Assembly: GCA_038245655.1 (NCBI GenBank)
Contig: JBBRSE010000018.1
Coordinates: 743-64,742, forward strand
Source of the DNA: Mycobacteriales bacterium
Lineage (GTDB): Bacteria > Actinomycetota > Actinomycetes > Frankiales > Frankiaceae
DNA length: 64,000 nucleotides
Reading direction: 5' to 3'
Positions within the stretch are counted from its first letter, which is position 1. Every line of letters starts with the position of its first letter. Under the pieces are notes generated by a model. The model ran no database searches. It worked only from the letters and a program-made list of their open reading frames with translations, and was not told where the DNA came from. Made by a program: the position numbers and the translations under genes. Of this stretch, positions 1-64,000 are shown one piece after another.

Positions 1-8
1 CGGACACG

Positions 9-374
9 GTGTCCTTCGCCAGGCTCAAATCGCGTACCAATGCGCTGCTGCGCAAGTGGAAGCGCCGTCAGGTGGGTCGCGCGCCGCTGCGTGCGCTGCT
101 TGCTGACATCCGACGCGCCGCCGCGCAGGCCCGCCCGAAAGCCCGGGCGCAACTGGCGGGGCTGACGAACCGGCTGGCTGCCGCCCTGAAGTCCGCTACC
201 AAACCAGCCACGCCATCAGCCCGCAAGCCAAAGACCCACAAACCGGCCGCACACAAACCAGCGGCACACAAGACTGCGCACCCTGCCAAGGCTGCGGTCA
301 AGGCTCACCCGAAGCACAAGACGCCCAAAGCCAAGCCCTCAACAACGAAGCGGCCCGCGTCAGCGGGGCACTGA
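9..374 (+). CDS. Small, very basic Lys/Ala/Pro/His-rich protein with a histone-H1-like low-complexity tail; possibly truncated by the window edge
   Basis: 121-aa ORF with GTG at 9. Imperfect 15-nt tandem units at 237-266 encode HKPAA-HKPAA. No recognisable folded domain. Confidence 0.4.
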   Translation: MSFARLKSRTNALLRKWKRRQVGRAPLRALLADIRRAAAQARPKARAQLAGLTNRLAAALKSATKPATPSARKPKTHKPAAHKPAAHKTAHPAKAAVKAHPKHKTPKAKPSTTKRPASAGH

Positions 375-1001
375 CCAGTACCGATCCAGCTCCGGGTCGC
401 TGGGTAGCTGCGGCGCCTCATGCCCGGTCGTGACCAACACGATGGCCAGGTACATGATCAGCGCGGCGACGGGGAAGACGACGTGAAATCCTTGGCTGCG
501 TAAGACGAAGTCGGCGAGGCCACCGACTTGACCCCGGATGTTTTCCGGGATCTGGTCAAGCACGCGACTGCTCTTCTGAACGTGTCCGATCTGAGCGGCG
601 ACCAGCGAGCCGGCGAGGCTACCCACGGCCAACGAGAGGGGAAGCGGCCAGCTGCTGGCGCGCGACCGCCAGCCCACCAAGGCGCCCGCGATGAGTCCGA
701 AAATCAGGGCCAGCAAGGCGAAATGGACGTCGACACCGGCCTGCGCGTTGAAGGCGGACTCGCTGATCACACCTGAGGAGGAGCGCAGCGCCATCTGCAC
801 GTTGAGCGTGGGAGTGGTCCATCCCCAGAGCAGTCCGAGCGGGACCCCCACGATCACCAGCGAAAAGGTAACCACCAAGGCCGACAGCACGTCGCGCGAG
901 CTCGGCACGTCCGGCTTCCAGCTCCGGCCGGTGGGCGGTCCAGGTGGCGTACCGAATCCTGGATCACCCGCGACGGTCGGTTCGGCACCCGGCGCGGTCA
1001 T
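360..1001 (-). CDS. Hypothetical integral membrane protein
   Basis: 213-aa ORF with ATG at 1001. Pro/Gly-rich N-terminus followed by several hydrophobic helices (LSALVVTFSLVIVGVPLGLLWGW, FALLALIFGLIAGALVGW, VVFPVAALIMYLAIVLV). Last gene of the dnaE-side minus-strand run. Confidence 0.6.
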   Translation of the reverse strand: MTAPGAEPTVAGDPGFGTPPGPPTGRSWKPDVPSSRDVLSALVVTFSLVIVGVPLGLLWGWTTPTLNVQMALRSSSGVISESAFNAQAGVDVHFALLALIFGLIAGALVGWRSRASSWPLPLSLAVGSLAGSLVAAQIGHVQKSSRVLDQIPENIRGQVGGLADFVLRSQGFHVVFPVAALIMYLAIVLVTTGHEAPQLPSDPELDRYWSVPR

Positions 1002-1062
1002 ACGGACAGTTTCTCAGCTGGGCGCATGATCGCCGGTGCCGGGACCGTCCTTTGGCCGCGTG

Positions 1063-1872
1063 TCACCGGCGAGCCGTCCGGCGCAGCGCCCAACCGCCCG
1101 CCAGCAAGCTCACCACCGCGACCGCCAAACACACCAGCAGGTCGACGCCCACGCTCCCCCACGGCACCCGATGACGGAACCCGATCGCCAGCACATCAGC
1201 TCCGTATGTCCCGGGCAGGGCGGCGCGAACGATGCGCAGCAGCTCGGGAAGTCGCGAAGCCGGGATGATGTCCAGGAAGAGGATCGCGCTCATCCCGAGC
1301 TGGCCTGCGACGGTCGCCAGCTCCGGCCGGGGAGCGAGCAGCCCGAGCAGCGCGCCGACACCGGCCAGCGCGGCACCGGTCAGCACCACGACCGGGATGA
1401 GCAGCCACAGCCGCCCGAGTGGCAGCCGGTAGACCAGCCCGCCGGTGACCGCGGTGATCACCGTCCCCGGCACCGCAAAAGTGGCGTATGAGGCGGCCGT
1501 CCCCAACACCACCGCTCCGGCCGGCACCGGCAGCGTGAGGTAGTAGTCGAGCGCGCCCGAGGCGCGCATCGCGCCGAAGCGCTGAGCCAGCAGGTTCAGC
1601 GCGACAAACGCGACGACGAGCACCGTCGACCCGGCGACCACCTGCTGACCGGTCGTCTCACTTGTCCGGTCGACGACGCCACGCAGCAGGAGCAGTAGCC
1701 CGATCGACTGGAACGCCGCAACGAAAAGCAGCGGCACGCGCGCCACCCGACCGCGGGCCAACTGCTGGCGAAAGACCGTCGTCACGGCTGCCCACGAGCC
1801 GGGGCGCGCCGCCGGAGGCGGAACGGACGGCGCAGGGCGGGCTGTCGCTGCATTGGGCAAGAGCTCGGTCAC
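1063..1872 (-). CDS. ABC-2 type transporter permease
   Basis: 269-aa polytopic membrane ORF. GTGA start/stop overlap (1869-1872) with the upstream ATPase gene. Confidence 0.75.
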   Translation of the reverse strand: MTELLPNAATARPAPSVPPPAARPGSWAAVTTVFRQQLARGRVARVPLLFVAAFQSIGLLLLLRGVVDRTSETTGQQVVAGSTVLVVAFVALNLLAQRFGAMRASGALDYYLTLPVPAGAVVLGTAASYATFAVPGTVITAVTGGLVYRLPLGRLWLLIPVVVLTGAALAGVGALLGLLAPRPELATVAGQLGMSAILFLDIIPASRLPELLRIVRAALPGTYGADVLAIGFRHRVPWGSVGVDLLVCLAVAVVSLLAGGWALRRTARR

Positions 1873-2831
1873 ACCCGCTCCAGGTCGCGGGCCCGGCCTC
1901 CGAGCGCGAGATACACGTCTTCGAGGGTGGGGGTCGCCAGCGTGAAGTCGTCAAGAACGGCAAAAGCGGGACCGGACGTCAGCGCGCCGAGCGCTGCCCG
2001 GGCCTCGGCCACCGGCATCCGCACGCTCCACCGGCGTCCGTTCACGGCCGCCCGCGCGGCCAGCGCCGCCACGACGGGGTCGCTCTCCGGCGGCACCCCC
2101 CGCCACACCAGATCCAGCCGCACCTCGTCGCTGACCTGGGCCTTCAACCGTCCCGGGGTATCGCACGCGATGACCCGCCCGGCGTCCAACACGGCGACCC
2201 GGTCGAGCACCGCCTCGGCTTCCAGCACGTTGTGCGTCACGAGTACGACGGTGACTCCGGCGCCGCTACGCCGGCGCTCGATAGCGGCCCACACTGCACG
2301 GCGCGCCTGCGGATCAAGCCCGGTCGTCGGCTCATCGAGCACCAGGATCGGCCGGTAGCCCGCCAGCGTCGCGGCGAAGGCAGCCAACCGCCGCTCCCCT
2401 CCGGAAAGCGTGCCAAGGACCCGCCGACTCAGCGGACCGAGGCCGAGCTCGTCGATCAGCTCATCGCGCGCGGCCCGGGCGGCCCCCGCAGATAGCCCGC
2501 GAAGTCGTCCCGTGGTCTCGACAGCAAGAGAGACCGTCAGATCGGCCAGGGCCGCCTCCTGCTGCGGCAAGTAGCCGACCAGGCCACTCACCTGACCGTC
2601 CAGGGGCTGGCCGAGCAGTCGTATGGTGCCCGCAGCTGGCCGCAGCAGTCCTACCAGCTGGCGCACGAGCGTCGTCTTCCCGGCGCCATTGGGACCCAAG
2701 AGGCCGAAGACGTCACCCGCGGCGATATCGAGGTCGATTTGATCGTTGGCGAGCACTGGCTCGCCCCCACGCGCAGCCGCGCGATGGGTACGGACCAGCC
2801 CACGCACCTCGTACGCGGGCGGCAACGTCAC
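1869..2831 (-). CDS. ABC transporter ATP-binding protein
   Basis: Walker A GPNGAGKTT, signature LSGGERR, Walker B ILVLDEPTTGLD. Confidence 0.9.
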   Translation of the reverse strand: MTLPPAYEVRGLVRTHRAAARGGEPVLANDQIDLDIAAGDVFGLLGPNGAGKTTLVRQLVGLLRPAAGTIRLLGQPLDGQVSGLVGYLPQQEAALADLTVSLAVETTGRLRGLSAGAARAARDELIDELGLGPLSRRVLGTLSGGERRLAAFAATLAGYRPILVLDEPTTGLDPQARRAVWAAIERRRSGAGVTVVLVTHNVLEAEAVLDRVAVLDAGRVIACDTPGRLKAQVSDEVRLDLVWRGVPPESDPVVAALAARAAVNGRRWSVRMPVAEARAALGALTSGPAFAVLDDFTLATPTLEDVYLALGGRARDLERV

Positions 2832-2867
2832 CCCCTCAGTGTCGCAGCTTGACGTGTGGAGCGCGGT

Positions 2868-3548
2868 TCAGACGAGGCTGGTGGTCCACACAACGATGTC
2901 CAGCACCCGAAGCGGGGTGAGCGCCGGCCCGTCTTCGGGGACCAGCCGGGACAGCGCCGCCAGCTCGTCGGCATTGTCCCGCAGATCCTGGCGCATCGCC
3001 CGCACCAGCAGCCCCATGTATTCGCGCACCGTACGGCCGTCTTTGGGCGCCGGGGGCACGCAATCCTCGTGCTGGAAATACATCTGGACCTTGCTGTCGA
3101 ACAGCGGCACCAGGCCGGGCCGCTTACGGTGCAGGACCTTCGCCAGCAGCGATCCCCGGACATCACGGTCGAGCGCACTCGGATCGTCGAGCGGGTCATA
3201 GAGCGCAGCGACCAGGTCGCACGTCTCATCGTCGGCCTCGACGAGGTCGATCGGCGGCAGTGCGTCGAGACCGCGTTGCAGCAGCGGAACTAGCGCCGTG
3301 AGGGTGTGCATCCGGTCCAGGTCGACGTGAACGCCGAGCAGGGTCGGGGCCAGCAGGTCACCCGTACACAAGGTCGCCGGGTCGCCGTTGGTCATCAGCC
3401 CGTCGTAGTACGGGTAGGCGTAACGAAGGCCGCGGCGACCAGGGCTGACGTACATACGCACCAGGCCCTCGGCGTCGAGTACCTCTTTGGTTCCCATGGC
3501 CAGGCGCATGGATGTCAGCCTCTCATCCGAAACGCCGGTCCCGAGCAC
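2868..3548 (-). CDS. Conserved hypothetical protein; I recall similar actinobacterial proteins labelled DUF6308 (unverified)
   Basis: 226-aa ORF with high GC3, lying between dnaE (20-nt gap) and the ABC ATPase gene (36-nt gap). No catalytic motif recognised. Confidence 0.55.
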   Translation of the reverse strand: MLGTGVSDERLTSMRLAMGTKEVLDAEGLVRMYVSPGRRGLRYAYPYYDGLMTNGDPATLCTGDLLAPTLLGVHVDLDRMHTLTALVPLLQRGLDALPPIDLVEADDETCDLVAALYDPLDDPSALDRDVRGSLLAKVLHRKRPGLVPLFDSKVQMYFQHEDCVPPAPKDGRTVREYMGLLVRAMRQDLRDNADELAALSRLVPEDGPALTPLRVLDIVVWTTSLV

Positions 3549-3567
3549 CGGGCAACGCTGGTCACCA

Positions 3568-6500
3568 TCATCCCGACACGCAGCCGGCGCCGAGCAACTC
3601 CTTCAGATCCGCCACCAGACTGGTCGAGACGCTCACCCGCAGCCCGTCATCAAGGCGCAGGGTAGTGACGCGAGCCGTCCCGAGCAGCTGCAGGCGTACC
3701 TCGGTGGTGCCGGGGTGGGTCGACAGCACACCCTTCAGCCGGGAGACCAGATCAGGCACGCAACGCGCCGCCTGCAGCGACACGGTCAGCGGTCCGCGCG
3801 GACCCTGGGTCAGATCCGGGACGGTCAGCTCCATGGCGATCAGCCGCGGAACGTCTTCACGCTTGTCGACCCGGGCCTTGACCAGCACGACCTCGTCTTC
3901 GATCAGCTGGTGCGACACCGCCGCGTAAGTCTGCGGGAAGAAGAGGGTCTCGACGCCTCCGTCCAGATCCTCGAGTTGGATGACCGCCCAAGGGTTGCCG
4001 GTCTTGGTGACCTTTCGGACGATCCCGGCGACGATGCCGCCGACCGTCACGATCGCACCGTCGTCGCACGACTCCGCCAGATCAGCAACCGTGGCGTCAG
4101 ACCCCGCTGCCAGCACGTGTTCGACGCCGAGCAGCGGATGGTCACTCACGTAGAGGCCGAGCATCTCCCGCTCGTAGGCCAGCAGCAGCTTCTTGTCCCA
4201 CTCGCCATTGGGGATGGTGGTCTCGAGCGCCGCATCAGCGTCCTGGCCGGAAATCTCCGGAGCTTCCGTGCCGAGGCTCCCGAAAAGCGAGAACTGCCCG
4301 GCTGCCTCGGCGCGCTTCACCTCCAGGCACGCGTCGATGACCTCAGCGTGGATCTGCACCAGCCCGCGCCGCGGGTGCCCGAGCGAGTCGAATGCGCCCG
4401 CCTTGATCAGTGACTCCACCGTGCGCTTGTTGCAGGCGACCGGCTCGACCTTGCGCAGGAAGTCGGCGAAATCGGCGAACCTGCCCTTGGCCTTACGCGT
4501 ACGCACCAGCGAATCGACGACATTGGCCCCGACATTGCGAATGGCGCCAAGCCCGAAGCGGATGTCGGTGCCGCGCGGGGTGAAGTCACGGTCGGAGTCG
4601 TTGACGTCAGGCGGCAGCACCTTCAGCCCCATCCGCCGGCACTCCTGCAGGTAGATGGCGGTCTTGTCCTTGTCATCGCGAACGCTGGTGAGCAACGCGG
4701 CCATGTATTCGGCCGGGTAATTCGCTTTGAGGAAGGCGGTCCAGTACGACACCAGCCCGTACCCGGCGCTGTGAGCTTTGTTGAAGGCGTAATCGGAGAA
4801 CGGGACGAGGATGTCCCAGAGCGTCTTGATCGCGGCGGCACCGAATCCGCGACCCTTCATGCCGTCGCTGAACGGCACGTACTCCTTGTCCAGGATCTCG
4901 CGCTTCTTCTTGCCCATGGCGCGGCGAAGCAGATCGGCGGCGCCGAGCGTGTAGCCGGCGACGCGCTGCGCGATCGCCATGACCTGCTCCTGATAGACGA
5001 TCAAGCCGTGGGTCTCGTCGAGGATGTCGGCCAGTGACTCGGCCAGCTCGGGATGGATCGGTTCTACGGGCTTGCGGCCGTTTTTGCGGTCGGCGTAGTC
5101 GTTGTGGGCATTGGCGCCCATCGGGCCAGGCCGGTACAACGCGATGAGCGCCGAAATGTCGTCGAACGACGTGGGCTTCATGGAGCGCAGCAGCGAGCGC
5201 ATCGGGCCACCGTCGAGCTGGAACACGCCCAGGGTGTCGCCGCGGCCCAGCAGCTTGTAGGCCTCCGGATCATCGAGGGTCAGCGTCTCGAGCACGATCG
5301 TCTCGCCGCGGTTGGACTCGATGTGAGCCAGGCAGTCGTCGAGCACCGTCAGGTTGCGCAGGCCCAGGAAGTCCATCTTCAACAGGCCCAAGCTCTCGAC
5401 GGCACCCATGTCGAACTGGGTGATGATCGCGCCGTCGGCATCGCGCCGCCAGACCGGCACATGGTCGGTCAGCGGATCGCGGCACATGACGACGCCCGCC
5501 GCATGCACGCCGACCTGACGCTTCAGGCCCTCGAGGCCGCGCGCCGTCTCCAGCACTTTGGCGACGTCGGGCTCCGAGGCGGCCATCGCCCGCAACTCGC
5601 CCGCCTCGCCGTAGCGCTTGGAGGTCGGCTCGAAGCAGTCGGAGAGGTTCATTTCGCGGCCCATGACCGCGGGCGGGAACGCCTTGGTGATCTTGTCGCC
5701 CATGGCATACGGGTAACCGAGCACCCGCGACGAGTCCTTGATCGCGGCCTTCGCCTTGATCGTGCCGTAAGTGATGATCTGCGCGACTTTGTCATCGCCG
5801 TAGCGCTCGGTCGCGTAACGAATCATGTCGGTGCGCCGGCGCTCGTCGAAGTCCATGTCGATGTCGGGCATGGAGATGCGATCGGGATTCAGGAAGCGCT
5901 CGAAGATCAGCCCGTGCACGAGCGGGTCAAGCTCGGTGATGCCCAGCACGTACGACACCATGCTGCCCGCCGCGCTGCCGCGGCCCGGTCCGACCCGGAT
6001 GCCGGCCGCCTTGGCGTAGCGCACCAGGTCGGCGACGACGAGGAAGTACGCCGGGAAACCCATTTGCAGGATGACACCGACCTCGTAATCGACCTGCGCC
6101 TGCTGACGCTCTGTCGCGCCGCCCGGATAGCGATCGGCGACGCCGCGAGCCACCTCCTTGGCGAACCACGTCTCCTCGGTCTCACCCTCCGGGCAGGGGA
6201 ACTGCGGGAGGAGCTGCTTCGGCGCGAACGAGGGCGGCTCGATCCGCTCGGCGATCAGCAGGGTGTTGTCACAGGCCTCGGGGAGCTCGGAGAACGTCTG
6301 ACGCATCTCGGCCGGCGACTTCAGGTAGAACTCGTTGGCCTCGAACTTGAAGCGGGCCGGGTCAGCGAGGGTGGCACCGGTCTGCACGCACAAGAGCACC
6401 TCGTGGGCCTGGCTGTCGGCCTGCTTCGTGTAATGCAGGTCGTTGGTCGCGACCAGCGGCAGGTCGAGCTCTCGGGCGATCTGCACCAGCTGCGGGAACG

Positions 6501-7104
6501 TGCGCTTCTCGATGCCGATGCCGTGTTGCATCAACTCGACGTAAAAATTTCCGCGACCGAAGATCTCGGCGTATTCAGCGGCCGTCGCCTTGGCGAGCGC
6601 GTAATCACCGCGCTCGAGGGACTGGCTGACCTCACCGCCGGGGCATCCGGTGGTGCCGATGATGCCGCCGGCGTAGCGCGACAGCAGCTCGCGGTCCATC
6701 CGTGGCTTGTAGTAGTACCCCTCGAGGCTCGCGAGGCTGGACAGCTTGATCAGGTTGGCGTAGCCCCGCGGATCGGCTGCCCAAAGGGTCATGTGGCTGT
6801 ATTTGTCGGTCTTGGCATTGCCGCCGTCGGGCAACCGCTTGTCGAAGCGGGAACCGGGAGCGATGTAGGCCTCGGTGCCGATGATCGGCTTGATCCCGGC
6901 CCGGGTGGCCTGGCCGGCGAAGTCGAACGCGCCGTAGAGATTGCCATGGTCGGTCATCGCGAGCGCCGGCATGCCAAGCTGCTCGCATCCCTCGAACAGG
7001 TCTTTCAGCCGGGCCGCGCCGTCGAGCATCGAATACTCGGTGTGGACGTGGAGATGGACGAACGAATCGTCCCGCGTGGTCCTCGCGGGCCCCTCGCTCG
7101 TCAT
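3568..7104 (-). CDS. dnaE: DNA polymerase III alpha subunit (replicative DnaE1)
   Basis: PHP-domain start FVHLHVHTEYSMLDGA and full-length Pol IIIa architecture. I prefer ATG at 7104, preceded by AAGGCGG, over the ORF-track start at 7131. Confidence 0.97.
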   Translation of the reverse strand: MTSEGPARTTRDDSFVHLHVHTEYSMLDGAARLKDLFEGCEQLGMPALAMTDHGNLYGAFDFAGQATRAGIKPIIGTEAYIAPGSRFDKRLPDGGNAKTDKYSHMTLWAADPRGYANLIKLSSLASLEGYYYKPRMDRELLSRYAGGIIGTTGCPGGEVSQSLERGDYALAKATAAEYAEIFGRGNFYVELMQHGIGIEKRTFPQLVQIARELDLPLVATNDLHYTKQADSQAHEVLLCVQTGATLADPARFKFEANEFYLKSPAEMRQTFSELPEACDNTLLIAERIEPPSFAPKQLLPQFPCPEGETEETWFAKEVARGVADRYPGGATERQQAQVDYEVGVILQMGFPAYFLVVADLVRYAKAAGIRVGPGRGSAAGSMVSYVLGITELDPLVHGLIFERFLNPDRISMPDIDMDFDERRRTDMIRYATERYGDDKVAQIITYGTIKAKAAIKDSSRVLGYPYAMGDKITKAFPPAVMGREMNLSDCFEPTSKRYGEAGELRAMAASEPDVAKVLETARGLEGLKRQVGVHAAGVVMCRDPLTDHVPVWRRDADGAIITQFDMGAVESLGLLKMDFLGLRNLTVLDDCLAHIESNRGETIVLETLTLDDPEAYKLLGRGDTLGVFQLDGGPMRSLLRSMKPTSFDDISALIALYRPGPMGANAHNDYADRKNGRKPVEPIHPELAESLADILDETHGLIVYQEQVMAIAQRVAGYTLGAADLLRRAMGKKKREILDKEYVPFSDGMKGRGFGAAAIKTLWDILVPFSDYAFNKAHSAGYGLVSYWTAFLKANYPAEYMAALLTSVRDDKDKTAIYLQECRRMGLKVLPPDVNDSDRDFTPRGTDIRFGLGAIRNVGANVVDSLVRTRKAKGRFADFADFLRKVEPVACNKRTVESLIKAGAFDSLGHPRRGLVQIHAEVIDACLEVKRAEAAGQFSLFGSLGTEAPEISGQDADAALETTIPNGEWDKKLLLAYEREMLGLYVSDHPLLGVEHVLAAGSDATVADLAESCDDGAIVTVGGIVAGIVRKVTKTGNPWAVIQLEDLDGGVETLFFPQTYAAVSHQLIEDEVVLVKARVDKREDVPRLIAMELTVPDLTQGPRGPLTVSLQAARCVPDLVSRLKGVLSTHPGTTEVRLQLLGTARVTTLRLDDGLRVSVSTSLVADLKELLGAGCVSG

Positions 7105-7171
7105 GCCGCAACCCGCCTTTCCACCAAACATCCACCAGGATTCGACGCCTCAGCGCAAGGTTCAGGTTTAG

Positions 7172-8707
<1,536 letters not shown>

Positions 8708-8711
8708 GGCT

Positions 8712-9125
8712 TTAGCGGACGTACCCCAGCGCTCGCGGGTCGCTAGTGGACACGATGTCCTTGCCCAGCGGCGCGATCGCGACGTACGCCAGCTTGAAGT
8801 TGGCGATCCCCAGCGGGATCCCGATGATCGTCAGACAGAGCGCAATGCCGGAGACGATGTGGGCGATGGCGATCCACAGTCCGGCCAGGATGAACCAGAT
8901 GATGTTGCCGATGAACGACGCGAGCCCGGCGCCCGGCCGCGGAACGACGGTGCGCCCGAACGGCCACAACACATAGCCCGCCAGCCGGAACGACGCGATG
9001 CCGAACGGGATCGTGATGATCAGCACGCACATGATCAGTCCGGCAAAGGCGTACAGCAGGGCCAACCAGAAGCCCGAGAGTACGAACCACAGGACGTTGA
9101 GGATCAGCCGAATCATCCGGCGCAC
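8712..9125 (-). CDS. YccF-family inner membrane protein
   Basis: 137 aa with two internal repeats of the type IPFGIASFRLAGYVLWPFG / IPLGIANFKLAYVAIAPLG. Confidence 0.8.
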   Translation of the reverse strand: MRRMIRLILNVLWFVLSGFWLALLYAFAGLIMCVLIITIPFGIASFRLAGYVLWPFGRTVVPRPGAGLASFIGNIIWFILAGLWIAIAHIVSGIALCLTIIGIPLGIANFKLAYVAIAPLGKDIVSTSDPRALGYVR

Positions 9126-10006
9126 CCCACGAATTCGATCTCGACGGTGTTCGACTTGTCATGCAGCTCGCGGGTAGCGCCGGTGCGTGCGTAGCCCAGC
9201 CGCTCGTACATCTGATGGGAGTCGGTGAACCGGCTGTCGCTCCAGGCGCGCAGCTGCCCGCGGCCGCCCACCCGGCGCTCGATGAAATGCACCAGCCGCG
9301 AGCCCCAGCCGCGGCGTCGGGACGCGGCCGCGACGTACAGCGACTTCAGCTCGGCACGATCCGGGCACGGCCGCCAGCCGGCGCAGGCCATGATGCCGTC
9401 GCCGTCCGGCGCGGGCACGACCCACAACTCTCCGCGGCCGGCGTAAGCAGTGGCGGGCGCCCGCAGCCAGGGCTCCTCGCCGTCTACGTCAAAGATGATG
9501 CTCGGATACTCCGCCCACACGTCGCAGATGAGGCTCTCGAGCGCCTTCGCGTCGTCGTCGCAGACCAGACGCAGACCCGGCAGCAACTCCTTGCGCATCG
9601 TCAGATGCGGGATCCCGGCTTCGAGGTACTCCGCGCCGTCGCCGGTGTAGCCCAGGCGCTCGTAGAAGCCGGTCACCTGCCGCTGCGCGTGCAACTCCAC
9701 GACGGGCAGCCCCTGGTCTGCGGCCCACCGCTCAGCGACCTCCATCACCAGCGCCCCGAGCCGCTGACCCCGCAACTCCGGCGCGATCGCTACCCGGCCG
9801 ACGATCGCCGCTTCGCCGGTCTGGAAAATGCGGGCCGTCCCGACGACCTCGACGTCGCGCTTCAGCACGACATGAGCCGCCGCCCCATCACGCCCGTCGG
9901 CTTCCAGCGCCTCGTCGACCCCCTGCTCCCCGACGAAGACCCGATGGCGCAGGTGCGCAGCCGCGGCGATCTGCGCCGGGTCGTTCGTGATTCGGGCGCC
10001 GGTCAC
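9113..10006 (-). CDS. Tandem GNAT-domain N-acetyltransferase
   Basis: Two acetyl-CoA motif A regions ([10 protein letters not shown] and [10 protein letters not shown]). GTG at 10006 forms a GTGA overlap with the rluD stop. The ORF-track start at 10123 would overlap rluD by 120 nt. Confidence 0.8.
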
Positions 10007-10935
10007 GACTCGGCCGCGAGGATCTGCAACGCCGCCGCGAGGTCGTCCGGGTCGGGACTTTCGAAGCTCACCGGCCGCCCTTCGGTCGGATGGTCGAACG
10101 AGAGCCGCGCCGCGTGCAGCCACTGGCGGGTCAGCCCGAGCCGGGCGGCGAAAGTCGGATCAGCGCCGTAAGTCAGGTCGCCTACGCACGGATGGCGCAC
10201 GGCAGCCAGGTGGACGCGGATCTGGTGGGTACGTCCGGTCTCCAGCTGGATATCGAGCAGGCTCGCGGCCCGAAATGCCTCGACGGTCTCGTAATGTGTG
10301 ACGCTGTCGCGCCCGCCCGCGACGACGGCGAAGCGATAGTCGGCTCCGGGATGGCGACCAATCGGGGCATCGATCGTGCCGCGCGATGGATCGGGATGAC
10401 CCTGGACGAGGGCCCGGTAGCGCTTGTCGACCGTGCGCTCGCGGAAGGCGTCTTTCAGGCGCGCGTACGCAATCTCGCTCTTCGCGACCACCATCAGCCC
10501 GGACGTTCCAGCGTCCAGCCGGTGAACGATCCCCTGCCGCTCAGCTGCGCCGCTGGTCGCAATCTGCCGCCCGGCCGCCGCCAACCCGCTGGTGACCGTG
10601 GGGCCGTCCCAGCCTGGGCTCGGATGCGCGGCCACCCCAACGGGCTTGTCCACCACAAGCAGGTCAGCGTCCTCGTAGACGATCGTCATGCCGGCGACCA
10701 GCTGGGGAGGCGACTGGTCAACGGCGCCGGGCGGGTCAGGAAGGGTGACGTCGAGTTGGGCGCCGGCGCTCACGCGAGCCGACTTGCTCGCCGGCGCCCC
10801 GTCCAGGCTCGCGTCGCCCGAGGCGACCAGGTCGGCAGCGGCAGCGCGCGAGAGCCCGAAGATCCGGGCGACGGCAGCATCCAGCCTCATGCCGTCCAGA
10901 CCATCGGGGACGGCTAGCGATCGCTGCGCAGCCAC
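10003..10935 (-). CDS. rluD: RluA/RluD-family 23S rRNA pseudouridine synthase
   Basis: S4-like N-terminus and catalytic motif [18 protein letters not shown] at 10935 lies just after the agmatinase stop (10955). Confidence 0.9.
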
Positions 10936-10954
10936 TTGTCCAGCGTACGGAAGG

Positions 10955-11986
10955 TCAGTCGGCGACCTGGCCAGGCCGGTTCGCCAGCAGTGGCTGCTCG
11001 CGATCCCAGCGCGTACCGGCGGCAGCATCGCGGCGTTTGCGGGCGGTGGCAGACAGCATCTCGAGCACCACCCGGTTCGCGAGGGCAGCCGTGATGTCAG
11101 CGCTGTCGTACGGCGGCGACACTTCGACGACGTCCATCCCGACGACCGGCAGCTCGTACGCGATCCGCCGGACGGAGTCCAGCAACTCCCGCGCCGTCAG
11201 GCCTCCGGGCTCCGGGGTACCGGTGCCCGGAGCGTGGCCCGGGTCGCACACATCGATGTCGACGGACAGGAAAACCCCGTCGCAGCCGTCGGTCGCGATA
11301 GCCGACGCCTCCTCGAGGCAGACCCCCAGCCCGCGGGCGGTGATCTCGGTCATCTCGTACGAGCGCATCCCCTGCCGCGCCATCCAGTCCAGCGTCTCGG
11401 GGCCGGGCCAGTAGCCGCGCAACCCGATCTGCAGGAAGCGGTCGCCGCGCAGGGCGCCCGACTCGATGAGGCGCCGCATGGGTTGCCCGTGACCCCAGAG
11501 CGAGCCGAACTCGATGTCTCCGGTGTCGGCGTGAGCGTCAAAGTGGATCATGGAGATGCGGCCGTGACCCAGGACGTTTGCTACGCCCGTCGCGTCCGGC
11601 AGGGCGATGGAGTGGTCGCCGCCGAGCACCAGCGGGATCGCACCTGCTGCGGTGACGGTCTGCACGGCGGCCTCGAGTGCGCCGAGCGCCCGTTCGATGT
11701 CGCCGGAGAACATCTCGACGTCACCGACGTCGACTACCCGCAGGTCACGCAGCCCATCCGTGCGCAGCGCCAACGAGGGGCGCGAGCCGTCGTGCGGTAG
11801 GTAATCCGTGGTGCGGATGGCCATCGGCCCGAATCGGGTGCCCGGCCGATGTGACGTCCCGCCGTCAAACGGGGCGCCGACGATGACCACATCGGCGCCG
11901 GCCAGGCTCCCTGGGTCGTCGACCGCCGCCCGGTCGACTCCGAGAAACGTCACGTCGGGGCCGTACTGGGCGCCGTACCGGCTCAT
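10955..11986 (-). CDS. speB: Agmatinase / ureohydrolase-family Mn enzyme
   Basis: Mn-ligand motifs [26 protein letters not shown] overlap with the lspA stop (11983-11986). Confidence 0.85.
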
Positions 11987-12756
11987 GTGCTGCTGGGCTC
12001 GCTATCGGCCGGAGCGTGACGCCCGTCCAGGCTCTTACCGAGCATCGACAGCACTACCGCGAGAATTCCGCCGATCACGATCGCAGAATCGGCCACGTTG
12101 AACACCGGCCAGTGGTGCAGGTGAATCCAGTCGACAACGTGGCCACGCAACGGACCGGGTGCACGAAAAAGCCGATCGCCGAGGTTGCCCAGCGCACCCC
12201 CGAGGAGCAGTCCAAGCGCCCAGGCCCAGCCGACAGAGCCCAACTGACGGGCCGCCCGCACGATGAAGACCACCACCGACGCCGCCACGAGCGTGAAGAT
12301 CACGGTCGCCCCGGCGGCGAACCCGAAAGCTGCTCCCGCATTGCGGGTGAGCTGCAGATCCAGCACCGACGGGATCGCGTCGACAGGTGCGCGGTTGGCG
12401 AGCTTGGCCACCACAACGATCTTGCTGACGACGTCTGCGACCAGGATGATCGCCGCCACGATCAGCAGCAGCGGCAGGCGGCGACGAACCTGCGCTACGG
12501 GCTCCGGCGCGTGCTCCGGCACCGCGGCGGGCTCCCTGGCCTGCGGCTCGTCGACGGAAGCGCGCGTATCGAAGGGACTGCGCGCGTCGGCTGCCCGCTG
12601 CGTCGGCTCTGCCACGCAGCGCAGTCTAGGCGTGCGCGGCGCACCCGGCTCTGCGCGCGCACCCTCGCCAGCGGCACGGTCGTGCAAATCTGCCCCAAGT
12701 TCCACGGCGCAGCCCGATTCACCCCCTTCACCCGGCGTGTCGCCGGAATGGATCAT
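11983..12756 (-). CDS. lspA: Lipoprotein signal peptidase II (start uncertain)
   Basis: Motifs TRNAGAAFGF and FNVADS with four TM helices. The charged 80-90-aa N-terminal stretch is doubtful; in-frame GTGs at 12615 and 12522 are alternative starts. Confidence 0.85.
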   Translation of the reverse strand: MIHSGDTPGEGGESGCAVELGADLHDRAAGEGARAEPGAPRTPRLRCVAEPTQRAADARSPFDTRASVDEPQAREPAAVPEHAPEPVAQVRRRLPLLLIVAAIILVADVVSKIVVVAKLANRAPVDAIPSVLDLQLTRNAGAAFGFAAGATVIFTLVAASVVVFIVRAARQLGSVGWAWALGLLLGGALGNLGDRLFRAPGPLRGHVVDWIHLHHWPVFNVADSAIVIGGILAVVLSMLGKSLDGRHAPADSEPSST

Positions 12757-12777
12757 GGTTTCGGGCAGATTTGCACG
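12681..12777. repeat. Perfect 15-bp inverted repeat, arms separated by 67 bp
   Basis: CGTGCAAATCTGCCC at 12681-12695 and its exact reverse complement GGGCAGATTTGCACG at 12763-12777. The arms are AT-richer than their surroundings. Confidence 0.9.
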
Positions 12778-12825
12778 GCGTGACCGGCCCTGGCCCTCCG
12801 GGATACGCTTGGGACGCGCGGAGCG

Positions 12826-13079
12826 GCCCTGACGGGGACGAGTAGCGCCGGAAGCAGCCCAGAGCGATCCGGGGGCGGTGTGAGCCCGGAGGCCGGCCCG
12901 GCGTGAAAATCACCCCTGAGCCGCCGGCAGAAACGGGCCGGGGACAAAATCCCTGGTCCGCGCTAGACCCGGCCCGCGCAGCTGAGGGGGCCCGCGCAGG
13001 TAGGCGGGCCAAGGAGGGTGGTACCGCGGGGCCGGCAGGTCTCGTCCCTTCGCCGGACGACCGACGAAGGAGTACCGAG
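12826..13079 (+). promoter_or_regulatory. T-box riboswitch leader (tRNA-Ile), translational type
   Basis: (1) T-box sequence GGGUGGUACCGCG at 13016-13028. (2) Specifier loop with S-turn elements AGUA (12841-12844) and GAA, AUC codon at 12909-12911 followed by A. (3) Stem I helices GGGG/CCCC (12834-37 / 12913-16) and CGCCGG/CCGGCG. (4) AG-bulge-like AGAGCG and distal GGUGUGAG. (5) CCUUCG (13047-52) can pair with CGAAGG of the SD (13065-70). Confidence 0.85.
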
Positions 13080-16000
13080 ATGCCGCCCGCCCCGCCGCCG
13101 TTCAGGCCCCTGCCGACAGGCCCGCCCGACCTCCCGTCGCTGGAAACGCAGGTCCTGGCGCGCTGGCACGAGACAGCGGTCTTCGACCGCTCGATAGCGC
13201 AGACCGCAGACGGCCCGCGCTGGGTGTTCTACGAGGGCCCGCCGACCGCCAACGGCAAACCCGGCGCCCACCACGTCGAGGCCCGCGTCTTCAAGGACCT
13301 GTTCCCGCGGTTCAAGACCATGAAGGGCTTCAGCGTCCCCCGCCGCGCCGGCTGGGACTGCCACGGCCTGCCGGTCGAGCTGGGGATCGAGAAGGAGCTC
13401 GGTTTCTCCGGCAAGCAGGACATCGAGGCGTACGGGGTCGCCGAGTTCAACGCCAAGTGCCGCGAGTCGGTGCTGCGCCACGTCGATGAGTTCGAACGGC
13501 TGACCGAACGGATGGGCTACTGGACCGACATGGCCGGCGCCTACCGGACCATGGACACGAGCTACATCGAGTCGGTCTGGTGGAGCCTGAAGACGATCTG
13601 GGACAAGGGCCTGCTGGTCCAGGACAACCGGGTCGCGCCGTACTGCCCGCGCTGCCAGACGGCCCTGTCCGACCATGAGGTGGCGCTCGGCTACACCGAC
13701 GTGGTCGACCCCAGCGTCTACGTGCGCTTCCCGGTCGTGGACCGCCCCTATGACCTGCTGGTCTGGACGACCACCCCGTGGACCCTGGTTTCCAACACCG
13801 CTGTCGCCGTCCACCCGGAGGTCACCTACGCGGTCGTCAGCACGTCAGACCAGGTGCCCGGAGCGCGGCCACTACTCGTTGCCGAACCGCTGATCGCGTC
13901 GGCGGTCGGGGCCGACGCCGAGGTGATCGAGCGGATCCCGGGCCGCGAACTCGAAGGCCTGGCGTATGTACGCCCGCTCGACCTGATCCCTGCAGAGGAG
14001 TTCGGCCCGGCGGCCCACCGCGTAGTGCTCGCCGACTACGTCACCGTCGAGGACGGCACGGGTCTCGTCCACCAGGCGCCCGCCTTCGGCGCCGAGGACC
14101 TCGAAGTGGCCCGCCGCTACGGGCTCGAGGTCGTCAATCCGATACGCGCCAATGGCACCTTCGACGAACACGTGCCCCTGGTCGGCGGCCAGTTCTTCAA
14201 GACCGCCGACGAGGCGCTGGTCGAGGAGTTGGAGCGCAGCGCCGTCCTATGGCGCCACGTGCCGTACGAGCACAGCTACCCGCTGTGCTGGCGGTGCGAC
14301 ACTCCCCTGCTCTACTACGCGCTCCCCTCCTGGTACATCCGTACGACCGCCATCAAGGACCGACTGCTCGCCGAGAACGAGGCCACCCGCTGGTATCCCT
14401 CGCGTATCAAGCACGGCCGCTACGGCGAGTGGCTGCGCGGCAATGTGGACTGGGCGCTGTCGCGCAACCGGTACTGGGGCACGCCGCTGCCGATCTGGGT
14501 CTGCGGCGACGAGACGACGCATCGGGTCTGCGTCGCCTCCCTGGGCGAACTCGGCGAGCTCGCCGGAAAGGACCTGTCGGCACTCGACCCGCACCGTCCT
14601 TTCGTCGACGACGTGACGCTCGCCTGCACGGCGCAGGGCTGCACCGGACGGATGACGCGCGTACCGGAGGTCATCGACGTTTGGTACGACTCGGGCTCGA
14701 TGCCGTTCGCCCAGTGGGGCGCACCGCACAAGCAGCTGGCCGAGTTCGAGGCCAACTACCCGGCGCAGTACATCTGCGAGGCGATTGACCAGACGCGCGG
14801 CTGGTTCTACACGCTGATGGCGATCGGGACGCTGGTGTTCGACAAGTCCTCGTACGAGACCGTGCTGTGCCTCGGCCTGCTGCTCGACGGCGACGGCCGC
14901 AAAATGAGCAAGCATCTGGGCAACGTGCTCGATCCCTTTGAGCTGTTCGACCGCCACGGCGCCGACGCGGTGCGCTGGCTCATGCTGGCCGGTGGATCGC
15001 CGTGGATGGACCGGCGGGTCGGCCACGCCAACATCGAAGAGGTCGTACGCAAGGTCCTGCTCACGTACTACAACACCGCCTCGTTCTTCCTGCTGTACGC
15101 GAGCACGAGCGACTGGCAGCCGGGCCAGCCAGCGGCGGCCGAGCACGTGCTCGACCGCTGGGCGCGCAGCGAGCTGGCGGATACCGTGCTGGAAGTCGAC
15201 GCCGCGCTGGAGGACTTCGACTCGGCGCGCGCCGGCAAGCGCATCGCAGGGTTCCTGGACGACCTGTCCAACTGGTATGTCCGACGCTCGCGCCGCCGCT
15301 TCTGGGCCGGCGATCCGGCCGCTCTGGCGACGCTGCACGAGTGCCTGGCGACCGTCACCCAGCTGATGGCACCGATGACGCCGTTCCTCACCGACTGGCT
15401 GTGGCCTCAGCTGGCGATTCCGGGTGCGCCGGACTCGGTGCACCTCACCTCGTGGCCGGTTCCCGGTGGCGCCCAGACGGACCGCGCGCTCTCGACTCAG
15501 ATGGTGCTGGTACGCCGGCTCGTCGAGCTCGGTCGGGCGGCCCGGGCCGGGGCGAAGGTCAAGACGCGCCAGCCACTGGCCCGCGCGGGCATACCGGCCG
15601 CGTTGCTCTCGCAGCTCGATGCGGAGCTCCGCCAGGAAATCGCCGACGAGCTGAACGTCATGGCCGTCGAACCGCTCGACGGCGAGCTCGTCGACATCGT
15701 GGTGAAGCCGAACTTCCGGGCGCTCGGCAAGCGCTTCGGCTCGCGGACCAAGCAGGTCGCCGCGGCCGTCGCCGAAGCCGGGCATCCGGTGGACGGGCGA
15801 CTGTCGGTGGTCGTCGACGGTGAAACGCTCGAGATCTCGGCCGACGAGCTCATCGTCACCGAGACCCCGCAAGCCGGGTGGGCAGTTGCCCGCGAGTCCG
15901 GGGCATCGGTGGCGCTGGATCTCACCCTCACCGACGAGCTGCGCCGGGCCGGGCTGGCCCGCGATGTCGTCCGGCGGGCTCAGGAGGCCCGCAAGCAGTC

Positions 16001-16205
16001 CGGCCTGGATGTCAGCGACCGGATCGAACTGTGGTGGGAGGCCGAGAGCAGTGAACTGGCCGCGGCCGTCCGCGAGCACGCGGCCGCGATCGCTGCTGAG
16101 GTGTTGGCGACCTCATTCACCGAAGGACACCCCAAGGTGGCCGTCGCACCGCACCGCGACGACGACCTCGGGCTGACGATATGGCTACGGGTCGCCGGCG
16201 GTTGA
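13080..16205 (+). CDS. ileS: Isoleucine--tRNA ligase
   Basis: Class I motifs PTANGKPGAHHV and KMSKH plus a CP1 editing domain. ATG at 13080 lies 7 nt after GAAGGAG. The ORF-track start at 12903 runs through the T-box. Confidence 0.97.
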   Translation: MPPAPPPFRPLPTGPPDLPSLETQVLARWHETAVFDRSIAQTADGPRWVFYEGPPTANGKPGAHHVEARVFKDLFPRFKTMKGFSVPRRAGWDCHGLPVELGIEKELGFSGKQDIEAYGVAEFNAKCRESVLRHVDEFERLTERMGYWTDMAGAYRTMDTSYIESVWWSLKTIWDKGLLVQDNRVAPYCPRCQTALSDHEVALGYTDVVDPSVYVRFPVVDRPYDLLVWTTTPWTLVSNTAVAVHPEVTYAVVSTSDQVPGARPLLVAEPLIASAVGADAEVIERIPGRELEGLAYVRPLDLIPAEEFGPAAHRVVLADYVTVEDGTGLVHQAPAFGAEDLEVARRYGLEVVNPIRANGTFDEHVPLVGGQFFKTADEALVEELERSAVLWRHVPYEHSYPLCWRCDTPLLYYALPSWYIRTTAIKDRLLAENEATRWYPSRIKHGRYGEWLRGNVDWALSRNRYWGTPLPIWVCGDETTHRVCVASLGELGELAGKDLSALDPHRPFVDDVTLACTAQGCTGRMTRVPEVIDVWYDSGSMPFAQWGAPHKQLAEFEANYPAQYICEAIDQTRGWFYTLMAIGTLVFDKSSYETVLCLGLLLDGDGRKMSKHLGNVLDPFELFDRHGADAVRWLMLAGGSPWMDRRVGHANIEEVVRKVLLTYYNTASFFLLYASTSDWQPGQPAAAEHVLDRWARSELADTVLEVDAALEDFDSARAGKRIAGFLDDLSNWYVRRSRRRFWAGDPAALATLHECLATVTQLMAPMTPFLTDWLWPQLAIPGAPDSVHLTSWPVPGGAQTDRALSTQMVLVRRLVELGRAARAGAKVKTRQPLARAGIPAALLSQLDAELRQEIADELNVMAVEPLDGELVDIVVKPNFRALGKRFGSRTKQVAAAVAEAGHPVDGRLSVVVDGETLEISADELIVTETPQAGWAVARESGASVALDLTLTDELRRAGLARDVVRRAQEARKQSGLDVSDRIELWWEAESSELAAAVREHAAAIAAEVLATSFTEGHPKVAVAPHRDDDLGLTIWLRVAGG

Positions 16206-16207
16206 GC

Positions 16208-16252
16208 GGGGCTGCTGCTAGGGCTTGCAGACGCCGCAAGCCAGGTAGCCCC
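16208..16252. terminator. Possible bidirectional hairpin between convergent ileS and the downstream membrane-protein gene
   Basis: Inner stem GGCTTGC-7nt-GCAAGCC (16222-16242) extended by GGGGCT/AGCCCC (16208-13 / 16247-52). It begins 3 nt after the ileS TGA. There is no U-tract and it overlaps the last codons of the minus-strand gene. Confidence 0.3.
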
Positions 16253-17387
16253 GGCGGACCGCCTCGACCTTGCCGGACTCCTCGCTTTCCAGACCTTCCA
16301 GCAGCTCGCAGTCGGCGCGGTGGTATTCGCGGGTCGACGCGACAGCTTGCACGGTCCGGCCGCCGCGACGCGGGCGGGCTGGCGCGGCGGGGGTGCCGCC
16401 GCTGGTGTCAGCGTCCGGCTGCGCGGCTTGGGTGGGTGCCGTCGTCGCGGAGAAGTCGGCGACGGGTGCGGCGGTAGGCGGCGGCGCGGGTGCAGCGGGT
16501 GCCGTCCCTGGCACCGGCGCCGAGGTCGCGGCCGCAGGCGCGCTGACGGACGGGGCGGCGATCGGCGGGGCGGCCACGGGCGGCGGCGCAGGATGGGCCG
16601 CCTGGGCGACCGGTTCGGTCACCGGCACCGCAGGCGCGGAGGCCGCGGCCGGTTGCTGAACGGGCACGCTGTTGTGCGAAACGTGTTGCGGGGCAGCGCT
16701 GTAGGCGGGCATCGCCGGCGCCGTCACCGCGACGGGCGGCATGTCGTGCGCCGGGCTCGGCTCCTCGGGACCGTGCCCATCCGCAGCATGCTCACGGCCC
16801 GCGGCGCCGCGGCCCAACGTCTCGTTAGGCCGGCAAACCCCGCACGGGGTGAATCCCAATTCGCGGGCCTCGACGATCTCAATCGGCTCGGAGTCGTCAT
16901 GACCTTCGACGTATTCGCAGCCACCGACGTGATAGCGCGGACGTCCGGAAATGACGAGCACATCGGCGCCGGTCGCCTCCGCCCGCTGCTCGAAGTCAGC
17001 GTTGGCGGCTTCCAGCGGAAAGTCGGAGGTTGCGTCGTCCGGTGCGTCGTCCGGTACGTCGGCATGGTCGTCGGCATGGTCGTCGGCGTCAACGTCGTGC
17101 GGCGAATGCTCCGGCTCTTTCGTGAGCACGGGCTTCTGCGCAGTTTCCTTCGGGGACTTCTTCGGCTCACGTGACGGCGCCTGGCGCCGGGTGGCGTCGC
17201 TGTCGGCGTCGCCATCACCCGCATCGGCGGCAGGAACGGGCCGCTGGAAAACTCCCACCAGCAAGAAGACCGCAGAAACCAGGGACAGGCCGATCGCCGC
17301 ATACACCAACGTGATGCTGCCCGCCACGATACCGATGAGCAGTAACACTGCGGCTATAAGGACAAGCGCCCCGCTGAGAACAATCAA
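16218..17387 (-). CDS. Membrane-anchored Pro/Ala-rich protein with two Cys-rich YH-x3-C...C-x2-C-(R/K)-P modules
   Basis: TTG at 17387, 7 nt after AAGGTGA. Two N-terminal TM helices and an acidic repeat linker. Module 1 is RYHVGGCEYV...GFTPCGVCRP; module 2, at the C-terminus, is EYHRADCELL...GYLACGVCKP. Confidence 0.7.
   Translation of the reverse strand: MIVLSGALVLIAAVLLLIGIVAGSITLVYAAIGLSLVSAVFLLVGVFQRPVPAADAGDGDADSDATRRQAPSREPKKSPKETAQKPVLTKEPEHSPHDVDADDHADDHADVPDDAPDDATSDFPLEAANADFEQRAEATGADVLVISGRPRYHVGGCEYVEGHDDSEPIEIVEARELGFTPCGVCRPNETLGRGAAGREHAADGHGPEEPSPAHDMPPVAVTAPAMPAYSAAPQHVSHNSVPVQQPAAASAPAVPVTEPVAQAAHPAPPPVAAPPIAAPSVSAPAAATSAPVPGTAPAAPAPPPTAAPVADFSATTAPTQAAQPDADTSGGTPAAPARPRRGGRTVQAVASTREYHRADCELLEGLESEESGKVEAVRRGYLACGVCKP
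17031..17082. repeat. Two adjacent perfect 12-nt tandem duplications inside the acidic linker of the 16218-17387 gene
   Basis: TGCGTCGTCCGG x2 (17031-17054) and TCGGCATGGTCG x2 (17059-17082). They encode the repeated acidic DDA / DDHA peptide units of the linker. Confidence 0.9.
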
Positions 17388-17484
17388 GCGCGTTCACCTT
17401 GTCGATAGGGATCGAGATAGATCGAAATTGGATCGGAACGGGTCACCGGATCAAGGCTTGAGCTGCTTAATCCATCTTGACGGC

Positions 17485-18387
17485 TTAGCCGAAGCTCCCG
17501 CTACGATGCCCCTCGCCGCCCGTGTCAAACGGCGAAGCCCCTATTTGGGTCTGCGCAGCTGGGTCTTCGTTGGTCAGTGGGTCGATGCCTGACGGGCCGC
17601 CGCTGCCGGGCGACCAGACCGGTCCGAAGCCCGGCGGGTCGGAAGGACCGGCTGGGGCCGACTCGCCGTGGCCGCCCTCATCGACCTGTTCCCGGTGCTC
17701 GTGGCCGGGCTCATCCGAAGCCGACGGCTCCCCGGCATCCAGCACATTGGCTGCGCCGCCCTCGACCGCTGGGGGTCCGGGCATGGCGATTTCAAGGTCG
17801 CGAAGCTGCACCTCGAGGTAGGCCCGCAGCCGGTGGCGGTACTCGCGCTCGAACGTCTGTAGCTGCTCAACCTCACCCTCGAGCGCGCTTTTGTTGCGCT
17901 CCAGGTTGCTGATCTCGTCCGCGGCTCGTCCGCGGGCCTCGACGAGGACATGCTCGGCCTCGATTCGGGCGGCGCCGCGGGTGCGGTCGGCATCGGACTG
18001 CGCCTCGCGTACCGCCGCGTCAGCCGTCTGCTGGGCCAGCACCAGCATGCGCGTGACGCGCTGCTCGACGGCGACATCGTCGGGCGCGGGAGGCGGCGCG
18101 GCGGGCGCCGGCGCGGCTACGACCTCAGTCGGCGACGCCGCGGACGCGGCCGGTTCGGGTACCTCGGCGGCGGCGCTGACGGCCGCTGAGGCGGGCTCCG
18201 TGCTCGCCGGCCGGCCAGCGCGGGCCAGCTCGACGTCGCGGCGCAGCTGCTCGTTTTCGGTGGTCAGCCTGATGATCTCGGCTTCGACCTGGTCGAGAAA
18301 AGCGTCGACCTCATTCTCGTCGTAGCCGCGGCGCATCCGGGTGGAACCGAACACTTTGCTGGCCACCTCTTGAGGCGTCAGCGGCAT
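17485..18387 (-). CDS. divIVA: DivIVA/Wag31 polar growth determinant
   Basis: N-terminus MPLTPQEVASKVFGSTRMRRGYDENEVDAFLDQVEAE followed by coiled-coil segments. AGGAGA lies upstream of the ATG. Position after yggT is typical. Confidence 0.9.
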   Translation of the reverse strand: MPLTPQEVASKVFGSTRMRRGYDENEVDAFLDQVEAEIIRLTTENEQLRRDVELARAGRPASTEPASAAVSAAAEVPEPAASAASPTEVVAAPAPAAPPPAPDDVAVEQRVTRMLVLAQQTADAAVREAQSDADRTRGAARIEAEHVLVEARGRAADEISNLERNKSALEGEVEQLQTFEREYRHRLRAYLEVQLRDLEIAMPGPPAVEGGAANVLDAGEPSASDEPGHEHREQVDEGGHGESAPAGPSDPPGFGPVWSPGSGGPSGIDPLTNEDPAAQTQIGASPFDTGGEGHRSGSFG

Positions 18388-18484
18388 GGCTTCTCCTGTC
18401 GACGCAACGCAACACTTTGCTGGGCACTATCGCCGTCGCGGGCGCCTTCTCAAGCTAGGGGTGAAAGCGCCCGGACAAACAGTG

Positions 18485-18751
18485 TCACAGCTTCGCGGCG
18501 TACTGGATCGCCACGAGCACCACAATCCACAGCAGGAAGAACGCGAGATCGAGTGAGAACCCGCCGATACGCAGCGGCGGGATCAGGCGGCGCAGCAGCC
18601 TTAGCGGCGGATCGGTAACCGTATAGATCACCTCAAACACCACGACGAGCGGGCCCTTGGGACGAAAGCCGCGGCTCAACACCATGACCCAGTCGATGAT
18701 GAACCGACCGATGAGCATGACAAAGAAAACCCACAGCAGCGTGTAGAGCAC
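18485..18751 (-). CDS. yggT: YggT (YlmG) family membrane protein
   Basis: 88 aa with two TM helices, in the conserved position between sepF and divIVA. Confidence 0.85.
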   Translation of the reverse strand: MLYTLLWVFFVMLIGRFIIDWVMVLSRGFRPKGPLVVVFEVIYTVTDPPLRLLRRLIPPLRIGGFSLDLAFFLLWIVVLVAIQYAAKL

Positions 18752-18799
18752 CAGCCCAACCGCGTGAATAATGCCTCCTGCAGCCTCGCTCCGAGACCG

Positions 18800-19378
18800 T
18801 CAGGACTGGTTGTAGAAGCCGCCCGCGACGATCCGACGCTTGTCCTCTGCGCTGACTGCCACAGTACTGGGAGACAGCAGGAACACCTTATTGGTGACCT
18901 TTTCGATGCTGCCCCGCAAGCCGAAGATCAGACCGGCGGCAAAGTCGACCAGACGCTTCGCGTCCTCATCCGACATGTCCGTCAGATTCATGATCACCGG
19001 GATGTGCTCCCGGAAGGCTTCACCGATCTGGCGCGCTTCGTTGTAACTGCGCGGCTGCAGAGTGGTGATCTGGTACGAGGGGGTCTCCGGGGTTTCCCGA
19101 AGCACCGGCTCGGCCAGCCGGGGAGCGACACTCCCACGCGTCGCCGTCTCGACGGACAGCCCGTCGACCCGCGCCTCATGACGCGAGCGGCGCCCGACAC
19201 TCACCTCAGGTGGTCGCACCTCGCGTATCTCGCGCTGCTCCATCCGACGAACCTGGCGCGTTGACACCGGCTCGCGAACGGGCTCATCGGCCTCGTACTC
19301 ATCGTCGACGTAGCCCTCGTCTTCCTCAGCCAACCCGAGGTAGACCATCGCCCTGCGGCCCATACCCATGGGCAGCAC
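18800..19378 (-). CDS. sepF: Cell division protein SepF
   Basis: N-terminal amphipathic MVYLGL motif and a C-terminal SepF domain (IPVIMNLTDM...AGLIFGLRGSIEKV). The start could be GTG 19378 or ATG 19369/19363. Confidence 0.9.
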   Translation of the reverse strand: MLPMGMGRRAMVYLGLAEEDEGYVDDEYEADEPVREPVSTRQVRRMEQREIREVRPPEVSVGRRSRHEARVDGLSVETATRGSVAPRLAEPVLRETPETPSYQITTLQPRSYNEARQIGEAFREHIPVIMNLTDMSDEDAKRLVDFAAGLIFGLRGSIEKVTNKVFLLSPSTVAVSAEDKRRIVAGGFYNQS

Positions 19379-19379
19379 T

Positions 19380-20123
19380 CTAAGGCCGAGAACCCATCAA
19401 ACCGGTACCGATACGTAGGTGTGTCGCCCCTTCGCTGACAGCTTCTTCGAGATCGCTCGACATCCCGGCGGAGATCGCGACCGATCCCGGGTGCGATCGC
19501 ACCAGCCGCTCGCTCGCCGCGCGCAGCCGCCGGAACGCGGCGCGCGGGTCGCCACCTAGCGGGGGAACGGCCATCAGGCCCGCCAGCCGCAACGAAGGAG
19601 CCTGCGCAACCTGGTCGGACAGCGCCGCAATAGCGTCCTCGCTCATGCCGCCGCGGCGCGGGTCGCCGTCGAGGCTCAGCTGCAGGAAGACCTCGAGCCG
19701 GTGACCCTGGGCGGATGCCGCCCGCGCCAGGGGGGCGATGAGCTCGACGCGATCCAGCGTGTGCATTGCGTGGCAGCTTCGACCCACGAGCGCAGCCTTG
19801 TTGCGTTGCAGCTGGCCGATGAAATGCCAGCGCGGCGCCGGCTCGCCTGGATTACGGGTGGCCGACTCCTCGATCTCGGCCAACTTGGCCGCCAGCTCCT
19901 GCGCCCGGTTCTCACCGATGTCCAGCACGCCCAGCGAAAGCAGGTGCACGACGTCGCTGACCGGCCACGTCTTGGTGACCGCGATGATGGTGAGCTCCGC
20001 TGGGTCGCGCCCAGCGGCCCGCGCGGCGGCGGCGACCCGCTCCGCCAAGGCCTCCCAGCGACGCTTGAGCTCGGCTCGGCGGGCTTGGGCGACCGGGTCG
20101 AGCGGCTGCTCCGAGCCGCTCAA
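19380..20123 (-). CDS. yggS: YggS/YlmE-family PLP-binding protein
   Basis: PLP-lysine context IIAVTKTWPV. TTG at 20123 forms a TTGA overlap with the pgeF stop. The ORF-track start at 20366 would overlap pgeF by 240 nt. Confidence 0.88.
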   Translation of the reverse strand: MSGSEQPLDPVAQARRAELKRRWEALAERVAAAARAAGRDPAELTIIAVTKTWPVSDVVHLLSLGVLDIGENRAQELAAKLAEIEESATRNPGEPAPRWHFIGQLQRNKAALVGRSCHAMHTLDRVELIAPLARAASAQGHRLEVFLQLSLDGDPRRGGMSEDAIAALSDQVAQAPSLRLAGLMAVPPLGGDPRAAFRRLRAASERLVRSHPGSVAISAGMSSDLEEAVSEGATHLRIGTGLMGSRP

Positions 20124-20857
20124 CTGTCGATGACGATCAGGCCCGCGCAGCGCCCTGTCCGTTGATCGCGCCGGTGGCTGAAGTGGGCGTTGGATTCCAT
20201 CGTGCAGGTCGGGTCGACGTGAAGCTTCCCGACGCCCAGGGCATGCAGCTGCGCGACCAGCCCGGCCCGCAGGTCCAGTGACGGGCGGCCGGCCCGTGTC
20301 GTCGCCAGCGCCGCCGGAGTCACCGACGCCACCTCGGCGCGCATTGCCGCGGGCACCTCGTAACACTTCCCGCAGACCGCCGGCCCAAGTTCGGCGACGA
20401 TGGCCCGCGGCTGCACACCCAGCGAGCTCATCCGGCTGACAACCGCCTCCACGACTCCGAGTTGCAGGCCGCGCCGACCGGCATGCGCGGCAGCCACCAC
20501 CTCACGCGAAGCCGCCGGGTCATCGGCGCCGTCATCGGCTCCGCCGCGGTCGATGGGACCGCGCAGCATGATCGGGACGCAATCGGCGACGAGGACAGCC
20601 AGCACCAGATCCGGAACGCTCGTGATGATCGCGTCGGTCTCTGGTACCGGCCCGTCAAGCGGCCCGTCGATGACGGCGACCCGCCGGCCGTGGACCTGAT
20701 CCATCCAGACCACGGGGCGACCACCGGTCAAACCCTGCAGCCCGCGGCGGTTTTCCGCCACGGCAGCAGGGTCGTCACCGACATGAAGGCCCAGGTTCAG
20801 CTCCGCGTACGGCGGTTCGCTGACCCCACCCCGGCGGTCGGTAAACCACACCGCCAT
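20120..20857 (-). CDS. pgeF: PgeF/YlmD (YfiH, DUF152) peptidoglycan editing factor / laccase-domain protein
   Basis: 245 aa with motifs MDQVHG, VADCVPI and AHAGRRG. Located immediately downstream of ftsZ. Confidence 0.88.
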   Translation of the reverse strand: MAVWFTDRRGGVSEPPYAELNLGLHVGDDPAAVAENRRGLQGLTGGRPVVWMDQVHGRRVAVIDGPLDGPVPETDAIITSVPDLVLAVLVADCVPIMLRGPIDRGGADDGADDPAASREVVAAAHAGRRGLQLGVVEAVVSRMSSLGVQPRAIVAELGPAVCGKCYEVPAAMRAEVASVTPAALATTRAGRPSLDLRAGLVAQLHALGVGKLHVDPTCTMESNAHFSHRRDQRTGRCAGLIVIDS

Positions 20858-20878
20858 ATCGGCTTCGCCTACTTACCC

Positions 20879-22141
20879 CTACTTAAGGAAATCAGGGATG
20901 TCGAGGTCATCGAACACGACCGGGCGGCGCGGCTCGGAGCGGGGCTGCTCCGTCGCGGGGCGCGCCATCGGCCGCGTGGCGGTCGGAGACGGGCTCGGCG
21001 GCGCGGCGGTCGGGCGGGGCGGCAGCGGCCGGGTCGGCGGCCGCTGGTCGGCGGCGCGGCTCGGCGCTGGGCTCGCGGTGACGGCCGCCGCGGCGGTACG
21101 GGACGGCTCCTCACGCAGATCGACAACGCGCGGATCGCCGTTAGGCGCCGCCGTCGTGGCGCGCCGGCCCACCGCGCCGGCGCGCCGACCGACCGGAGGC
21201 GAGTCGAACCCGGCCGCGATGACGGTGACGCGGACCTCGTCACCCAGCGCGTCGTCGATGACGGCACCGAAGATGATGTTGGCCTCAGGGTGGGCGGCCT
21301 CGGCAACCAGCTCGGCCGCGGCGTTGATCTCGAACAGGCCAAGGTCTGATCCGCCAGAGATGTTGAGCAGGACGCCCAGCGCACCGTCCATGCTCGCCTC
21401 GAGCAACGGGCTGGAAATGGCCTGCTGCGCCGCGACCTCAGCGCGGTCATCACCGCGGGCGCGGCCGATACCCATGAGGGCGCTGCCCGCGTTGGACATG
21501 ACGGCTTTGACGTCAGCGAAGTCGAGGTTGATCAGACCCGGGGTGGTGATGAGGTCGGTGATGCCCTGAACACCCTGCAGTAGGACCTGGTCCGCGCTTT
21601 TGAAGGCGTCCATGACGCTCACGTGGTGCTCGGCGGTCGACAGGAGTCGATCGTTCGGGATCACGATGAGGGTGTCGACTTCGGCGCGCAAAGCCTCGAT
21701 CCCGACATCGGACTGGCCGGCCCGCCGGCGGCCTTCGAACGTGAACGGCCGGGTCACGACGCCGATGGTCAGGGCACCGATGGCGCGCGCGACATTGGCG
21801 ACGACGGGCGCCCCACCCGTACCCGTGCCGCCGCCTTCACCAGCCGTCACGAAGACCATGTCGGCGCCCTTCAGCACCTCTTCGATCTCTTCGCGATGGT
21901 CTTCCGCGGCCTGGCGGCCGACGTCAGGGTTGGCTCCCGCGCCCAGCCCGCGGGTCAGCTCGCGGCCGACGTCGAGCTTCACGTCAGCGTCACTCATCAG
22001 GAGGGCCTGCGCGTCGGTGTTGATCGCGATGAACTCGACACCCTTGAGCCCGACATCGATCATCCGGTTGACGGCGTTGACCCCACCGCCGCCGATGCCG
22101 ACGACCTTGATGACAGCGAGGTAGTTCTGCGGGGCGGGCAT
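20879..22141 (-). CDS. ftsZ: Cell division GTPase FtsZ
   Basis: Tubulin signature [11 protein letters not shown]-terminus [15 protein letters not shown] and C-terminal peptide [13 protein letters not shown] at 22141 lies 7 nt after GGAGGA. Confidence 0.98.
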
Positions 22142-22515
22142 AAGGCGGTCCTCCATGGCGGAACGAACAAGCGGGCCTCGAGCAGCGACCGCAACCCTGA
22201 ACCCTCACCGTAAACTTGACGGTTACCGCGTGGTAAGGCTGCGTACTGGGCGCAGACTAGCCCAGCCACGGACTCGGCTGACCAGCCTTTCGGCGTGTCG
22301 CTCAAGAACCTCACTTGGATTAACGGTAGGGCGCCTTCGCGAAACCCCCAGGCCATCAAATATCGCCCACGCCAAGCGCAATCGGGCTTCGGCAGCGCCA
22401 TGATCGAGGTCCCCGGCGGGCTCGCCGAGCACCTCGAAGTCCGGAAAAGCGCCATCGCAGACGGCGGGACGAGCCTTCACGGGAGCTTCAGCCGGCACAA
22501 CCCTCGATGTCAGGT

Positions 22516-23985
22516 TTAGGTCGCTTGCTCGACGGCCTGCTCTGCGAGCATCCGCAGCACTTCGGGACCGACCTGCGTGACGTCACCGGCGCCCATCGTG
22601 AGCAGCAGGTCGCCCGGCTTCACCAGGGCCGCCAGCAAGGCCGGCACCCGAGCCCAACTCGGCTCGTAGACCACGCGGCCGGGCGGTGGTGGGACCGCGT
22701 CGGCCACCGAGCGTCCGCTGATCCCGGGCAGCGGATCTTCTCCGGCGGAGTAGACATCCATGACGACGATGACGTCGGCGAGCCCCAACGCTGCGCCGAA
22801 TTCCTTCGCGAACGCCGCCGTCCTGGAATAGCGATGCGGCTGGAACACCACAAGCAACCGCCCGCTACCGGCCATGGGGCGGGCCGCGGTCAACGTCGCC
22901 GAGACCTCGGTCGGGTGGTGGCCGTAATCGTCGATCACGGTGACCCCTGCCGCTCGCCCCTTCAGCTCGAAGCGGCGCCGCACGCCCGGGTAGGCCGCGA
23001 TCCCATGACGCAGCGCCGCTCCCGTGACGCCGAGCTCGAGACCGGCGGCCAGGACCGCCGCCGAGTTGCGGGCGTTGTGGGCGCCGGGCACCTGCAGGGT
23101 GACCTCGCCCAGGCGTCGCCCGCGCGCCACGGCCTCGTACGTCACGCCGCCAGCCGCGAGGCCCCTACGCAGGCGATCGATCCGGACGTCGGCGCGGTCA
23201 TGCGTTCCGTAGGAGACCGTACGCAGCCCGCGAGACGCTGCGAGCGGGAGCAATCGGGCCGAGCCGGGATCATCGAGACACGCCACCAGGAAACCCGCCG
23301 GATCGATGCGCTCGATGAACTGCTCGAATGCTGAGTCGACCGCCGCCGCATCCGCGTAGTGGTCGAGGTGGTCGGGCTCGACGTTAGTCACGATCGCGCC
23401 GAACGGGGCCAGCATCAGGAACGAACCGTCGCTCTCATCGGCCTCGGCCACGAATACGTCGCCGCTGCCGGCGTGGGCATTGCTACCGGGCTCGGACAGG
23501 TCACCACCGATAGCGAACGACGGGTGCAGGCCGGCGTCCTGCAGGGCCACCGTGAGCATCGAGGTCGTGGTGGTCTTGCCGTGGGTACCGGCGACGGCCA
23601 CCCCCTGGCGGCCCGACATCAGCAATGCCAGCGCCGCCGCTCGAGGCAGGACGGTCAGACCGCGCCGGTGCGCCTCGACCAGTTCGGGGTTCGTGGACCT
23701 GATGGCGGTGGAGGTCACGACGGTGACCTCGCTGGCCGACGCTGCAGCGGCTGCCAGCGGCGCGCAGACGGTCGCCACGTGCTCCGCGTCATGACCTACG
23801 AAGAGCGTCGCTCCCAGCTGCCGTAAGGCCGCCAGCACCCGGCTGTCCCGCGCGTCGCTCCCGCTGACCACGCCGCCGCGCGAAAGCAGCAACCGGGCGA
23901 TCCCGCTCATCCCGGCGCCCCCGACTCCGATCAGGTGGACGCGCAGGAGCTCGAGTGGCAGGTCCGGTAGGGGCACGCCTGCCAT
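22516..23985 (-). CDS. murC: UDP-N-acetylmuramate--L-alanine ligase
   Basis: Motifs GVGGAGMSGIA and AGTHGKTTTTSML. ATG at 23985. The Arg-rich 115-aa extension in the ORF track overlaps murG and is rejected. Confidence 0.95.
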   Translation of the reverse strand: MAGVPLPDLPLELLRVHLIGVGGAGMSGIARLLLSRGGVVSGSDARDSRVLAALRQLGATLFVGHDAEHVATVCAPLAAAAASASEVTVVTSTAIRSTNPELVEAHRRGLTVLPRAAALALLMSGRQGVAVAGTHGKTTTTSMLTVALQDAGLHPSFAIGGDLSEPGSNAHAGSGDVFVAEADESDGSFLMLAPFGAIVTNVEPDHLDHYADAAAVDSAFEQFIERIDPAGFLVACLDDPGSARLLPLAASRGLRTVSYGTHDRADVRIDRLRRGLAAGGVTYEAVARGRRLGEVTLQVPGAHNARNSAAVLAAGLELGVTGAALRHGIAAYPGVRRRFELKGRAAGVTVIDDYGHHPTEVSATLTAARPMAGSGRLLVVFQPHRYSRTAAFAKEFGAALGLADVIVVMDVYSAGEDPLPGISGRSVADAVPPPPGRVVYEPSWARVPALLAALVKPGDLLLTMGAGDVTQVGPEVLRMLAEQAVEQAT

Positions 23986-23999
23986 TGTCCGTCCAGAAA

Positions 24000-25175
24000 T
24001 CACGTCGCCGGCTCTCGGCGCCGCCCGGAATGGGCCGCGTAAGCCGCAGCCACCAAGCCCACCAACGCTGCAGCTGCATCGCGATGCCCGCTGCGCGACG
24101 CGGCGACGGTCATCGTCTCGATCCGACCGGGTTCGGCGAAGAGCAGGGCTACCTGAGAGCGGACCCAGCCCGGATCGAGCTCCGCATCGTCCACGATCAG
24201 GGCGCCGCCGGCGGCGGCCGCGGGCTCGGCGTTGCGGCGCTGCTCCCCGTTGCCGATCGGCAGCGGGACGAAAACCGCGGGCAGACCGACGGCTGCCAGC
24301 TCGGCACAAGTCAGCGCGCCGGAACGGCACAGGGCCAGGTCGGCCGCCGCGTAGGCGCAGGCCATGTCGTCGATGTACGCCCGCACCACGTACGGTCCCG
24401 AGTCGCCGTCGAGCCCGGCGGGGAGCGCAGCGCGTACCGCATCGGCGCCGGCGGCACCGGCCGCGTGCAAGACCTGGATGCCGGCCCCGGTGAGGGTCTG
24501 GGCTGCGCCCACGACCGCCTCGTTGATACGCCGGGCGCCCTGCGATCCCCCGAAGACCAGCAGCGTCGCAAGCTCCGGATCGAGGCCGAACGCTCGCGCA
24601 GCTTGCGGCCTCGCTCCCCTGCGGTCGAGGTCGAGCAACGCCGGCCGCAGCGGGATTCCGGTGAGTACGCCATGGGCGAGGCGCGTCTGCGGCGTGCTCA
24701 CGGCCACCTGTTTCGTCAGCCGTGCTCCGACCCGATTGGCCAGCCCGGGCAGCGGGTTGGCCTCATGCACGACGATCCCGCAGCCGCGCAGCCGGGCCGC
24801 CAGGTATGCCGGGAACGCCACGTAGCCGCCGAATCCGACCACGACGTCAGCCTGTACCTCGTCGAGGATCCGGCGCACCGCCCGCACGGCGCCGCCGGCC
24901 CGGGACGGCACCCGTAGCAGCTCCGGGGTCAGCCGCCGCGGCAACGGGACCCGCGGGATGAAGCGCAGATCGAAGCCGCGGGCCGGTACCAATCGCGCTT
25001 CGAGGCCCGTTTCAGTGCCGATCATGGTGATGCGCATGGAGGGTGCGGCCGCGCGCAAGGCGTCAGCGACCGCGAGAGCAGGCTCCACGTGACCGGCCGT
25101 CCCGCCGCCGGCCAGCACGACGCTTGGCGGTAGGTCCGCGAGCTGGGCGGACCCGAGAGGCCCAGCAGCGGGCAC
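24000..25175 (-). CDS. murG: UDP-GlcNAc:lipid I GlcNAc transferase
   Basis: G-loop [18 protein letters not shown] at 25175 lies 1 nt after the ftsW stop. Confidence 0.95.
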
Positions 25176-25176
25176 G

Positions 25177-26739
25177 TCAGCGGCTCGGGAAGCGGCGTGC
25201 CGAGCGGTTGCGCCCACCGCGGGAAAGCCTCGCCAGGCCCAGGCGGCCGCCGCGGCCGACTCTCGCCCCCGAGCTTCTTTGCCGCCGCCGCGTTTGGCGC
25301 TGTGCAGCCCCGGCGCGACCACCGGCCCCGGCCTTGCCGGCCTGGCGACTGCGCCGTCGCGGCGCTTCAACCTTTCCCCGCAGCCGCTTGGAAACCGCCT
25401 TGCCCCGCGCACCCTTGCCCTTGGTGCGGCGCCGACCTAGCAGCAGGAAACGACGCCGGCCACCGGCGCGCATGGCCGACCGGTGAGCTGAGCGGCTGGC
25501 GGCCCGGGCGGCGAGAACCTGCGCGGCCGCCGGCTCGGTCTTGGCCAGCGACAGCAAGATCCCGATCGCGAACATGGTCAGCAGCAGGGATGAACCCCCG
25601 AACGAGATGAGCGGCAACGGAATGCCGGTGATCGGCAGCAGGCCAACCACCGCACCCATGTTGATGAGTGCCTGCCCCACGAGCCAGGCGGTGATAGCCG
25701 CAGCGACCAGCCGGGCGAACGGGTCAGCGGAACGCTGCGCAACCCGGATGCCGCCGTACGCCAGTACCCCGAAGAGCACGACGACGAGCAACGTGCCGAC
25801 CAGCCCCAACTCCTCGCCGATGATCGCGAGGATGAAGTCGGTGTGGGCGTTGGGCAGGTAGGACCACTTCTCGCGACTCGCCCCGAGCCCGACACCCCAC
25901 CAGCCGCCCGACGCGAGCGCGTAAAGCCCCTGTACCGCCTGCCATCCGGTGTCCTGCGAGTCCTTGAACGGGTCAGCGAAAGAGGCGAGGCGCGCCAACC
26001 GGTAGGGCTCCATCACCGCCAGGTAACTGACGAGCACGCCGATCAGTGCGAGCAGCCCGGCGAACAGCCGCGCCGGCGACCCGACCACCCACAGCAGGGT
26101 CATCAGGATCGCAACGAGCACCAGCGTCGTTCCGAGGTCAGGCTCGAGCATGATGAGCCCGGCGATCACGCTGGCGACCGGCAGCAGCGGGATCAGCAGA
26201 TGGCGCCATTCACGAAGCCGTCGCCGCTTGCGTACGAGCAAGTCAGCGCCCCAGAGCGCGAGTCCCAGCTTGGCAATCTCGCTGGGTTGCAAGGTCAGCG
26301 AGCCGAACCCGATCCAGCGGGTGGCGCCATACGCCGACACCCCGATCCCGGGCACGAGCACCAGCAGCAGACCACCGACGCCGATCAGCAGCAGCGGGTA
26401 CGAGAGCAGGCGGAAGGCGCGGGTGGACATCCGGCTGGCGATGAGCAACGCCGGGAGGCCGATCCCGACCCACATGAGCTGCTTGACGAAAATCGAGAAC
26501 GATGAGCCCGACCGCGCGTAGGAGGTGACGCTGGACGCCGAAAGGACCATGACCAACCCGAGGCCCAGCAGCAGCGCGCTCGCCGAGGCGATCAGGTAGT
26601 ACGAGGTCATCGGCCGGGCGAGCACGGGGACGCGCTGCGAATCGGACGCGGCCACCCGCGTATCCACGCCGCGAACGGTCCTGGCCGGCGAGCGGGGCGC
26701 GCGGACGCGTGACGAGCCTGGGGTGTCCAGTGCCGTCAC
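25177..26739 (-). CDS. ftsW: FtsW (SEDS-family peptidoglycan polymerase) with a long Arg-rich C-terminal tail
   Basis: About 10 TM helices with SEDS motifs. GTGA overlap with the murD stop. The last ~120 aa are strongly Arg/Gly/Ala-rich. Confidence 0.93.
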
Positions 26740-28097
26740 AAGCCCTCCGAAAGCCTCCGAGCGGCTGCGGCGAAAGCATCGCCGCGCGCCGCATAGTCGC
26801 GAAACATGTCCATCGAGGCTGCCGCCGGTGCCAGCAGGACCGTGTCGCCCGGGCGTGCGAGCCGGGCGGCTGCCACTACGGCATCGTCCATGGAGCTGGC
26901 CCGGGATGTGGGGATCTTTGGGGCGTGTCGGGCAAGTGCGTCGGCGATCTCATCGGCGCAACGGCCGATCAGGACGGTCGCGCGAACGTGGCCGGCGGCG
27001 GCCGTGACGAGGTCGTCGAAGTCCAGCCCCTTGTTCAGACCTCCCGCGATCCACACCACCGACGGGTAGGCGCCGAGACTGGCGGCCGCGGCATGCGGGT
27101 TGGTGGCCTTGGAGTCGTTTACGTACGCGACCCCGCTGACCGTCGTGACCAGCTCGTTGCGGTGCGGCCCGAGACGAAAGTCGCGAAGCGCTGCGCCGAT
27201 GACGTCCGGTGCGATCCCGTACGCACGTGCCATGGCCGCCGCGGCCAGCGCGTTGGCCACGTTGTGAGCCCCGGGCGCCGCGAGATCAGCGACCGCGACC
27301 AGGTGCCCGGCGCCGAAGGCGTGGTCGACAAGACACCCGTTCTCGACGGTGACTCCGGCTCCGTGCAGCCCGAAGGTGACCAGCGGCAGCCCCCCGCGCA
27401 GGGCCACCACCAGGGGATCGTCAGCATTTCCGATGGCCATGGTCACGGCCGGTTCGCTCCCCCACACCCGGGCCTTGTCGCTGACGTACGCCTGCATCGA
27501 GCCGTGCCAGTCAAGGTGGTCTTCGGCCAGGTTCAGGATCGCACCGACCCGCGGGGCGAGCGACTCGGTGTAGTGCAACTGGAAGCTGGACAGCTCCACG
27601 GCAAGGGCTTGCGGCACCGGGGTCCCGGAGGTGACCTCCACCAGCGGTGCGCCGATGTTTCCCGCCGTAGCGGATGACACCCCGGCCGTCGCCAGGATCG
27701 CGCCGAGCATCTGCGTCGTCGTGGTCTTGCCGTTGGTGCCGGTGACCGCGAGCCAGTCCTGCCCCGCCGGGCGCAGCCGCCACGCCAGCTCGACCTCGCC
27801 CCAGACCGGGATGCCCGCCGCGCGGGCCGAGGTCAGCAGCGGGGTCGTCGGGGGCAGCCCAGGTGAGGTGACGACGAGCTCGGTGCCCTCCGGCGGCCGC
27901 GACGGGATGCCGCCGAGGGTGACTTCCACCCCGTCCACGGCCAGCCGTATCGCCGCCGCCTGCTGGGCAGCGGCCCCCGCGTCGTCGTACACGTGAACGC
28001 GTGCGCCCTGGCCGGCGAGCACCCTGGCCGCCGCCTCACCTGAGAGGCCGAGGCCGGTGACGACGACCTGCCTGCCGGTCAGCGCGGGGGCGGTCAG
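26736..28097 (-). CDS. murD: UDP-N-acetylmuramoyl-L-alanine--D-glutamate ligase (probable CTG start)
   Basis: Motifs [17 protein letters not shown] and [14 protein letters not shown]. No ATG/GTG/TTG lies near the expected N-terminus. The CTG at 28097-28095 forms a CTGA overlap with the mraY stop. Confidence 0.88.
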
Positions 28098-29164
28098 CGC
28101 AGCGACCCGTGGGAAAGGAATTCGGCGTAGAAGAGCCCGAGACCGAGCGCGACGGTCAGCCCACTGATGATCCAGAACCGGATGATCACTGTCGTCTCCG
28201 GCCAGCCGGCCAGCTCGAAGTGATGGTGGATCGGCGCCATGTTGAACACCCGCTTGCCGGTCAGCTTGAACGACGCCACCTGCAAGATGACGGAGACCGT
28301 CTCCATGACGAAGAGGCCGCCGATGATGACGAGCAGCAGCTCGGTGCGAGTGACGATCGCCATCGCCGCGAAGGCGCCTCCGATCGCCAGCGAACCCGTG
28401 TCGCCCATGAAGATCTTCGCCGGACTCGCGTTCCACCACAGGAATCCGAAGCAGGCTCCCATCGCAGCGGCCGCCACGATGGCGATGTCGAGCGGATCCC
28501 GCGCGACGTAGCAGGAGGCGACCGCGCCCCCGTCGGCGCAGGAGTTGCCGAACTGCCAGAACGAGATGATCACGTACGCCCCGAAGACCATCGCGCTCGT
28601 GCCCGCGGCGAGCCCGTCGAGGCCGTCGGTGAGGTTCACGGCGTTGGAGGTGGCCGAGATCATCAGCCAGGCCAGCACCGGGAACCCGATGGTGCCGACC
28701 GAGAAGTCGATGTCGCGTACCCAGGAGAGCTCGGTCGAGCCCGGCAGGTAACCGTCACCGTTGCGGAACCGCACGGCCAGTAAGCCGAACGCGAGCGCTA
28801 CCGCCAGCTGTCCGATAAATTTCGTACGCGCCGAGAGCCCCAGGTTGCGCTGCTTACGGATCTTGATGAAGTCGTCGGCGAACCCGACGATGCCGAGGCC
28901 GGTCATGACCATCAGCACCAGCATCGCGCTCGCGGTCACGCCGTCCATGTCGACGAGATGCGCGACAAAATAGCCCGCGAGTGTCGCCAAGATGATCACG
29001 GCGCCACCCATGGTCGGGGTGCCGCGCTTGGTCAGGTGGCTCTGCGGGCCGTCCTCGCGGATCTCCTGGCCGTAGCCGCGCTTGCGAAAGAGCCTGATCG
29101 CCTGCGGGGTGCCGACGAGCGAGATGATCAGCGCCACCGTCGCCGCCACCAGGACGCTCTTCAT
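28094..29164 (-). CDS. mraY: Phospho-N-acetylmuramoyl-pentapeptide transferase
   Basis: 356-aa polytopic protein with [13 protein letters not shown] and MGDTGSLA motifs. ATGA overlap with the murF stop. Confidence 0.97.
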
Positions 29165-30570
29165 GCGCCCGTTCCCGTACCGGTCAGCGCTTCAGCGACG
29201 CGCTCCAGCCCGGCCGCGCGGCTGGCCTTCACCAGGATGACATCGTCGTCGCGCAACTCCTGGCGAAGAAACGTGAGCGCCGCCGCCACGTCGTCTACCA
29301 AGATCGACTTGGCACCCGCGGAACCTTCCAGGTCGGCGCCGGTGTGGATCGCCGCAGCGTCGGTTCCGACCACCACCAGCTTGCTGATGCCCAAACGCCT
29401 AGCGAGCCGGCCGATGGCGTCGTGCTCGTCGACGCTCGTGGGCCCTAGCTCGTACATGGGACCCAGCACCGCGATCGTGCGCCGCATCGGGCGGTTCGCG
29501 GCCGGCCGGCCCAGAACGGCGAGCGTCTTCAGGGCCGCCCGCATCGACTCGGGATTCGCGTTGTACGCGTCGTTGACGACGGTCAGCCCGCCCGGGATGG
29601 TCGTCACCTCCATCCGCCAACGCGAGCGGGCCGTCGCCGTACTCAATCCGGCGGCCACCTCGGCGACCGTGCGCCCGCACTCCAAGGCCACCGCGGCGGC
29701 CGCCAGTGCGTTGGCGACGTGGTGCGCGCCGACGAATTGCAGCGCAACCGGCGCGCTCGCGGCGGAGGTGACGAGGGTGAAGCACGCCCGCCCCTCACTG
29801 TCGAGGTCGAGGCTCTCGGCGCGCACGTCCGCGCCGGCGCTCTCACCGAAGGTCACCACCCGCCGCCTGGCGTGCTGGGCCCGCACTGCCATCGCCGTCA
29901 CCAGCAAATCATCGGCATTCAGGACGGCAACGTCGCGAGCGGCCTCAGCCAGTTCGCCCTTGCTGTCCGCGATGGCCTGCCGGCTCCCGAACTCGCCCAG
30001 ATGAGCAGTTCCGACATTGAGCACGACCCCGATCGAGGGCGGGGCGATCGCGCAGAGGCGGGCGATGTGACCGCGACCCCGGGCGCCCATCTCCAGCACG
30101 AGAAAGCGGGTGGCGGCATCAGCCCGCAGGACCGTGAGGGGGACGCCGAGGTCATTGTTGTACGAGCCGGGCGGCGCAATCGTCGGGCCGGCGGGCTCCA
30201 GCAGCGAGGCGATGAGATCCTTCGTGCTCGTCTTGCCGGAGGATCCGGTGAGCGCGATCACGCGAACCTGCGGCAGCAGGCGCAGCGCGTGCGCGGCCAG
30301 GGTCGCCATGGCGGCCGCCACATCCGGCACCAGGATGGCAGGGCCGTCGACCGGCCGGCTCGCCAAGGTCGCCGCCGCACCCGCGGCCAGTGCGGAGGCG
30401 CTGTGGTCGTGGCCGTCGGTGCGGTCCCCGGGAAGGGCGGCAAAGAGCAGGCCGGGGCCCGCGGACCGGGAGTCGATGACGAGGCCGGTGACCTGCTGGT
30501 GCGGGTCGGCAGGGGTCGACAGCTCACCACCAACAGCCGCCGCGACCTGCTTCAGACTGAGAGCGATCAT
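29161..30570 (-). CDS. murF: UDP-MurNAc-tripeptide--D-Ala-D-Ala ligase
   Basis: Motif [14 protein letters not shown] and Mur ligase domains. ATGA overlap with the murE stop. Confidence 0.95.
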
Positions 30571-32153
30571 CCGGCCGCCGACAGGCCGGACAGCTTCGTC
30601 AACGCCGTCCTCAGCACCTCGCGGTCGTCGAACGGGTGCACCACGCCGCCGATGTCCTGGCCACTCTCGTGTCCCTTGCCGGCGACCAGAACGGCGTCGC
30701 CAGGCGCCGCCCGGGCAACGGCAAGCGCGATGGCAGCCGCCCGATCCGGCTCGACGACGACCTCGGTGGCCCGCCCGGAACCGGCTGCAGCGGCCTGCCG
30801 AACCCCGGCCTGCATTTCAGCCAGAATCTGCAGCGGGTCCTCCGACCGGGGATTGTCACTGGTCAGGATGACGCGCTCGGCGCCTTGGATGGCTGCCGCG
30901 CCCATCAGCGGACGCTTGCCGCGGTCGCGGTCACCCCCGCAGCCGAGCACGACGACGATCTCGCCGTCGATGATCTCGCGCACCGTCTCCAGCAGGCTGG
31001 TCACGGCGGCCGGCGTGTGGGCGTAGTCGACGAGTGCCAGGAACGGCTGGCCGACTTCGATGCGCTCCATCCGGCCGGGTACGCCCTCGAGGGCGCCAAC
31101 GCCATCGATAGCGACGTCGAGCGGCGTACCCGTCTCGGCAAGCAAGGCGATGGCGCAGAGCGCGTTGCTGACATTGAAGGCCCCCGGAAGCTGGACACGC
31201 GCCGCGTGGGTGGTGTGCGCCGAGTGGCCGGCCGGCGCTTTCACCATGAAGTGCGAGCCGCGTGGTCCGCAGCGCACGTCCAACGCCTGCCAATCGGCGT
31301 CGGAGCCGAAGCCGTACGTCACGGCATCCGTCCGGCGACCGGCCAGCACGCGCCCGTGCGCGTCGTCCGCCGACACGACCGCGCGGCCCTGACCAGGGGT
31401 GAGGAAGCTGCCGGCCGGGTCAAAGAGCAGCGCCTTGGCCTCGAAGTACTCCTCGATCGAGGCGTGAAAATCAAGGTGGTCCTGGCTCAGGTTGGTAAAT
31501 GCCGCGCCGGCGAAACGGCAGCCATCGACCCGATGCAGGGCCAGCGCGTGGCTGGAGACCTCCATGACGGCAGCATCGACACCGCGCTCGCGCATCGTTG
31601 CAAACAGGGCCTGCAACTCGGGGGCCTCCGGGGTCGTGCGCACGCTGGGTACGACGCTATCGGCGATGCGTGTCTCCACCGTGCCTATCAGACCGGTGCG
31701 ATGTCCCGCCGCTCGAAGGCCGGCATCCAGCAGATACGTCACCGTGGTTTTGCCGTTGGTGCCCGTGACGCCGAGGAGCGTGACTGCTCGGGTGGGCTCG
31801 CCGTAGATCGCCGCGGCGATCGTGCCCAGCACCAGGCGGGGGTCCGGGGCGGTGAGCACCGCCAGCCCCGCGACCGGCTCCCCCGCCATGAGGGCCGCAC
31901 CCGCTGGATCGGTCAGGACGGCGACCGCTCCAGCCGCGGCTGCCTGCGAGGCAAAACGCGCACCGTGAACCTGCGCCCCCGGCAGAGCCGCGTACAGATC
32001 GCCCGGCTGGACCTGACGCGAATCGAGCGTCACCCCACGCACAACCGGGTCCGCGCCCGCGGGCAGCTTCGACCCGGCGGCCGGTAGGAGCTCACGCAGC
32101 CGCTGGAACGAGACCTCGGGCGCTGCAGCGGGGCGTAGCGACGTCGATGTCAC
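30567..32153 (-). CDS. murE: UDP-MurNAc-L-Ala-D-Glu--2,6-diaminopimelate ligase
   Basis: Motif [14 protein letters not shown] and a DNPR motif (TSDNPRSEDP). Confidence 0.95.
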   Translation of the reverse strand: MTSTSLRPAAAPEVSFQRLRELLPAAGSKLPAGADPVVRGVTLDSRQVQPGDLYAALPGAQVHGARFASQAAAAGAVAVLTDPAGAALMAGEPVAGLAVLTAPDPRLVLGTIAAAIYGEPTRAVTLLGVTGTNGKTTVTYLLDAGLRAAGHRTGLIGTVETRIADSVVPSVRTTPEAPELQALFATMRERGVDAAVMEVSSHALALHRVDGCRFAGAAFTNLSQDHLDFHASIEEYFEAKALLFDPAGSFLTPGQGRAVVSADDAHGRVLAGRRTDAVTYGFGSDADWQALDVRCGPRGSHFMVKAPAGHSAHTTHAARVQLPGAFNVSNALCAIALLAETGTPLDVAIDGVGALEGVPGRMERIEVGQPFLALVDYAHTPAAVTSLLETVREIIDGEIVVVLGCGGDRDRGKRPLMGAAAIQGAERVILTSDNPRSEDPLQILAEMQAGVRQAAAAGSGRATEVVVEPDRAAAIALAVARAAPGDAVLVAGKGHESGQDIGGVVHPFDDREVLRTALTKLSGLSAAG

Positions 32154-32203
32154 GGGCCCGAGAATAGGTGCCCGGCGGGGGCCCGCCGATTACGCACGCT
32201 GGC

Positions 32204-34075
32204 TCACGGGATCGAGAGCGGGTAGATCACTGGCTTGGTGTTGGTCGGCGGCACCCGCATGCTGGCCAGGGCGAACTGCATGATCTTCGCGAACGCCGGC
32301 GCCGCGACCGAGCCGCCGTAGATGCTGCTCGTCGGGTTATCCAGCGTGACGAGCACCACGAGAGACGGGTTGTCGGCGGGGGCGAACCCGACGAACGAGG
32401 CGACGTAGCCCTTGTACTTGCCGGTATTGGGGTCGATCCGGTTTGCCGTGCCGGTCTTGCCGGCGACCCGGTAGCCCGGGATCGACGCCAGATTGCCCGT
32501 ACCGCTGGTGTTGGTGACCTGCTCGAGCAGTTGCGACACGGTCGTCGCGGTCTGCTTGCTGACGACTCGCCTGGTCGGCCCCGGGGTGGCATCGACGACC
32601 TTGCCGTTGCCGTCGATCTTTCCGGCGATGACGCGCGGCGTGACCCGCACCCCGCCGTTGGCAATGGTCGCGTATGCCATCGCCACCTGCAACGCGTTGA
32701 CCGACATGCTCTGCCCGAACGGGATGTTGTCGGCCTGCGCTTCGGACCAGGTGTTGGACTTGGCGAGCAGCCCGGCGGACTCCCCCGGCAGTCCGACGCC
32801 GGTCAGAAACCCGAGACCGAAGGCGCGCAGCGCGTCTTCCAACGTCTGACGCGAGGGCAACTTGCGGCTGATGAGCATCGTGCCGAGGTTGCTCGACTTG
32901 GCGAGCACGCCAGCCACGGTGGCCTTCTCGGGCCCGTGATCCTCGGCGTCATGGATGGTGTATCCGCCCGGAGCGGAAATGCCGAGCGGAGAGTTGCCGC
33001 CGCGCGACAGCGGGATGTCGACCTCAGACGTGGGCGTCACGATGCCCCGGTCGATCGCCGAGGAAACCGTCACCAGCTTGTTGACGCTGCCCGGCTCGAA
33101 CGTCCAGGCAACATCCGGGTTCAGCAGGTCCGCAGCGGTGATCTTCGCCGGATTGTTGGGGTTGAAGCCCGGCGAGCTCGCCATCGCGTAGACGTCGCCG
33201 GTATGCGGGTTGACGACGATCGCGACACCCTTGATGGCACCGGAGGCCTTGACCTCGTCGCTCAGGGTTTTCTCCGTGAAGTACTGGATGTCGCGGTCCA
33301 GCGTGAGCTGCAGCCCCTGTCCCGGAACCGGCTCCTTCTCCCGATGGGTGCCCGACGGGATGGTGCGGCCCTGCGGGTCCTCCTCGACGACGAGGGTGCC
33401 GTTCCTGCCGGCAAGGCTTGTGTTGTAAGCACTTTCCAGGCCCGCCAGTCCGACGCCATCGCGCCCGACGATCCCCAGGACGTTGGCCGCCAGCTCGCCG
33501 GCCGGGTACAGCCGCTTGGTCTGCGGGTTGGTGCCGATGCCGGCCAGGTTGAGCTTCAGCACCTGCTGCCCGACTGAATAGTCGACGTCCTTCGCGAGGT
33601 AGACGAACGGCGTATTACTGATCATGCGCGCCAGCAGCGGCGCCTCCGGCATGTGGAGCACGCGGGCCAACCTCTTGGCCTCACCCTCGGCATCCGTGAC
33701 CTTCGGCGGCTGCACGTAGACGTCGGCGGCGTCGACATCGACCGCGAGCACGTGGCCCGAACGGTCCCGAATCTCACCGCGGGTCGCCGGCTGCGGCACG
33801 CTGTGAGTGCGCTGCAACTGCGCCATCTGAGCGTAGGAATGCGCCTGAAAACCCTGCAGCTGAACGAGGCGACCGGCAAGGAGCAGGAAGAGCGCGGCCA
33901 ACGCGGCGGCAGCCATGCGCAGCCGCTTTCCAGAGGAACGAAGCTGGTAGCCGCGGCGGCGCCGCTCGCTCCCGCCATCGCGACGATCACCGGGACGCGC
34001 CGCCGGCCGGGCAGGCGCGCGGCGGGGGGCCGGACGCCGCTCGCGTACCGGAGGAGGTGCGGTCGGGCCCATCAT
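32204..34075 (-). CDS. ftsI: Class B penicillin-binding protein (FtsI/PbpB)
   Basis: SxxK (SVNK), SxN (SSN) and KTG (GKTGTA) motifs with an N-terminal TM anchor. ATGA overlap with the ftsL stop. Confidence 0.93.
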   Translation of the reverse strand: MMGPTAPPPVRERRPAPRRAPARPAARPGDRRDGGSERRRRGYQLRSSGKRLRMAAAALAALFLLLAGRLVQLQGFQAHSYAQMAQLQRTHSVPQPATRGEIRDRSGHVLAVDVDAADVYVQPPKVTDAEGEAKRLARVLHMPEAPLLARMISNTPFVYLAKDVDYSVGQQVLKLNLAGIGTNPQTKRLYPAGELAANVLGIVGRDGVGLAGLESAYNTSLAGRNGTLVVEEDPQGRTIPSGTHREKEPVPGQGLQLTLDRDIQYFTEKTLSDEVKASGAIKGVAIVVNPHTGDVYAMASSPGFNPNNPAKITAADLLNPDVAWTFEPGSVNKLVTVSSAIDRGIVTPTSEVDIPLSRGGNSPLGISAPGGYTIHDAEDHGPEKATVAGVLAKSSNLGTMLISRKLPSRQTLEDALRAFGLGFLTGVGLPGESAGLLAKSNTWSEAQADNIPFGQSMSVNALQVAMAYATIANGGVRVTPRVIAGKIDGNGKVVDATPGPTRRVVSKQTATTVSQLLEQVTNTSGTGNLASIPGYRVAGKTGTANRIDPNTGKYKGYVASFVGFAPADNPSLVVLVTLDNPTSSIYGGSVAAPAFAKIMQFALASMRVPPTNTKPVIYPLSIP

Positions 34076-34782
34076 TGCCCCCCGGTGGACGCTGGGGTGG
34101 TCGGCTGCTTTGCGGGCGTGGTTATCGTGCCGGTTGTGCCAGTGGTCCTGGCGGTGCCGCTAGTCGTGGTGGTCTTCCTGGCCGGCAGCTGACCCGTAGC
34201 CGGCGTCCTGGTCGGCAGCCGGGGAAGGGCCTTCTTCACGGGCAGCTTTGCTGTGACGGGCGGCTTGGCCTTGACCGGCTTGGCCTTGACCGGCTGCTTA
34301 GCGGCCGGGGTCACCGCCGGCGGCACCTGCGGCACGACCGGCGGCGCGGGGACGACGGGCACGACCCCGGGCACGTAGATGAGGTTCCCCAGCCGAATTC
34401 CGCCCTTGGGTATGGGTTGCCCCTTCGCCAGGAAGACCGGTGCACCGCCCGGTACCAGGCCGAGCTTGGACGCGCGATAGGCCAGCCGCGCCGGGTCATC
34501 GAGCCCATCCTCCGGGCTGGCGAACTGCTGGCGCTGGCGGTCCAGCAATGCCTGCTGGCTTTGCAACGAATGCAGGCGGAAAGCGTCTTGGGCGGACGCC
34601 GTGTTGAGCAGCAGCAGACTGACGAGCCCGGAAGCCAGGAGTACGAGCAGCAGCGCGACGAAGGGGGCACGGCGGGCTCGCACCGGCGGCGGCACCAGGG
34701 ACAGCAGCGCGCGCCCTCTGGTGGCGGCGAAACCGGCTCGTTGTGCCGCCCCTTGCGGGGCGGTGACCGGATCCGCGCTCAC
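34072..34782 (-). CDS. ftsL: FtsL-like septation protein with a Pro/Thr/Lys-rich C-terminal extension
   Basis: Single TM helix ([19 protein letters not shown]) followed by a short coiled-coil. Conserved slot between rsmH and ftsI. GTGA overlap with the rsmH stop. Confidence 0.65.
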
Positions 34783-35882
34783 GGTCGACCAGCTCCTCGA
34801 AGGGCCGCGACGATCGCTCGCGGCAGCGGTGCGTCGAGACGCTCGGCGGCGCGCAGCCGAGCCGACGCGGCGCGCGGGTTGGACTCCACCTCCGCTTCCG
34901 AGGGGCGTTCGGCGCCGCGGGTCAGCAGCCGCAGGGCGGCGGGCGGGGGCGGCACGGGTAGATCAGGCGGAAGCTGCGCGTCACGCTCGGGATGCGCTCC
35001 CGCGACGAGAGTCCGCTTCACGATGCGGTCCTCCAGGGACTGGTAGGCCAGGACCGCGACCCGTCCCCCGCGAGCCAGCGCGGCAACGGCCGCTGGAAGC
35101 GCTGAGGTCAACGACTGCAGCTCCGCGTTGACCTCGATGCGCAACGCCTGAAAGGTGCGCTTGGCGGGATGGCCACCGGTGCGTCGGGTAGCGGCAGGAA
35201 CCGCGTCACGCACGAGCTCGGCCAGCCGTGCGGTGCCGGTGATGGGGGCGGACTCGCGCTCCCGGACGATGGACTCGGCAATGCGCCGCGCGAACCGCTC
35301 CTCGCCGTACGTGCGTAGCACCCGCGTCAGCTCTCCCGTCCCGTAACCATTGATGACGTCTCCGGCCGTAAGCCCCCTCGACTGATCCATCCGCATGTCG
35401 AGCGGCGCGTCCCGGCTGTAGGAGAAGCCTCGCTTTCCATCGTCGAGCTGAAGCGACGACACGCCGAGATCAAGGAGGACTGCCGAAATCCCCCCGTTCG
35501 GGGGATGAACCGCGACAAGACCCAAGGAATCCAATACGTCGGGGATCTCGTCGTACACGGCCTGGACCAACCGGACCCGATCCCCATATGGCGCAAGGCG
35601 AATGCGCGACTCGGCCAACGCATCGGCGTCGCGGTCGATCCCAATCAATTGGGCCTGCGGGGCGGCGTCAAGGAGCGCCGCGCTGTGGCCACCAAGACCG
35701 ACCGTGGCATCGACTAACACCGACCCCGGCTGGGAAAGCGCAGGAGCGAGGAGCTCGATGATCCGGTCCACGAGCACCGGCTCGTGGCGAAACTGCGGCC
35801 GGGACGAGTCAGGCGCCATTCCCGCCGTCCCTTCCATCGTGGGGCTTCGGGCCGGACAAACCTTGATCTGGTCTATGGGCAT
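34779..35882 (-). CDS. rsmH: 16S rRNA m4C1402 methyltransferase RsmH (MraW); start uncertain
   Basis: Motifs [35 protein letters not shown]. In-frame ATGs at 35882, 35837 and 35819. Confidence 0.93.
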
Positions 35883-36000
35883 CCGGTCAGGTCCAGGTCC
35901 GCTCTACCGCCAGGCACCGGGGAAGGTGCGCCAGGATGCGAGCGGGCCGGAACCTCGCCGTACGCGATGACTGATACGCCGACGCGATGGGTCGACGTGG

Positions 36001-36432
36001 TCAGAGCACTCCGGGCAGCACCTCCTCCTGGAGTTCGGCGAAACGAACGTCATTGCCCGCGTCCCACTCGTCGAAGGCGGGGGCGTTCCACACCTCGAAG
36101 CGGGCGTTGGTACCGACCACGACGCAGTCGCGGTCCAGGCCGGCGTATTCGCGCAGCGCCACCGGCAGCGTGACGCGGCCCTGCTTGTCCGGGACCTCGA
36201 GGGAGGCCGAGCCGAAGAACGTGCGCTGATAGTTACGCAGCGCGGCCGATCCGAGGGGGGCATCGCGCAGGGCCTCGCCGATCCGGGCGAACGCGGCCGC
36301 GGTGTAGCCGTAAAGGCAGCGGTCCTGACCCTTCGTCACCACGACCCCCTCGGCCAACTCGTCACGAAACCGGGCCGGAAGGGCGAGCCGGCCCTTTTCA
36401 TCCAGCCGCGGCCGGTGGGTGCCAAGGAACAC
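36001..36432 (-). CDS. mraZ: Transcriptional regulator MraZ
   Basis: 143 aa with two DxxxR SpoVT/AbrB-like repeats ([14 protein letters not shown] and [14 protein letters not shown]). Confidence 0.95.
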
Positions 36433-36496
36433 GCCACACCTCCGCCCGCGACGCCAAAGGGGCCAAGCGGATCGACCCGATCACGATGAGGGATCG

Positions 36497-36536
36497 CCAC
36501 ACCCCGCTGCCCCACGGTTACCCACATTACCCCACT
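36497..36536 (-). promoter_or_regulatory. Candidate MraZ operator: GTGGG direct repeats at 10-bp phasing
   Basis: The minus strand reads AAGTGGGGTAATGTGGGTAACCGTGGGGCAGCGGGGTGTGG. CCCAC falls at 36511-15, 36521-25 and 36531-35 on the plus strand, 80-100 nt upstream of the mraZ ATG. Confidence 0.6.
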
Positions 36537-36618
36537 TCCCCCCTCCCAAACAGTCATTCACCCTCCGCAGCCCCCATGGCGAGACGCCGACGAGCCCAGA
36601 ACGGGTGAAGATGGACGC

Positions 36619-37119
36619 GTGACCGGACCCTCGAAAGCACCCGCAGCGCCGACGGAAGTGCCGCTCACCTGGCTCGCCCCGTCACACCGACTGCTGGCGC
36701 TACGCCGGTGGCAACTGCGGGTCGCCGGGCTGGCACTGGTCCTGGGCGCCGTCGTGATTACCCTGTTCGCGACGACCGGTGGACTGATCGCCCTCGCCTT
36801 GGTGCTAGCTGCCGAGATCGCGGCCGAGGTGATCCTGCTCCGGCGATTCCGGGCCTGGGGTTACGCCGAGCGAGCCGAGGACTTGCTGGTCCGGCGCGGC
36901 GTGCTGGTCCGGCGGCTCTCGGTGGTCCCGTACGGCCGCATGCAGTTCGTCGACGTCGTCGCCGGCCCGCTGGAGCGCAGTTGGGGCCTCGCGACCGTGC
37001 GACTGCACACGGCGGCAGCAGCGAGCGACGCCCGCGTCCCGGGCCTGCCGGCGGCCGAGGCGGAGCGGCTACGCGACCGGCTGGCCATGCTCGGGGAGTC
37101 GCGGGCGGCCGGCCTGTGA
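36619..37119 (+). CDS. bPH_2 (YdbS-like) membrane protein with a PH domain
   Basis: 166 aa: two TM helices followed by a PH-like segment (LLVRRGVLVRRLSVVPYGRMQFVDV). Confidence 0.75.
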   Translation: MTGPSKAPAAPTEVPLTWLAPSHRLLALRRWQLRVAGLALVLGAVVITLFATTGGLIALALVLAAEIAAEVILLRRFRAWGYAERAEDLLVRRGVLVRRLSVVPYGRMQFVDVVAGPLERSWGLATVRLHTAAAASDARVPGLPAAEAERLRDRLAMLGESRAAGL

Positions 37120-38543
37120 CGGCGTCTCCGAGGCCTCCTGGGCCGCCTTGGTCCCCTGGACCGCCGGGCGTGTCGGAGTTGGCGCCTGAGCCTGCGGACC
37201 AGCCGAGCGCACCAGGCTCCGAATGGGCCAGGCTCCATCCGCTCAGCCCGCTGCTGAAGGGCTGGCGAGTGCTGGGAGTGCTGGCCGCCTTCACCGCGCA
37301 GGACCAGCTACGCCGAGGCGGCCTGCCAGGTCGCCAACTACTGGTCTTCGCAGCGGTTGTCCTGCTGGGGTCCGCCATCGCGAGTTACGTGTCCTGGCGA
37401 CGTCGCCGCTGGCGGGTCGAGGGCGGTGACCTGCGGCTGGATTACGGCGTGTTCACCCGCAAGAGCCGCCGGGTACCGCTCGCTCGACTGCAGGCGATCG
37501 ATGTCGTACGGCCGTTACTGGCCCGCGCCCTCGGCCTCGCTGAACTCCGGCTCGAGGTCGTGGGCCACGGCAGCACCGAGGCCACGCTCGCCTACCTCAC
37601 CGAGCCGCACGCCCAGCAGGTGCGCGGCTACCTGCTCGACCTGGCCCACCGGCCGGCGGCGGAGGTCATTCTTTCCCCGCACCCTTCCCCGCACCCTTCC
37701 CCGCCCATCCCTTCGTGGGGGCCACATGACGAGGCCGTGCTTGTGGCCGTGCCCGCCGGACGGTTCGTGGCGTCGCTGATCCTGTCCGCCTCCGGGGCCT
37801 TCACCGCGATCTTCGGCGGGGCGATCGCGCTCGCGTTCCTGGTGACCCCGGCCGCAGCCGGCGGAGTTGCTGCGGCTCTGCTCCCGATCGGGGCAACCCT
37901 CTACCGCAAGTTCACCATCGAGTTCGGGTTTACGGTTGCGCTCTCGCCGCAGGGTCTGCGCCTGCGTCACGGGCTGCTCGACACCCGTCAGCAAACCGTC
38001 CCACGTGGCCGCGTTCAGGCGGTACGCATCGTCGAACCTTGGCTCTGGCGACGGCTCGGCTGGGTGCGGGTGGAGGTCGACGTCGCCGGCTACCGCGGCA
38101 ACGGCGCCGCAGCCGCCGAGGAAAGGGCGGCCAGTGGCGTGCTGCTCCCGGTCGCACTCCGGTCCGAGTCGGCGGCCGTCATCCAGGCCGTACTCCCCGG
38201 GCTGGACCTTGCGGCCCTGCGGCCGGTCCGCCCGCCGCGGCGCGCACGCTGGCGGGCACCCCTGTCCTGGCACAACCTCGGTGCGGCCTTCGACGCGGGC
38301 TGGTCGGTCACGTCGTACGGAAGGATCCGACGAGTAACCGACGTGGTCCCGCAAGACAAATTGCAGAGCGTGCGGCTGGTCCAGGGGCCTGTGCAGCGCC
38401 GGCTACGACTGGCCACGGTCCACCTCGACACCGCGGGCCGCCGGGTCCACGCTGCCGCCCGGCATTGGGACGCCGACCAAGCGGAGCAGCTCACCGACGC
38501 GCTCGCAACGCTGGCGCGCACGGCGCGTTCGCACCACGGCTGA
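37116..38543 (+). CDS. YdbT-like membrane protein with repeated bPH_2 domains
   Basis: GTG at 37116 in a GTGA overlap with the upstream stop. Three repeats of the pattern ...R..VPL.R.Q.V... separated by TM segments. Confidence 0.75.
   Translation: MTASPRPPGPPWSPGPPGVSELAPEPADQPSAPGSEWARLHPLSPLLKGWRVLGVLAAFTAQDQLRRGGLPGRQLLVFAAVVLLGSAIASYVSWRRRRWRVEGGDLRLDYGVFTRKSRRVPLARLQAIDVVRPLLARALGLAELRLEVVGHGSTEATLAYLTEPHAQQVRGYLLDLAHRPAAEVILSPHPSPHPSPPIPSWGPHDEAVLVAVPAGRFVASLILSASGAFTAIFGGAIALAFLVTPAAAGGVAAALLPIGATLYRKFTIEFGFTVALSPQGLRLRHGLLDTRQQTVPRGRVQAVRIVEPWLWRRLGWVRVEVDVAGYRGNGAAAAEERAASGVLLPVALRSESAAVIQAVLPGLDLAALRPVRPPRRARWRAPLSWHNLGAAFDAGWSVTSYGRIRRVTDVVPQDKLQSVRLVQGPVQRRLRLATVHLDTAGRRVHAAARHWDADQAEQLTDALATLARTARSHHG
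37677..37707. repeat. 12-nt tandem repeat (about 2.5 copies) inside the YdbT-like gene
   Basis: CCCGCACCCTTC at 37677-37688 and 37689-37700, then a partial third copy. Encodes PHPSPHPSP. Confidence 0.9.
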
Positions 38544-38673
38544 TCGCCGGCTGATCCGCCAGGATCCTCGTGGCGCCGTCCGGTTTGCCGGATTCCGACC
38601 GGGATCCCGGGAGCGAGGGGCGCGGAACGCCACGGCGAGGCACACTTGGGGCAACCGACCCAGGAGGTACGCG

Positions 38674-39753
38674 GTGGTTGACCCGTTGTCCATGGCGGCG
38701 TCCCCAGGGGGTTTCGCTCAGCGGCCCCATGGGGATTGGCCGCACACGGCTCGGGGTCGCGGCGTCGCCGTGAATGACGATCTCGAGCCCGACGTCGAGC
38801 GGGTGGGCGAGATCGGCGACCAGTTGCTGGCCGCCATCGAGACGGTGATCGACGGCAAGGCTGCGGTCATACGTACCGCGCTCGTCGTCCTTTTCTCCGA
38901 GGGCCACCTGCTGATCGAAGACGTTCCGGGCGTCGGCAAGACGATGCTCGCCAAGACGCTGGCCGCTGCGATGTCGGGCAGCGTGCGCCGTATCCAGTTC
39001 ACGCCTGACCTACTCCCCAGCGATGTGACAGGCGTCAGCGTGTTCGAGCCGGGCACCCGCACGTTCGAGTTCCGGCCGGGTGCGGTCTTCGCCAATGTCG
39101 TCATCGGTGACGAGATCAACCGCGCCAGCCCGAAAACCCAGTCAGCCCTGCTGGAGTGCATGGAGGAGCGCCAGGTCACGATTGACGGCGAGACCTACCG
39201 GCTGGATCCTCCGTTCTTCGTAGTCGCCACCCAGAACCCGGTGGAGATGGAAGGCACCTACCCGCTGCCGGAGGCGCAGCGCGACCGCTTCACCGCGCAG
39301 GTCGCGATGGGCTACCCGTCAGCCACGGCTGAGCTCGCCATGCTCGACAACCACACCAGCGGGTCGCCGCTGGATGAGCTGAAGCCGGTCACCACGACCG
39401 ACGAGATCGCCCGGCTGTCAGCGGTCGTGCGCGGCATCCATGTCGCCGACGACGTCCGCCGATACGTGGTCGATCTGGTGACCGCCACGCGCCGCCACCC
39501 GGAGCTTCGCCTCGGCGCGTCACCCCGCGCCGGCCTGCAACTGCTTCGCACGTCCCGCGCGGCGGCTGCCCTGGAAGGGAGGGCCTACGTCCTGCCGGAC
39601 GACATCCAGGCGCTCGCCGGCGCCGTGCTGTCACACCGGCTGCTGCTGACGTCGGAGGCGGCGCAGAGCCGGCGGGAACCGTTCGACATCGTCGGTGAGA
39701 TCGTCGCTCGGCTGCCGTTGCCGGCACCTTCGGTACGGCGGCGGTCGCGCTGA
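38674..39753 (+). CDS. MoxR-family AAA+ ATPase
   Basis: Walker A GVPGVGKT and Walker B VVIGDEINRA. GTG at 38674 lies 6 nt after AGGAGG. Confidence 0.9.
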   Translation: MVDPLSMAASPGGFAQRPHGDWPHTARGRGVAVNDDLEPDVERVGEIGDQLLAAIETVIDGKAAVIRTALVVLFSEGHLLIEDVPGVGKTMLAKTLAAAMSGSVRRIQFTPDLLPSDVTGVSVFEPGTRTFEFRPGAVFANVVIGDEINRASPKTQSALLECMEERQVTIDGETYRLDPPFFVVATQNPVEMEGTYPLPEAQRDRFTAQVAMGYPSATAELAMLDNHTSGSPLDELKPVTTTDEIARLSAVVRGIHVADDVRRYVVDLVTATRRHPELRLGASPRAGLQLLRTSRAAAALEGRAYVLPDDIQALAGAVLSHRLLLTSEAAQSRREPFDIVGEIVARLPLPAPSVRRRSR

Positions 39754-39839
39754 GCGGCAAGCAACCCTTACGGCGGCAGAGCAAGCTCTCGCCGCCGTCC
39801 GCCGGCGCCGCTTCGCAGCGCACGCCGCGTCACACGGTC

Positions 39840-41120
39840 ATGGCGCTGCAGGGCATGACCGCCCGCGGGAGAGCCTTCCTGGCGGCCGGCACCACGAGCG
39901 CGGCCGCCGGCGTGATCCTCGACCAGCGCGATCTGGTCCGCGTCGGGGTTCTCCTGCTCGCGCTGCCACTGACAGCCGCGGCCTTCCTGACTCGCTCGAA
40001 GTACCGGGTCGGCGCCAAGCGCCGGCTCGACCGGTCCCGGGCACCCGTCGGCAGCGTGGTGCGGGTCGAACTCGACGTCCGCAACGTCTCGCGATTCGCG
40101 AGTCCGATGCTGCTCGCGCGGGACGCTCTTCCGGCCGAGCTCGGCGCCGCTCCGGGTGAGGGCGCCCGCTTTGTCCTGCAACGCATTCCGGCCGGTCGCG
40201 AAGTGACCGTGAGCTACGCCGTGCGGCCGGTTCAGCGCGGGCGCTACACCGTGGGACCCCTGTCAGTACGGCTGGCCGACCCGTTCGGCTTCTGCCAGAT
40301 CGTGCGCACGTTCTCCGCGATCGACGGCCTCAGCGTCCTGCCCGCGATCGCCCCCCTGTCGGCTGGGCGGATGGGCGGCAAGTGGTCCGCCGGAGGCGAA
40401 ACCCAACAGCGCGGGGTCACGACGGGCGACGAGCAGGACGCGACGACCCGGCCGTACCGCTCCGGCGACGATCGACGCCGGGTCCACTGGCGCACCACCG
40501 CCCGGACGGGTGAGCTGTCGGTGCGACGGGAGGAGCAGCCGTGGCAGAGCCGGGCGACCCTGCTCGTCGACACCCGAGCGACCGCCCACAGCCCCGGACA
40601 GCCCTCCGGATCATTCGAGTTCGCCGTCCGCGCCGCCGCCTCGATCGCGGCGGCGCTGATCCGAAACGGCTACGGCTTAAGGCTCACCGACGACGTGGCG
40701 CGCATCATCGCCGACTCGCACACGTCGCCGGGAGAGGCGGGCTTCGCCGTCATGGATGCGCTCTGCGAGCTGGAACGCGGCGAGAACGAGACCCTGCTGC
40801 CGGTCGCCAATCGGCTCAGTGACCATTCGCAGGGCCGCGGCGCCATCGTGGCTGTTCTCGGCCGGCTGTGGCCGGGCGACGCCACCGCGCTGGCCCGGCC
40901 TTCGAACAGCGGCGTTCGCCGGCTGGCGCTGCTGGTCGACGCGGACGCCTGGACGCCGGGCCGCAACCACCCCGTCAGGACGAAAGCGGCTGAGCAACGC
41001 GACGTGTTGCAGCGGGCGGGATGGTCGGTGGCTGTCGCCCACCCGCAGTCCTCCATCGAGACGCTCTGGCGCGAGCTCAACACTCCCGAGCAGATGGACA
41101 CCCGCAGGTGGGTCGGATGA
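39840..41120 (+). CDS. DUF58-domain protein (VWA-like partner of MoxR)
   Basis: 426 aa: N-terminal TM pair followed by a DUF58 core (YRSGDDRRRVHWRTTAR). Confidence 0.8.
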   Translation: MALQGMTARGRAFLAAGTTSAAAGVILDQRDLVRVGVLLLALPLTAAAFLTRSKYRVGAKRRLDRSRAPVGSVVRVELDVRNVSRFASPMLLARDALPAELGAAPGEGARFVLQRIPAGREVTVSYAVRPVQRGRYTVGPLSVRLADPFGFCQIVRTFSAIDGLSVLPAIAPLSAGRMGGKWSAGGETQQRGVTTGDEQDATTRPYRSGDDRRRVHWRTTARTGELSVRREEQPWQSRATLLVDTRATAHSPGQPSGSFEFAVRAAASIAAALIRNGYGLRLTDDVARIIADSHTSPGEAGFAVMDALCELERGENETLLPVANRLSDHSQGRGAIVAVLGRLWPGDATALARPSNSGVRRLALLVDADAWTPGRNHPVRTKAAEQRDVLQRAGWSVAVAHPQSSIETLWRELNTPEQMDTRRWVG

Positions 41121-43579
41121 ACACGACCACTCTCGACCGTCCGGAGCCGCGCGGCGCGGGACGCCCGGGCGCCCCGTCGCCGTGGTGGCCTCCGCCGCCC
41201 CCGAAGCCGCCGCGCGGCATGTCGGCCGAGCTGCGCATTCCGATGCCCGTGCTGGCCACGCTGGCGACGCTGTGCACCACGCTGTGCCTCGGCAATCTTT
41301 TCGAGGGCATCCGCTGGTGGTTCTACCCGTCGCTGGGGGCGATCGTGGTGGCGGCGATCGTGGGCGAGCTCGGCCGTCGCGTGCGGGCGCCGCTTGCGGT
41401 GATGCCGCTGCTCTATGCCGTCGCCGGATGGCTGTACGTCATACCGGTCGCCGCGGGCGACTCGGGACGGCGGCCAGGCGTCGGACTGTGGCCTACCGGC
41501 GACACCTTCACTGCCTTGCGCGATCTGGCCAACTCCGGCTCCACCGACATCCGCGCCCTGACCGTCCCCGTCCCCGATCGGCCCGGATTCCTTTTCCTCA
41601 CCGTGGCCGGGGTCTTCGTCATCGCCGCCCTCGTCGATGCGATCGCGGTAGGGCTCGACCGGCCGGCGGCCGCTGGTCTCCCGCTGCTGGCGCTGCTAGC
41701 GGTCCCGGCTGCAGTCGTCGAGCGCGGGGTCGGCCTGCTGGCTTTCGTGGCAGCCTGCCTGTCGTACCTGGCGATGCTGCTCTCCTCAGGCCGGCATGGG
41801 TTCGTACGCTGGGCGCGCGTCCCGGCGGGAGCCGCGGCCGGGATCCGCCAGGCAACGGGCGCGACGGGGCGGCGCATCGGTGCCATCGCCGTCGTCGCGG
41901 CGCTCTTCCTGCCGGTACTCATCCCGCGCTATACCGGCGTCGGACGTCACCGCTCCAGCGGCAGTGGAGGCGGATCGGCCACCGTCATCGAGCCGGTCGT
42001 CACCCTCGCGCAGCAGCTGCACAGCGACTCCATACAACCTCTGCTGACGGTGCACACGCAGACCCCCGAGTACCTGCGGCTGGCCTCGCTCGAGCATTTC
42101 GACGGGCAACGCTTCACGCTCGGTTCGCTGTCGGCCGGACGCGACGCCAGGGTGTCTCACGGATTGCCGGCTCCTGCCAAGGGCAGCACCGCCGAAGTGA
42201 AGGCGACGATCGACGTCGAAAACGTCCTGCACCAGCGTTATCTGCCGACCCCGTACCAGGCGACGCAGGTGGCGATCGATGGTGACTGGCGGCTGTCCGG
42301 GCGAACGTTCACCATCTTTTCCGCCCAGAACGACACTTCCGGCGCCCACTACTCGGTGACCTCGCAAGTCGCGACGCCGACCGCGGAGGCACTACGGGCC
42401 CAGACCCCGACCGGCTCGCTGGCGCCCGAGATTGACGCCGACATCAACCTGCCGAACGACCTGCCGGTGGAGATCTCCGAGCTCGCGGCGCGGCTGACGG
42501 CCAGCTACCCGACCGAATACGACAAAGCCGCCGCCATCCAGGCCTACCTGCGCGGCCCGCTCTTCACGTACGACCTGAAGGGTGCCCCGATCGGGAACAA
42601 CGCGCTGGCGGACTTCCTGCTGCGTGACCATCGGGGTTACTGCGAGCAGTTCGCGGGAGCGATGGTCGTGCTCGCCCGGGAGGCGGGGATTCCGGCCCGC
42701 GTGGCCGTGGGGTTCACCCCTGGTACCCGCCAGGCGGATGGCAGCTGGCTGATCACCAACCATGACGCCCACTCCTGGCCCGAGATCTGGTTCCCGCAAG
42801 CCGGCTGGATCCGCTTCGAACCCACCAAGCGCGACGACAGCACGACTGCGCCGGACTACACACAGAACCCGCAGGGCGGCGCGCCGGCGCCGATCCAGTC
42901 CGCCGACCCGAAGTCACAGGCGACCGCGGCACCGAGCGGCAAGGCGAGCCAGCCGGCAGCCGGCCCATCGAGTGGCCTGACGAGCGGCGCAGGTTCCTCC
43001 GGCGGCGGGCTTTCCTTCCCCGCGACCCAGGTGCTGGGTTGGAGCGGCGGCGCGGCCGTCGGCGTCGTCCTGCTGCTCGCACCGGCCCGGCTGCGGCGGC
43101 GTCGGCGGCGGCGGCGCCTTGACGACAGTTCGGCCGGCTGGCAGCGCGACGCGTGGCGGGAGATCGTCGACACGGCCGTGGATCTTGGTGTTGACGTGCC
43201 GGCGACGCTCTCCCCTCGCCGGACCGTGCAGCGATGGTCACGCCTTTCGACCGGCGAGCGCGTCATGCCCGACGCCGCGAGCAAAGTACTGGCCGAGGTC
43301 GCTCACGCCGAGGAACGCTTCCGGTATGCCCCGCAATCGAGCGCCGGCGCCGATCCGGCGGTCGCCTGGACCGCGCAGGAGGTTCGGGACGCCCTGCATT
43401 CCTGGGAACACTCCCGCGAATCCCGGGTGCGCCTGCGCGCCCTGCTGGCGCCGCGGTCCATGCGCCCGGCGGCTAGGACCGTCCTGGCGGGCGAATCGGG
43501 CCCGGGTGCAGACAGCAAGCCGGGCTCGCGCAGGCTTGCGCTGCGGCGGCTCCGGTCAAGGCCAGCAGGTCAAAGCTGA
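41117..43579 (+). CDS. Transglutaminase-domain (TgpA-like) polytopic membrane protein
   Basis: ATG at 41117 in an ATGA overlap with the DUF58 stop. About 6 N-terminal TM helices. Cys-His-Asp core GYCEQFAGAM ... NHDAHSWPEIWF, then a C-terminal TM and tail. Confidence 0.85.
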   Translation: MNTTTLDRPEPRGAGRPGAPSPWWPPPPPKPPRGMSAELRIPMPVLATLATLCTTLCLGNLFEGIRWWFYPSLGAIVVAAIVGELGRRVRAPLAVMPLLYAVAGWLYVIPVAAGDSGRRPGVGLWPTGDTFTALRDLANSGSTDIRALTVPVPDRPGFLFLTVAGVFVIAALVDAIAVGLDRPAAAGLPLLALLAVPAAVVERGVGLLAFVAACLSYLAMLLSSGRHGFVRWARVPAGAAAGIRQATGATGRRIGAIAVVAALFLPVLIPRYTGVGRHRSSGSGGGSATVIEPVVTLAQQLHSDSIQPLLTVHTQTPEYLRLASLEHFDGQRFTLGSLSAGRDARVSHGLPAPAKGSTAEVKATIDVENVLHQRYLPTPYQATQVAIDGDWRLSGRTFTIFSAQNDTSGAHYSVTSQVATPTAEALRAQTPTGSLAPEIDADINLPNDLPVEISELAARLTASYPTEYDKAAAIQAYLRGPLFTYDLKGAPIGNNALADFLLRDHRGYCEQFAGAMVVLAREAGIPARVAVGFTPGTRQADGSWLITNHDAHSWPEIWFPQAGWIRFEPTKRDDSTTAPDYTQNPQGGAPAPIQSADPKSQATAAPSGKASQPAAGPSSGLTSGAGSSGGGLSFPATQVLGWSGGAAVGVVLLLAPARLRRRRRRRRLDDSSAGWQRDAWREIVDTAVDLGVDVPATLSPRRTVQRWSRLSTGERVMPDAASKVLAEVAHAEERFRYAPQSSAGADPAVAWTAQEVRDALHSWEHSRESRVRLRALLAPRSMRPAARTVLAGESGPGADSKPGSRRLALRRLRSRPAGQS

Positions 43580-43645
43580 CCGAGCGGATCCTTTGCGCGT
43601 GACCCTGCAAGATCCGATTCTGGCGGATCCGAAAGCCGGACTCGG

Positions 43646-44044
43646 TTAGCGGTCGCGGTCGTCCCAGCGCCGCTGCCAACGCTCCTGCGCGCGCTGGGAG
43701 AGCGAGCGACGGGCCTTCGGCGACCGCGATCGGCGGGAGCGGGACTCGAGATCGGGCCGGCCGCCGAGCCGACGAAGATCGCCGGAGCCCCGCAGCGCCG
43801 CGAGCAACATGACGACAAAACCCAACAAACCAAGCACAATGCTGGCCGCACCGGAATTGATCACTACCGCCGCGACGAGCACACCGAGCCCGACGACGAA
43901 CAGGGCGGTGGAGCGCCAGAGCCGCCGAATCGCATACGAACGTGGGTTTATCGAGCGGACGGTGCTGACAAGTTTGGGGTCGTCGGCGTAGAGATCGCGC
44001 TCGATTTGCTCGAGCAGACGCTGCTCGTGCTCTGAGAGCGGCAT
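43646..44044 (-). CDS. DUF3040-domain membrane protein
   Basis: MPLSEHEQRLLEQIERDLYADDPKL followed by two TM helices. ATG at 44044 lies after GGGAGGAG. Confidence 0.75.
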   Translation of the reverse strand: MPLSEHEQRLLEQIERDLYADDPKLVSTVRSINPRSYAIRRLWRSTALFVVGLGVLVAAVVINSGAASIVLGLLGFVVMLLAALRGSGDLRRLGGRPDLESRSRRSRSPKARRSLSQRAQERWQRRWDDRDR

Positions 44045-44223
44045 CCGCGCTCCTCCCCACACCAACATTCCAGACCCCGATGGGGGTCTTCTCAGAATAG
44101 AACCTCGGCAGGATCGACGATAGTCGCAAGCTCCCGGCGTGCGCCAAATTTGGCAAACCTGTGAGTACTTCGCGGTGAACACGCGCTCTCATCGAACCCG
44201 CAATGTGGTGATCACCGCAAAAA

Positions 44224-45483
44224 TCATTGGGTGGGCAGTGAACGGCCAGGGGGATCGACCAGGGACGCCGGGCGTACCGATCCCGAACCGAATCGGGCGG
44301 ACGCCCGGTCGACCGCCCGATCCGCCTCCCGCCATCCGGACTCCCGCTCCCCCAGCGAAAGCTGGCGGGTCACCCGTCCGGAGCTGACGAGCGACTCCGC
44401 ACGCACCCCCACCAAACGCAGGCGGGCGCGTTGGAGCCCGAGCTTGCGGAACAGTTCGCGGGCAACTTCGTAAATCTCGCGCCCGCTATCCGTGGCCTGC
44501 GGCAGGGTGCGCGCTCGGGTGATGGTGGTGAAATCGGCGAAGCGCACCTTCAGGCTGATGGTGCGCGAGGCGTATCCCTGCTCGCGCAGCCGGGCCGCGG
44601 TGCGCTCAGCCAGCCGCAGGACCTCGCGCAGCACGATCTGCGGGTCATCGACGTCACGGGCAAAAGTCTCTTCCGCACCAACGCTTTTCTCCGGCTCGCT
44701 CGCAATGACTTTGCGGTCATCGCGTCCCCACGCAAGCGCTGTCAGGTGGGAGCCGGCCGCGGCTCCGAGCACCCGCTGCAGCGTATGGACCGGCACTTGC
44801 GCGATGTCACCGACCGTCTGCAAGCCAAGCCGATGCAACGACTCCGCAGTGCGCTCACCCACCCCCCACAAGGCCTCAACGGGCAGCGGATGCAGGAAGG
44901 ACACCAGGCCATCCGCCGGGACGACGAGCAGCCCGTCCGGCTTGCCGCGGGCCGAGGCCAGCTTGGCCACAAACTTTGTGGACGCGACCCCCACCGTGCA
45001 GGTGAGCTGCTGCTCGTCCCAGACGCGGGCGCGTATCCACTCGGCAATCTCGCGCGGACGGCCAAGCCGCCGCTCAGCTCCCCGGACGTCGAGGAATGCC
45101 TCGTCCAGCGACAACGGCTCGACGAGTGGGGTGACCGACCGGAAGATCTCCATGATTCCGGCGGAGGCCTCGCTGTAACGACGAAACGTCGGCGGCAGCA
45201 CGATCGCCTGCGGGCACAATCGGCGGGCCCGCATCATGGGCATCGCGCTGCGCACCCCGAACTCGCGCGCCTCATACGTCGCGGACAGGACGACGCCGCG
45301 GGTGCCGCCGCCGCCGACAATGACCGGCTGCCCCTGTAGCTCCGGACGGGTACGCAGCTCCACCGACGCGTAGAACGCGTCCATATCGACATGCAGGATC
45401 GGGCAACCACTATCCGACTGCACGCGTGCAGCGAGACCGGGGAAACCGCCTGATCCGCCGCTCATGACGGCTTCCGCCCACAC
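44224..45483 (-). CDS. dinB: DNA polymerase IV (Y-family, catalytic residues intact)
   Basis: Motifs ILHVDMDAFYASVE and SLDEAFLD plus a little-finger domain. The start could be 45483 or ATG 45465. Confidence 0.92.
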   Translation of the reverse strand: MWAEAVMSGGSGGFPGLAARVQSDSGCPILHVDMDAFYASVELRTRPELQGQPVIVGGGGTRGVVLSATYEAREFGVRSAMPMMRARRLCPQAIVLPPTFRRYSEASAGIMEIFRSVTPLVEPLSLDEAFLDVRGAERRLGRPREIAEWIRARVWDEQQLTCTVGVASTKFVAKLASARGKPDGLLVVPADGLVSFLHPLPVEALWGVGERTAESLHRLGLQTVGDIAQVPVHTLQRVLGAAAGSHLTALAWGRDDRKVIASEPEKSVGAEETFARDVDDPQIVLREVLRLAERTAARLREQGYASRTISLKVRFADFTTITRARTLPQATDSGREIYEVARELFRKLGLQRARLRLVGVRAESLVSSGRVTRQLSLGERESGWREADRAVDRASARFGSGSVRPASLVDPPGRSLPTQ

Positions 45484-45525
45484 CGGGCAGCGGGCTGCAC
45501 CCGTGCAGGAGCCGATGGCGCGTCC

Positions 45526-46308
45526 CTACGCGTCGGGCTTGCGGGCCAGCACGTGCAGCCGGGTGGCCATCGCGCGGTAGACCGGCAGCCGGGCCACCGA
45601 CTCTTCCAGGCGCGCAAGGACCTCTCGGGCGTGGGGCTCGATGTCGAGCACGGCTCCGGGGACGAAATCAGAGAACACCCGATCTCCGTGAATCCCCACC
45701 ACGGACAGTCCCGCGGCCTCCGTGAACTGCACCAGCTCTTCCAGATCGAACCGGCGATGCAGGCGATCGGTGCCCGCCGCGGCCTGATCGAAAAGAACTC
45801 GCTCGGCGGCGTCGAGACGCCCGGCAAGGATTCGGCCGAGGACCGCGGCTGACCGGTTGGCCGCAAGCACGCTGAGCAGGCCGCCCGGCCGCAACGCAAT
45901 TCCGGCGGCCACGATGCCGGCGGCTGGATCATCAGCGACTTCGAGCACGTCATGGCACAACAGGACGTCGACCTGCTGTGGGTCGATGACATCACCGAGG
46001 GTGTCGAGATCGCCCTGGCGACCGCTGACGTGTTCAGCGACTCCGGCCTCCGCAGCCCGGCGCTCGAGGGAAGCCAACGAGTCAGGGCTCGGATCGACGA
46101 CGATGACCCGGTGGCCGAGCTGCGCCAAGGGAACCGCAAACCCGCCGCTGCCACCACCGGCGTCGACGACGACGAGCCTGCCACCACCTCGCTCGCGGCT
46201 CTCGGGTCGCCCAGCAAGCTCCACGAGCGCGCGCCGCAGGTCTTCCCAGACGACGCTGCTGCGCGACGCCGGCCAAGAGCTGGACTGGCTCGACTGACTG
46301 GTAGGCAC
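45526..46308 (-). CDS. Class I SAM-dependent methyltransferase
   Basis: Motif I VVDAGGGSGGFAVPLA, then VVDPS. GTG at 46308 is chosen to avoid overlap with the dnaE2 3' end. Confidence 0.8.
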   Translation of the reverse strand: MPTSQSSQSSSWPASRSSVVWEDLRRALVELAGRPESRERGGGRLVVVDAGGGSGGFAVPLAQLGHRVIVVDPSPDSLASLERRAAEAGVAEHVSGRQGDLDTLGDVIDPQQVDVLLCHDVLEVADDPAAGIVAAGIALRPGGLLSVLAANRSAAVLGRILAGRLDAAERVLFDQAAAGTDRLHRRFDLEELVQFTEAAGLSVVGIHGDRVFSDFVPGAVLDIEPHAREVLARLEESVARLPVYRAMATRLHVLARKPDA

Positions 46309-46453
46309 GCCTGCCTTTCCCGGGACCGCTGGGCATCGGATTCGTGGGTGCCGGCAGCTACACCGGCACTCACCTGGAAGGGTAATCGCCCACCGGCACA
46401 CGGGCGGGTCTGCGACAGCGCCCGCCGGCGGCCGGCCAACACGAATCCGCTGC

Positions 46454-49400
46454 TCATCCGCCCGAGCTCCCCGGGCTGGAATGCCACAACCGGCGGGGAG
46501 CACTGCGAGCGTCCCCGCCTGACGGCTTGATGTCGGCGTAGGGAGACAGGCGAAAACCGGTGGCGTACTGCTGCGCCCGTGCCCCGGCCGGTGGATTGAC
46601 CATCACCGGCCGGCTGGACCGGCTGGCCGCCGCACCCTGAACCGCGAGCTCACTGACTCTGACCGGATCGGCCATGATCCGCTCAACCGCCGCTGCTCCT
46701 CCTGCCTCCCAGGCATCTCGCAGAGCGGGCAGCTCCCAGCAACCGGTCGCCCGCAGCGATACCCCGCGCGGGCCGGTACGGCGTACGAACCCCCGAATAA
46801 CCAGCAGCCACGAATGAAAGACGGTCGATGCGTACCCCGCTTGGGCATCTTCGAAGAAGGTGGCATCGAGCGGTCCCGTCGCGTCATCGAGGGTCACGAA
46901 CACCACCCGCCGCCCCGAGCGAACCGGCGGCGTCTGGGTGGCCACCTTCACTCCAGCGATCAAGATTTCCTGGCGGCTACGGCACCGCACGAGATCGCGG
47001 GCGCGGGTGATACCGAACGCCTTCATGAAGGGCTCGTAGAAGTCCACCACATGGCGAGTGACATCCAGACCCAGCACATCGAGCTCAGCACGCACCTGCT
47101 CGGCGCTGGTGAGCTCAGGGAGTCCGGACGCCCGGACAGCGGATGGATCGTCACCGAGATCGAGGGCGAGCTGCACCGGATCGTGCTCCTGGGCCCCCGC
47201 CGACCCCAGATCCCCGGGCGCCCCGGTCAAACCGGGCAGCCCGGTGCGCGCCGCGCGCGACTGCCGCGCCGCCCTTTCAACGACCCCATCGGCGGCTCGC
47301 TCGGTGCCACCGGCCGCGCCGCCGCGGCTCGAACCCCGCCCGCGCCGGGCGCTGCCCCGGGCCACCGCCCGGCTCCACTGATCAAGCTCAGCGACCTGCA
47401 GAAGCAGATCGCGCCGGGTGATACGACCCCGGCGACGCACCGGTGCCGCCAGCCCGATCCCATAGAGAGAATCGAACCCGCCCGCGAGCACAAGCCGCTC
47501 GACGATGGGTCTGGACACCGCCGCCCGGTGCCAGAAGTCGGACAAGGAGCCGTAGGGCCGGCCGGTGATGATCCCGGTGACTTCAGCCGCATTGATCCCT
47601 TTGACCTCGGACAACGCCATGCGGATGCCGTAATCACGGGCATCGGGAAGCCGCGGGTCAAGCGGTGGATGGCGAGCGGGGGCGTCCAGCACGGCGGGTG
47701 GGGGCTCGGAAAACGACCCGATGCGCTCGACGCGGTAGACGCTGTCGGATTGATTGACGTCGAGTCCCAGCACGGCAATGCCGAATTGGCGGGCATCGTC
47801 GAGGATGAGCCGTTTGGGATACATCCCCGGATCGTGGGTGAGCACCCCGGCGAGGAACGCTGCGGTGTGGTGGGCCTTCAACCAGGCGGATTGGTAGGTG
47901 GGAAGCGCGAAGGCCGCGGCATGCGCCTTGCAGAACCCGAACGACCCGAAGGCTTTCAGCACTTCCCAGACCCGCTCGATGGTCGCGAGGTCGTAGCCGG
48001 CGCGCAGGGCCGCCGGCACGAAGGCGGCCCTGACCTCCGGCTGGAGAACCGGATCACCGAGCGCACGCCTCGCCTCATCAGCTTCGGCCAGCGAAACTTT
48101 GGTCATCTGAGCCACGATTTGCAGGACCTGCTCGTGGAAAACGACGACCCCTCCGGTGTCAGCCAGGTAGGGCTCAAGGTCAGCGTGGATAGAGGTGGCC
48201 TCCCGCCATCCTTGGCGAGCCTCCAAGAAGGGGGTCACCATGTCGCTCTTCACCGGGCCGGGCCGAAACAGCGAAATGTCGATGATGAGATCGTCGAACG
48301 TCTCTGGACCGAACTTTCCCACCAGCTCCCGCTGGCCGGGCGACTCAATCTGAAAGCAGCCGAGAGTGCGGGTGGACTGCACCAGCGCGAAGGTGGCCGG
48401 GTCGGCGCGATCGATGTTGTCGATATCAACGTCGACCTCATCGACCCGTCGCACTTCGGCAATGGCGTGTGAGATCGCTGACTGCATGCGGATCCCGAGC
48501 AGATCGAGCTTGAGCAGCCCGAGATCTTCGACGTCGTCCTTGTCGAACTGGCTCATCGGAAAACCCAGGTAACTCGCCTCTACCGGGGTGCGATCCAGCA
48601 AGGTGGCATCGGACAGGAGCACGCCGCAGGGATGCAGCGCGATGTGACGAGGCAGCCCATCGAGGCGCTCGACGAGGCGCAGCATCAGGTCAAGCCGCTC
48701 GCTGGACAGCCCGCTGCTATGCAACTCCGGCAGATCACGCATCGCTGCGCGCACCTGGCTGGCCCGGATGTGGGGAAACGCTTTGGCCACCGCGTCGATC
48801 TCACCCGGCGGCAACCCGAGCGCCCCACCGACATCGCGGATGGCGTGGCGCGCCCGGTAGGTGTCCATCATCGCGACGCAGGCACAGCGCTCGCCTCCGT
48901 AACGGGCGAGCACCTGCTCATAAACCTCGGTACGCCTGGCCGACTCGACGTCGATGTCGACATCGGGCAACTGGTGGCGCAGCGGTGACAGGAACCGCTC
49001 CATCAGCAGGCCGTAGCGCAGGGGATCGACGTCAGAAACACCGGTGAGATAGGTGACCAGGCTGCCGGCGCCTGAGCCACGAGCCGCGCAGCGGACCCCC
49101 ATCCCGCGGATCAGGTCGACAACATCGGCCACGGTAAGGAAATAGCTCGGATAGCCCAATGCTCGAATCACCTCGAGCTCGGAGTCGAGTCGCTCGTTCA
49201 CCTCCCGGGACAGCTGCATGCCGCGCCGGCCAAGGCCGGCTTCGCAGCGAGCACGCAGCACATGATCAGCGTCATGGGCATTGGCTCCGGCCGGAATGTC
49301 ACCAGTGATCGCCAGCTCCGGAAAGTGGATCTCCCCGATACCGAGATCCGCCTTTGGATCCAGCACGCAGCGCTCGGCGATCTGGCGGGAGCGGATGAGA

Positions 49401-50284
49401 AGGCTCCGCCCACCGTCGGTGAATCCGGCAGCGCGCGCGACTTCCTCGGCAACATCTGCCATTTCCTTGCCCGACTTCAGATACCCCTCTGCATTGGCCC
49501 GGCCGACGTGACGCGGATCCAACGCCACCAGCAACCGGGAGGCATCGAGCACATCGGCGACGGGCGCATCACCTCGGTCGGCATATCTCACCGCATTGGT
49601 AAGGACTACCGGCACGCCCGCATCGAGCCCGAAAGCCGCCCACCGGCCCGCCTTCGCCAGCTCCCCGCGACCCCGGTGATGCACCACCTCGATCTGGAGC
49701 TCGCCCGGCTCCGGGAAGGCCGCGCGCCAGCGAGCCACATGTGCACCGGCGAGTGCCTCGCGGCGCGCGATCAAAGCCCTCCCGGCTTCGGACTGCGGGC
49801 CGAGCAATGCGATAAGGGCACCGCCTCCGGACCGGGCCACCTGCGCGTATTCAGCGATCAGCTCGATGCTGGTGACTGGGGTGCCGCGATCCCCGGCTAA
49901 ATGCGTAGCCGTCACCAACCGGCAGAGTGCCCCCCACCCGGCGCGCCCCGATGCCAGCAGGGTGATCCTCGGCAACCCCGCATCGACGAACGCCCCGCCA
50001 CGCGCCGGCGACGACGACGATCGAGAGGCGGTCTGCCGCGTGTCAGAACGGCGCACTGACGCCAGTGGAGCAACAGCAAGGTCGGTGCCGAGCAGCGGAC
50101 GGATGCCCTCCCGCTGGCAGGCCTTGGCGAAGCGCACCGCACCGTAAACCCCGTCCCGGTCGGTGAGCGCCAGTGCATCCATCCCATGCTCTGCAGCCTT
50201 GGCCGCGAGAAACTGGGGATGCGATGCACCGTGACGCAGGGAATAGCCGGATGCCACATGGAGGTGAACGAAGTAATCGGACAT
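46454..50284 (-). CDS. dnaE2: Error-prone DNA polymerase DnaE2 (ImuC)
   Basis: N-terminal PHP FVHLHVASGYSLRHGAS. No tau/epsilon-binding tail. C-terminus ...SPYADIKPSGG...RRLWHSSPGSSGG, as I recall for DnaE2. Confidence 0.95.
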   Translation of the reverse strand: MSDYFVHLHVASGYSLRHGASHPQFLAAKAAEHGMDALALTDRDGVYGAVRFAKACQREGIRPLLGTDLAVAPLASVRRSDTRQTASRSSSSPARGGAFVDAGLPRITLLASGRAGWGALCRLVTATHLAGDRGTPVTSIELIAEYAQVARSGGGALIALLGPQSEAGRALIARREALAGAHVARWRAAFPEPGELQIEVVHHRGRGELAKAGRWAAFGLDAGVPVVLTNAVRYADRGDAPVADVLDASRLLVALDPRHVGRANAEGYLKSGKEMADVAEEVARAAGFTDGGRSLLIRSRQIAERCVLDPKADLGIGEIHFPELAITGDIPAGANAHDADHVLRARCEAGLGRRGMQLSREVNERLDSELEVIRALGYPSYFLTVADVVDLIRGMGVRCAARGSGAGSLVTYLTGVSDVDPLRYGLLMERFLSPLRHQLPDVDIDVESARRTEVYEQVLARYGGERCACVAMMDTYRARHAIRDVGGALGLPPGEIDAVAKAFPHIRASQVRAAMRDLPELHSSGLSSERLDLMLRLVERLDGLPRHIALHPCGVLLSDATLLDRTPVEASYLGFPMSQFDKDDVEDLGLLKLDLLGIRMQSAISHAIAEVRRVDEVDVDIDNIDRADPATFALVQSTRTLGCFQIESPGQRELVGKFGPETFDDLIIDISLFRPGPVKSDMVTPFLEARQGWREATSIHADLEPYLADTGGVVVFHEQVLQIVAQMTKVSLAEADEARRALGDPVLQPEVRAAFVPAALRAGYDLATIERVWEVLKAFGSFGFCKAHAAAFALPTYQSAWLKAHHTAAFLAGVLTHDPGMYPKRLILDDARQFGIAVLGLDVNQSDSVYRVERIGSFSEPPPAVLDAPARHPPLDPRLPDARDYGIRMALSEVKGINAAEVTGIITGRPYGSLSDFWHRAAVSRPIVERLVLAGGFDSLYGIGLAAPVRRRGRITRRDLLLQVAELDQWSRAVARGSARRGRGSSRGGAAGGTERAADGVVERAARQSRAARTGLPGLTGAPGDLGSAGAQEHDPVQLALDLGDDPSAVRASGLPELTSAEQVRAELDVLGLDVTRHVVDFYEPFMKAFGITRARDLVRCRSRQEILIAGVKVATQTPPVRSGRRVVFVTLDDATGPLDATFFEDAQAGYASTVFHSWLLVIRGFVRRTGPRGVSLRATGCWELPALRDAWEAGGAAAVERIMADPVRVSELAVQGAAASRSSRPVMVNPPAGARAQQYATGFRLSPYADIKPSGGDARSAPRRLWHSSPGSSGG

Positions 50285-50299
50285 GCCCTGCGATTCGAC

Positions 50300-50728
50300 C
50301 TATGCCGACAGCGACAGCGACGGCTGCTGGGCCAGGCCCAGCAAGGCGAGAACTGCTAGCAGGAAACGCTCTGAATCCCGGACGAGATCATCTGCTTCCC
50401 GCTGACTGACCACCGGTCGGCCCGCCTCAGCAGCAGCGCGCTTGGGGGCACCGGCGGCGAAGAACGCCGCCCATTCCCTGAGCTCCGGAGCCACCTCGGT
50501 CAGGAGTCGCCAGGCACTGACCGGCCGACCCCGACGATTGTGGGGTCGGGCTCGGGCAGCTAGCACCGCCGCCGCAGCACGCAATGCGGCGAGGTGAGCA
50601 AGGGCGTAACGCTCCCCAGCCACCTGAGCCCCCTCGGCGTCAGCCAGCCCTTGCCGAGAGGCCGTCAGCAAACCGCCGACGGCTCGCGAAAGCACCCGCA
50701 CCTGCGCCTGGCTCGAAGAAACGGCCAT
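50300..50728 (-). CDS. Small all-helical HEPN-like protein (recalled as the SAV_6107-family HEPN type)
   Basis: 142 aa with an R-x4-H motif in GERYALAHLAALRAAAAVLAAR (R40, H45). TGATG 1-nt overlap with the upstream gene; 15 nt to dnaE2. Confidence 0.65.
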   Translation of the reverse strand: MAVSSSQAQVRVLSRAVGGLLTASRQGLADAEGAQVAGERYALAHLAALRAAAAVLAARARPHNRRGRPVSAWRLLTEVAPELREWAAFFAAGAPKRAAAEAGRPVVSQREADDLVRDSERFLLAVLALLGLAQQPSLSLSA

Positions 50729-51180
50729 CAGTCATGCACCTCCACAAGCTTCCAGCTACCGCGAGACCAGTCGAAACAAAGGTCGTAGACCCCGAGTGAC
50801 GAGGACCGGCCGGAGCCGGCTTCCACCCGCCAGAACTCCTGCTCACCGTCATCAATGGAGGCCGGGCCGATGGACGCTCCGACATCAGGCGCCGGCTCAC
50901 CCCAAGCGCGCTGGGCCCACTTGGGTGACGCGGGAATCGGATCGAGGACAAGGTCGGCTTCCGAACGAGCCACCTCACCGCCGGCAGCCAGCGCCATCGC
51001 CGCGCTGGAAGCCCACCACTGGCCGGACTCGAACCAATGCTCGAGCACGTCTCGGACGACATAGAGCCGCGAGCGCCATAGGAACTGCTCCGGAACATCG
51101 TCACGACGCCGAACTTCGATCGGCTCCGCATGACGCCTACCCACGACCGCCTCCTCCCAGCCCGCCGGCACGACGGGCAA
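50728..51180 (-). CDS. DUF6504-like protein with ImuB-C-terminus-like motifs
   Basis: 150 aa with motif string PIEV..., FLWRSRLYVV, SGQWW, EFWRVEA, GVYDL. Start is TTG 51180 (or GTG 51171). First gene after the SOS promoter. Confidence 0.65.
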   Translation of the reverse strand: MPVVPAGWEEAVVGRRHAEPIEVRRRDDVPEQFLWRSRLYVVRDVLEHWFESGQWWASSAAMALAAGGEVARSEADLVLDPIPASPKWAQRAWGEPAPDVGASIGPASIDDGEQEFWRVEAGSGRSSSLGVYDLCFDWSRGSWKLVEVHD

Positions 51181-51323
51181 TGACCCAGGACACGTGCATC
51201 TACGTGCACGACTCGCCGGGGGAAGGCGACGGTTGCCGGCAGGCGATGTCGCTTCCCCACGACACCGCCTGCCGAACGATCCGGCTTGCCTCGTACGCTG
51301 GATGGGACGCGCAAGCTGGTGTA

Positions 51324-51355
51324 CCGAACATACGTTCGAAACGCCAGGGCGTCAA
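51324..51355 (-). promoter_or_regulatory. LexA (SOS) box overlapping a sigma-A-type promoter
   Basis: The minus strand reads TTGACG-17nt-TATGTT (-35 at 51355-51350, -10 at 51332-51327). The palindrome CGAAC-GTAT-GTTCG (51325-51339) covers the -10. This is a near-match to actinobacterial TCGAAC-N4-GTTCGA. Confidence 0.7.
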
Positions 51356-51397
51356 GCTTTCCGATCGGCGTCCCGACGTCCGCCTAAGGGGCAGCCC

Positions 51398-51580
51398 TCA
51401 GGTGCGCTCGGGCGGCGGCCCGACTCCGTCGCCGCGCAGCACGAACCGCCGGTTGCACGACTGGCACCACCAGCCGCCGCGCTCCCCTACCGGCTCGAGA
51501 TCTTCCTCGCCGCAGTAGGGGCAGTAGAACGGCACCGAACGCTCTCCCCCGGGGGAGGTCGCGGGTGGGCCTTCAGTCAC
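51398..51580 (-). CDS. 60-aa zinc-ribbon microprotein
   Basis: CPYC-x15-CQSC motif. GTG at 51580 lies 7 nt after the sulfite reductase stop. Confidence 0.6.
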   Translation of the reverse strand: MTEGPPATSPGGERSVPFYCPYCGEEDLEPVGERGGWWCQSCNRRFVLRGDGVGPPPERT

Positions 51581-51587
51581 CAGGGGC

Positions 51588-53228
51588 CTACTGCAGCGCC
51601 GACTCGTCAGCGCGCCGGACCCAGGAAGCGAAGCTCTCGCCCTCGGTGCGACCCGCCTGGAACGAGCGCAGGATCCGCTCCACGAAGTCCGGAAGCTCTT
51701 GCGAGGTCACCTTGAGCCCGCGCACCTTGCGTCCGAGCGCCGCCTCGACGCCGAGCGAGCCGCCGAGATGAATCTGGAAGCCCTCTTCGCCGCCGATCAG
51801 GGAACCCTTCAAACCGATGTCGGCGACCTGGAAGCGGGTGCAGGCATTCGGGCAGCCGTTGACGTTGATGCCGATCGGCTCGTCAAAGTTGGGCATGCGG
51901 CGCTCGAGCTCATCGATCAGGTCGCTCGCGCGGGCCTTGGTCTCGACGATGGCGAGCTTGCAGAACTCCAGCCCGGTGCAGGCCATGGTCGAACGGCGGA
52001 ACGACGAGGGGTTCACCGCCAGGTCGAGAGCGGCCAGTTCGGCGGTAAGGCCGTCGACGTCACGAACGCCCAGGATGATCAGCTTCTGCTCGGTCGTGGT
52101 GCGTATCTCGCCGGCGCCGAACCGGTCGGCAAGGTCTGCGACCTGAGCCAGCAGGGTGCCGGGCACCCGGCCGGCGCGCGGCGCGAAACCGACGGCAAAC
52201 GTGCCGTCACGCAGCTCCGTCACGCCGACATGATCGCGACGCTTCGAACGCGGAGTGGCCGGGGCGGGACCGTCCTGCAGCGGGTAGCCGAGGTACTCCT
52301 TCTCGAGCACTTCACGGAAACGCTCCGGACCCCAGTCCGAGACCAGGAACTTAAGGCGCGCCCGGGTACGCGAGCGGCGATATCCGTAGTCCCTGAAGAT
52401 CGACGTGACGCCCGCCCAAACCTCGGGCAGCTGCTCCGGGGTGACGAAGACGCCGAGCCGCACCGCGAGCTTGGGGTTGGTCGACAGGCCGCCGCCGACC
52501 CAGAGGTCGAAGCCGGGAGTGCCCGCGGGTCCGTCGGGCACGCCGACGAAAGAAACGTCGTTGATCTCGTGAATCGTGCAGTGGTCCGGGCATCCGGAGA
52601 TCGCCGTCTTGAATTTGCGAGGCAGGTTGGAGAAGTCGGGCGAGCCGATGTAACGGCTGACAACCTCCGCGATCGCATCGGTGCCGTCGATGACCTCATT
52701 GGCATCGACCCCGGCCAGCGGGCAGCCGAGGATCACGCGCGGGGTGTCCCCGCACGCTTCCGTCGTCGAGAGGCCGGCCCCTTCGAGCCGCTCCCAGATC
52801 GCCGGCATGTCTTCGATACGGATCCAGTGCAGCTGCACGTTCTGACGATCGGTGACATCGGCGGTGTCGCGGCCGTAATCGGTGCTCACCTGCGCGATGA
52901 CCCGCAGCTGCTCGGACGTGAGACGCCCGCCATCGATACGCACCCGCAGCATGAAGAACTTGTCGTCCAGCTCCGCCGGCTCGAGCGAACCGGTCAGGCC
53001 ACCACCGATGCCGGGCTTGCGCTGGGTATAGAGCCCCCACCAGCGCATACGGCCACGCAGATCGTTCGGTTCGATCGAGTCGAACCCGTTTTGCGCGTAG
53101 ACCGTCTCGATCCGCTGCCGGACGTTAAGCCCGTCATCTTCTTTTTTGAACTGCTCATTCGTATTGAGCGGCTCCCGATCGCCGAGGGCCCACTGGCCCT
53201 GCCCGGTGGAGCGCTGAGGCGCGGGCAT
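51588..53228 (-). CDS. sirA: Ferredoxin-dependent sulfite reductase (nitrite/sulfite reductase family)
   Basis: Siroheme/4Fe-4S Cys clusters ACTGLEFCKLA and NGCPNACTRFQ. ATG at 53228 lies 9 nt after GGAAGGA. Confidence 0.93.
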   Translation of the reverse strand: MPAPQRSTGQGQWALGDREPLNTNEQFKKEDDGLNVRQRIETVYAQNGFDSIEPNDLRGRMRWWGLYTQRKPGIGGGLTGSLEPAELDDKFFMLRVRIDGGRLTSEQLRVIAQVSTDYGRDTADVTDRQNVQLHWIRIEDMPAIWERLEGAGLSTTEACGDTPRVILGCPLAGVDANEVIDGTDAIAEVVSRYIGSPDFSNLPRKFKTAISGCPDHCTIHEINDVSFVGVPDGPAGTPGFDLWVGGGLSTNPKLAVRLGVFVTPEQLPEVWAGVTSIFRDYGYRRSRTRARLKFLVSDWGPERFREVLEKEYLGYPLQDGPAPATPRSKRRDHVGVTELRDGTFAVGFAPRAGRVPGTLLAQVADLADRFGAGEIRTTTEQKLIILGVRDVDGLTAELAALDLAVNPSSFRRSTMACTGLEFCKLAIVETKARASDLIDELERRMPNFDEPIGINVNGCPNACTRFQVADIGLKGSLIGGEEGFQIHLGGSLGVEAALGRKVRGLKVTSQELPDFVERILRSFQAGRTEGESFASWVRRADESALQ

Positions 53229-53522
53229 GCGCACGGATCCTTCCGCTGGAACAAGCACATACCGGACGCCTCAAGTCTCGCACAGTGTCGCGGGAAGCTA
53301 GCTCCCGCGAACGCGAAGGGTCGGCGAACGCATTCACCGGGGGCCCGCGGGAACATCTGGGCTCACCTCGTTGTAGTGTTCAAACGTGTTCTTGATGCTC
53401 GTTGCGCGGCTGCATGTTGATCTGCAGCGTTGCTCGAGCGCGGTCTGTCCGCAGCGGTAGTCGGCGCGTCAGCTTTCTGATGCGTCTTTCTCCCGCCCGA
53501 CTGACCTCGATGAAGGACGCTT

Positions 53523-54218
53523 GTGACCTGCCTAGACCTGACAACGTTATCGCCGCGCGAGCTCGCCGAACGCGCCGGCGAGGAGCTTGAAGGCGCACCC
53601 CCCGTCGAAGTCCTGCGCTGGGCGGTTGACCGCTTCAGCCCGCGCTTCGCGGTGACCGCTTCGATGCAGGACACCGTCCTGCTGCACATGATTTCGCAGG
53701 TGGACCCCACGATTCCGGTGGTTTTCCTCGACACTGGCTACCACTTCCCGGAGACCATCGGTACGGCCGACGCCTCCGAGATGGTCTATGGCCTGAACAA
53801 CCTGCTACGTATCCGACCGAAGCTGACAACCTCGCAGCAGGATCAGGCGTTCGGGCCGCGGCTGTATGAGCGCGACCCCGACGCCTGCTGCCGGATGCGC
53901 AAAGTGCGCCCGCTCGAGACCGCCATGCGCGAGTACGACGCCTGGGCTTCCGGGGTGCGCCGCCATGAGAGCGACACCCGGTCGACGGCCCGGCTGATCG
54001 AGTGGGACGCGCGCAAGGGGAAAGTGAAGATCAACCCCCTGGTCGCGTGGTCCCAGGAGCAGATCAATCAGTACGTCGAAGCCAACGGCGTCCTGGTCAA
54101 TCCGCTGCTGTCCGAGGGCTACGCCAGCGTCGGCTGCGCCCCCTGCACCCGCCCCGGTGCCGGCCGCGACGGACGCTGGGCCGGCCAGAGCAAGATCGAA
54201 TGCGGCCTTCACCTTTGA
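53523..54218 (+). CDS. cysH: Adenosine 5'-phosphosulfate (APS/PAPS) reductase
   Basis: Fe-S cysteines CC (DPDACCRMRKV) and CAPC, plus C-terminal ECGLH. Confidence 0.92.
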   Translation: MTCLDLTTLSPRELAERAGEELEGAPPVEVLRWAVDRFSPRFAVTASMQDTVLLHMISQVDPTIPVVFLDTGYHFPETIGTADASEMVYGLNNLLRIRPKLTTSQQDQAFGPRLYERDPDACCRMRKVRPLETAMREYDAWASGVRRHESDTRSTARLIEWDARKGKVKINPLVAWSQEQINQYVEANGVLVNPLLSEGYASVGCAPCTRPGAGRDGRWAGQSKIECGLHL

Positions 54219-54249
54219 GCCTCGGCCGACCCCCAAAGATGCTAGAGAG

Positions 54250-54930
54250 GTGAACGCCGAGCCCGATCTGGTGCTGGTTGGTCACGGCAGCCGCGACCCG
54301 CGTGCGGGCATGGTTCTGCGTGCCCTCCGCGACGCGGTGGCAGCACGCCTGTCCGTTGAGGTGACTCTCGCGTGGATCGAGCTGGACACCCCGCTGATCG
54401 GCGACGTGATGCGCGCGCGGGAGGACCCGCCCGTCGTCGTTCCGCTGCTGCTTTCCCGCGGGACGCATACGGCTCGTGATCTGCCCCCGGGTGCCCGCAG
54501 GGCGCTCGGACCGGATCCGATCCTGACGGCGATCCTGCTCGACCGGCTACGTGAGGCCGCCATCACCCCCGGGCGCCCGCTCGTCCTGGCGGCGACCGGC
54601 TCGACGGACCCACTCGGGACCTGCGACTTGTTGGCGCAGGCCGAAATGCTCGAAGCGGCCTGGAAGGCCCCCGTTCGCCCCGGCTTCGTCACCGGCGAGC
54701 CGTCGCTCTCGGCGGCCACCGAGGCGGCCTCCGCAGCGGCCGGCGAAAGCACCCAAAATCGCAGCTCAGAGCCGCCTGCAGTGGTCAGCTACTTCCTGGC
54801 GCCCGGGCGCTTGCCGGACAGTGCTGAAGCCGACACCGACCACCTTGGCACCCATCCGGCCCTCATCGAATTAGTCCTAATGCGCTATCACGGGGTTGCT
54901 CCGCTCGGCGTAACCCGGATGGGCCTGTAG
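54250..54930 (+). CDS. Sirohydrochlorin ferrochelatase (CbiX/SirB family)
   Basis: LVLVGHGSRDP at the N-terminus and a second half-domain LVLAATGSTDP. GTG at 54250 is preferred over 54157, which overlaps cysH. Confidence 0.8.
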   Translation: MNAEPDLVLVGHGSRDPRAGMVLRALRDAVAARLSVEVTLAWIELDTPLIGDVMRAREDPPVVVPLLLSRGTHTARDLPPGARRALGPDPILTAILLDRLREAAITPGRPLVLAATGSTDPLGTCDLLAQAEMLEAAWKAPVRPGFVTGEPSLSAATEAASAAAGESTQNRSSEPPAVVSYFLAPGRLPDSAEADTDHLGTHPALIELVLMRYHGVAPLGVTRMGL

Positions 54931-54943
54931 GCGCACTTCCCGC

Positions 54944-55387
54944 TTGCCGAAGCTCTGTGATGTGGCAGGAATGCAGACCATCATCCGGCCGGCGGCGGTG
55001 CTGCCGGAACAGGCGGCGCAGCTGATACTTCGGGGGCTCCGTCAACAAGACGTCGCGTCCGGAGGCGTCTGGAACACGACGGCGACTCTTTGGCAGCGCT
55101 ACGACCGTCCCTGGGACGGCCCGCTCGGCAGCCCAGGCAGAGCCGAGCTCGTCGGGACCATCGCCGTCGTCTACGGCACCCCCACCCGAGCGAGCATCAC
55201 CGTCTACCGGGCCTCCGTCACGGATGCTGCGGTGGCGGCCGGGTGGACGACCGACAACCTCTGTGACGAGGCGTTCAGCCACGCCGGCCTCATGCTGGCC
55301 AACTGCCCGCGAGCTGTCCTGGCTGCGCCGCCGGCTCGTGACCCGTTCAAGCCGGCTGCCCTCATGCAGCACTATGGCGGCGAGTAG
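54944..55387 (+). CDS. Hypothetical protein (start uncertain; ATG 54971 is an alternative)
   Basis: 147-aa ORF with high GC3 and no recognised motif. Confidence 0.4.
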   Translation: MPKLCDVAGMQTIIRPAAVLPEQAAQLILRGLRQQDVASGGVWNTTATLWQRYDRPWDGPLGSPGRAELVGTIAVVYGTPTRASITVYRASVTDAAVAAGWTTDNLCDEAFSHAGLMLANCPRAVLAAPPARDPFKPAALMQHYGGE

Positions 55388-55424
55388 GGCCGCAGCCGAG
55401 GCCTGCAGCGGGCAAGCTGGTCAG

Positions 55425-56156
55425 GTGCACGGGACACCGGAGTTGGTGACGCTTCACCTCTGGGGAGTGCGCCGCCGTCACTTGCCGTGGGCCCTCAGCC
55501 GGATGGCGCTGCACCGCGGGTCGCTGCGCGCCGCTCCCGGGCTGCGCTTTGCGCGACTGCTCGGCACTGGGCATGGCGAGTCCTTCACCCCCGCCGACGC
55601 CGACCCCGGACACTGGGCATTGCTGTCGAGTTGGGAGACCCCGGCCCACGCGGCGACGTTTGAGCGCAGCGCCATGATGACTGCGTGGAACGACCACAGT
55701 CACGAACGATGGCGGCTCGGCCTGCGGCCGCTGACCTCCCACGGACTCTGGTCCGGCCAGCAACCTTTCGGGCCGAGCCGCGCCGCCGACGCCCGTTCAC
55801 AAGCTGCCGGCGGGCCCTGCGCGGTGCTGACCCGTGCACGGCTGCACTCGGCGAAGGCCGCGACCTTCTGGCGGTCCATCCCGCCGGTCGCCCGCGCTCT
55901 GCATACTGCCGACGGCCTGCGCTTCGCCCGCGGCATCGGCGAGGCCCCCATCGGTCTGCAGGCCACCTTTTCGGTCTGGGATGACGAGCAGGCCGCCGCC
56001 GACTTCGCCTACCGCTCCCCAGAACATCGCCTGGCCATCGAGCGCACCGCGCAGACCGGCTGGTACGCCGAGCAACTCTTCGCCCGGTTCGCGGTGGTCG
56101 AAGCCAGCGGCATCGTGAACGGCAGGGATCCGCTCCTGATCGAAGGTGCGCCGTGA
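55425..56156 (+). CDS. Tandem ABM-fold protein, CrtA-like (spheroidene monooxygenase family; tentative)
   Basis: GTG at 55425. N-terminus LVTLHLWGV. Two roughly 100-aa halves each end in a ...W.s...a..F... pattern. First gene of an overlap-coupled operon. Confidence 0.5.
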   Translation: MHGTPELVTLHLWGVRRRHLPWALSRMALHRGSLRAAPGLRFARLLGTGHGESFTPADADPGHWALLSSWETPAHAATFERSAMMTAWNDHSHERWRLGLRPLTSHGLWSGQQPFGPSRAADARSQAAGGPCAVLTRARLHSAKAATFWRSIPPVARALHTADGLRFARGIGEAPIGLQATFSVWDDEQAAADFAYRSPEHRLAIERTAQTGWYAEQLFARFAVVEASGIVNGRDPLLIEGAP

Positions 56157-56746
56157 TGGTCGAGTCGCCCGCGGCGCGACCCGACGGCATAACCCTGGAG
56201 TGCTGGACGCCCGTGAAAATGAACACCCGGCTGACCGACATGATGCGGGTGTACCGGCGGGCCTTCCTTGACGTCCACGAGGCACACCCGGCCCGCGCCG
56301 AGATCGAGCGCACCGCTCACGCTCGGAGCCACTTGCGACGTCCGGGAGTGCGCGCCGTCGCCGCACTCGAAGGCAGCCACCTCGTCGGAATCGGCTACGG
56401 CCAGCCCGGCACCGCCGGCCAGTGGTGGCACGACGTGGTGATGGCCGCCGTCGCCACCGACCGCGGCGACGACGCCGCCGACGACTGGCTCGGCAGCTGC
56501 TTTGAGATCGTGGAGCTTCACGTGCTGCCGACCCATCAGGGCCAGGGCATCGGACGTGACGTGCTGCGACTGCTCATCTCGGACACCGGGGCGCGCACCG
56601 CCGCGCTGTCGGCGCTTGAACCGGACGGCAGCCCGGCTCGCCGGTTGTACACGGCCGAAGGCTTTGTCCCGCTCCTTCAGCATTTCCGCTTCCCTGGCGG
56701 CCCGACGCGCTATGCGGTGCTCGCCAAACGCCTGACCTCCGTATGA
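56153..56746 (+). CDS. GNAT-family N-acetyltransferase
   Basis: Motif A HQGQGIGRDVL. GTGA overlap with the upstream stop. Confidence 0.8.
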   Translation: MMVESPAARPDGITLECWTPVKMNTRLTDMMRVYRRAFLDVHEAHPARAEIERTAHARSHLRRPGVRAVAALEGSHLVGIGYGQPGTAGQWWHDVVMAAVATDRGDDAADDWLGSCFEIVELHVLPTHQGQGIGRDVLRLLISDTGARTAALSALEPDGSPARRLYTAEGFVPLLQHFRFPGGPTRYAVLAKRLTSV

Positions 56747-58353
56747 CGGGTACGGGATCGGACGTGGTCGTCATCGGCGGCGGCCACAATGGTTTGGTCG
56801 CGGCCTGCTACCTGGCTCGCGCCGGCCGATCTGTCGAGGTCATCGAACGTGACGACGTCGTCGGGGGCGCCGTGTCGACCGTCGAGCGATTTGCCGGCTA
56901 TCGCGTGGACCGGGGGTCGAGCCTGCACGTGATGATCCGCTGGACCGGGATCGTGGAGGAGCTCGATCTCGCCCGGTTCGGACTGCGCTACATCGACTGC
57001 GATCCCTGGGGTTTCTTTCCGATCACCGGGGCGCCCGGCGGTGGGATCACGTTTCGGGTCGATCTGGAACGCACCTGCGCCTCGATCGAAGCCGTGTGCG
57101 GCGCGGCGGAGGCGGACGTGTACCGCGGTTTCGTCGGCGACTGGTCGCAGCGGATGGCGCCGATGATCGAAGCGTTCAATGCACCGCCGACGCCTGGACG
57201 CCTGGGCCGGGCCGCCTGGCGCGCCGGCAGGCATCTGCCTGCGAGCGGTCTGGAGATCGGGCGTCAATTCCTGTCCGGCGGCGATGCCGTACTCGATGAG
57301 ACCTTCAGCGACGAACGCCTCAAGACAGCGCTCGCTTGGCTGGGCGCGCAGTCGGGTCCGCCGATGTCCGAACCGGGAACCGCGGGCCATCTCGGCTGGA
57401 GCGCGATGATGCACCGGCAGGCTCCCGGGCGAGCAATCGGCGGGTCCGGAGCGCTCACAGGTGCCCTGGCAGCGCGCCTGCAGTCGGACGGTGGACGCTT
57501 GCGGCTGGGCGATGGCGCGCGATCGATCGAGACGCAGGGGGGGCGCGTCACCGCTGTGACGACGACATCCGGCAATCGGCTGCCGTGCACGACCGTGATC
57601 GCCGCGTGCCACGTCCTCACCACGCTCGAACTCGCCGCCGACGGTTTACCCCCCGGGCTGGTTGATCGTGCGCGGCGGGCCATCCCGGTGGGCAATGGGA
57701 TCGGCGTCGCGCTGCGACTGGCCACCCGTTCCTTGCCGGACTACCCCGGCGCCGCGCCGGACGTGCACTCGGGTCTTGGCCTGCTGGCACCGGACCGCCA
57801 AGTCCTGGCGGCCGCGTACGGCGACAAACTCGCGGGGCTACCGCCGGCTCGGCCCCCCGCCGTCGTCATGGGCTTCTCCGGCATCGATCCGAGCCTGGCG
57901 CCGCCGGATCGACACCTCGTGACTGTCTGGGGACAGTGGTACCCGTACGACCTCGGCCGCGGCTCGCCGGCCAGTTGGGAGGCCGCCCGCGAACCCACCA
58001 TCAAGCGTCTGCTCGCCGCGGTCGATGCGGCCGCACCTGGCTTCTCCGCAACCGTCGAAGAGGCGTTTCTGCAGACCCCCGAGGACCTGGAACGTGAGCT
58101 CGGGCTGCTGCGGGGCAACGTCATGCACGTCGATATGAGCCTGCCGGCGATGTTCGCCTGGCGCCCGCTCCCGGAGCTCTCCGGCTACCGCACCCCGATC
58201 GCAGGCCTCTACCTCGCCGGCGCGTCGACCCACCCGGGCGGCGGCGTGTCCGGGGCGAGCGGTCGGAGCGCCGCTCGGGTGGTGATGGCCGATGAGGAGC
58301 GCGCGTCCCGCCGTCTTCGGTCGCGCTTTGCTGTCCTCGGGCACCGGCGATGA
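56743..58353 (+). CDS. Phytoene-desaturase-family (CrtI-like) FAD oxidoreductase
   Basis: FAD-binding fold VVVIGGGHNGLVAACYLARAG and C-terminal LYLAGASTHPGGGV. ATGA overlap with the upstream stop. Confidence 0.85.
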   Translation: MTGTGSDVVVIGGGHNGLVAACYLARAGRSVEVIERDDVVGGAVSTVERFAGYRVDRGSSLHVMIRWTGIVEELDLARFGLRYIDCDPWGFFPITGAPGGGITFRVDLERTCASIEAVCGAAEADVYRGFVGDWSQRMAPMIEAFNAPPTPGRLGRAAWRAGRHLPASGLEIGRQFLSGGDAVLDETFSDERLKTALAWLGAQSGPPMSEPGTAGHLGWSAMMHRQAPGRAIGGSGALTGALAARLQSDGGRLRLGDGARSIETQGGRVTAVTTTSGNRLPCTTVIAACHVLTTLELAADGLPPGLVDRARRAIPVGNGIGVALRLATRSLPDYPGAAPDVHSGLGLLAPDRQVLAAAYGDKLAGLPPARPPAVVMGFSGIDPSLAPPDRHLVTVWGQWYPYDLGRGSPASWEAAREPTIKRLLAAVDAAAPGFSATVEEAFLQTPEDLERELGLLRGNVMHVDMSLPAMFAWRPLPELSGYRTPIAGLYLAGASTHPGGGVSGASGRSAARVVMADEERASRRLRSRFAVLGHRR

Positions 58354-59189
58354 CGTCCCCGTACGCTCAGGTCGTGGCGAGCTCCACCGCATCCGGCGTC
58401 GCAACCAGGAGCCTGGCGCTGCGGCTTCCCGTTCGCCGCCAGCTTCCCGTCGCACTGGCCGCGATCACGGTGCTGGCCCAGGTCGCCTATCCCCTGCTGG
58501 ACGGTGTCGAGCGAAATCGGCTCACCGTCGCCACGGTCCTGCTGTGGTGCAGCGCCTCGCTGAGTCATGCGCTCCTGACTCGCGGGCCGCGTTTCGCCGC
58601 GGGCCTGCTGGCGATCAGTGCCGGGGTCGGCTTCGGCGCGGAGGTGGTCGGCACGGCGACCGGCTGGCCGTTCGGAAGCTACAGCTACGCGGCCACGCTC
58701 GGCCCGCGGCTGGCAGACGTACCGATCATCGTTCCGCTCGCCTGGACGATGATGGCCTACCCGGCGCTGCTGGTCGGGCGGCGCATCGGGGCACCGGTGC
58801 TGGCCGGGGCGGCCGCGCTCGCGAGCTGGGATCTGTTCCTGGACCCGCAGATGGTCGCCGCCGGCCATTGGCATTTCACCGGCGCGGGCCCGACCATGAA
58901 CGCGATCCCGGTGTCGAACACGGTCGGCTGGATCGGCGTCTCGCTGGTGATCATGGTCCTGCTCAGGCGCCTTCCCGAACGCTTGCCAGCGGGCAGCCCG
59001 CCCGATGACCGGGTACCGCTAGGGCTGTACCTGTGGACCTACGCCTCATCGGTGTTGGCCGCCGTCGCGTTCTTCGATCGGCCCGGCGTCGCGCTGGTTG
59101 GCGGCGTCGTCATGGGCATCCCGGTCCTCCTGCACCTGCGCGCACGTACCGGAGCGGTTGCAGTCCGCCCGCCGGACGTCGCCGGGTGA
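58350..59189 (+). CDS. Membrane 'carotenoid biosynthesis protein' family (DUF422 / CruF-like)
   Basis: About 7 TM helices with motifs TGWPFGSYSY and WDLFLDPQMV. ATGA overlap with the upstream stop. Confidence 0.7.
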   Translation: MTSPYAQVVASSTASGVATRSLALRLPVRRQLPVALAAITVLAQVAYPLLDGVERNRLTVATVLLWCSASLSHALLTRGPRFAAGLLAISAGVGFGAEVVGTATGWPFGSYSYAATLGPRLADVPIIVPLAWTMMAYPALLVGRRIGAPVLAGAAALASWDLFLDPQMVAAGHWHFTGAGPTMNAIPVSNTVGWIGVSLVIMVLLRRLPERLPAGSPPDDRVPLGLYLWTYASSVLAAVAFFDRPGVALVGGVVMGIPVLLHLRARTGAVAVRPPDVAG

Positions 59190-60319
59190 GCCGCACCAGC
59201 ACCGCAGCCAGCACCGCTCGTCGCGCCGCCCGCCTGGTCGCGGTGGGGCTCGCGATCCACTCGGCAGCTAACGCGCACCTGTTGCGCCGACCCCCCGCCG
59301 CGTCGGCAAAGATCCTCGGTGGTGAGCGCATCAGCGTGCTGCTCCCGCTGCGCGATGAGGCCCACCGGCTGATGCCCTGCCTGCGGGCCCTGACGAGCCA
59401 GGTCGGCCTGGACGAGGCCGCGGCGGTCGAGTTTGTCGTGTTCGACGATGACTCCTGCGACAACACCGCCGATCTGGTTGCCGCCGTGTGCGGTCACGAG
59501 CCCCGCATGCGACTCATCCGCTCGAGCGGCCCGCCGCCGGCTGGCTTTTTCGGCAAGCCGTGGGCCTGCTCGCAACTTGCCGCGGCGGCGGATCCGAACG
59601 CCACCGTCCTGGTGTTCCTTGACGCCGACGTGGTGCTGGCTCCCGAGGCACTGACCCGGACGGTCACGCTGCTTCGCGAAGCCCGGCTGGATTTCGTGAG
59701 CCCCTATCCACGCCAGCGCGCCGATTCCCCGGCCGAACGCCTCGTGCAGCCGTTGCTGCAATGGTCGTGGCTCACCTTCGCGCCGCTGCGGCTGGCCGAG
59801 CGCACTGCCCACCGCTCGCTGGCGCTGGCCAACGGTCAGCTCCTGGCGGTGGACGCTGCTCGTTACGCCGCCGCGGGCGGTCACCATGGCGATGGCGTAC
59901 GCAATGGCGTGCTCGAAGACGTTGCGCTTGCACGGGCTCTTCGCGGGATCGGCGCGAGCGGAGGGATGGCCGACGGGACACCGATCGCCACCTGCCGGAT
60001 GTACGACGGCTGGGAGCAGCTCCGCGACGGCTACACCAAGTCGCTCTGGGCGGCCGGCGGCGGCCATCCCGCGGTCAGCCTTGGTCAGCTGGCCCTGCTC
60101 AGCTGGCTCTACCTGCGGCCCGACCCCGTCACGTACGCGGCCGGCGTGGCCTCCCGGGTCATCGCGGCCCGCAAGAGCGGCGCGCGCGTGTTGCCCGACG
60201 TTCTCGCCCACCCGCTGTCGATCGCCACCCTCGTCGCGCTGACGGCCCGATCATGGCAGCACCGGCTGACCGGGCGGCTGCAGTGGAAGGGCCGCCCCCT
60301 CCCTACTCCGTCCGCGTAG
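59186..60319 (+). CDS. Family 2 glycosyltransferase
   Basis: Motifs ISVLLPLRDEA, VFDDDSCDNT and LDADVVL, with C-terminal TM segments. GTGA overlap with the upstream stop. Confidence 0.85.
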   Translation: MSRTSTAASTARRAARLVAVGLAIHSAANAHLLRRPPAASAKILGGERISVLLPLRDEAHRLMPCLRALTSQVGLDEAAAVEFVVFDDDSCDNTADLVAAVCGHEPRMRLIRSSGPPPAGFFGKPWACSQLAAAADPNATVLVFLDADVVLAPEALTRTVTLLREARLDFVSPYPRQRADSPAERLVQPLLQWSWLTFAPLRLAERTAHRSLALANGQLLAVDAARYAAAGGHHGDGVRNGVLEDVALARALRGIGASGGMADGTPIATCRMYDGWEQLRDGYTKSLWAAGGGHPAVSLGQLALLSWLYLRPDPVTYAAGVASRVIAARKSGARVLPDVLAHPLSIATLVALTARSWQHRLTGRLQWKGRPLPTPSA

Positions 60320-60329
60320 CGGCGACCGC

Positions 60330-61781
60330 ATGGCACGGATCGTCGTGGTCGGCGCCGGGATGGGCGGCCTTTGCGCTGCCGCCCGGCTCCACGCGCAGGG
60401 TCATCAGGTCATCGTCTGCGAACAGGCGGCAGGGATTGGCGGGAAGCTCGGGACGTACGTCAGGGATGGCTATCGCTTCGACACCGGCCCGTCGCTGCTC
60501 ACCTGGCCCGGTGTCTTCGCCGAGCTCTTTGCGCAGACCGGAGATCCGCTCGATGCGACCCTCGATCTCGAGCGCGTCGACCCCCATTGCCACTACCGGT
60601 TCGCCGACGGTTGCACCCTCGACATCCCGGAGAGCCGCGCCGAGCTCACCGCCGAGCTGACCCGCGCACTCGGAGCCGATGCCGCGGCGGACTGGGAACG
60701 GTTGCTGCTGCGCGCACAACGCATGTGGGACGTCGCCCGCGGGCCTTTCTTGGAAGCGGCCGGACCGCCCGCGCTGCTCCCGCTCGCCCGCCGGCAGCCT
60801 CCGCAGCTACCGGTGATCGCTCCGGGACGTTCGCTGCGATGGCTCGCCCGCCGCCTGCTCCGCGACCCTCGCCTGCGCACGATGCTGGAGCGCTACGCGA
60901 CCTACGCCGGGTCAGATCCGCGCCGCGCTCCGGCAGCCCTCGCGACCACCGCCTACGTCGAGCAGGCGTACGGATGCTGGTACGTCCGGGGCGGCCTGTA
61001 TCAGCTGGCCACCGCCCTGGCCGATCGGCTGCCGCCACGAGCACTCCGGCTACAGACGCCGGTCAGCGCGATCACCCTTTCAGCCGGGCGGGTGAGCGGG
61101 GTGCGGCTGGACAACGGGCAGGAACTGGCGGCCGACGCCGTCGTCACCGACGTCGATGCCGGCCAGCTCTACGGCGACCTGCTGCCACGGGCCCGGCTGC
61201 TGCCGCGCGGCGAGCCATCGTCGGCCGGTTTCGTCCTGCTGCTGGGCCTGCGCAGCGCGCCCCCCGGTCTGGGACATCACACCGTGCTCTTCCCACCGCT
61301 GGAGAACGACGGCTACGGCACCGAGTTCGAGGCCATTTTTGGCGGGCGGGTGGCGCCGGACCCGACCATCTACGTGAGCGCCCCCGCCGACCCGACCCTC
61401 GCGCCGCCCGGTGCTCGGACCATATTCGTGCTGGTCAACGCGCCGCGGCAGGGGACGTTCGACTGGGAGGCGCCCGGGGTTTCGGCGAGCTACACGGCCA
61501 AGGTGTTGGACGCGATGGCCGCGCGCGGGATCGACCTGCGCGAGAAGTTGGTGTTCTGCGAATCGCGTACGCCCGCTGATCTGGAACGCACGACGGCCGC
61601 GCCGGGCGGCGCCATCTACGGCAACGCCAGCCACGGATCACGAGCCGCGTTCAAAAGGGCGGCCAACCGCTCGCCAGTGCCTGGACTTTTCCTGACCGGC
61701 GGCAGCGCTCACCCGGGCGGCGGCTTGCCACTGGTCGCGCTCTCCGCCCGGGCTGTCGCAGGGCTGATCGGGCCGGCCTGA
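60330..61781 (+). CDS. Phytoene-desaturase-family (CrtD/CrtI-like) FAD oxidoreductase
   Basis: Motifs VVVGAGMGGLCAAARLHAQG and C-terminal LFLTGGSAHPGGGLP. Confidence 0.85.
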   Translation: MARIVVVGAGMGGLCAAARLHAQGHQVIVCEQAAGIGGKLGTYVRDGYRFDTGPSLLTWPGVFAELFAQTGDPLDATLDLERVDPHCHYRFADGCTLDIPESRAELTAELTRALGADAAADWERLLLRAQRMWDVARGPFLEAAGPPALLPLARRQPPQLPVIAPGRSLRWLARRLLRDPRLRTMLERYATYAGSDPRRAPAALATTAYVEQAYGCWYVRGGLYQLATALADRLPPRALRLQTPVSAITLSAGRVSGVRLDNGQELAADAVVTDVDAGQLYGDLLPRARLLPRGEPSSAGFVLLLGLRSAPPGLGHHTVLFPPLENDGYGTEFEAIFGGRVAPDPTIYVSAPADPTLAPPGARTIFVLVNAPRQGTFDWEAPGVSASYTAKVLDAMAARGIDLREKLVFCESRTPADLERTTAAPGGAIYGNASHGSRAAFKRAANRSPVPGLFLTGGSAHPGGGLPLVALSARAVAGLIGPA

Positions 61782-62443
61782 GGCGCGTTCAGGCGGCGAA
61801 ACGCCTGCCGCAGGAACTGCCCGGTGCCCGCACCCGCCAGCGCCCCGATCACGAGGGCTGCCGCCGAGGCTGATTCGCGGGATCTGCCCGGGAGCAGGCC
61901 AGCCGCTGCGAGACCGCAGGCGGTGACCGCTAGGCGCATCGGCCGCTCCCCCACGGTCACGATCCCGATCTCGCCGAAGCCCGCATTGCCGGCGCGGGCC
62001 CGGCCGTACTCCAAGCCGGCGGTGCCCAGTGCGGCCAGCTGGATCACCCGTTCCGACGCCCCGGTGAGCCGCAGCGAGAGCAGAAACGCCGCGTCAGCCA
62101 CCCGATCGGCCATCGAATCGAGCAGGTAGCCCGCGGGGGTATCGCGCCCGGACAGGACCGCCACCGCCCCGTCGAGCCCGTCGCTGACACCGGAGCCCAC
62201 CACTGCCGTAGCCGCCGCGAGTCGCCAACGTCCGCCGGCGAGCGCGGCGGGGACGGCCGCGGCCGCAATACCCACACCCGCTCCGGTCAGGGCGCCGGGC
62301 GAGATTCCACGACCTGCCAGCGGGCGGGCCAGGCCCTCCACCAGCGACAGCCAGCGCGCCGCAACGCCGCTCTCGCCCAGGTCGTAGCCGCCGTGTAGAT
62401 CCGACCACCGCTCGCGAAATGCCGCCCGGTCCAGCAGCGTCAC
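61709..62443 (-). CDS. CDP-alcohol phosphatidyltransferase family protein
   Basis: Signature DGLDGAVAVLSGRDTPAGYLLDSMADRVAD (DG-x2-A-x9-G-x3-D-x3-D), multi-TM. The 3' end overlaps the convergent gene by 73 nt. Confidence 0.8.
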   Translation of the reverse strand: MTLLDRAAFRERWSDLHGGYDLGESGVAARWLSLVEGLARPLAGRGISPGALTGAGVGIAAAAVPAALAGGRWRLAAATAVVGSGVSDGLDGAVAVLSGRDTPAGYLLDSMADRVADAAFLLSLRLTGASERVIQLAALGTAGLEYGRARAGNAGFGEIGIVTVGERPMRLAVTACGLAAAGLLPGRSRESASAAALVIGALAGAGTGQFLRQAFRRLNAPQAGPISPATARAESATSGKPPPG

Positions 62444-62451
62444 CGGGCGGG

Positions 62452-62988
62452 TCAGGCGACGGACGTGCCCTCCCGGGTCAGCTCGCGCAGCCGGGCCTCC
62501 GCAGCGTGAGCGAGCAGCCTGACGGTCAACGCGCGCACCATCCAGCGCAGGGGCAACGCGGGCATCGCCAGCGGGCCGTGCAGCGTGAAGCGCACCGTCA
62601 GTAGCGATCCGCCGGTAGCGGCTGGAATCACCAGGTACTCGAATTCCTCCGCCAGGCCGGGCAGCAGCCGGGACGTGACGGCGAGCGACGACCGGTTGAC
62701 GACATGGTCCACTTCCATCGCCACCCGAACCGGGACCACCCGCATCCGCGCCTGCAACTGCTGGCCTACCGCGACGACCGCAGAATCATCAAGGTCCCCG
62801 GTATCGGAGTCGGGGGCGGCAAACTCCACCACCTCGACAAAGGGATCGAATTCGGCCCAGCGTCCCGGATGCGCCAGCATGTCCCAAACGTCGGAAACGG
62901 GAGCGGCACTGCGCGCCCGGGCGCCACCGGACGCCCGCAGCACGCGCCTGATCGGCCGGGAGATCGGCCGGATTGCCTGCGAGAGCAT
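62452..62988 (-). CDS. SRPBCC (START/cyclase-dehydrase-like) family protein
   Basis: 178-aa ORF 8 nt upstream of the phosphatidyltransferase gene. The pattern W..L.....W..F.P is typical of the fold. Assignment is tentative. Confidence 0.55.
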   Translation of the reverse strand: MLSQAIRPISRPIRRVLRASGGARARSAAPVSDVWDMLAHPGRWAEFDPFVEVVEFAAPDSDTGDLDDSAVVAVGQQLQARMRVVPVRVAMEVDHVVNRSSLAVTSRLLPGLAEEFEYLVIPAATGGSLLTVRFTLHGPLAMPALPLRWMVRALTVRLLAHAAEARLRELTREGTSVA

Positions 62989-63017
62989 CTGTTCATCCTG
63001 CCCCGTATGGTCGCGCC

Positions 63018-63263
63018 GTGAGCGAACCCGCGCCGTACGTCGTCGAGACCGCCCAAGATTTCGCTCCCGACACGCTGTTTGTGGCGGGACGTGAGCAGGT
63101 GGTGGTGGCCGTGCGCATCACCCCCGTTTACGGGCAGGTTGATCTCACGCTCGTCGCGCGGGTCGTCGATGGCGCGAACGAACTCGGTTTCGCGCTAGCC
63201 CGCGAGCTGCCGTTTCGGGATGAGTGGCTGATCTGCGTCTTCGAAGCGTTCGACGAGGACTAG
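63018..63263 (+). CDS. Small acidic hypothetical protein, possibly leaderless
   Basis: GTG at 63018 lies 6 nt after TATGGT (63006-63011). 81 aa. Confidence 0.4.
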   Translation: MSEPAPYVVETAQDFAPDTLFVAGREQVVVAVRITPVYGQVDLTLVARVVDGANELGFALARELPFRDEWLICVFEAFDED

Positions 63264-63288
63264 GGACGTACCGGCGGCCCGCCCCTGC

Positions 63289-64000
63289 TTACCGCTTGGC
63301 GGCGCGGGCACCCCGGGTGAGATGGCCGAGGCTCTCGAAGATCTCCAGCGAAGCCGTCGAGCGGTTCATCGTGTAGAAGTGCAGTCCCGGCGCACCGCCC
63401 GCCAGCAGCCGGGTGGCCAACTCAGAAGCCACCTCGACGCCGATGGCGCGTACCGCCGCCGCATCGTCGCCGGCCGCATAGAGCCGACGCTCCAGCTGGG
63501 GTGGGAAGACCGCCCCCGACATCTCGGCCATCCGCTGCACGGACGACAGCTGGGTGACCGGCATGATCCCGGGCAGGATCGGGACATCGCAGCCGAGCTG
63601 AGCCACCCGATCCCGTAGCCGGAAGTACGCGTCAGCCGAGAATAAGAACTGGGTGATCGCGAAATCCGCTCCGGCGTCGCATTTCTCGACCAATCGCCGC
63701 GCATCCGCTTCGAGGTCGGCCGCACCGGGGTGCTTATCGGGGAACGCGGCCACGCCGACGCTGAAATCGCCGAGCGACCGGACCAGGCTGACCAGCTCGC
63801 TGGCATAGGTCAGGCCATCCGGGTGCGCCTCCCAGGGCGCGCTCGGACCGCCCGGCGGATCGCCCCGCAGCGCCAGGATGTTGCGAATTCCGGCCCCCGC
63901 GTAATCCCCGACGACGCGTCGCAATTGCGCGATGCTGTGGCCCACCGCGGTGAGGTGAGCGACCGGCGTGAGCGTCGTTTGCGTGGCGATGCGTTCGGTG
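63289..64000 (-). CDS. metF: Methylenetetrahydrofolate reductase (5' end outside the window)
   Basis: The reading frame stays open to the window edge (...TPVAHLTAVGHS...). Motifs NILALRGDPP and HFYTMN. Confidence 0.85.
   Translation of the reverse strand, partial: TERIATQTTLTPVAHLTAVGHSIAQLRRVVGDYAGAGIRNILALRGDPPGGPSAPWEAHPDGLTYASELVSLVRSLGDFSVGVAAFPDKHPGAADLEADARRLVEKCDAGADFAITQFLFSADAYFRLRDRVAQLGCDVPILPGIMPVTQLSSVQRMAEMSGAVFPPQLERRLYAAGDDAAAVRAIGVEVASELATRLLAGGAPGLHFYTMNRSTASLEIFESLGHLTRGARAAKR

Follow-up and report, generated by a model that had tools for sequence, protein, structure and literature searches.

A predicted LexA-controlled DnaE2B polymerase operon with a conserved HEPN_SAV_6107 gene in a Mycobacteriales bacterium

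Introduction

Mycobacterium tuberculosis and other Actinobacteria carry the canonical ImuA'-ImuB-DnaE2 mutasome, the polymerase of which is of the DnaE2A type. A second module, DnaE2B-PolY-ImuB-C-RecA, was recently predicted computationally (NAR 2026, PMC12926913), and its complex in Tessaracoccus lapidicaptus is known only from AlphaFold models. In the same work ImuB-C and an inactive PolY are treated as a split ImuB, a 'novel fold' is reported for ImuB-C and the Streptomyces DnaE2 is placed in the DnaE2B group. LexA binds the Streptomyces operon, the expression of which rises after mitomycin C or UV treatment (PMC9380542; PMC3273824). Deletion of S. coelicolor dnaE2 left UV survival and UV mutagenesis unchanged, and dinB1 of this species is constitutive and not SOS-induced (PMC3273824).

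HEPN_SAV_6107 was listed in a survey of the HEPN superfamily, without an Rx4-6H motif and with no gene context (Anantharaman et al. 2013, PMC3710099). A connection between HEPN and DnaE2, or an SOS-controlled HEPN gene, appears in no searchable paper, and neither the paper describing the DnaE2B module nor its supplements mention HEPN. Here we describe a locus in which such a gene lies within what is quite probably a LexA-repressed operon encoding a translesion/mutagenic polymerase set of the DnaE2B type.

Results

Gene organization and promoter region

We analysed a stretch of 64,000 nt from a Mycobacteriales bacterium (GCA_038245655.1 JBBRSE010000018.1:743-64742), hereafter the window, and identified its genes with Pfam and NCBIfam profiles. 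The region 44224-51355 holds five co-directional genes, all on the minus strand, encoding in order a DUF6504 protein, a HEPN_SAV_6107 protein, a DnaE-like polymerase, a class I SAM methyltransferase and a Pol IV. The junctions are those given in a preliminary description of the locus: the stop codon of DUF6504 overlaps the HEPN start codon by one base (TGATG at 50728), and 15 nt separate HEPN from dnaE. Further downstream, 145 nt lie between the dnaE stop and the probable start of the methyltransferase gene, and 60 nt between the latter and polY. A site scan found no terminator-like sites within the five genes. That imuA and imuB are missing was also borne out within the 64 kb: neither imuA' (tblastn with Micromonospora ImuA') nor imuB was found, nor any ImuB-type protein combining a dead Y-family domain with a fused ImuB-C, the sole Y-family gene being of the catalytic type without an ImuB-C domain.

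The operon is preceded by a sigma-70-type promoter (51327-51355, minus strand) with a -35 TTGACG (51355-51350), a 17-nt spacer and a -10 TATGTT (51332-51327). A simple scan, which could miss promoters in the 145-nt gap before the methyltransferase gene and the 60-nt gap before polY, gave this as the sole sigma-70-like site in 43500-51700 (0.4 expected in shuffles). A LexA (SOS) box, TCGAACgtatGTTCGg (51324-51339, minus strand), has one mismatch to TCGAAC-N4-GTTCGA and encloses the entire -10 hexamer. ORFs, promoter scan and box scan thus agree with the earlier picture of five minus-strand genes behind a promoter with a LexA-covered -10. The 64-kb window contains two boxes with at most one mismatch where chance predicts 0.24, and both of them fall at the operon's 5' end. 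The second, TCGAGCATTGGTTCGA in minus-strand reading (51029-51044, one mismatch), lies within the ImuB-C coding sequence; only the closest relatives retain it, and since it codes for the conserved LEHWFE, coding constraint may be all that lies behind it. No LexA box was found ahead of polY within the window.

Between promoter and first gene lies a strongly structured 5' leader of about 177 nt (51145-51321, minus strand; MFE -101 kcal/mol, z = -3.7). It includes a hairpin at 51237-51274 with loop GUGGGGAAGCG and another at 51214-51231 with loop CCUUCCCC. Seven close relatives share the structure, and compensatory changes occur in the first hairpin; the leader has no match in Rfam. It may have a function.

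The DUF6504 protein

The mechanical ORF of the first gene (50728-51180) starts with TTG at 51180, and the preliminary description gave a 150-aa DUF6504-like protein. The family assignment stands (PF20114, E = 9e-17) but the length does not: translation most likely begins at the GTG at 51144, for a protein of 138 aa (50728-51144, minus strand), because a Shine-Dalgarno sequence, GGGAGGAGG (51150-51158), is present and homologues begin M-x-R-R-Y. The protein is 30% identical to the T. lapidicaptus ImuB-C VEP41449 (blastp E = 7e-11; family HMM 2.6e-24), which is itself annotated PF20114/DUF6504. Its AF2 model has a core of six beta-strands (pLDDT about 90) and no structural match in the PDB, in line with the novel fold reported for ImuB-C (PMC12926913). 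Direct comparison of the DUF6504 profile with the C-termini of full-length ImuB is weak (P about 0.01-0.04). The DUF6504-ImuB link therefore goes back to the published assignment (PMC12926913) and to HMM matches of only 19 and 10 bits with the DnaE2X-type ImuB-C proteins of that work. By sequence similarity, we assign the DUF6504 protein as a standalone ImuB-C.

The C-family polymerase

The third gene (46454-50284, minus strand) encodes a polymerase of 1276 aa, closely matching the 1277 aa of T. lapidicaptus DnaE2B, with 52% identity to the first 400 residues of the latter (E = 2.5e-115). The preliminary name 'dnaE2' is right as to the DnaE2 type but not in the canonical sense. The protein scores below the curated NCBIfam cut-offs both for DnaE1 (645 vs 1002) and for canonical DnaE2 (636 vs 939). 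It is about 30% identical to the DnaE1 of the window and about 30-31% to a DnaE2A, and lacks the C-terminal SRDF[H/R] motif of DnaE2A, with which the DnaE2A proteins of two surveyed loci, L070 and L047, end (SRDFR). On these three grounds (cut-off, identity of about 31% to a DnaE2A, missing SRDF[H/R]) we rejected a canonical DnaE2/ImuC identity. The C-terminus is instead ...RRLWHSSPGSSGG, in which LWHSSPGSSGG is conserved among DnaE2B orthologues. The catalytic motifs PDVDIDV and LDLLG, with the catalytic Asp residues, are kept; the PHP motif reads HLHVAS, its third His being lost, and a QLALDL motif is present. Judged by sequence, this is a DnaE2B-group polymerase.

The Y-family polymerase and the methyltransferase

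The last gene encodes an active-type Y-family polymerase (Pol IV/PolY; 44224-45465, minus strand), probably starting at the ATG at 45465 within a mechanical ORF of 44224-45483. The catalytic residues had been described as intact, and indeed DMDAFYASVE and SLDEAF are both kept and the NCBIfam Pol IV score of 421 bits exceeds the cut-off of 367. Identity to the T. lapidicaptus PolY VEP41451 is 54% (E = 2e-132). The protein carries a clamp-type motif, QLSLGE, and its C-terminal EADRAVDRASARFGSGSVRPASL resembles the RecA N-terminus KALEAALAQIEKAHGKGSVMRLG; both C-terminal motifs are conserved across orthologues. The PolY is thus apparently catalytically active, with a RecA-NT-like tail.

The gene between dnaE2B and polY (45526-46308, minus strand; probable start GTG at 46308) encodes a class I SAM-dependent methyltransferase (Pfam Methyltransf_11/12/25), weakly CmoM-like (NCBIfam CmoM 96 bits, cut-off 366). 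Its proposed place as a partner in the cassette did not hold. In 23 loci it separates DnaE2B from PolY, but it is no constant member, being missing from Nanopelagicales, Tessaracoccus and many other operons. Given this variable presence, and its persistence next to HEPN where a genome has no polymerase at that place, the gene is most likely a passenger kept by synteny.

The HEPN_SAV_6107 protein

The second gene (50300-50728, minus strand) encodes a 142-aa protein of the HEPN_SAV_6107 family (PF18726, E = 1e-34), which is restricted to Actinobacteria. The AF2 model (pLDDT 86, pTM 0.78) forms a four-helix up-down bundle (helices 15-33, 37-59, 72-101 and 109-129). The top Foldseek matches are the HEPN proteins 2hsb, 1wol, 3o10 and 4nqf; those with 2hsb and 1wol reach a probability of 1.0 and TM 0.58-0.69, although their E-values of 0.04-0.09 are weak. 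The catalytic Rx4-6H motif is absent from the start of the last helix, helix 109-129 having no His at all; R40-x4-H45 is invariant in the alignment but is placed in helix 2. A toxin role is thus unsupported, the canonical Rx4-6H being missing from the place it has in HEPN RNases. The family member described here has the PF18726 assignment and the helical bundle expected from the superfamily survey (PMC3710099); what is added is its occurrence as a LexA-box-associated gene within, or leading, DnaE2 mutasome operons.

Gene neighbourhood and the role of HEPN

We compared 83 HEPN-seeded actinobacterial loci, 78 of them informative, and 7 DUF6504-seeded loci. A LexA box with 0-1 mismatch precedes HEPN, or the DUF6504-HEPN pair, in nearly all of the 83 loci, Streptomyces excepted, and is found at the equivalent place in 6 of the 7 DUF6504-seeded ones. 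Nearly all of some 90 related loci therefore have the box at the same position, which supports the LexA control proposed at the outset. Independent lineages share the order DUF6504-HEPN-DnaE2B-(MTase)-PolY-DUF3040, and in most loci the junctions overlap or are very short. A count of HEPN next to DnaE2, as suggested by the preliminary description, gave dnaE2B directly downstream in 41 of the 83 HEPN-seeded loci; in the same set imuA'-imuB-dnaE2A follows HEPN in 21 and polY in 3.

It is plausible, if short of probable, that HEPN_SAV_6107 is an ancient SOS gene in its own right beside the dcw division cluster, acting for instance in a damage checkpoint, as a toxin-like factor or by binding nucleic acids, and that its LexA promoter was a landing site for polymerase cassettes gained and lost. 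Accordingly, HEPN keeps its position with respect to the methyltransferase gene, DUF3040, TgpA, MoxR, mraZ and the dcw cluster whatever intervenes, and the same slot is held by two unrelated DnaE2 cassettes. No polymerase gene adjoins HEPN in Streptomyces and Frankia, where a LexA box is nonetheless kept (perfect in Frankia, degenerate, CCGAAC-N4-GATCGA, in Streptomyces). ImuB-C-DnaE2B-PolY operons without HEPN occur in Tessaracoccus and at locus L090, where DnaE2B operons would function as a unit in its absence. However, insertions on either side of HEPN preserve the start/stop overlaps, unexpectedly for a neutral landing site, and the missing Rx4-6H leaves the toxin-like variant unsupported. 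In addition, the inferred S. venezuelae orthologue vnz_08605 is not among the entries listed in the available part of the LexA ChIP/RNA-seq supplements.

We give less weight, and only tentatively, to the idea that HEPN_SAV_6107 truly belongs to actinobacterial DnaE2 mutasomes, as an additional component or as a regulator, the real unit then being ImuB-C/HEPN/DnaE2B/PolY, where it could serve as an assembly factor, an inhibitor restraining DnaE2 or a clamp/RecA adaptor. This would account for the tight junctions of -4 to about +15 nt that hold HEPN between ImuB-C and DnaE2B in many loci, and for the translesion polymerase gene found directly downstream in 65 of the 78 informative loci, in two types of module (DnaE2B, 41; imuA'-imuB-dnaE2A, 21). 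Similarly, some Nanopelagicales operons consist of HEPN-DnaE2B-PolY without ImuB-C, and the protein has 47 invariant columns among 13 sequences and an invariant Q-P-x-L in its disordered C-terminal tail. The HEPN-less operons, the published four-protein models rated good without HEPN (PMC12926913) and the lack of an adjoining polymerase gene in Streptomyces and Frankia nevertheless argue against a component, as does Frankia casuarinae, which appears to have neither DnaE2 nor PolY as we read, by inference, unlabelled supplementary-table columns.

Thus the HEPN gene also exists with no polymerase gene beside it and is missing from some DnaE2B operons; on that comparative basis its product most likely has a non-catalytic, accessory or regulatory role under SOS induction, or is an independent SOS factor, and is not an obligatory subunit. 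Of the mutasome partner first proposed, conservation and tight joining stand, but partnership is unproven given that the gene is dispensable in some lineages and present without adjacent DnaE2 in others.

That the five genes form no functional unit but a row of conserved neighbours in one direction, with imuB-C, hepn and dnaE2B alone SOS-induced and the methyltransferase and Pol IV genes in housekeeping roles under constitutive promoters of their own, is unlikely: the 145-nt and 60-nt gaps, the variably present methyltransferase, the constitutive S. coelicolor dinB1 and the missing LexA box ahead of polY would fit, but no internal promoter-like or terminator-like site was found, polY overlaps dnaE2B or follows within 3-10 nt where the methyltransferase is missing, and PolY bears the RecA-NT-type motif defining the published module.

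Discussion

The window holds a DnaE2B-group polymerase, a standalone ImuB-C and an apparently active PolY with a RecA-NT motif. All three are orthologous, one to one, to their T. lapidicaptus counterparts (PMC12926913), and gene order, DUF3040 and TgpA neighbours, upstream LexA box and an active-type PolY with a RecA-NT-type tail are common to both loci. An 'alternative or split mutasome', as initially suggested, is supported by this correspondence; the accompanying statement that the gene set had never been characterised as a unit is superseded by its computational description in February 2026 (PMC12926913). The present locus and most other operons differ from Tessaracoccus by the added HEPN_SAV_6107 gene between imuB-C and dnaE2B and, as often elsewhere, by the methyltransferase gene between dnaE2B and polY.

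Like the canonical ImuA'-ImuB-DnaE2 (DnaE2A) mutasome, the predicted set is placed under LexA control, joins a DnaE2-type C-family polymerase, a Y-family protein, an ImuB-C beta-barrel and a RecA-like partner, and is presumed to act in damage-induced translesion synthesis. In contrast to it, no imuA'/imuB occurs in the 64 kb, the Y-family protein is active-type, ImuB-C is a separate 138-aa protein, RecA presumably takes the place of ImuA', and the polymerase ends LWHSSPGSSGG instead of SRDF[H/R]. A canonical ImuA(')-ImuB-DnaE2 mutasome was rejected for want of imuA', of a dead Y-family ImuB and of the SRDF[H/R] C-terminus.

The Streptomyces dnaE2-dinB2 operon (DnaE2B-iPolY-RecA type; SCO1739/SCO1738, vnz_06640/06635) also encodes a DnaE2B-group polymerase, 46% identical over the first 400 residues, and is likewise controlled by an SOS box, predicted in our case. 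There the Y-family gene follows dnaE2 immediately, the partner PolY (scDinB2) is inactive, ImuB-C is missing, and HEPN_SAV_6107 is at a separate locus beside the methyltransferase. The Streptomyces dnaE2 deletion, of DnaE2B type and without a UV-mutagenesis phenotype, is an observation that runs against a mutagenic set.

For the operon as a whole, we propose the following scheme. In the undamaged cell LexA would occupy the SOS box over the -10 and block transcription; upon DNA damage, activated RecA would bring about LexA self-cleavage. A single transcript would then cover imuB-C (DUF6504), hepn and dnaE2B, and probably continue through the methyltransferase gene and polY. Following the published AlphaFold models of orthologues, the small beta-barrel of ImuB-C would bind the PHP domain of DnaE2B and the active PolY would recruit RecA by its RecA-N-terminus-like helix, while each polymerase would bring a clamp-type motif (QLSLGE in PolY, QLALDL in DnaE2B). 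A functional ImuA'-ImuB-DnaE2 mutasome would in this way be built from other parts, with RecA for ImuA' and an active PolY plus free ImuB-C for the inactive ImuB. The HEPN_SAV_6107 protein would be made from the same message, between ImuB-C and DnaE2B.

The operon is a typical member of the recently predicted mutasome class: it would provide the organism with a DNA-damage-inducible alternative error-prone polymerase set of the predicted type, composed of ImuB-C, DnaE2B and active Pol IV. Its new element is the HEPN_SAV_6107 gene, a conserved and previously unreported component of the operon.

Predicted operon organization and SOS promoter

The cassette lies on the minus strand and comprises, in order of transcription, a DUF6504 gene (imuB-C; ORF 50728-51180; PF20114, E = 9e-17), a HEPN_SAV_6107 gene (50300-50728; PF18726, E = 1e-34), a gene for a DnaE-type polymerase of 1276 aa with PHP, Pol III alpha, finger, HhH and OB domains (46454-50284), a class I SAM methyltransferase gene (ending at 45526; Methyltransf_11/12/25) and a Pol IV gene (44224-45483; 421 bits, cut-off 367). 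The stop codon of DUF6504 overlaps the start codon of HEPN by one base (TGATG), and 15 nt separate the HEPN end from the polymerase start. The DUF6504 protein most likely begins at the GTG at 51144, preceded by GGGAGGAGG, which gives 138 aa; its homologues begin M-x-R-R-Y. The probable starts of the methyltransferase and Pol IV are GTG at 46308 and ATG at 45465, respectively.

Scanning of 43.5-51.7 kb revealed a single sigma-70-like promoter, TTGACG-17 nt-TATGTT (51355-51327), and no terminator-like site within the five genes. A LexA box, TCGAACgtatGTTCGg (51339-51324), encloses the entire -10. LexA boxes with at most one mismatch occur twice in the 64-kb window, against 0.24 by chance, and both head this operon. 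ORFs, Pfam/NCBIfam matches and the promoter and box scans thus confirmed the arrangement given in the preliminary description, five co-directional genes behind a promoter with a LexA-covered -10. The second LexA-like box (51029-51044, one mismatch) lies inside imuB-C, where it spans the codons of the conserved LEHWFE, and is retained in the closest relatives only; it may serve as an auxiliary operator or merely reflect coding constraint. An intragenic LexA site is also known for dnaE2 of S. venezuelae (PMC9380542). The PafBC/RecA-independent promoter motif TGTCRGTG-N8-TANNNT had no match in the window. Upstream, a small minus-strand ORF for a CxxC...CxxC zinc ribbon (…YCPYCGEEDLEP…WWCQSCNRRF…; ~51398-51540) lies directly 3′ of the sulfite/nitrite reductase gene and ends ~45 nt ahead of the SOS promoter -35.

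The leader between the SOS promoter and the imuB-C start (51145-51321, minus strand, ~177 nt) has an unusually stable predicted fold (-101 kcal/mol, z = -3.7). It is kept in seven close relatives and is lineage-specific. Its long hairpin displays compensatory changes and an invariant loop, GUGGGGAAGCG, while the loop of a second hairpin, CCUUCCCC, is complementary both to this first loop and to the Shine-Dalgarno sequence GGGAGGAGG. Rfam searches gave no family match across the entire window, leader included. The leader may act as a translational switch.

The polymerases and the DUF6504 protein belong to a predicted mutasome

We examined the identity of the 1276-aa polymerase. It scored below the NCBIfam cut-offs for both DnaE1 (645 versus 1002) and canonical error-prone DnaE2 (636 versus 939), and is ~30% identical to the DnaE1 of the window and likewise to a Micromonospora DnaE2. 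A replicative DnaE1 was ruled out, as the canonical enzyme (1187 aa, HLHVH motif) is encoded in the same window at 3568-7131. The three catalytic aspartates are retained (in PDVDIDV and LDLLG, corresponding in the alignment to D401, D403 and D555 in E. coli Pol III alpha), and the PHP motif is HLHVAS, the third histidine being replaced by alanine in all aligned orthologues. It matches DnaE2B of Tessaracoccus lapidicaptus (VEP41450), with 52% identity over the first 400 residues and nearly equal length (1276 versus 1277 aa). DnaE2B orthologues carry a QLALDL-type motif inside a variable linker (window ~47160-47180) and an invariant C-terminal tail, TGF+xSPYAD...(K/R)LWHSSPGSSG (window 46454-46600). 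In the same data set, DnaE2A, the canonical enzyme encoded with imuA′-imuB, ends instead in SRDFR. By analogy with SRDF[H/R] of DnaE2A, the DnaE2B tail and QLALDL-type motif are probably short interaction motifs.

Similarly, the Pol IV is 54% identical to T. lapidicaptus PolY (VEP41451; E = 2e-132). A clamp-type motif, QLxLG, is common to the PolY orthologues, as is a C-terminal G(W/R)R(E/D)A(D/E)xAxDxxxxRFGxGxVRPxxL resembling the RecA N-terminus. The DUF6504 protein is 30% identical to T. lapidicaptus ImuB-C (VEP41449; E = 7e-11; family HMM 2.6e-24), itself annotated PF20114/DUF6504. ImuB-C is described as a beta-barrel of novel fold (PMC12926913), and the AF2 model of the window protein, a six-strand beta core with pLDDT ~90, fits this description. 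Foldseek searches of the PDB with this model gave no match and PDB sequence searches with the DUF6504 and HEPN profiles gave nothing significant. By hhalign, the DUF6504 alignment gave only weak matches to the C-terminal parts of 19 full-length Micromonosporaceae and Pseudofrankia ImuB proteins (P 0.014-0.04, probability ~1%), and Pfam DUF6504 did not match a full-length ImuB; the assignment of DUF6504 as ImuB-C is hence based on the standalone ImuB-C proteins in the literature.

These matches to VEP41449-VEP41451 identify the DUF6504 protein, the polymerase and the active Pol IV with the published predicted DnaE2B-PolY-ImuB-C(-RecA) module. The three are hence no longer unexplained; they are orthologous to its ImuB-C, DnaE2B and PolY. 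Nor is the gene set uncharacterized as a unit, its core having been described computationally in February 2026 (PMC12926913), so that the window represents a typical member of that class. The earlier reading as an ‘alternative or split mutasome’ was correct in substance, since the parts match this module. According to the same study, DnaE2B is found in genomes without imuA or imuB and another polymerase group is associated with ImuB-C only.

Conservation and genomic setting

As the preliminary description had suggested, we surveyed DUF6504 and HEPN beside dnaE2, using 80 loci from a HEPN-seeded genome scan covering many actinobacterial orders and three Frankia loci, annotated by tblastn and the DUF6504 HMM. 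HEPN was directly followed by DnaE2B in 41 of the 83 loci, by imuA′-imuB-dnaE2A in 21 (Micromonosporaceae, Pseudofrankia), by the methyltransferase only in 13 (Streptomyces, Frankia) and by PolY in three; five were uninformative. DUF6504 lies upstream in 34 of the 41 DnaE2B loci, and 23 of the 41 have the full DUF6504-HEPN-DnaE2B-methyltransferase-PolY order. Among seven DUF6504-seeded look-ups, five operons had HEPN and two (Tessaracoccus and a further locus, L090) did not. Junctions are tight, usually -4 to +13 nt for DUF6504-HEPN and -4 to a few tens of nt for HEPN-DnaE2B.

The window methyltransferase is weakly CmoM-like (96 bits versus a cut-off of 366). In 23 loci it separates DnaE2B from PolY; it is missing in many other DnaE2B operons and adjoins HEPN even where the polymerase is absent. 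We took it to be a syntenic passenger that may be co-transcribed.

The LexA box is also conserved: a TCGAAC-N4-GTTCGA box with 0-1 mismatch precedes HEPN or DUF6504-HEPN in almost all loci, among others in Frankia, Micromonosporaceae, Nanopelagicales, Bifidobacteriaceae and Pseudonocardiaceae. In Streptomyces, the box before HEPN is merely a degenerate CCGAAC-N4-GATCGA, fixed in position and compatible with the experimental Streptomyces consensus tCGAAC-N4-GNNCGa. There, HEPN and an ABC-transporter ATPase gene are divergently oriented (L016, 8735-10399; S. venezuelae vnz_08595-08615). RNA-seq data for S. venezuelae under mitomycin C give 1.86 (taken as log2) for the induction of the divergent neighbour vnz_08610; the inferred HEPN orthologue vnz_08605 has no entry among the rows listed in the LexA ChIP/RNA-seq supplements.

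DUF3040 and TgpA lie 3′ of the cassette in most loci. In Frankia and the window, synteny extends past a gene for a MoxR-type AAA protein as far as mraZ and the dcw cluster of cell division, which marks the cassette as an old chromosomal feature rather than a recent import. The window carries a divIVA-like gene, ftsZ, the mur/fts dcw cluster, mraZ and MoxR-DUF58-TgpA at 17485-41120; names in this block and at 3568-7131 were given from synteny and N-terminal sequence, save DnaE1, TgpA and DUF3040. With dnaE1 and the dcw genes in the window, the translesion cassette thus resides within a conserved actinobacterial dnaE1-to-dcw block. GC3 of the cassette genes (44224-51144) is 0.69-0.80 versus 0.84-0.88 for the window DnaE1, FtsZ and SirA. 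Low GC3 might be taken for horizontal acquisition, but chromosomal synteny conserved across orders speaks against recent transfer; the lower GC3 fits weak expression.

A HEPN protein adjoining both types of DnaE2 mutasome

HEPN_SAV_6107 is a large family (>6000 clusters at 90% identity) with 47 invariant columns in 13 sequences. The AF2 model (pLDDT 86) is a helical bundle whose best structural neighbours are HEPN proteins. The last helix of the window protein has no histidine at the position of the HEPN RNase Rx4-6H motif, and the family has an invariant R40-x4-H45 in helix 2. Its disordered C-terminal tail (window 50300-50330) carries an invariant Q-P-x-(L/M/I), QPSLSL in the window, loosely like hexameric beta-clamp-binding motifs such as QLSLPL. 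A 2013 HEPN survey recorded the family as devoid of Rx4-6H, without gene context (PMC3710099), and HEPN is not mentioned in the 2026 polymerase paper or its supplements (PMC12926913). In the searchable literature, ‘DnaE2’ and ‘HEPN’ occur together in no paper and ‘DUF6504’ occurs in none; neither the conserved LexA-controlled HEPN_SAV_6107 gene within most DnaE2B operons nor its place at the head of imuA′-imuB-dnaE2A operons of other families is reported there.

In Micromonosporaceae and Pseudofrankia, the LexA box and HEPN are followed by imuA′-imuB-dnaE2 (DnaE2 ending SRDFR) in place of DnaE2B (L019, L022, L023, L026, L028, L029, L033, L037, L044, L047, L053, L054, L070-L072, L075, L080 and L084; ~10000-17000 in each), so that two mutasome types share one slot behind HEPN. 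Some operons have only one small protein: ImuB-C is absent from some Nanopelagicales operons (HEPN-DnaE2B-PolY) and HEPN from Tessaracoccus and L090 (ImuB-C-DnaE2B-PolY); loci with one small protein are L042 (9800-14043), L061 (9527-13775), L088 (8001-13324) and L090 (437-5360). ImuB-C and HEPN are each dispensable singly, and none of the DnaE2B operons compared lacks both.

A functional link of HEPN with the mutasome is favoured by the common SOS promoter, its place between ImuB-C and DnaE2B with overlapping junctions on its flanks, and the adjoining of two DnaE2 module types. Against an obligatory role stand the HEPN-less operons, the lack of an adjoining polymerase in Streptomyces and Frankia, and F. 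casuarinae. In strain CcI3 of the latter (CP000249; L002, 9896-10642), two LexA boxes, one perfect and one with a single mismatch, precede HEPN, which lies beside the methyltransferase; the genome table of PMC12926913, as we interpret its unlabelled columns, gives this species two DnaE1 and no DnaE2 or Y-family polymerase. This gene content hints at a polymerase-independent SOS role. We tentatively put forward, as a possibility that is rather doubtful at present, that HEPN_SAV_6107 is an unrecognized SOS-induced component or regulator of both mutasome types (DnaE2B/ImuB-C/PolY and ImuA′/ImuB/DnaE2A), co-translated and, because some operons carry just one of these small proteins, partly interchangeable with ImuB-C.

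Proposed model and significance

The sequence analysis establishes the identities of the genes, their motifs, the anatomy of promoter and operator, and their conservation; from these we infer LexA binding, co-transcription, complex formation and a mutagenic function of the operon as follows. LexA, covering the -10, would repress the promoter until DNA damage lifts repression, yielding a polycistronic message for ImuB-C, HEPN and DnaE2B and probably also for the methyltransferase and PolY. By analogy with the published models, ImuB-C would dock onto the DnaE2B PHP domain, the PolY RecA-NT helix would recruit RecA, and the clamp-type motifs of PolY and DnaE2B would carry the set to stalled forks. 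The operon would in effect be an ImuA′-ImuB-DnaE2 mutasome rebuilt from RecA, an active PolY and a free ImuB-C, with HEPN most likely as an SOS protein of non-catalytic, accessory or regulatory function. A serious reservation comes from DnaE2 of S. coelicolor, the only DnaE2B-type enzyme studied genetically: it is SOS-induced, but neither survival nor mutagenesis after UV requires it (PMC3273824).

The DnaE2B set replaces ImuA′/ImuB in a large share of Actinobacteria and has been defined solely through comparative genomics and AlphaFold models. The window offers a clean example, with readable promoter and operator, and points to a conserved LexA-controlled HEPN omitted from the published module. 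If HEPN is a component or regulator of both mutasome types, a non-catalytic HEPN would join the actinobacterial induced-mutagenesis machinery. If it modulates the mutasome, it would provide a new handle on the restraint or targeting of error-prone synthesis; if it acts independently, it would be a widespread actinobacterial SOS gene near the cell-division cluster.

Follow-up and report, generated by a model that had tools for sequence, protein, structure and literature searches.

A HEPN_SAV_6107 gene within a predicted LexA-controlled translesion polymerase locus of an actinobacterium

A 64-kb stretch of DNA from an actinobacterium related to Frankiales, hereafter the window, carries on its minus strand a gene for a HEPN_SAV_6107-family protein, which lies between a gene for a stand-alone ImuB-C protein and one for a DnaE2-type second polymerase III alpha subunit. 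With moderate confidence, we read the whole as a LexA-repressed translesion synthesis (TLS) operon of the published DnaE2B-[ImuB-C]-PolY(-RecA) type that would run from 51355 to about 44224, and in which the HEPN protein is probably a non-catalytic partner. Among the related loci that we compared, no gene of this SOS-controlled locus is as constant as HEPN, and its partners (ImuB-C, DnaE2, Pol IV, ImuA'-ImuB) vary.

DnaE2-based mutasomes drive damage-induced mutation, and with it chromosomal drug resistance, in Actinobacteria. Types of mutasome beyond ImuA'-ImuB-DnaE2 were catalogued very recently; the components described were ImuB-C, PolY and RecA, without HEPN_SAV_6107. Indeed, the 2026 survey in question never mentions HEPN (0 occurrences; PMC12926913), and our literature search found no publication combining HEPN with DnaE2 and none mentioning DUF6504, the Pfam family of the stand-alone protein. 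The steady presence of a HEPN gene in SOS mutagenesis operons thus seems unreported. The original prediction had proposed something stronger: an SOS-induced, ribonuclease-like protein co-translated with a polymerase adaptor, as a new link between RNA metabolism or growth arrest and mutagenic repair. The SOS setting of that proposal holds up, the adaptor part has already been published by others, and the ribonuclease signature finds no support in the position of its residues. What is left is a HEPN-bearing locus that is worth a targeted experiment, not a categorical novelty.

Gene layout and the LexA box

Two overlapping ORFs on the minus strand open the cluster, as originally described. The upstream ORF (51180..50728) encodes 150 aa when counted from a TTG codon, and contains all of the motifs that had been noticed in it (PIEV, FLWRSRLYVV, SGQWW, EFWRVEA and GVYDL); only the spacing given for the first of them was wrong, as the sequence has PIEV-x6-P and not PIEV-x8-P. 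The downstream ORF (50300..50728) encodes the HEPN_SAV_6107-family protein of 142 aa. Does the upstream gene really encode 150 residues? The frame is open from the TTG at 51180, but the true start is probably the GTG at 51144, because a ribosome-binding site, GGGAGGAGG, lies 5 nt upstream of it and because DUF6504 homologues are 137–142 aa long, covering 92% of the 150-aa ORF. The likely protein (50728..51144) therefore has 138 aa. Judged from their sequences, neither ORF arises by chance, since both score above the curated Pfam cut-offs and have hundreds to thousands of homologues. Base 50728 is common to the two ORFs, and the stop and start codons overlap as TGATG; the co-translation that had been proposed thus finds its counterpart in a translationally coupled gene pair.

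Three further genes follow on the same strand. The dnaE2-type gene (46454..50284) starts 15 nt past the HEPN stop codon, and is succeeded by genes for a class I SAM-dependent methyltransferase (45526..46308) and a Y-family DNA polymerase IV (Pol IV; 44224..45483). We infer that all five genes are co-transcribed; the gap of 145 nt between dnaE2 and the methyltransferase gene counts against regarding a single transcript as proven. At the end of the cluster is a syntenic neighbor encoding a DUF3040/SCO2097-family membrane protein (43646..44182, minus strand), which probably lies outside the repair function. SCO2097 has been described as an MreB-associated signature protein of actinomycetes (PMC4255298).

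The intergenic region upstream of the cluster spans 217 nt and contains the sole promoter-like site that we found between 43400 and 51600, a sigma-70-like TTGACG-17-TATGTT (51327..51355, minus strand). Its -10 element lies inside a predicted LexA (SOS) box, TCGAACgtatGTTCGg (51324..51339, minus-strand reading), which has one mismatch to TCGAAC-N4-GTTCGA. To gauge the conservation of this box, we turned to 80 genome loci that were recovered with the HEPN alignment as query and whose genes were mapped with HMMs; this collection is strongly biased toward Streptomyces. At 29 of the 80 loci, HEPN or the DUF6504-HEPN pair is preceded by a box with one mismatch or none, compared to approximately 0.6 loci expected from a background of 0.0054 boxes per kb. 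These 29 take in almost all of the sampled loci from outside Streptomyces; of the others, which come almost exclusively from Streptomyces, about half retain a box with two mismatches. In Frankia CcI3, a perfect LexA box is found 40 nt upstream of HEPN. The HEPN orthologue is not among the genes listed in a paper on the LexA regulon of S. venezuelae. The link to the SOS response that had been suggested for this gene pair is thus backed by a predicted box at the promoter that is kept at orthologous loci. In the operon that we envisage, DNA damage would cause LexA to leave the box overlapping the -10 element, and the genes would then be transcribed together.

The stand-alone ImuB-C protein and its polymerase partners

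The likeness of the upstream protein to the C-terminal region of ImuB, initially suggested by motifs, was examined with profiles. The Pfam DUF6504 model (PF20114) matches residues 15–150 of the 150-aa ORF with 61.6 bits (cut-off 24.2; E 9e-17). It also matches residues 432–504 of the 507-aa ImuB from Methylocella tundrae, which is encoded in an imuA-imuB-dnaE2 cassette, with 30.4 bits against the same cut-off; the NCBI/PGAP label of this ImuB is “DUF6504 family protein”. Because a single Pfam model also matches a genuine ImuB C-terminus over its curated cut-off, we conclude on sequence grounds that the 138-aa protein and the C-terminal domain of ImuB are homologues, i.e., that the protein is a stand-alone ImuB-C. 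In Sinorhizobium ImuB, residues 430–502 match the model with an E-value of 1.2e-3; the Burkholderia and Tsukamurella ImuB proteins gave no match to it.

A profile-profile comparison corroborated the relationship. When a broad DUF6504 alignment was compared by hhalign to a set of ImuB C-termini (n = 69; rhizobial sequences plus one from Burkholderia), the two aligned over 83 columns spanning both domains (P 5e-6, probability 86%), and the reversed control yielded a probability of 0.5%. HMM-versus-sequence scoring placed the rhizobial ImuB proteins weakly above shuffled controls (median 4.8 vs. -2.9 bits). A HMMER profile search of 1.84 billion representatives returned 998 matches; as the best 150 of the 998 were all short stand-alone proteins, the search gave no direct view of the link to ImuB.

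ImuB-C has been described as a mainly beta domain of ~80–100 residues with a conserved C-terminal Trp and basic residues (PMC3765255). The DUF6504 protein has these traits: its AlphaFold2 (AF2) model is predicted to contain six beta-strands (residues 7–14, 17–23, 26–39, 102–110, 118–125 and 130–137) and a low-confidence insert, and in the family alignment W131 never varies and conservation extends to R24, R26 and R106. A Foldseek comparison of the model to the PDB returned no meaningful match, and sequence searches of the PDB with the DUF6504 and HEPN family profiles found nothing relevant. The absence of a PDB match to the DUF6504 model agrees with the published view of ImuB-C as a new fold. 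A conserved, Pro-rich insert in the DUF6504 protein of the window is specific to its clade and does not follow the presence of DnaE2.

The identification is correct, and it concerns an already known kind of protein: the definition of stand-alone ImuB-C proteins dates from 2013 (PMC3765255), an extension followed in 2019 (PMC6511836), and actinobacterial DnaE2-[ImuB-C]-PolY modules are in print (PMC12926913). The absence of a Y-family domain, to which attention had been drawn, applies to the DUF6504 protein itself and not to the cluster, given the Pol IV gene ~5 kb downstream.

In the DnaE2-type protein (1276 aa), PHP, DNA_pol3_alpha, finger, HHH_6 and OB domains are recognized; it falls short of both the DnaE (DnaE1) and the error-prone NCBIfam cut-offs; a genuine DnaE1 is encoded elsewhere in the window (3568–7131). 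Pol IV (413–419 aa; Pfam IMS and IMS_C) scores 421 bits against an NCBIfam cut-off of 367. With its catalytic motifs DMDAFY and SLDEAF intact, it is apparently active. Its C-terminus carries QLSLGE, which by eye resembles a clamp-binding motif, and then AVDRASARFGSGSVRPASL. The segment RFGSGSVRPASL (RFGSGSV), which follows QLSLGE, is RecA-NT-like, again by eye only. These C-terminal motifs, QLSLGE and RFGSGSV among them, are conserved in orthologues. The methyltransferase (~260 aa from the GTG at 46308; Pfam Methyltransf_11/12/25) is distantly CmoM-like, reaching 96.7 bits with the NCBIfam CmoM model, far under the cut-off of 366. CmoM is a tRNA methyltransferase. Neither imuA nor imuB is present within the 64-kb window.

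How does this set of proteins compare to known mutagenic systems? The closest are two recently described modules, DnaE2B-[ImuB-C]-PolY-RecA (representative, Tessaracoccus lapidicaptus) and DnaE2-[ImuB-C] (Arthrobacter alpinus; both NAR 2026, PMC12926913). The former likewise combines a second polymerase III alpha subunit with ImuB-C; its type is defined by a genome without imuA and imuB, and the 64-kb window contains neither. In contrast to it, the window has HEPN_SAV_6107 between ImuB-C and DnaE2, and the survey speaks of neither a HEPN nor a methyltransferase gene. With the canonical ImuA'-ImuB-DnaE2 mutasome (that of Mycobacterium tuberculosis and the proteobacterial imuABC cassettes), our cluster shares the LexA box, DnaE2, which is the mutagenic polymerase of that system, and a homologous ImuB-C domain, the part through which DnaE2 is contacted there. 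It differs in that ImuB-C is here a separate 138-aa protein without a Y-family domain, ImuA' is absent from the window and, to judge from the catalytic motifs, the place of ImuB's dead polymerase domain is taken by an apparently active Pol IV. The Geobacter sulfurreducens lexA-imuB-C-polY operon (PMC3765255, PMC6511836) also has a small, beta-rich ImuB-C that is co-transcribed with a Y-family polymerase under SOS control; it comes from another phylum, includes lexA, which is not in the operon here, and has no equivalent of the HEPN gene. Some related loci resemble this Geobacter type in that the DUF6504, HEPN, methyltransferase and PolY genes occur without dnaE2.

Published AlphaFold models dock ImuB-C on the PHP domain of DnaE2 (PMC12926913). 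By analogy with the ImuB-C of the canonical mutasome, the DUF6504 protein would be a free-standing beta-barrel that most likely binds to DnaE2, and it may couple that polymerase to the putative clamp- and RecA-binding Pol IV encoded downstream.

The HEPN fold and the position of R40-x4-H45

The assignment of the second protein to the HEPN proteins, and its helical nature, were borne out. Pfam HEPN_SAV_6107 (PF18726) matches it with 119 bits (cut-off 27.2; E 1e-34), and its AF2 model (pLDDT 86) contains helices at residues 15–33, 37–59, 72–79 (a short one), 81–101 and 109–129. These form a four-helix bundle in which an insert separates helices 2 and 3, as is typical of HEPN. The top Foldseek matches in the PDB were HEPN proteins (2hsb, 1wol and 3o10), with TM-scores of ~0.6 and E-values of only 0.1.

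The original prediction took R40-x4-H45 (ERYALAH) for the HEPN ribonuclease signature. The two residues are present at those positions (R40 codon, 50609–50611; H45 codon, 50594–50596; minus strand), and their conservation is real: R40 is kept at 76 of the 80 loci and H45 at 77 (~95%). Thus, the expectation that the motif would be conserved across the family was largely confirmed, although neither residue is invariant. R40 is replaced by Gln in three Streptomyces loci and H45 by Tyr in two lineages (L043 and L058), whereas twelve other residues are invariant (W73, E85, W86, F90, R97, R110, A112, D113, D114, L115, R117 and F122). By our own estimate, the chance occurrence of a single Rx4H in an Arg-rich protein of 142 aa would be unsurprising.

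The catalytic Rx4-6H motif of HEPN proteins belongs to the terminal part of helix 3 or to the loop that joins helices 3 and 4 (PMC3710099). In the AF2 model, R40-x4-H45 instead lies at the N-terminus of helix 2. This modeled position, away from that of the canonical motif, indicates that R40-x4-H45 is not the HEPN RNase signature. The canonical site reads R97-AAAEAG; it contains no His, and only R97 is kept. SAV_6107 is tabulated among the HEPN families without a conserved Rx4-6H (PMC3710099). As the canonical site in helix 3 keeps only R97, an RNase activity of the protein is, from its sequence, unsupported. A relocated active site formed by H45 and R97 is conceivable from the model, because R40 and H45 are ~95% conserved and are located at the R97 end of the bundle.

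Could the protein nonetheless be an active, SOS-induced RNase? Such an enzyme would use a relocated site (H45 and R40 of helix 2 together with R97) and would bring about growth arrest or RNA remodeling during mutagenic repair, with the DUF6504 protein serving as an antitoxin-like partner or as a tether. Besides the conservation of R40 and H45, the layout, in which a small gene overlaps with its stop codon the start of the next, is reminiscent of a toxin-antitoxin pair, and the adjoining, distantly CmoM-like methyltransferase would fit with a role in RNA metabolism. A precedent is found in E. coli, where the SOS operon dinB-yafN-yafO-yafP co-transcribes Pol IV with the RNase toxin YafO under LexA control. 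That operon likewise combines a translesion polymerase with small accessory genes, including one for a modifying enzyme; however, YafO and YafP are unrelated to HEPN and to the SAM-dependent methyltransferase, and the toxin activity of the HEPN protein is putative only. The best structural match, AF_0298 (2hsb), also lends the idea some substance, as a compensating alternative histidine has been proposed for that family (PMC3710099). Against these points stand the loss of the canonical Rx4-6H and the listing of the family without it, as well as the H45Y and R40Q replacements in a protein with twelve invariant positions. Moreover, most loci have HEPN without DUF6504, which would be lethal if DUF6504 were its antitoxin. 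In contrast to mobile toxin-antitoxin modules, the gene occurs as a single copy in a syntenic position and is inherited vertically, and PADLOC returned no significant match to a defense system. Taken together, we consider an RNase of this kind to be quite unlikely, and the least probable of the three roles that we ranked for the protein.

HEPN-MNT toxin-antitoxin pairs offer a further comparison. SAV_6107 has been placed in the HEPN-M group (PMC3710099), and members of that clade, e.g., DUF86, share with our protein the four-helix HEPN fold and the insert between helices 2 and 3. In contrast to them, the window gene has no nucleotidyltransferase partner and no canonical Rx4-6H, and it is chromosomal. 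Neither the constant partner nor the patchy, mobile distribution of a type II toxin-antitoxin system was found for it.

Gene orders at related loci and the role of HEPN

The DUF6504-HEPN-DnaE2-methyltransferase-PolY order of the window recurs at six other loci, and at two more (L167 and L168) with fragmented genes. Four loci have DUF6504-HEPN-methyltransferase-PolY, and three (L170, L043 and L058) have only DUF6504-HEPN-methyltransferase. Where DUF6504 is missing, HEPN is directly followed by PolY in five MAG loci from Propionibacteriaceae and similar lineages. In Pilimelia, the order is HEPN-ImuA'-ImuB-DnaE2-methyltransferase-PolY, its ImuA' being confirmed by NCBIfam (163 bits); the canonical cassette is thus placed behind the same HEPN gene. 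The commonest architecture is HEPN-methyltransferase-DUF3040, found at 51 loci, nearly all from Streptomyces, and in Frankia. A methyltransferase gene comes after HEPN in most loci, and HEPN without DUF6504, the situation at most of them, keeps a fixed syntenic position beside the methyltransferase-DUF3040-dcw region. We also fetched the contigs of distantly related DUF6504 genes, and HEPN was directly downstream in 5 of the 5 sampled. The one exception that we found is in Nonomuraea, where the gene for a 241-aa DUF6504 protein is directly next to dnaE2 and both HEPN and a LexA box are absent.

These gene orders invite another explanation, according to which the HEPN and methyltransferase genes make up a unit of their own under LexA control, beside the dcw cell-division cluster, perhaps acting in RNA or tRNA modification or in the cell cycle. 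Given the SOS promoter available at this locus, polymerases and ImuB-C would have been inserted around the unit time and again, and HEPN would have no direct role in TLS. The frequency of HEPN-methyltransferase-DUF3040 without any polymerase gene, at the 51 mainly Streptomyces loci and in Frankia, fits this explanation, as does L170. So do the perfect LexA box that the Frankia HEPN-methyltransferase pair retains, the highly variable polymerase content near HEPN, and the HEPN-free DUF6504-DnaE2 pair of Nonomuraea. Yet DUF6504 and DnaE2 lie on either side of HEPN, the former joined to it by the TGATG overlap and the latter separated from it by only 15 nt, and were not inserted beside it as one block. 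HEPN directly follows all five of the distant DUF6504 genes, and the pair is kept even in L170, where both polymerases are absent. In other families, HEPN-PolY and HEPN-imuA'-imuB-dnaE2 operons begin with the HEPN gene, and lasting adjacency across orders usually signifies a functional link. We therefore regard a separate unit as unlikely, and place it second among the possible roles of HEPN.

We rank first a role for HEPN_SAV_6107 as a non-catalytic polymerase partner or regulator: with its HEPN fold and without Rx4-6H, the protein most likely would act on the assembly of ImuB-C and the polymerases. We infer any such role in this operon from the gene neighborhood, and two observations restrict its form. 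HEPN function cannot strictly require a mutasome, since HEPN-methyltransferase-DUF3040 occurs at the 51 loci and in Frankia with no polymerase or ImuB-C nearby; these HEPN-methyltransferase pairs without local polymerase genes weaken the case for a partner or regulator. Neither is HEPN simply a substitute for ImuA, because Pilimelia has it together with ImuA'-ImuB-DnaE2. The Nonomuraea pair speaks against the partner reading as well.

A bolder version is that the mutagenic polymerase systems of actinobacteria have HEPN_SAV_6107 as an unrecognized core component under LexA control, which serves whichever set the lineage has (DnaE2, Pol IV or ImuA'-ImuB-DnaE2). The protein would then either bind ImuB-C and the polymerases, as their subunit or regulator, or be an atypical RNase whose His/Arg site has been relocated and through which TLS is tied to RNA turnover or growth arrest. 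We put this forward tentatively, as a possibility that is doubtful. If HEPN is a subunit or regulator, a component is missing from the present models of these polymerase assemblies; an RNase would instead link RNA metabolism to mutagenesis. Either way, the Pfam family HEPN_SAV_6107 gains a testable context, namely induction by DNA damage and error-prone polymerases as neighbors.

Two other sequences drew our attention during these comparisons. A 245-aa ORF upstream of HEPN in Frankia CcI3 was considered as a divergent DUF6504 and ruled out (hhalign probability 0.1%). An apparent DUF6504-HEPN fusion protein (P0374) was treated as a frameshift artefact, the adjacent genes being fragmented in that assembly.

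The DUF6504 and HEPN genes at other loci

The naming of a gene on plasmid p2 of Methylocella tundrae (L172, 4001-5524) bears on what the DUF6504 family comprises. The gene encodes a full-length ImuB and lies within an imuA-imuB-dnaE2 cassette; nonetheless, PGAP calls its product a "DUF6504 family protein", a label that masks its identity as ImuB. This naming shows that the ImuB C-terminal domain falls under the Pfam DUF6504 model.

In Pilimelia columellifera (L062, 9995-18307), a perfect LexA box lies upstream of the HEPN gene, which in turn leads into a canonical imuA'-imuB-dnaE2 cassette, followed by the methyltransferase, PolY and DUF3040 genes. Because HEPN stands ahead of this cassette, it co-occurs with ImuA' and is not its replacement. 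The order in Dactylosporangium (L048), HEPN-PolY-like-DnaE, appears to be similar. In Nonomuraea gerenzanensis (L086, 5276-9639), a 241-aa DUF6504 protein with an N-terminal extension of 150 residues adjoins DnaE2, with one boundary base in common; neither an HEPN gene nor a LexA box was found within 15 kb at this locus. P0374, the protein encoded at L168 8001-8750, looks like a DUF6504-HEPN fusion; the adjacent dnaE2 and polY genes are fragmented in this metagenome assembly, and P0374 is most likely a frameshift artefact rather than a natural fusion.

The Pro-rich insert and internal palindrome of DUF6504

In the window protein and its close relatives, the DUF6504 beta-barrel is interrupted by a Pro-rich insert, APIPASPKWAQRAWGEPAPDVGASVGP (residues about 45-98; window about 50851-51012), which is well conserved and of low confidence in the model. 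Neither the more distant DUF6504 proteins nor the nearest genome, L001, has this insert, which might serve as a linear interaction motif specific to the clade.

Only two sites in the 64 kb have at most one mismatch to the LexA box: the promoter box at 51324-51339 and a second palindrome, TCGAACCAATGCTCGA (51029-51044; one mismatch), within the DUF6504 coding sequence. The latter spans the codons for LEHWFE and may be a simple by-product of the conserved peptide.

The methyltransferase and the surrounding genes

The methyltransferase (45526-46308, minus strand) is separated from dnaE2 by 145 nt. Its highest full-length similarity is to the tRNA methyltransferase CmoM, with a score far under the cut-off (96.7 vs. 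366 bits). A methyltransferase of this type accompanies HEPN at most loci, and the S. coelicolor orthologue is probably SCO2098.

The product of 3568-7131 (minus strand, 1187 aa) is a genuine replicative DnaE1 (NCBIfam PRK05673; 1495 bits vs. a cut-off of 1002). Both Pol III alpha paralogues, DnaE1 and DnaE2, are therefore present in the window.

A cluster encoding a MoxR-type AAA ATPase, a DUF58 protein and a TgpA transglutaminase (38674-43579, plus strand) adjoins the DUF3040/SCO2097-family gene; this synteny, continuing to mraZ and the dcw cluster, recurs in Frankia and at other loci. Directly downstream of a sulfite/nitrite reductase gene (51588-53258) is a 60-aa zinc-ribbon ORF (CPYCG...CQSCN; 51398-51580, minus strand) that weakly matches HVO_2753-like zinc-finger proteins.
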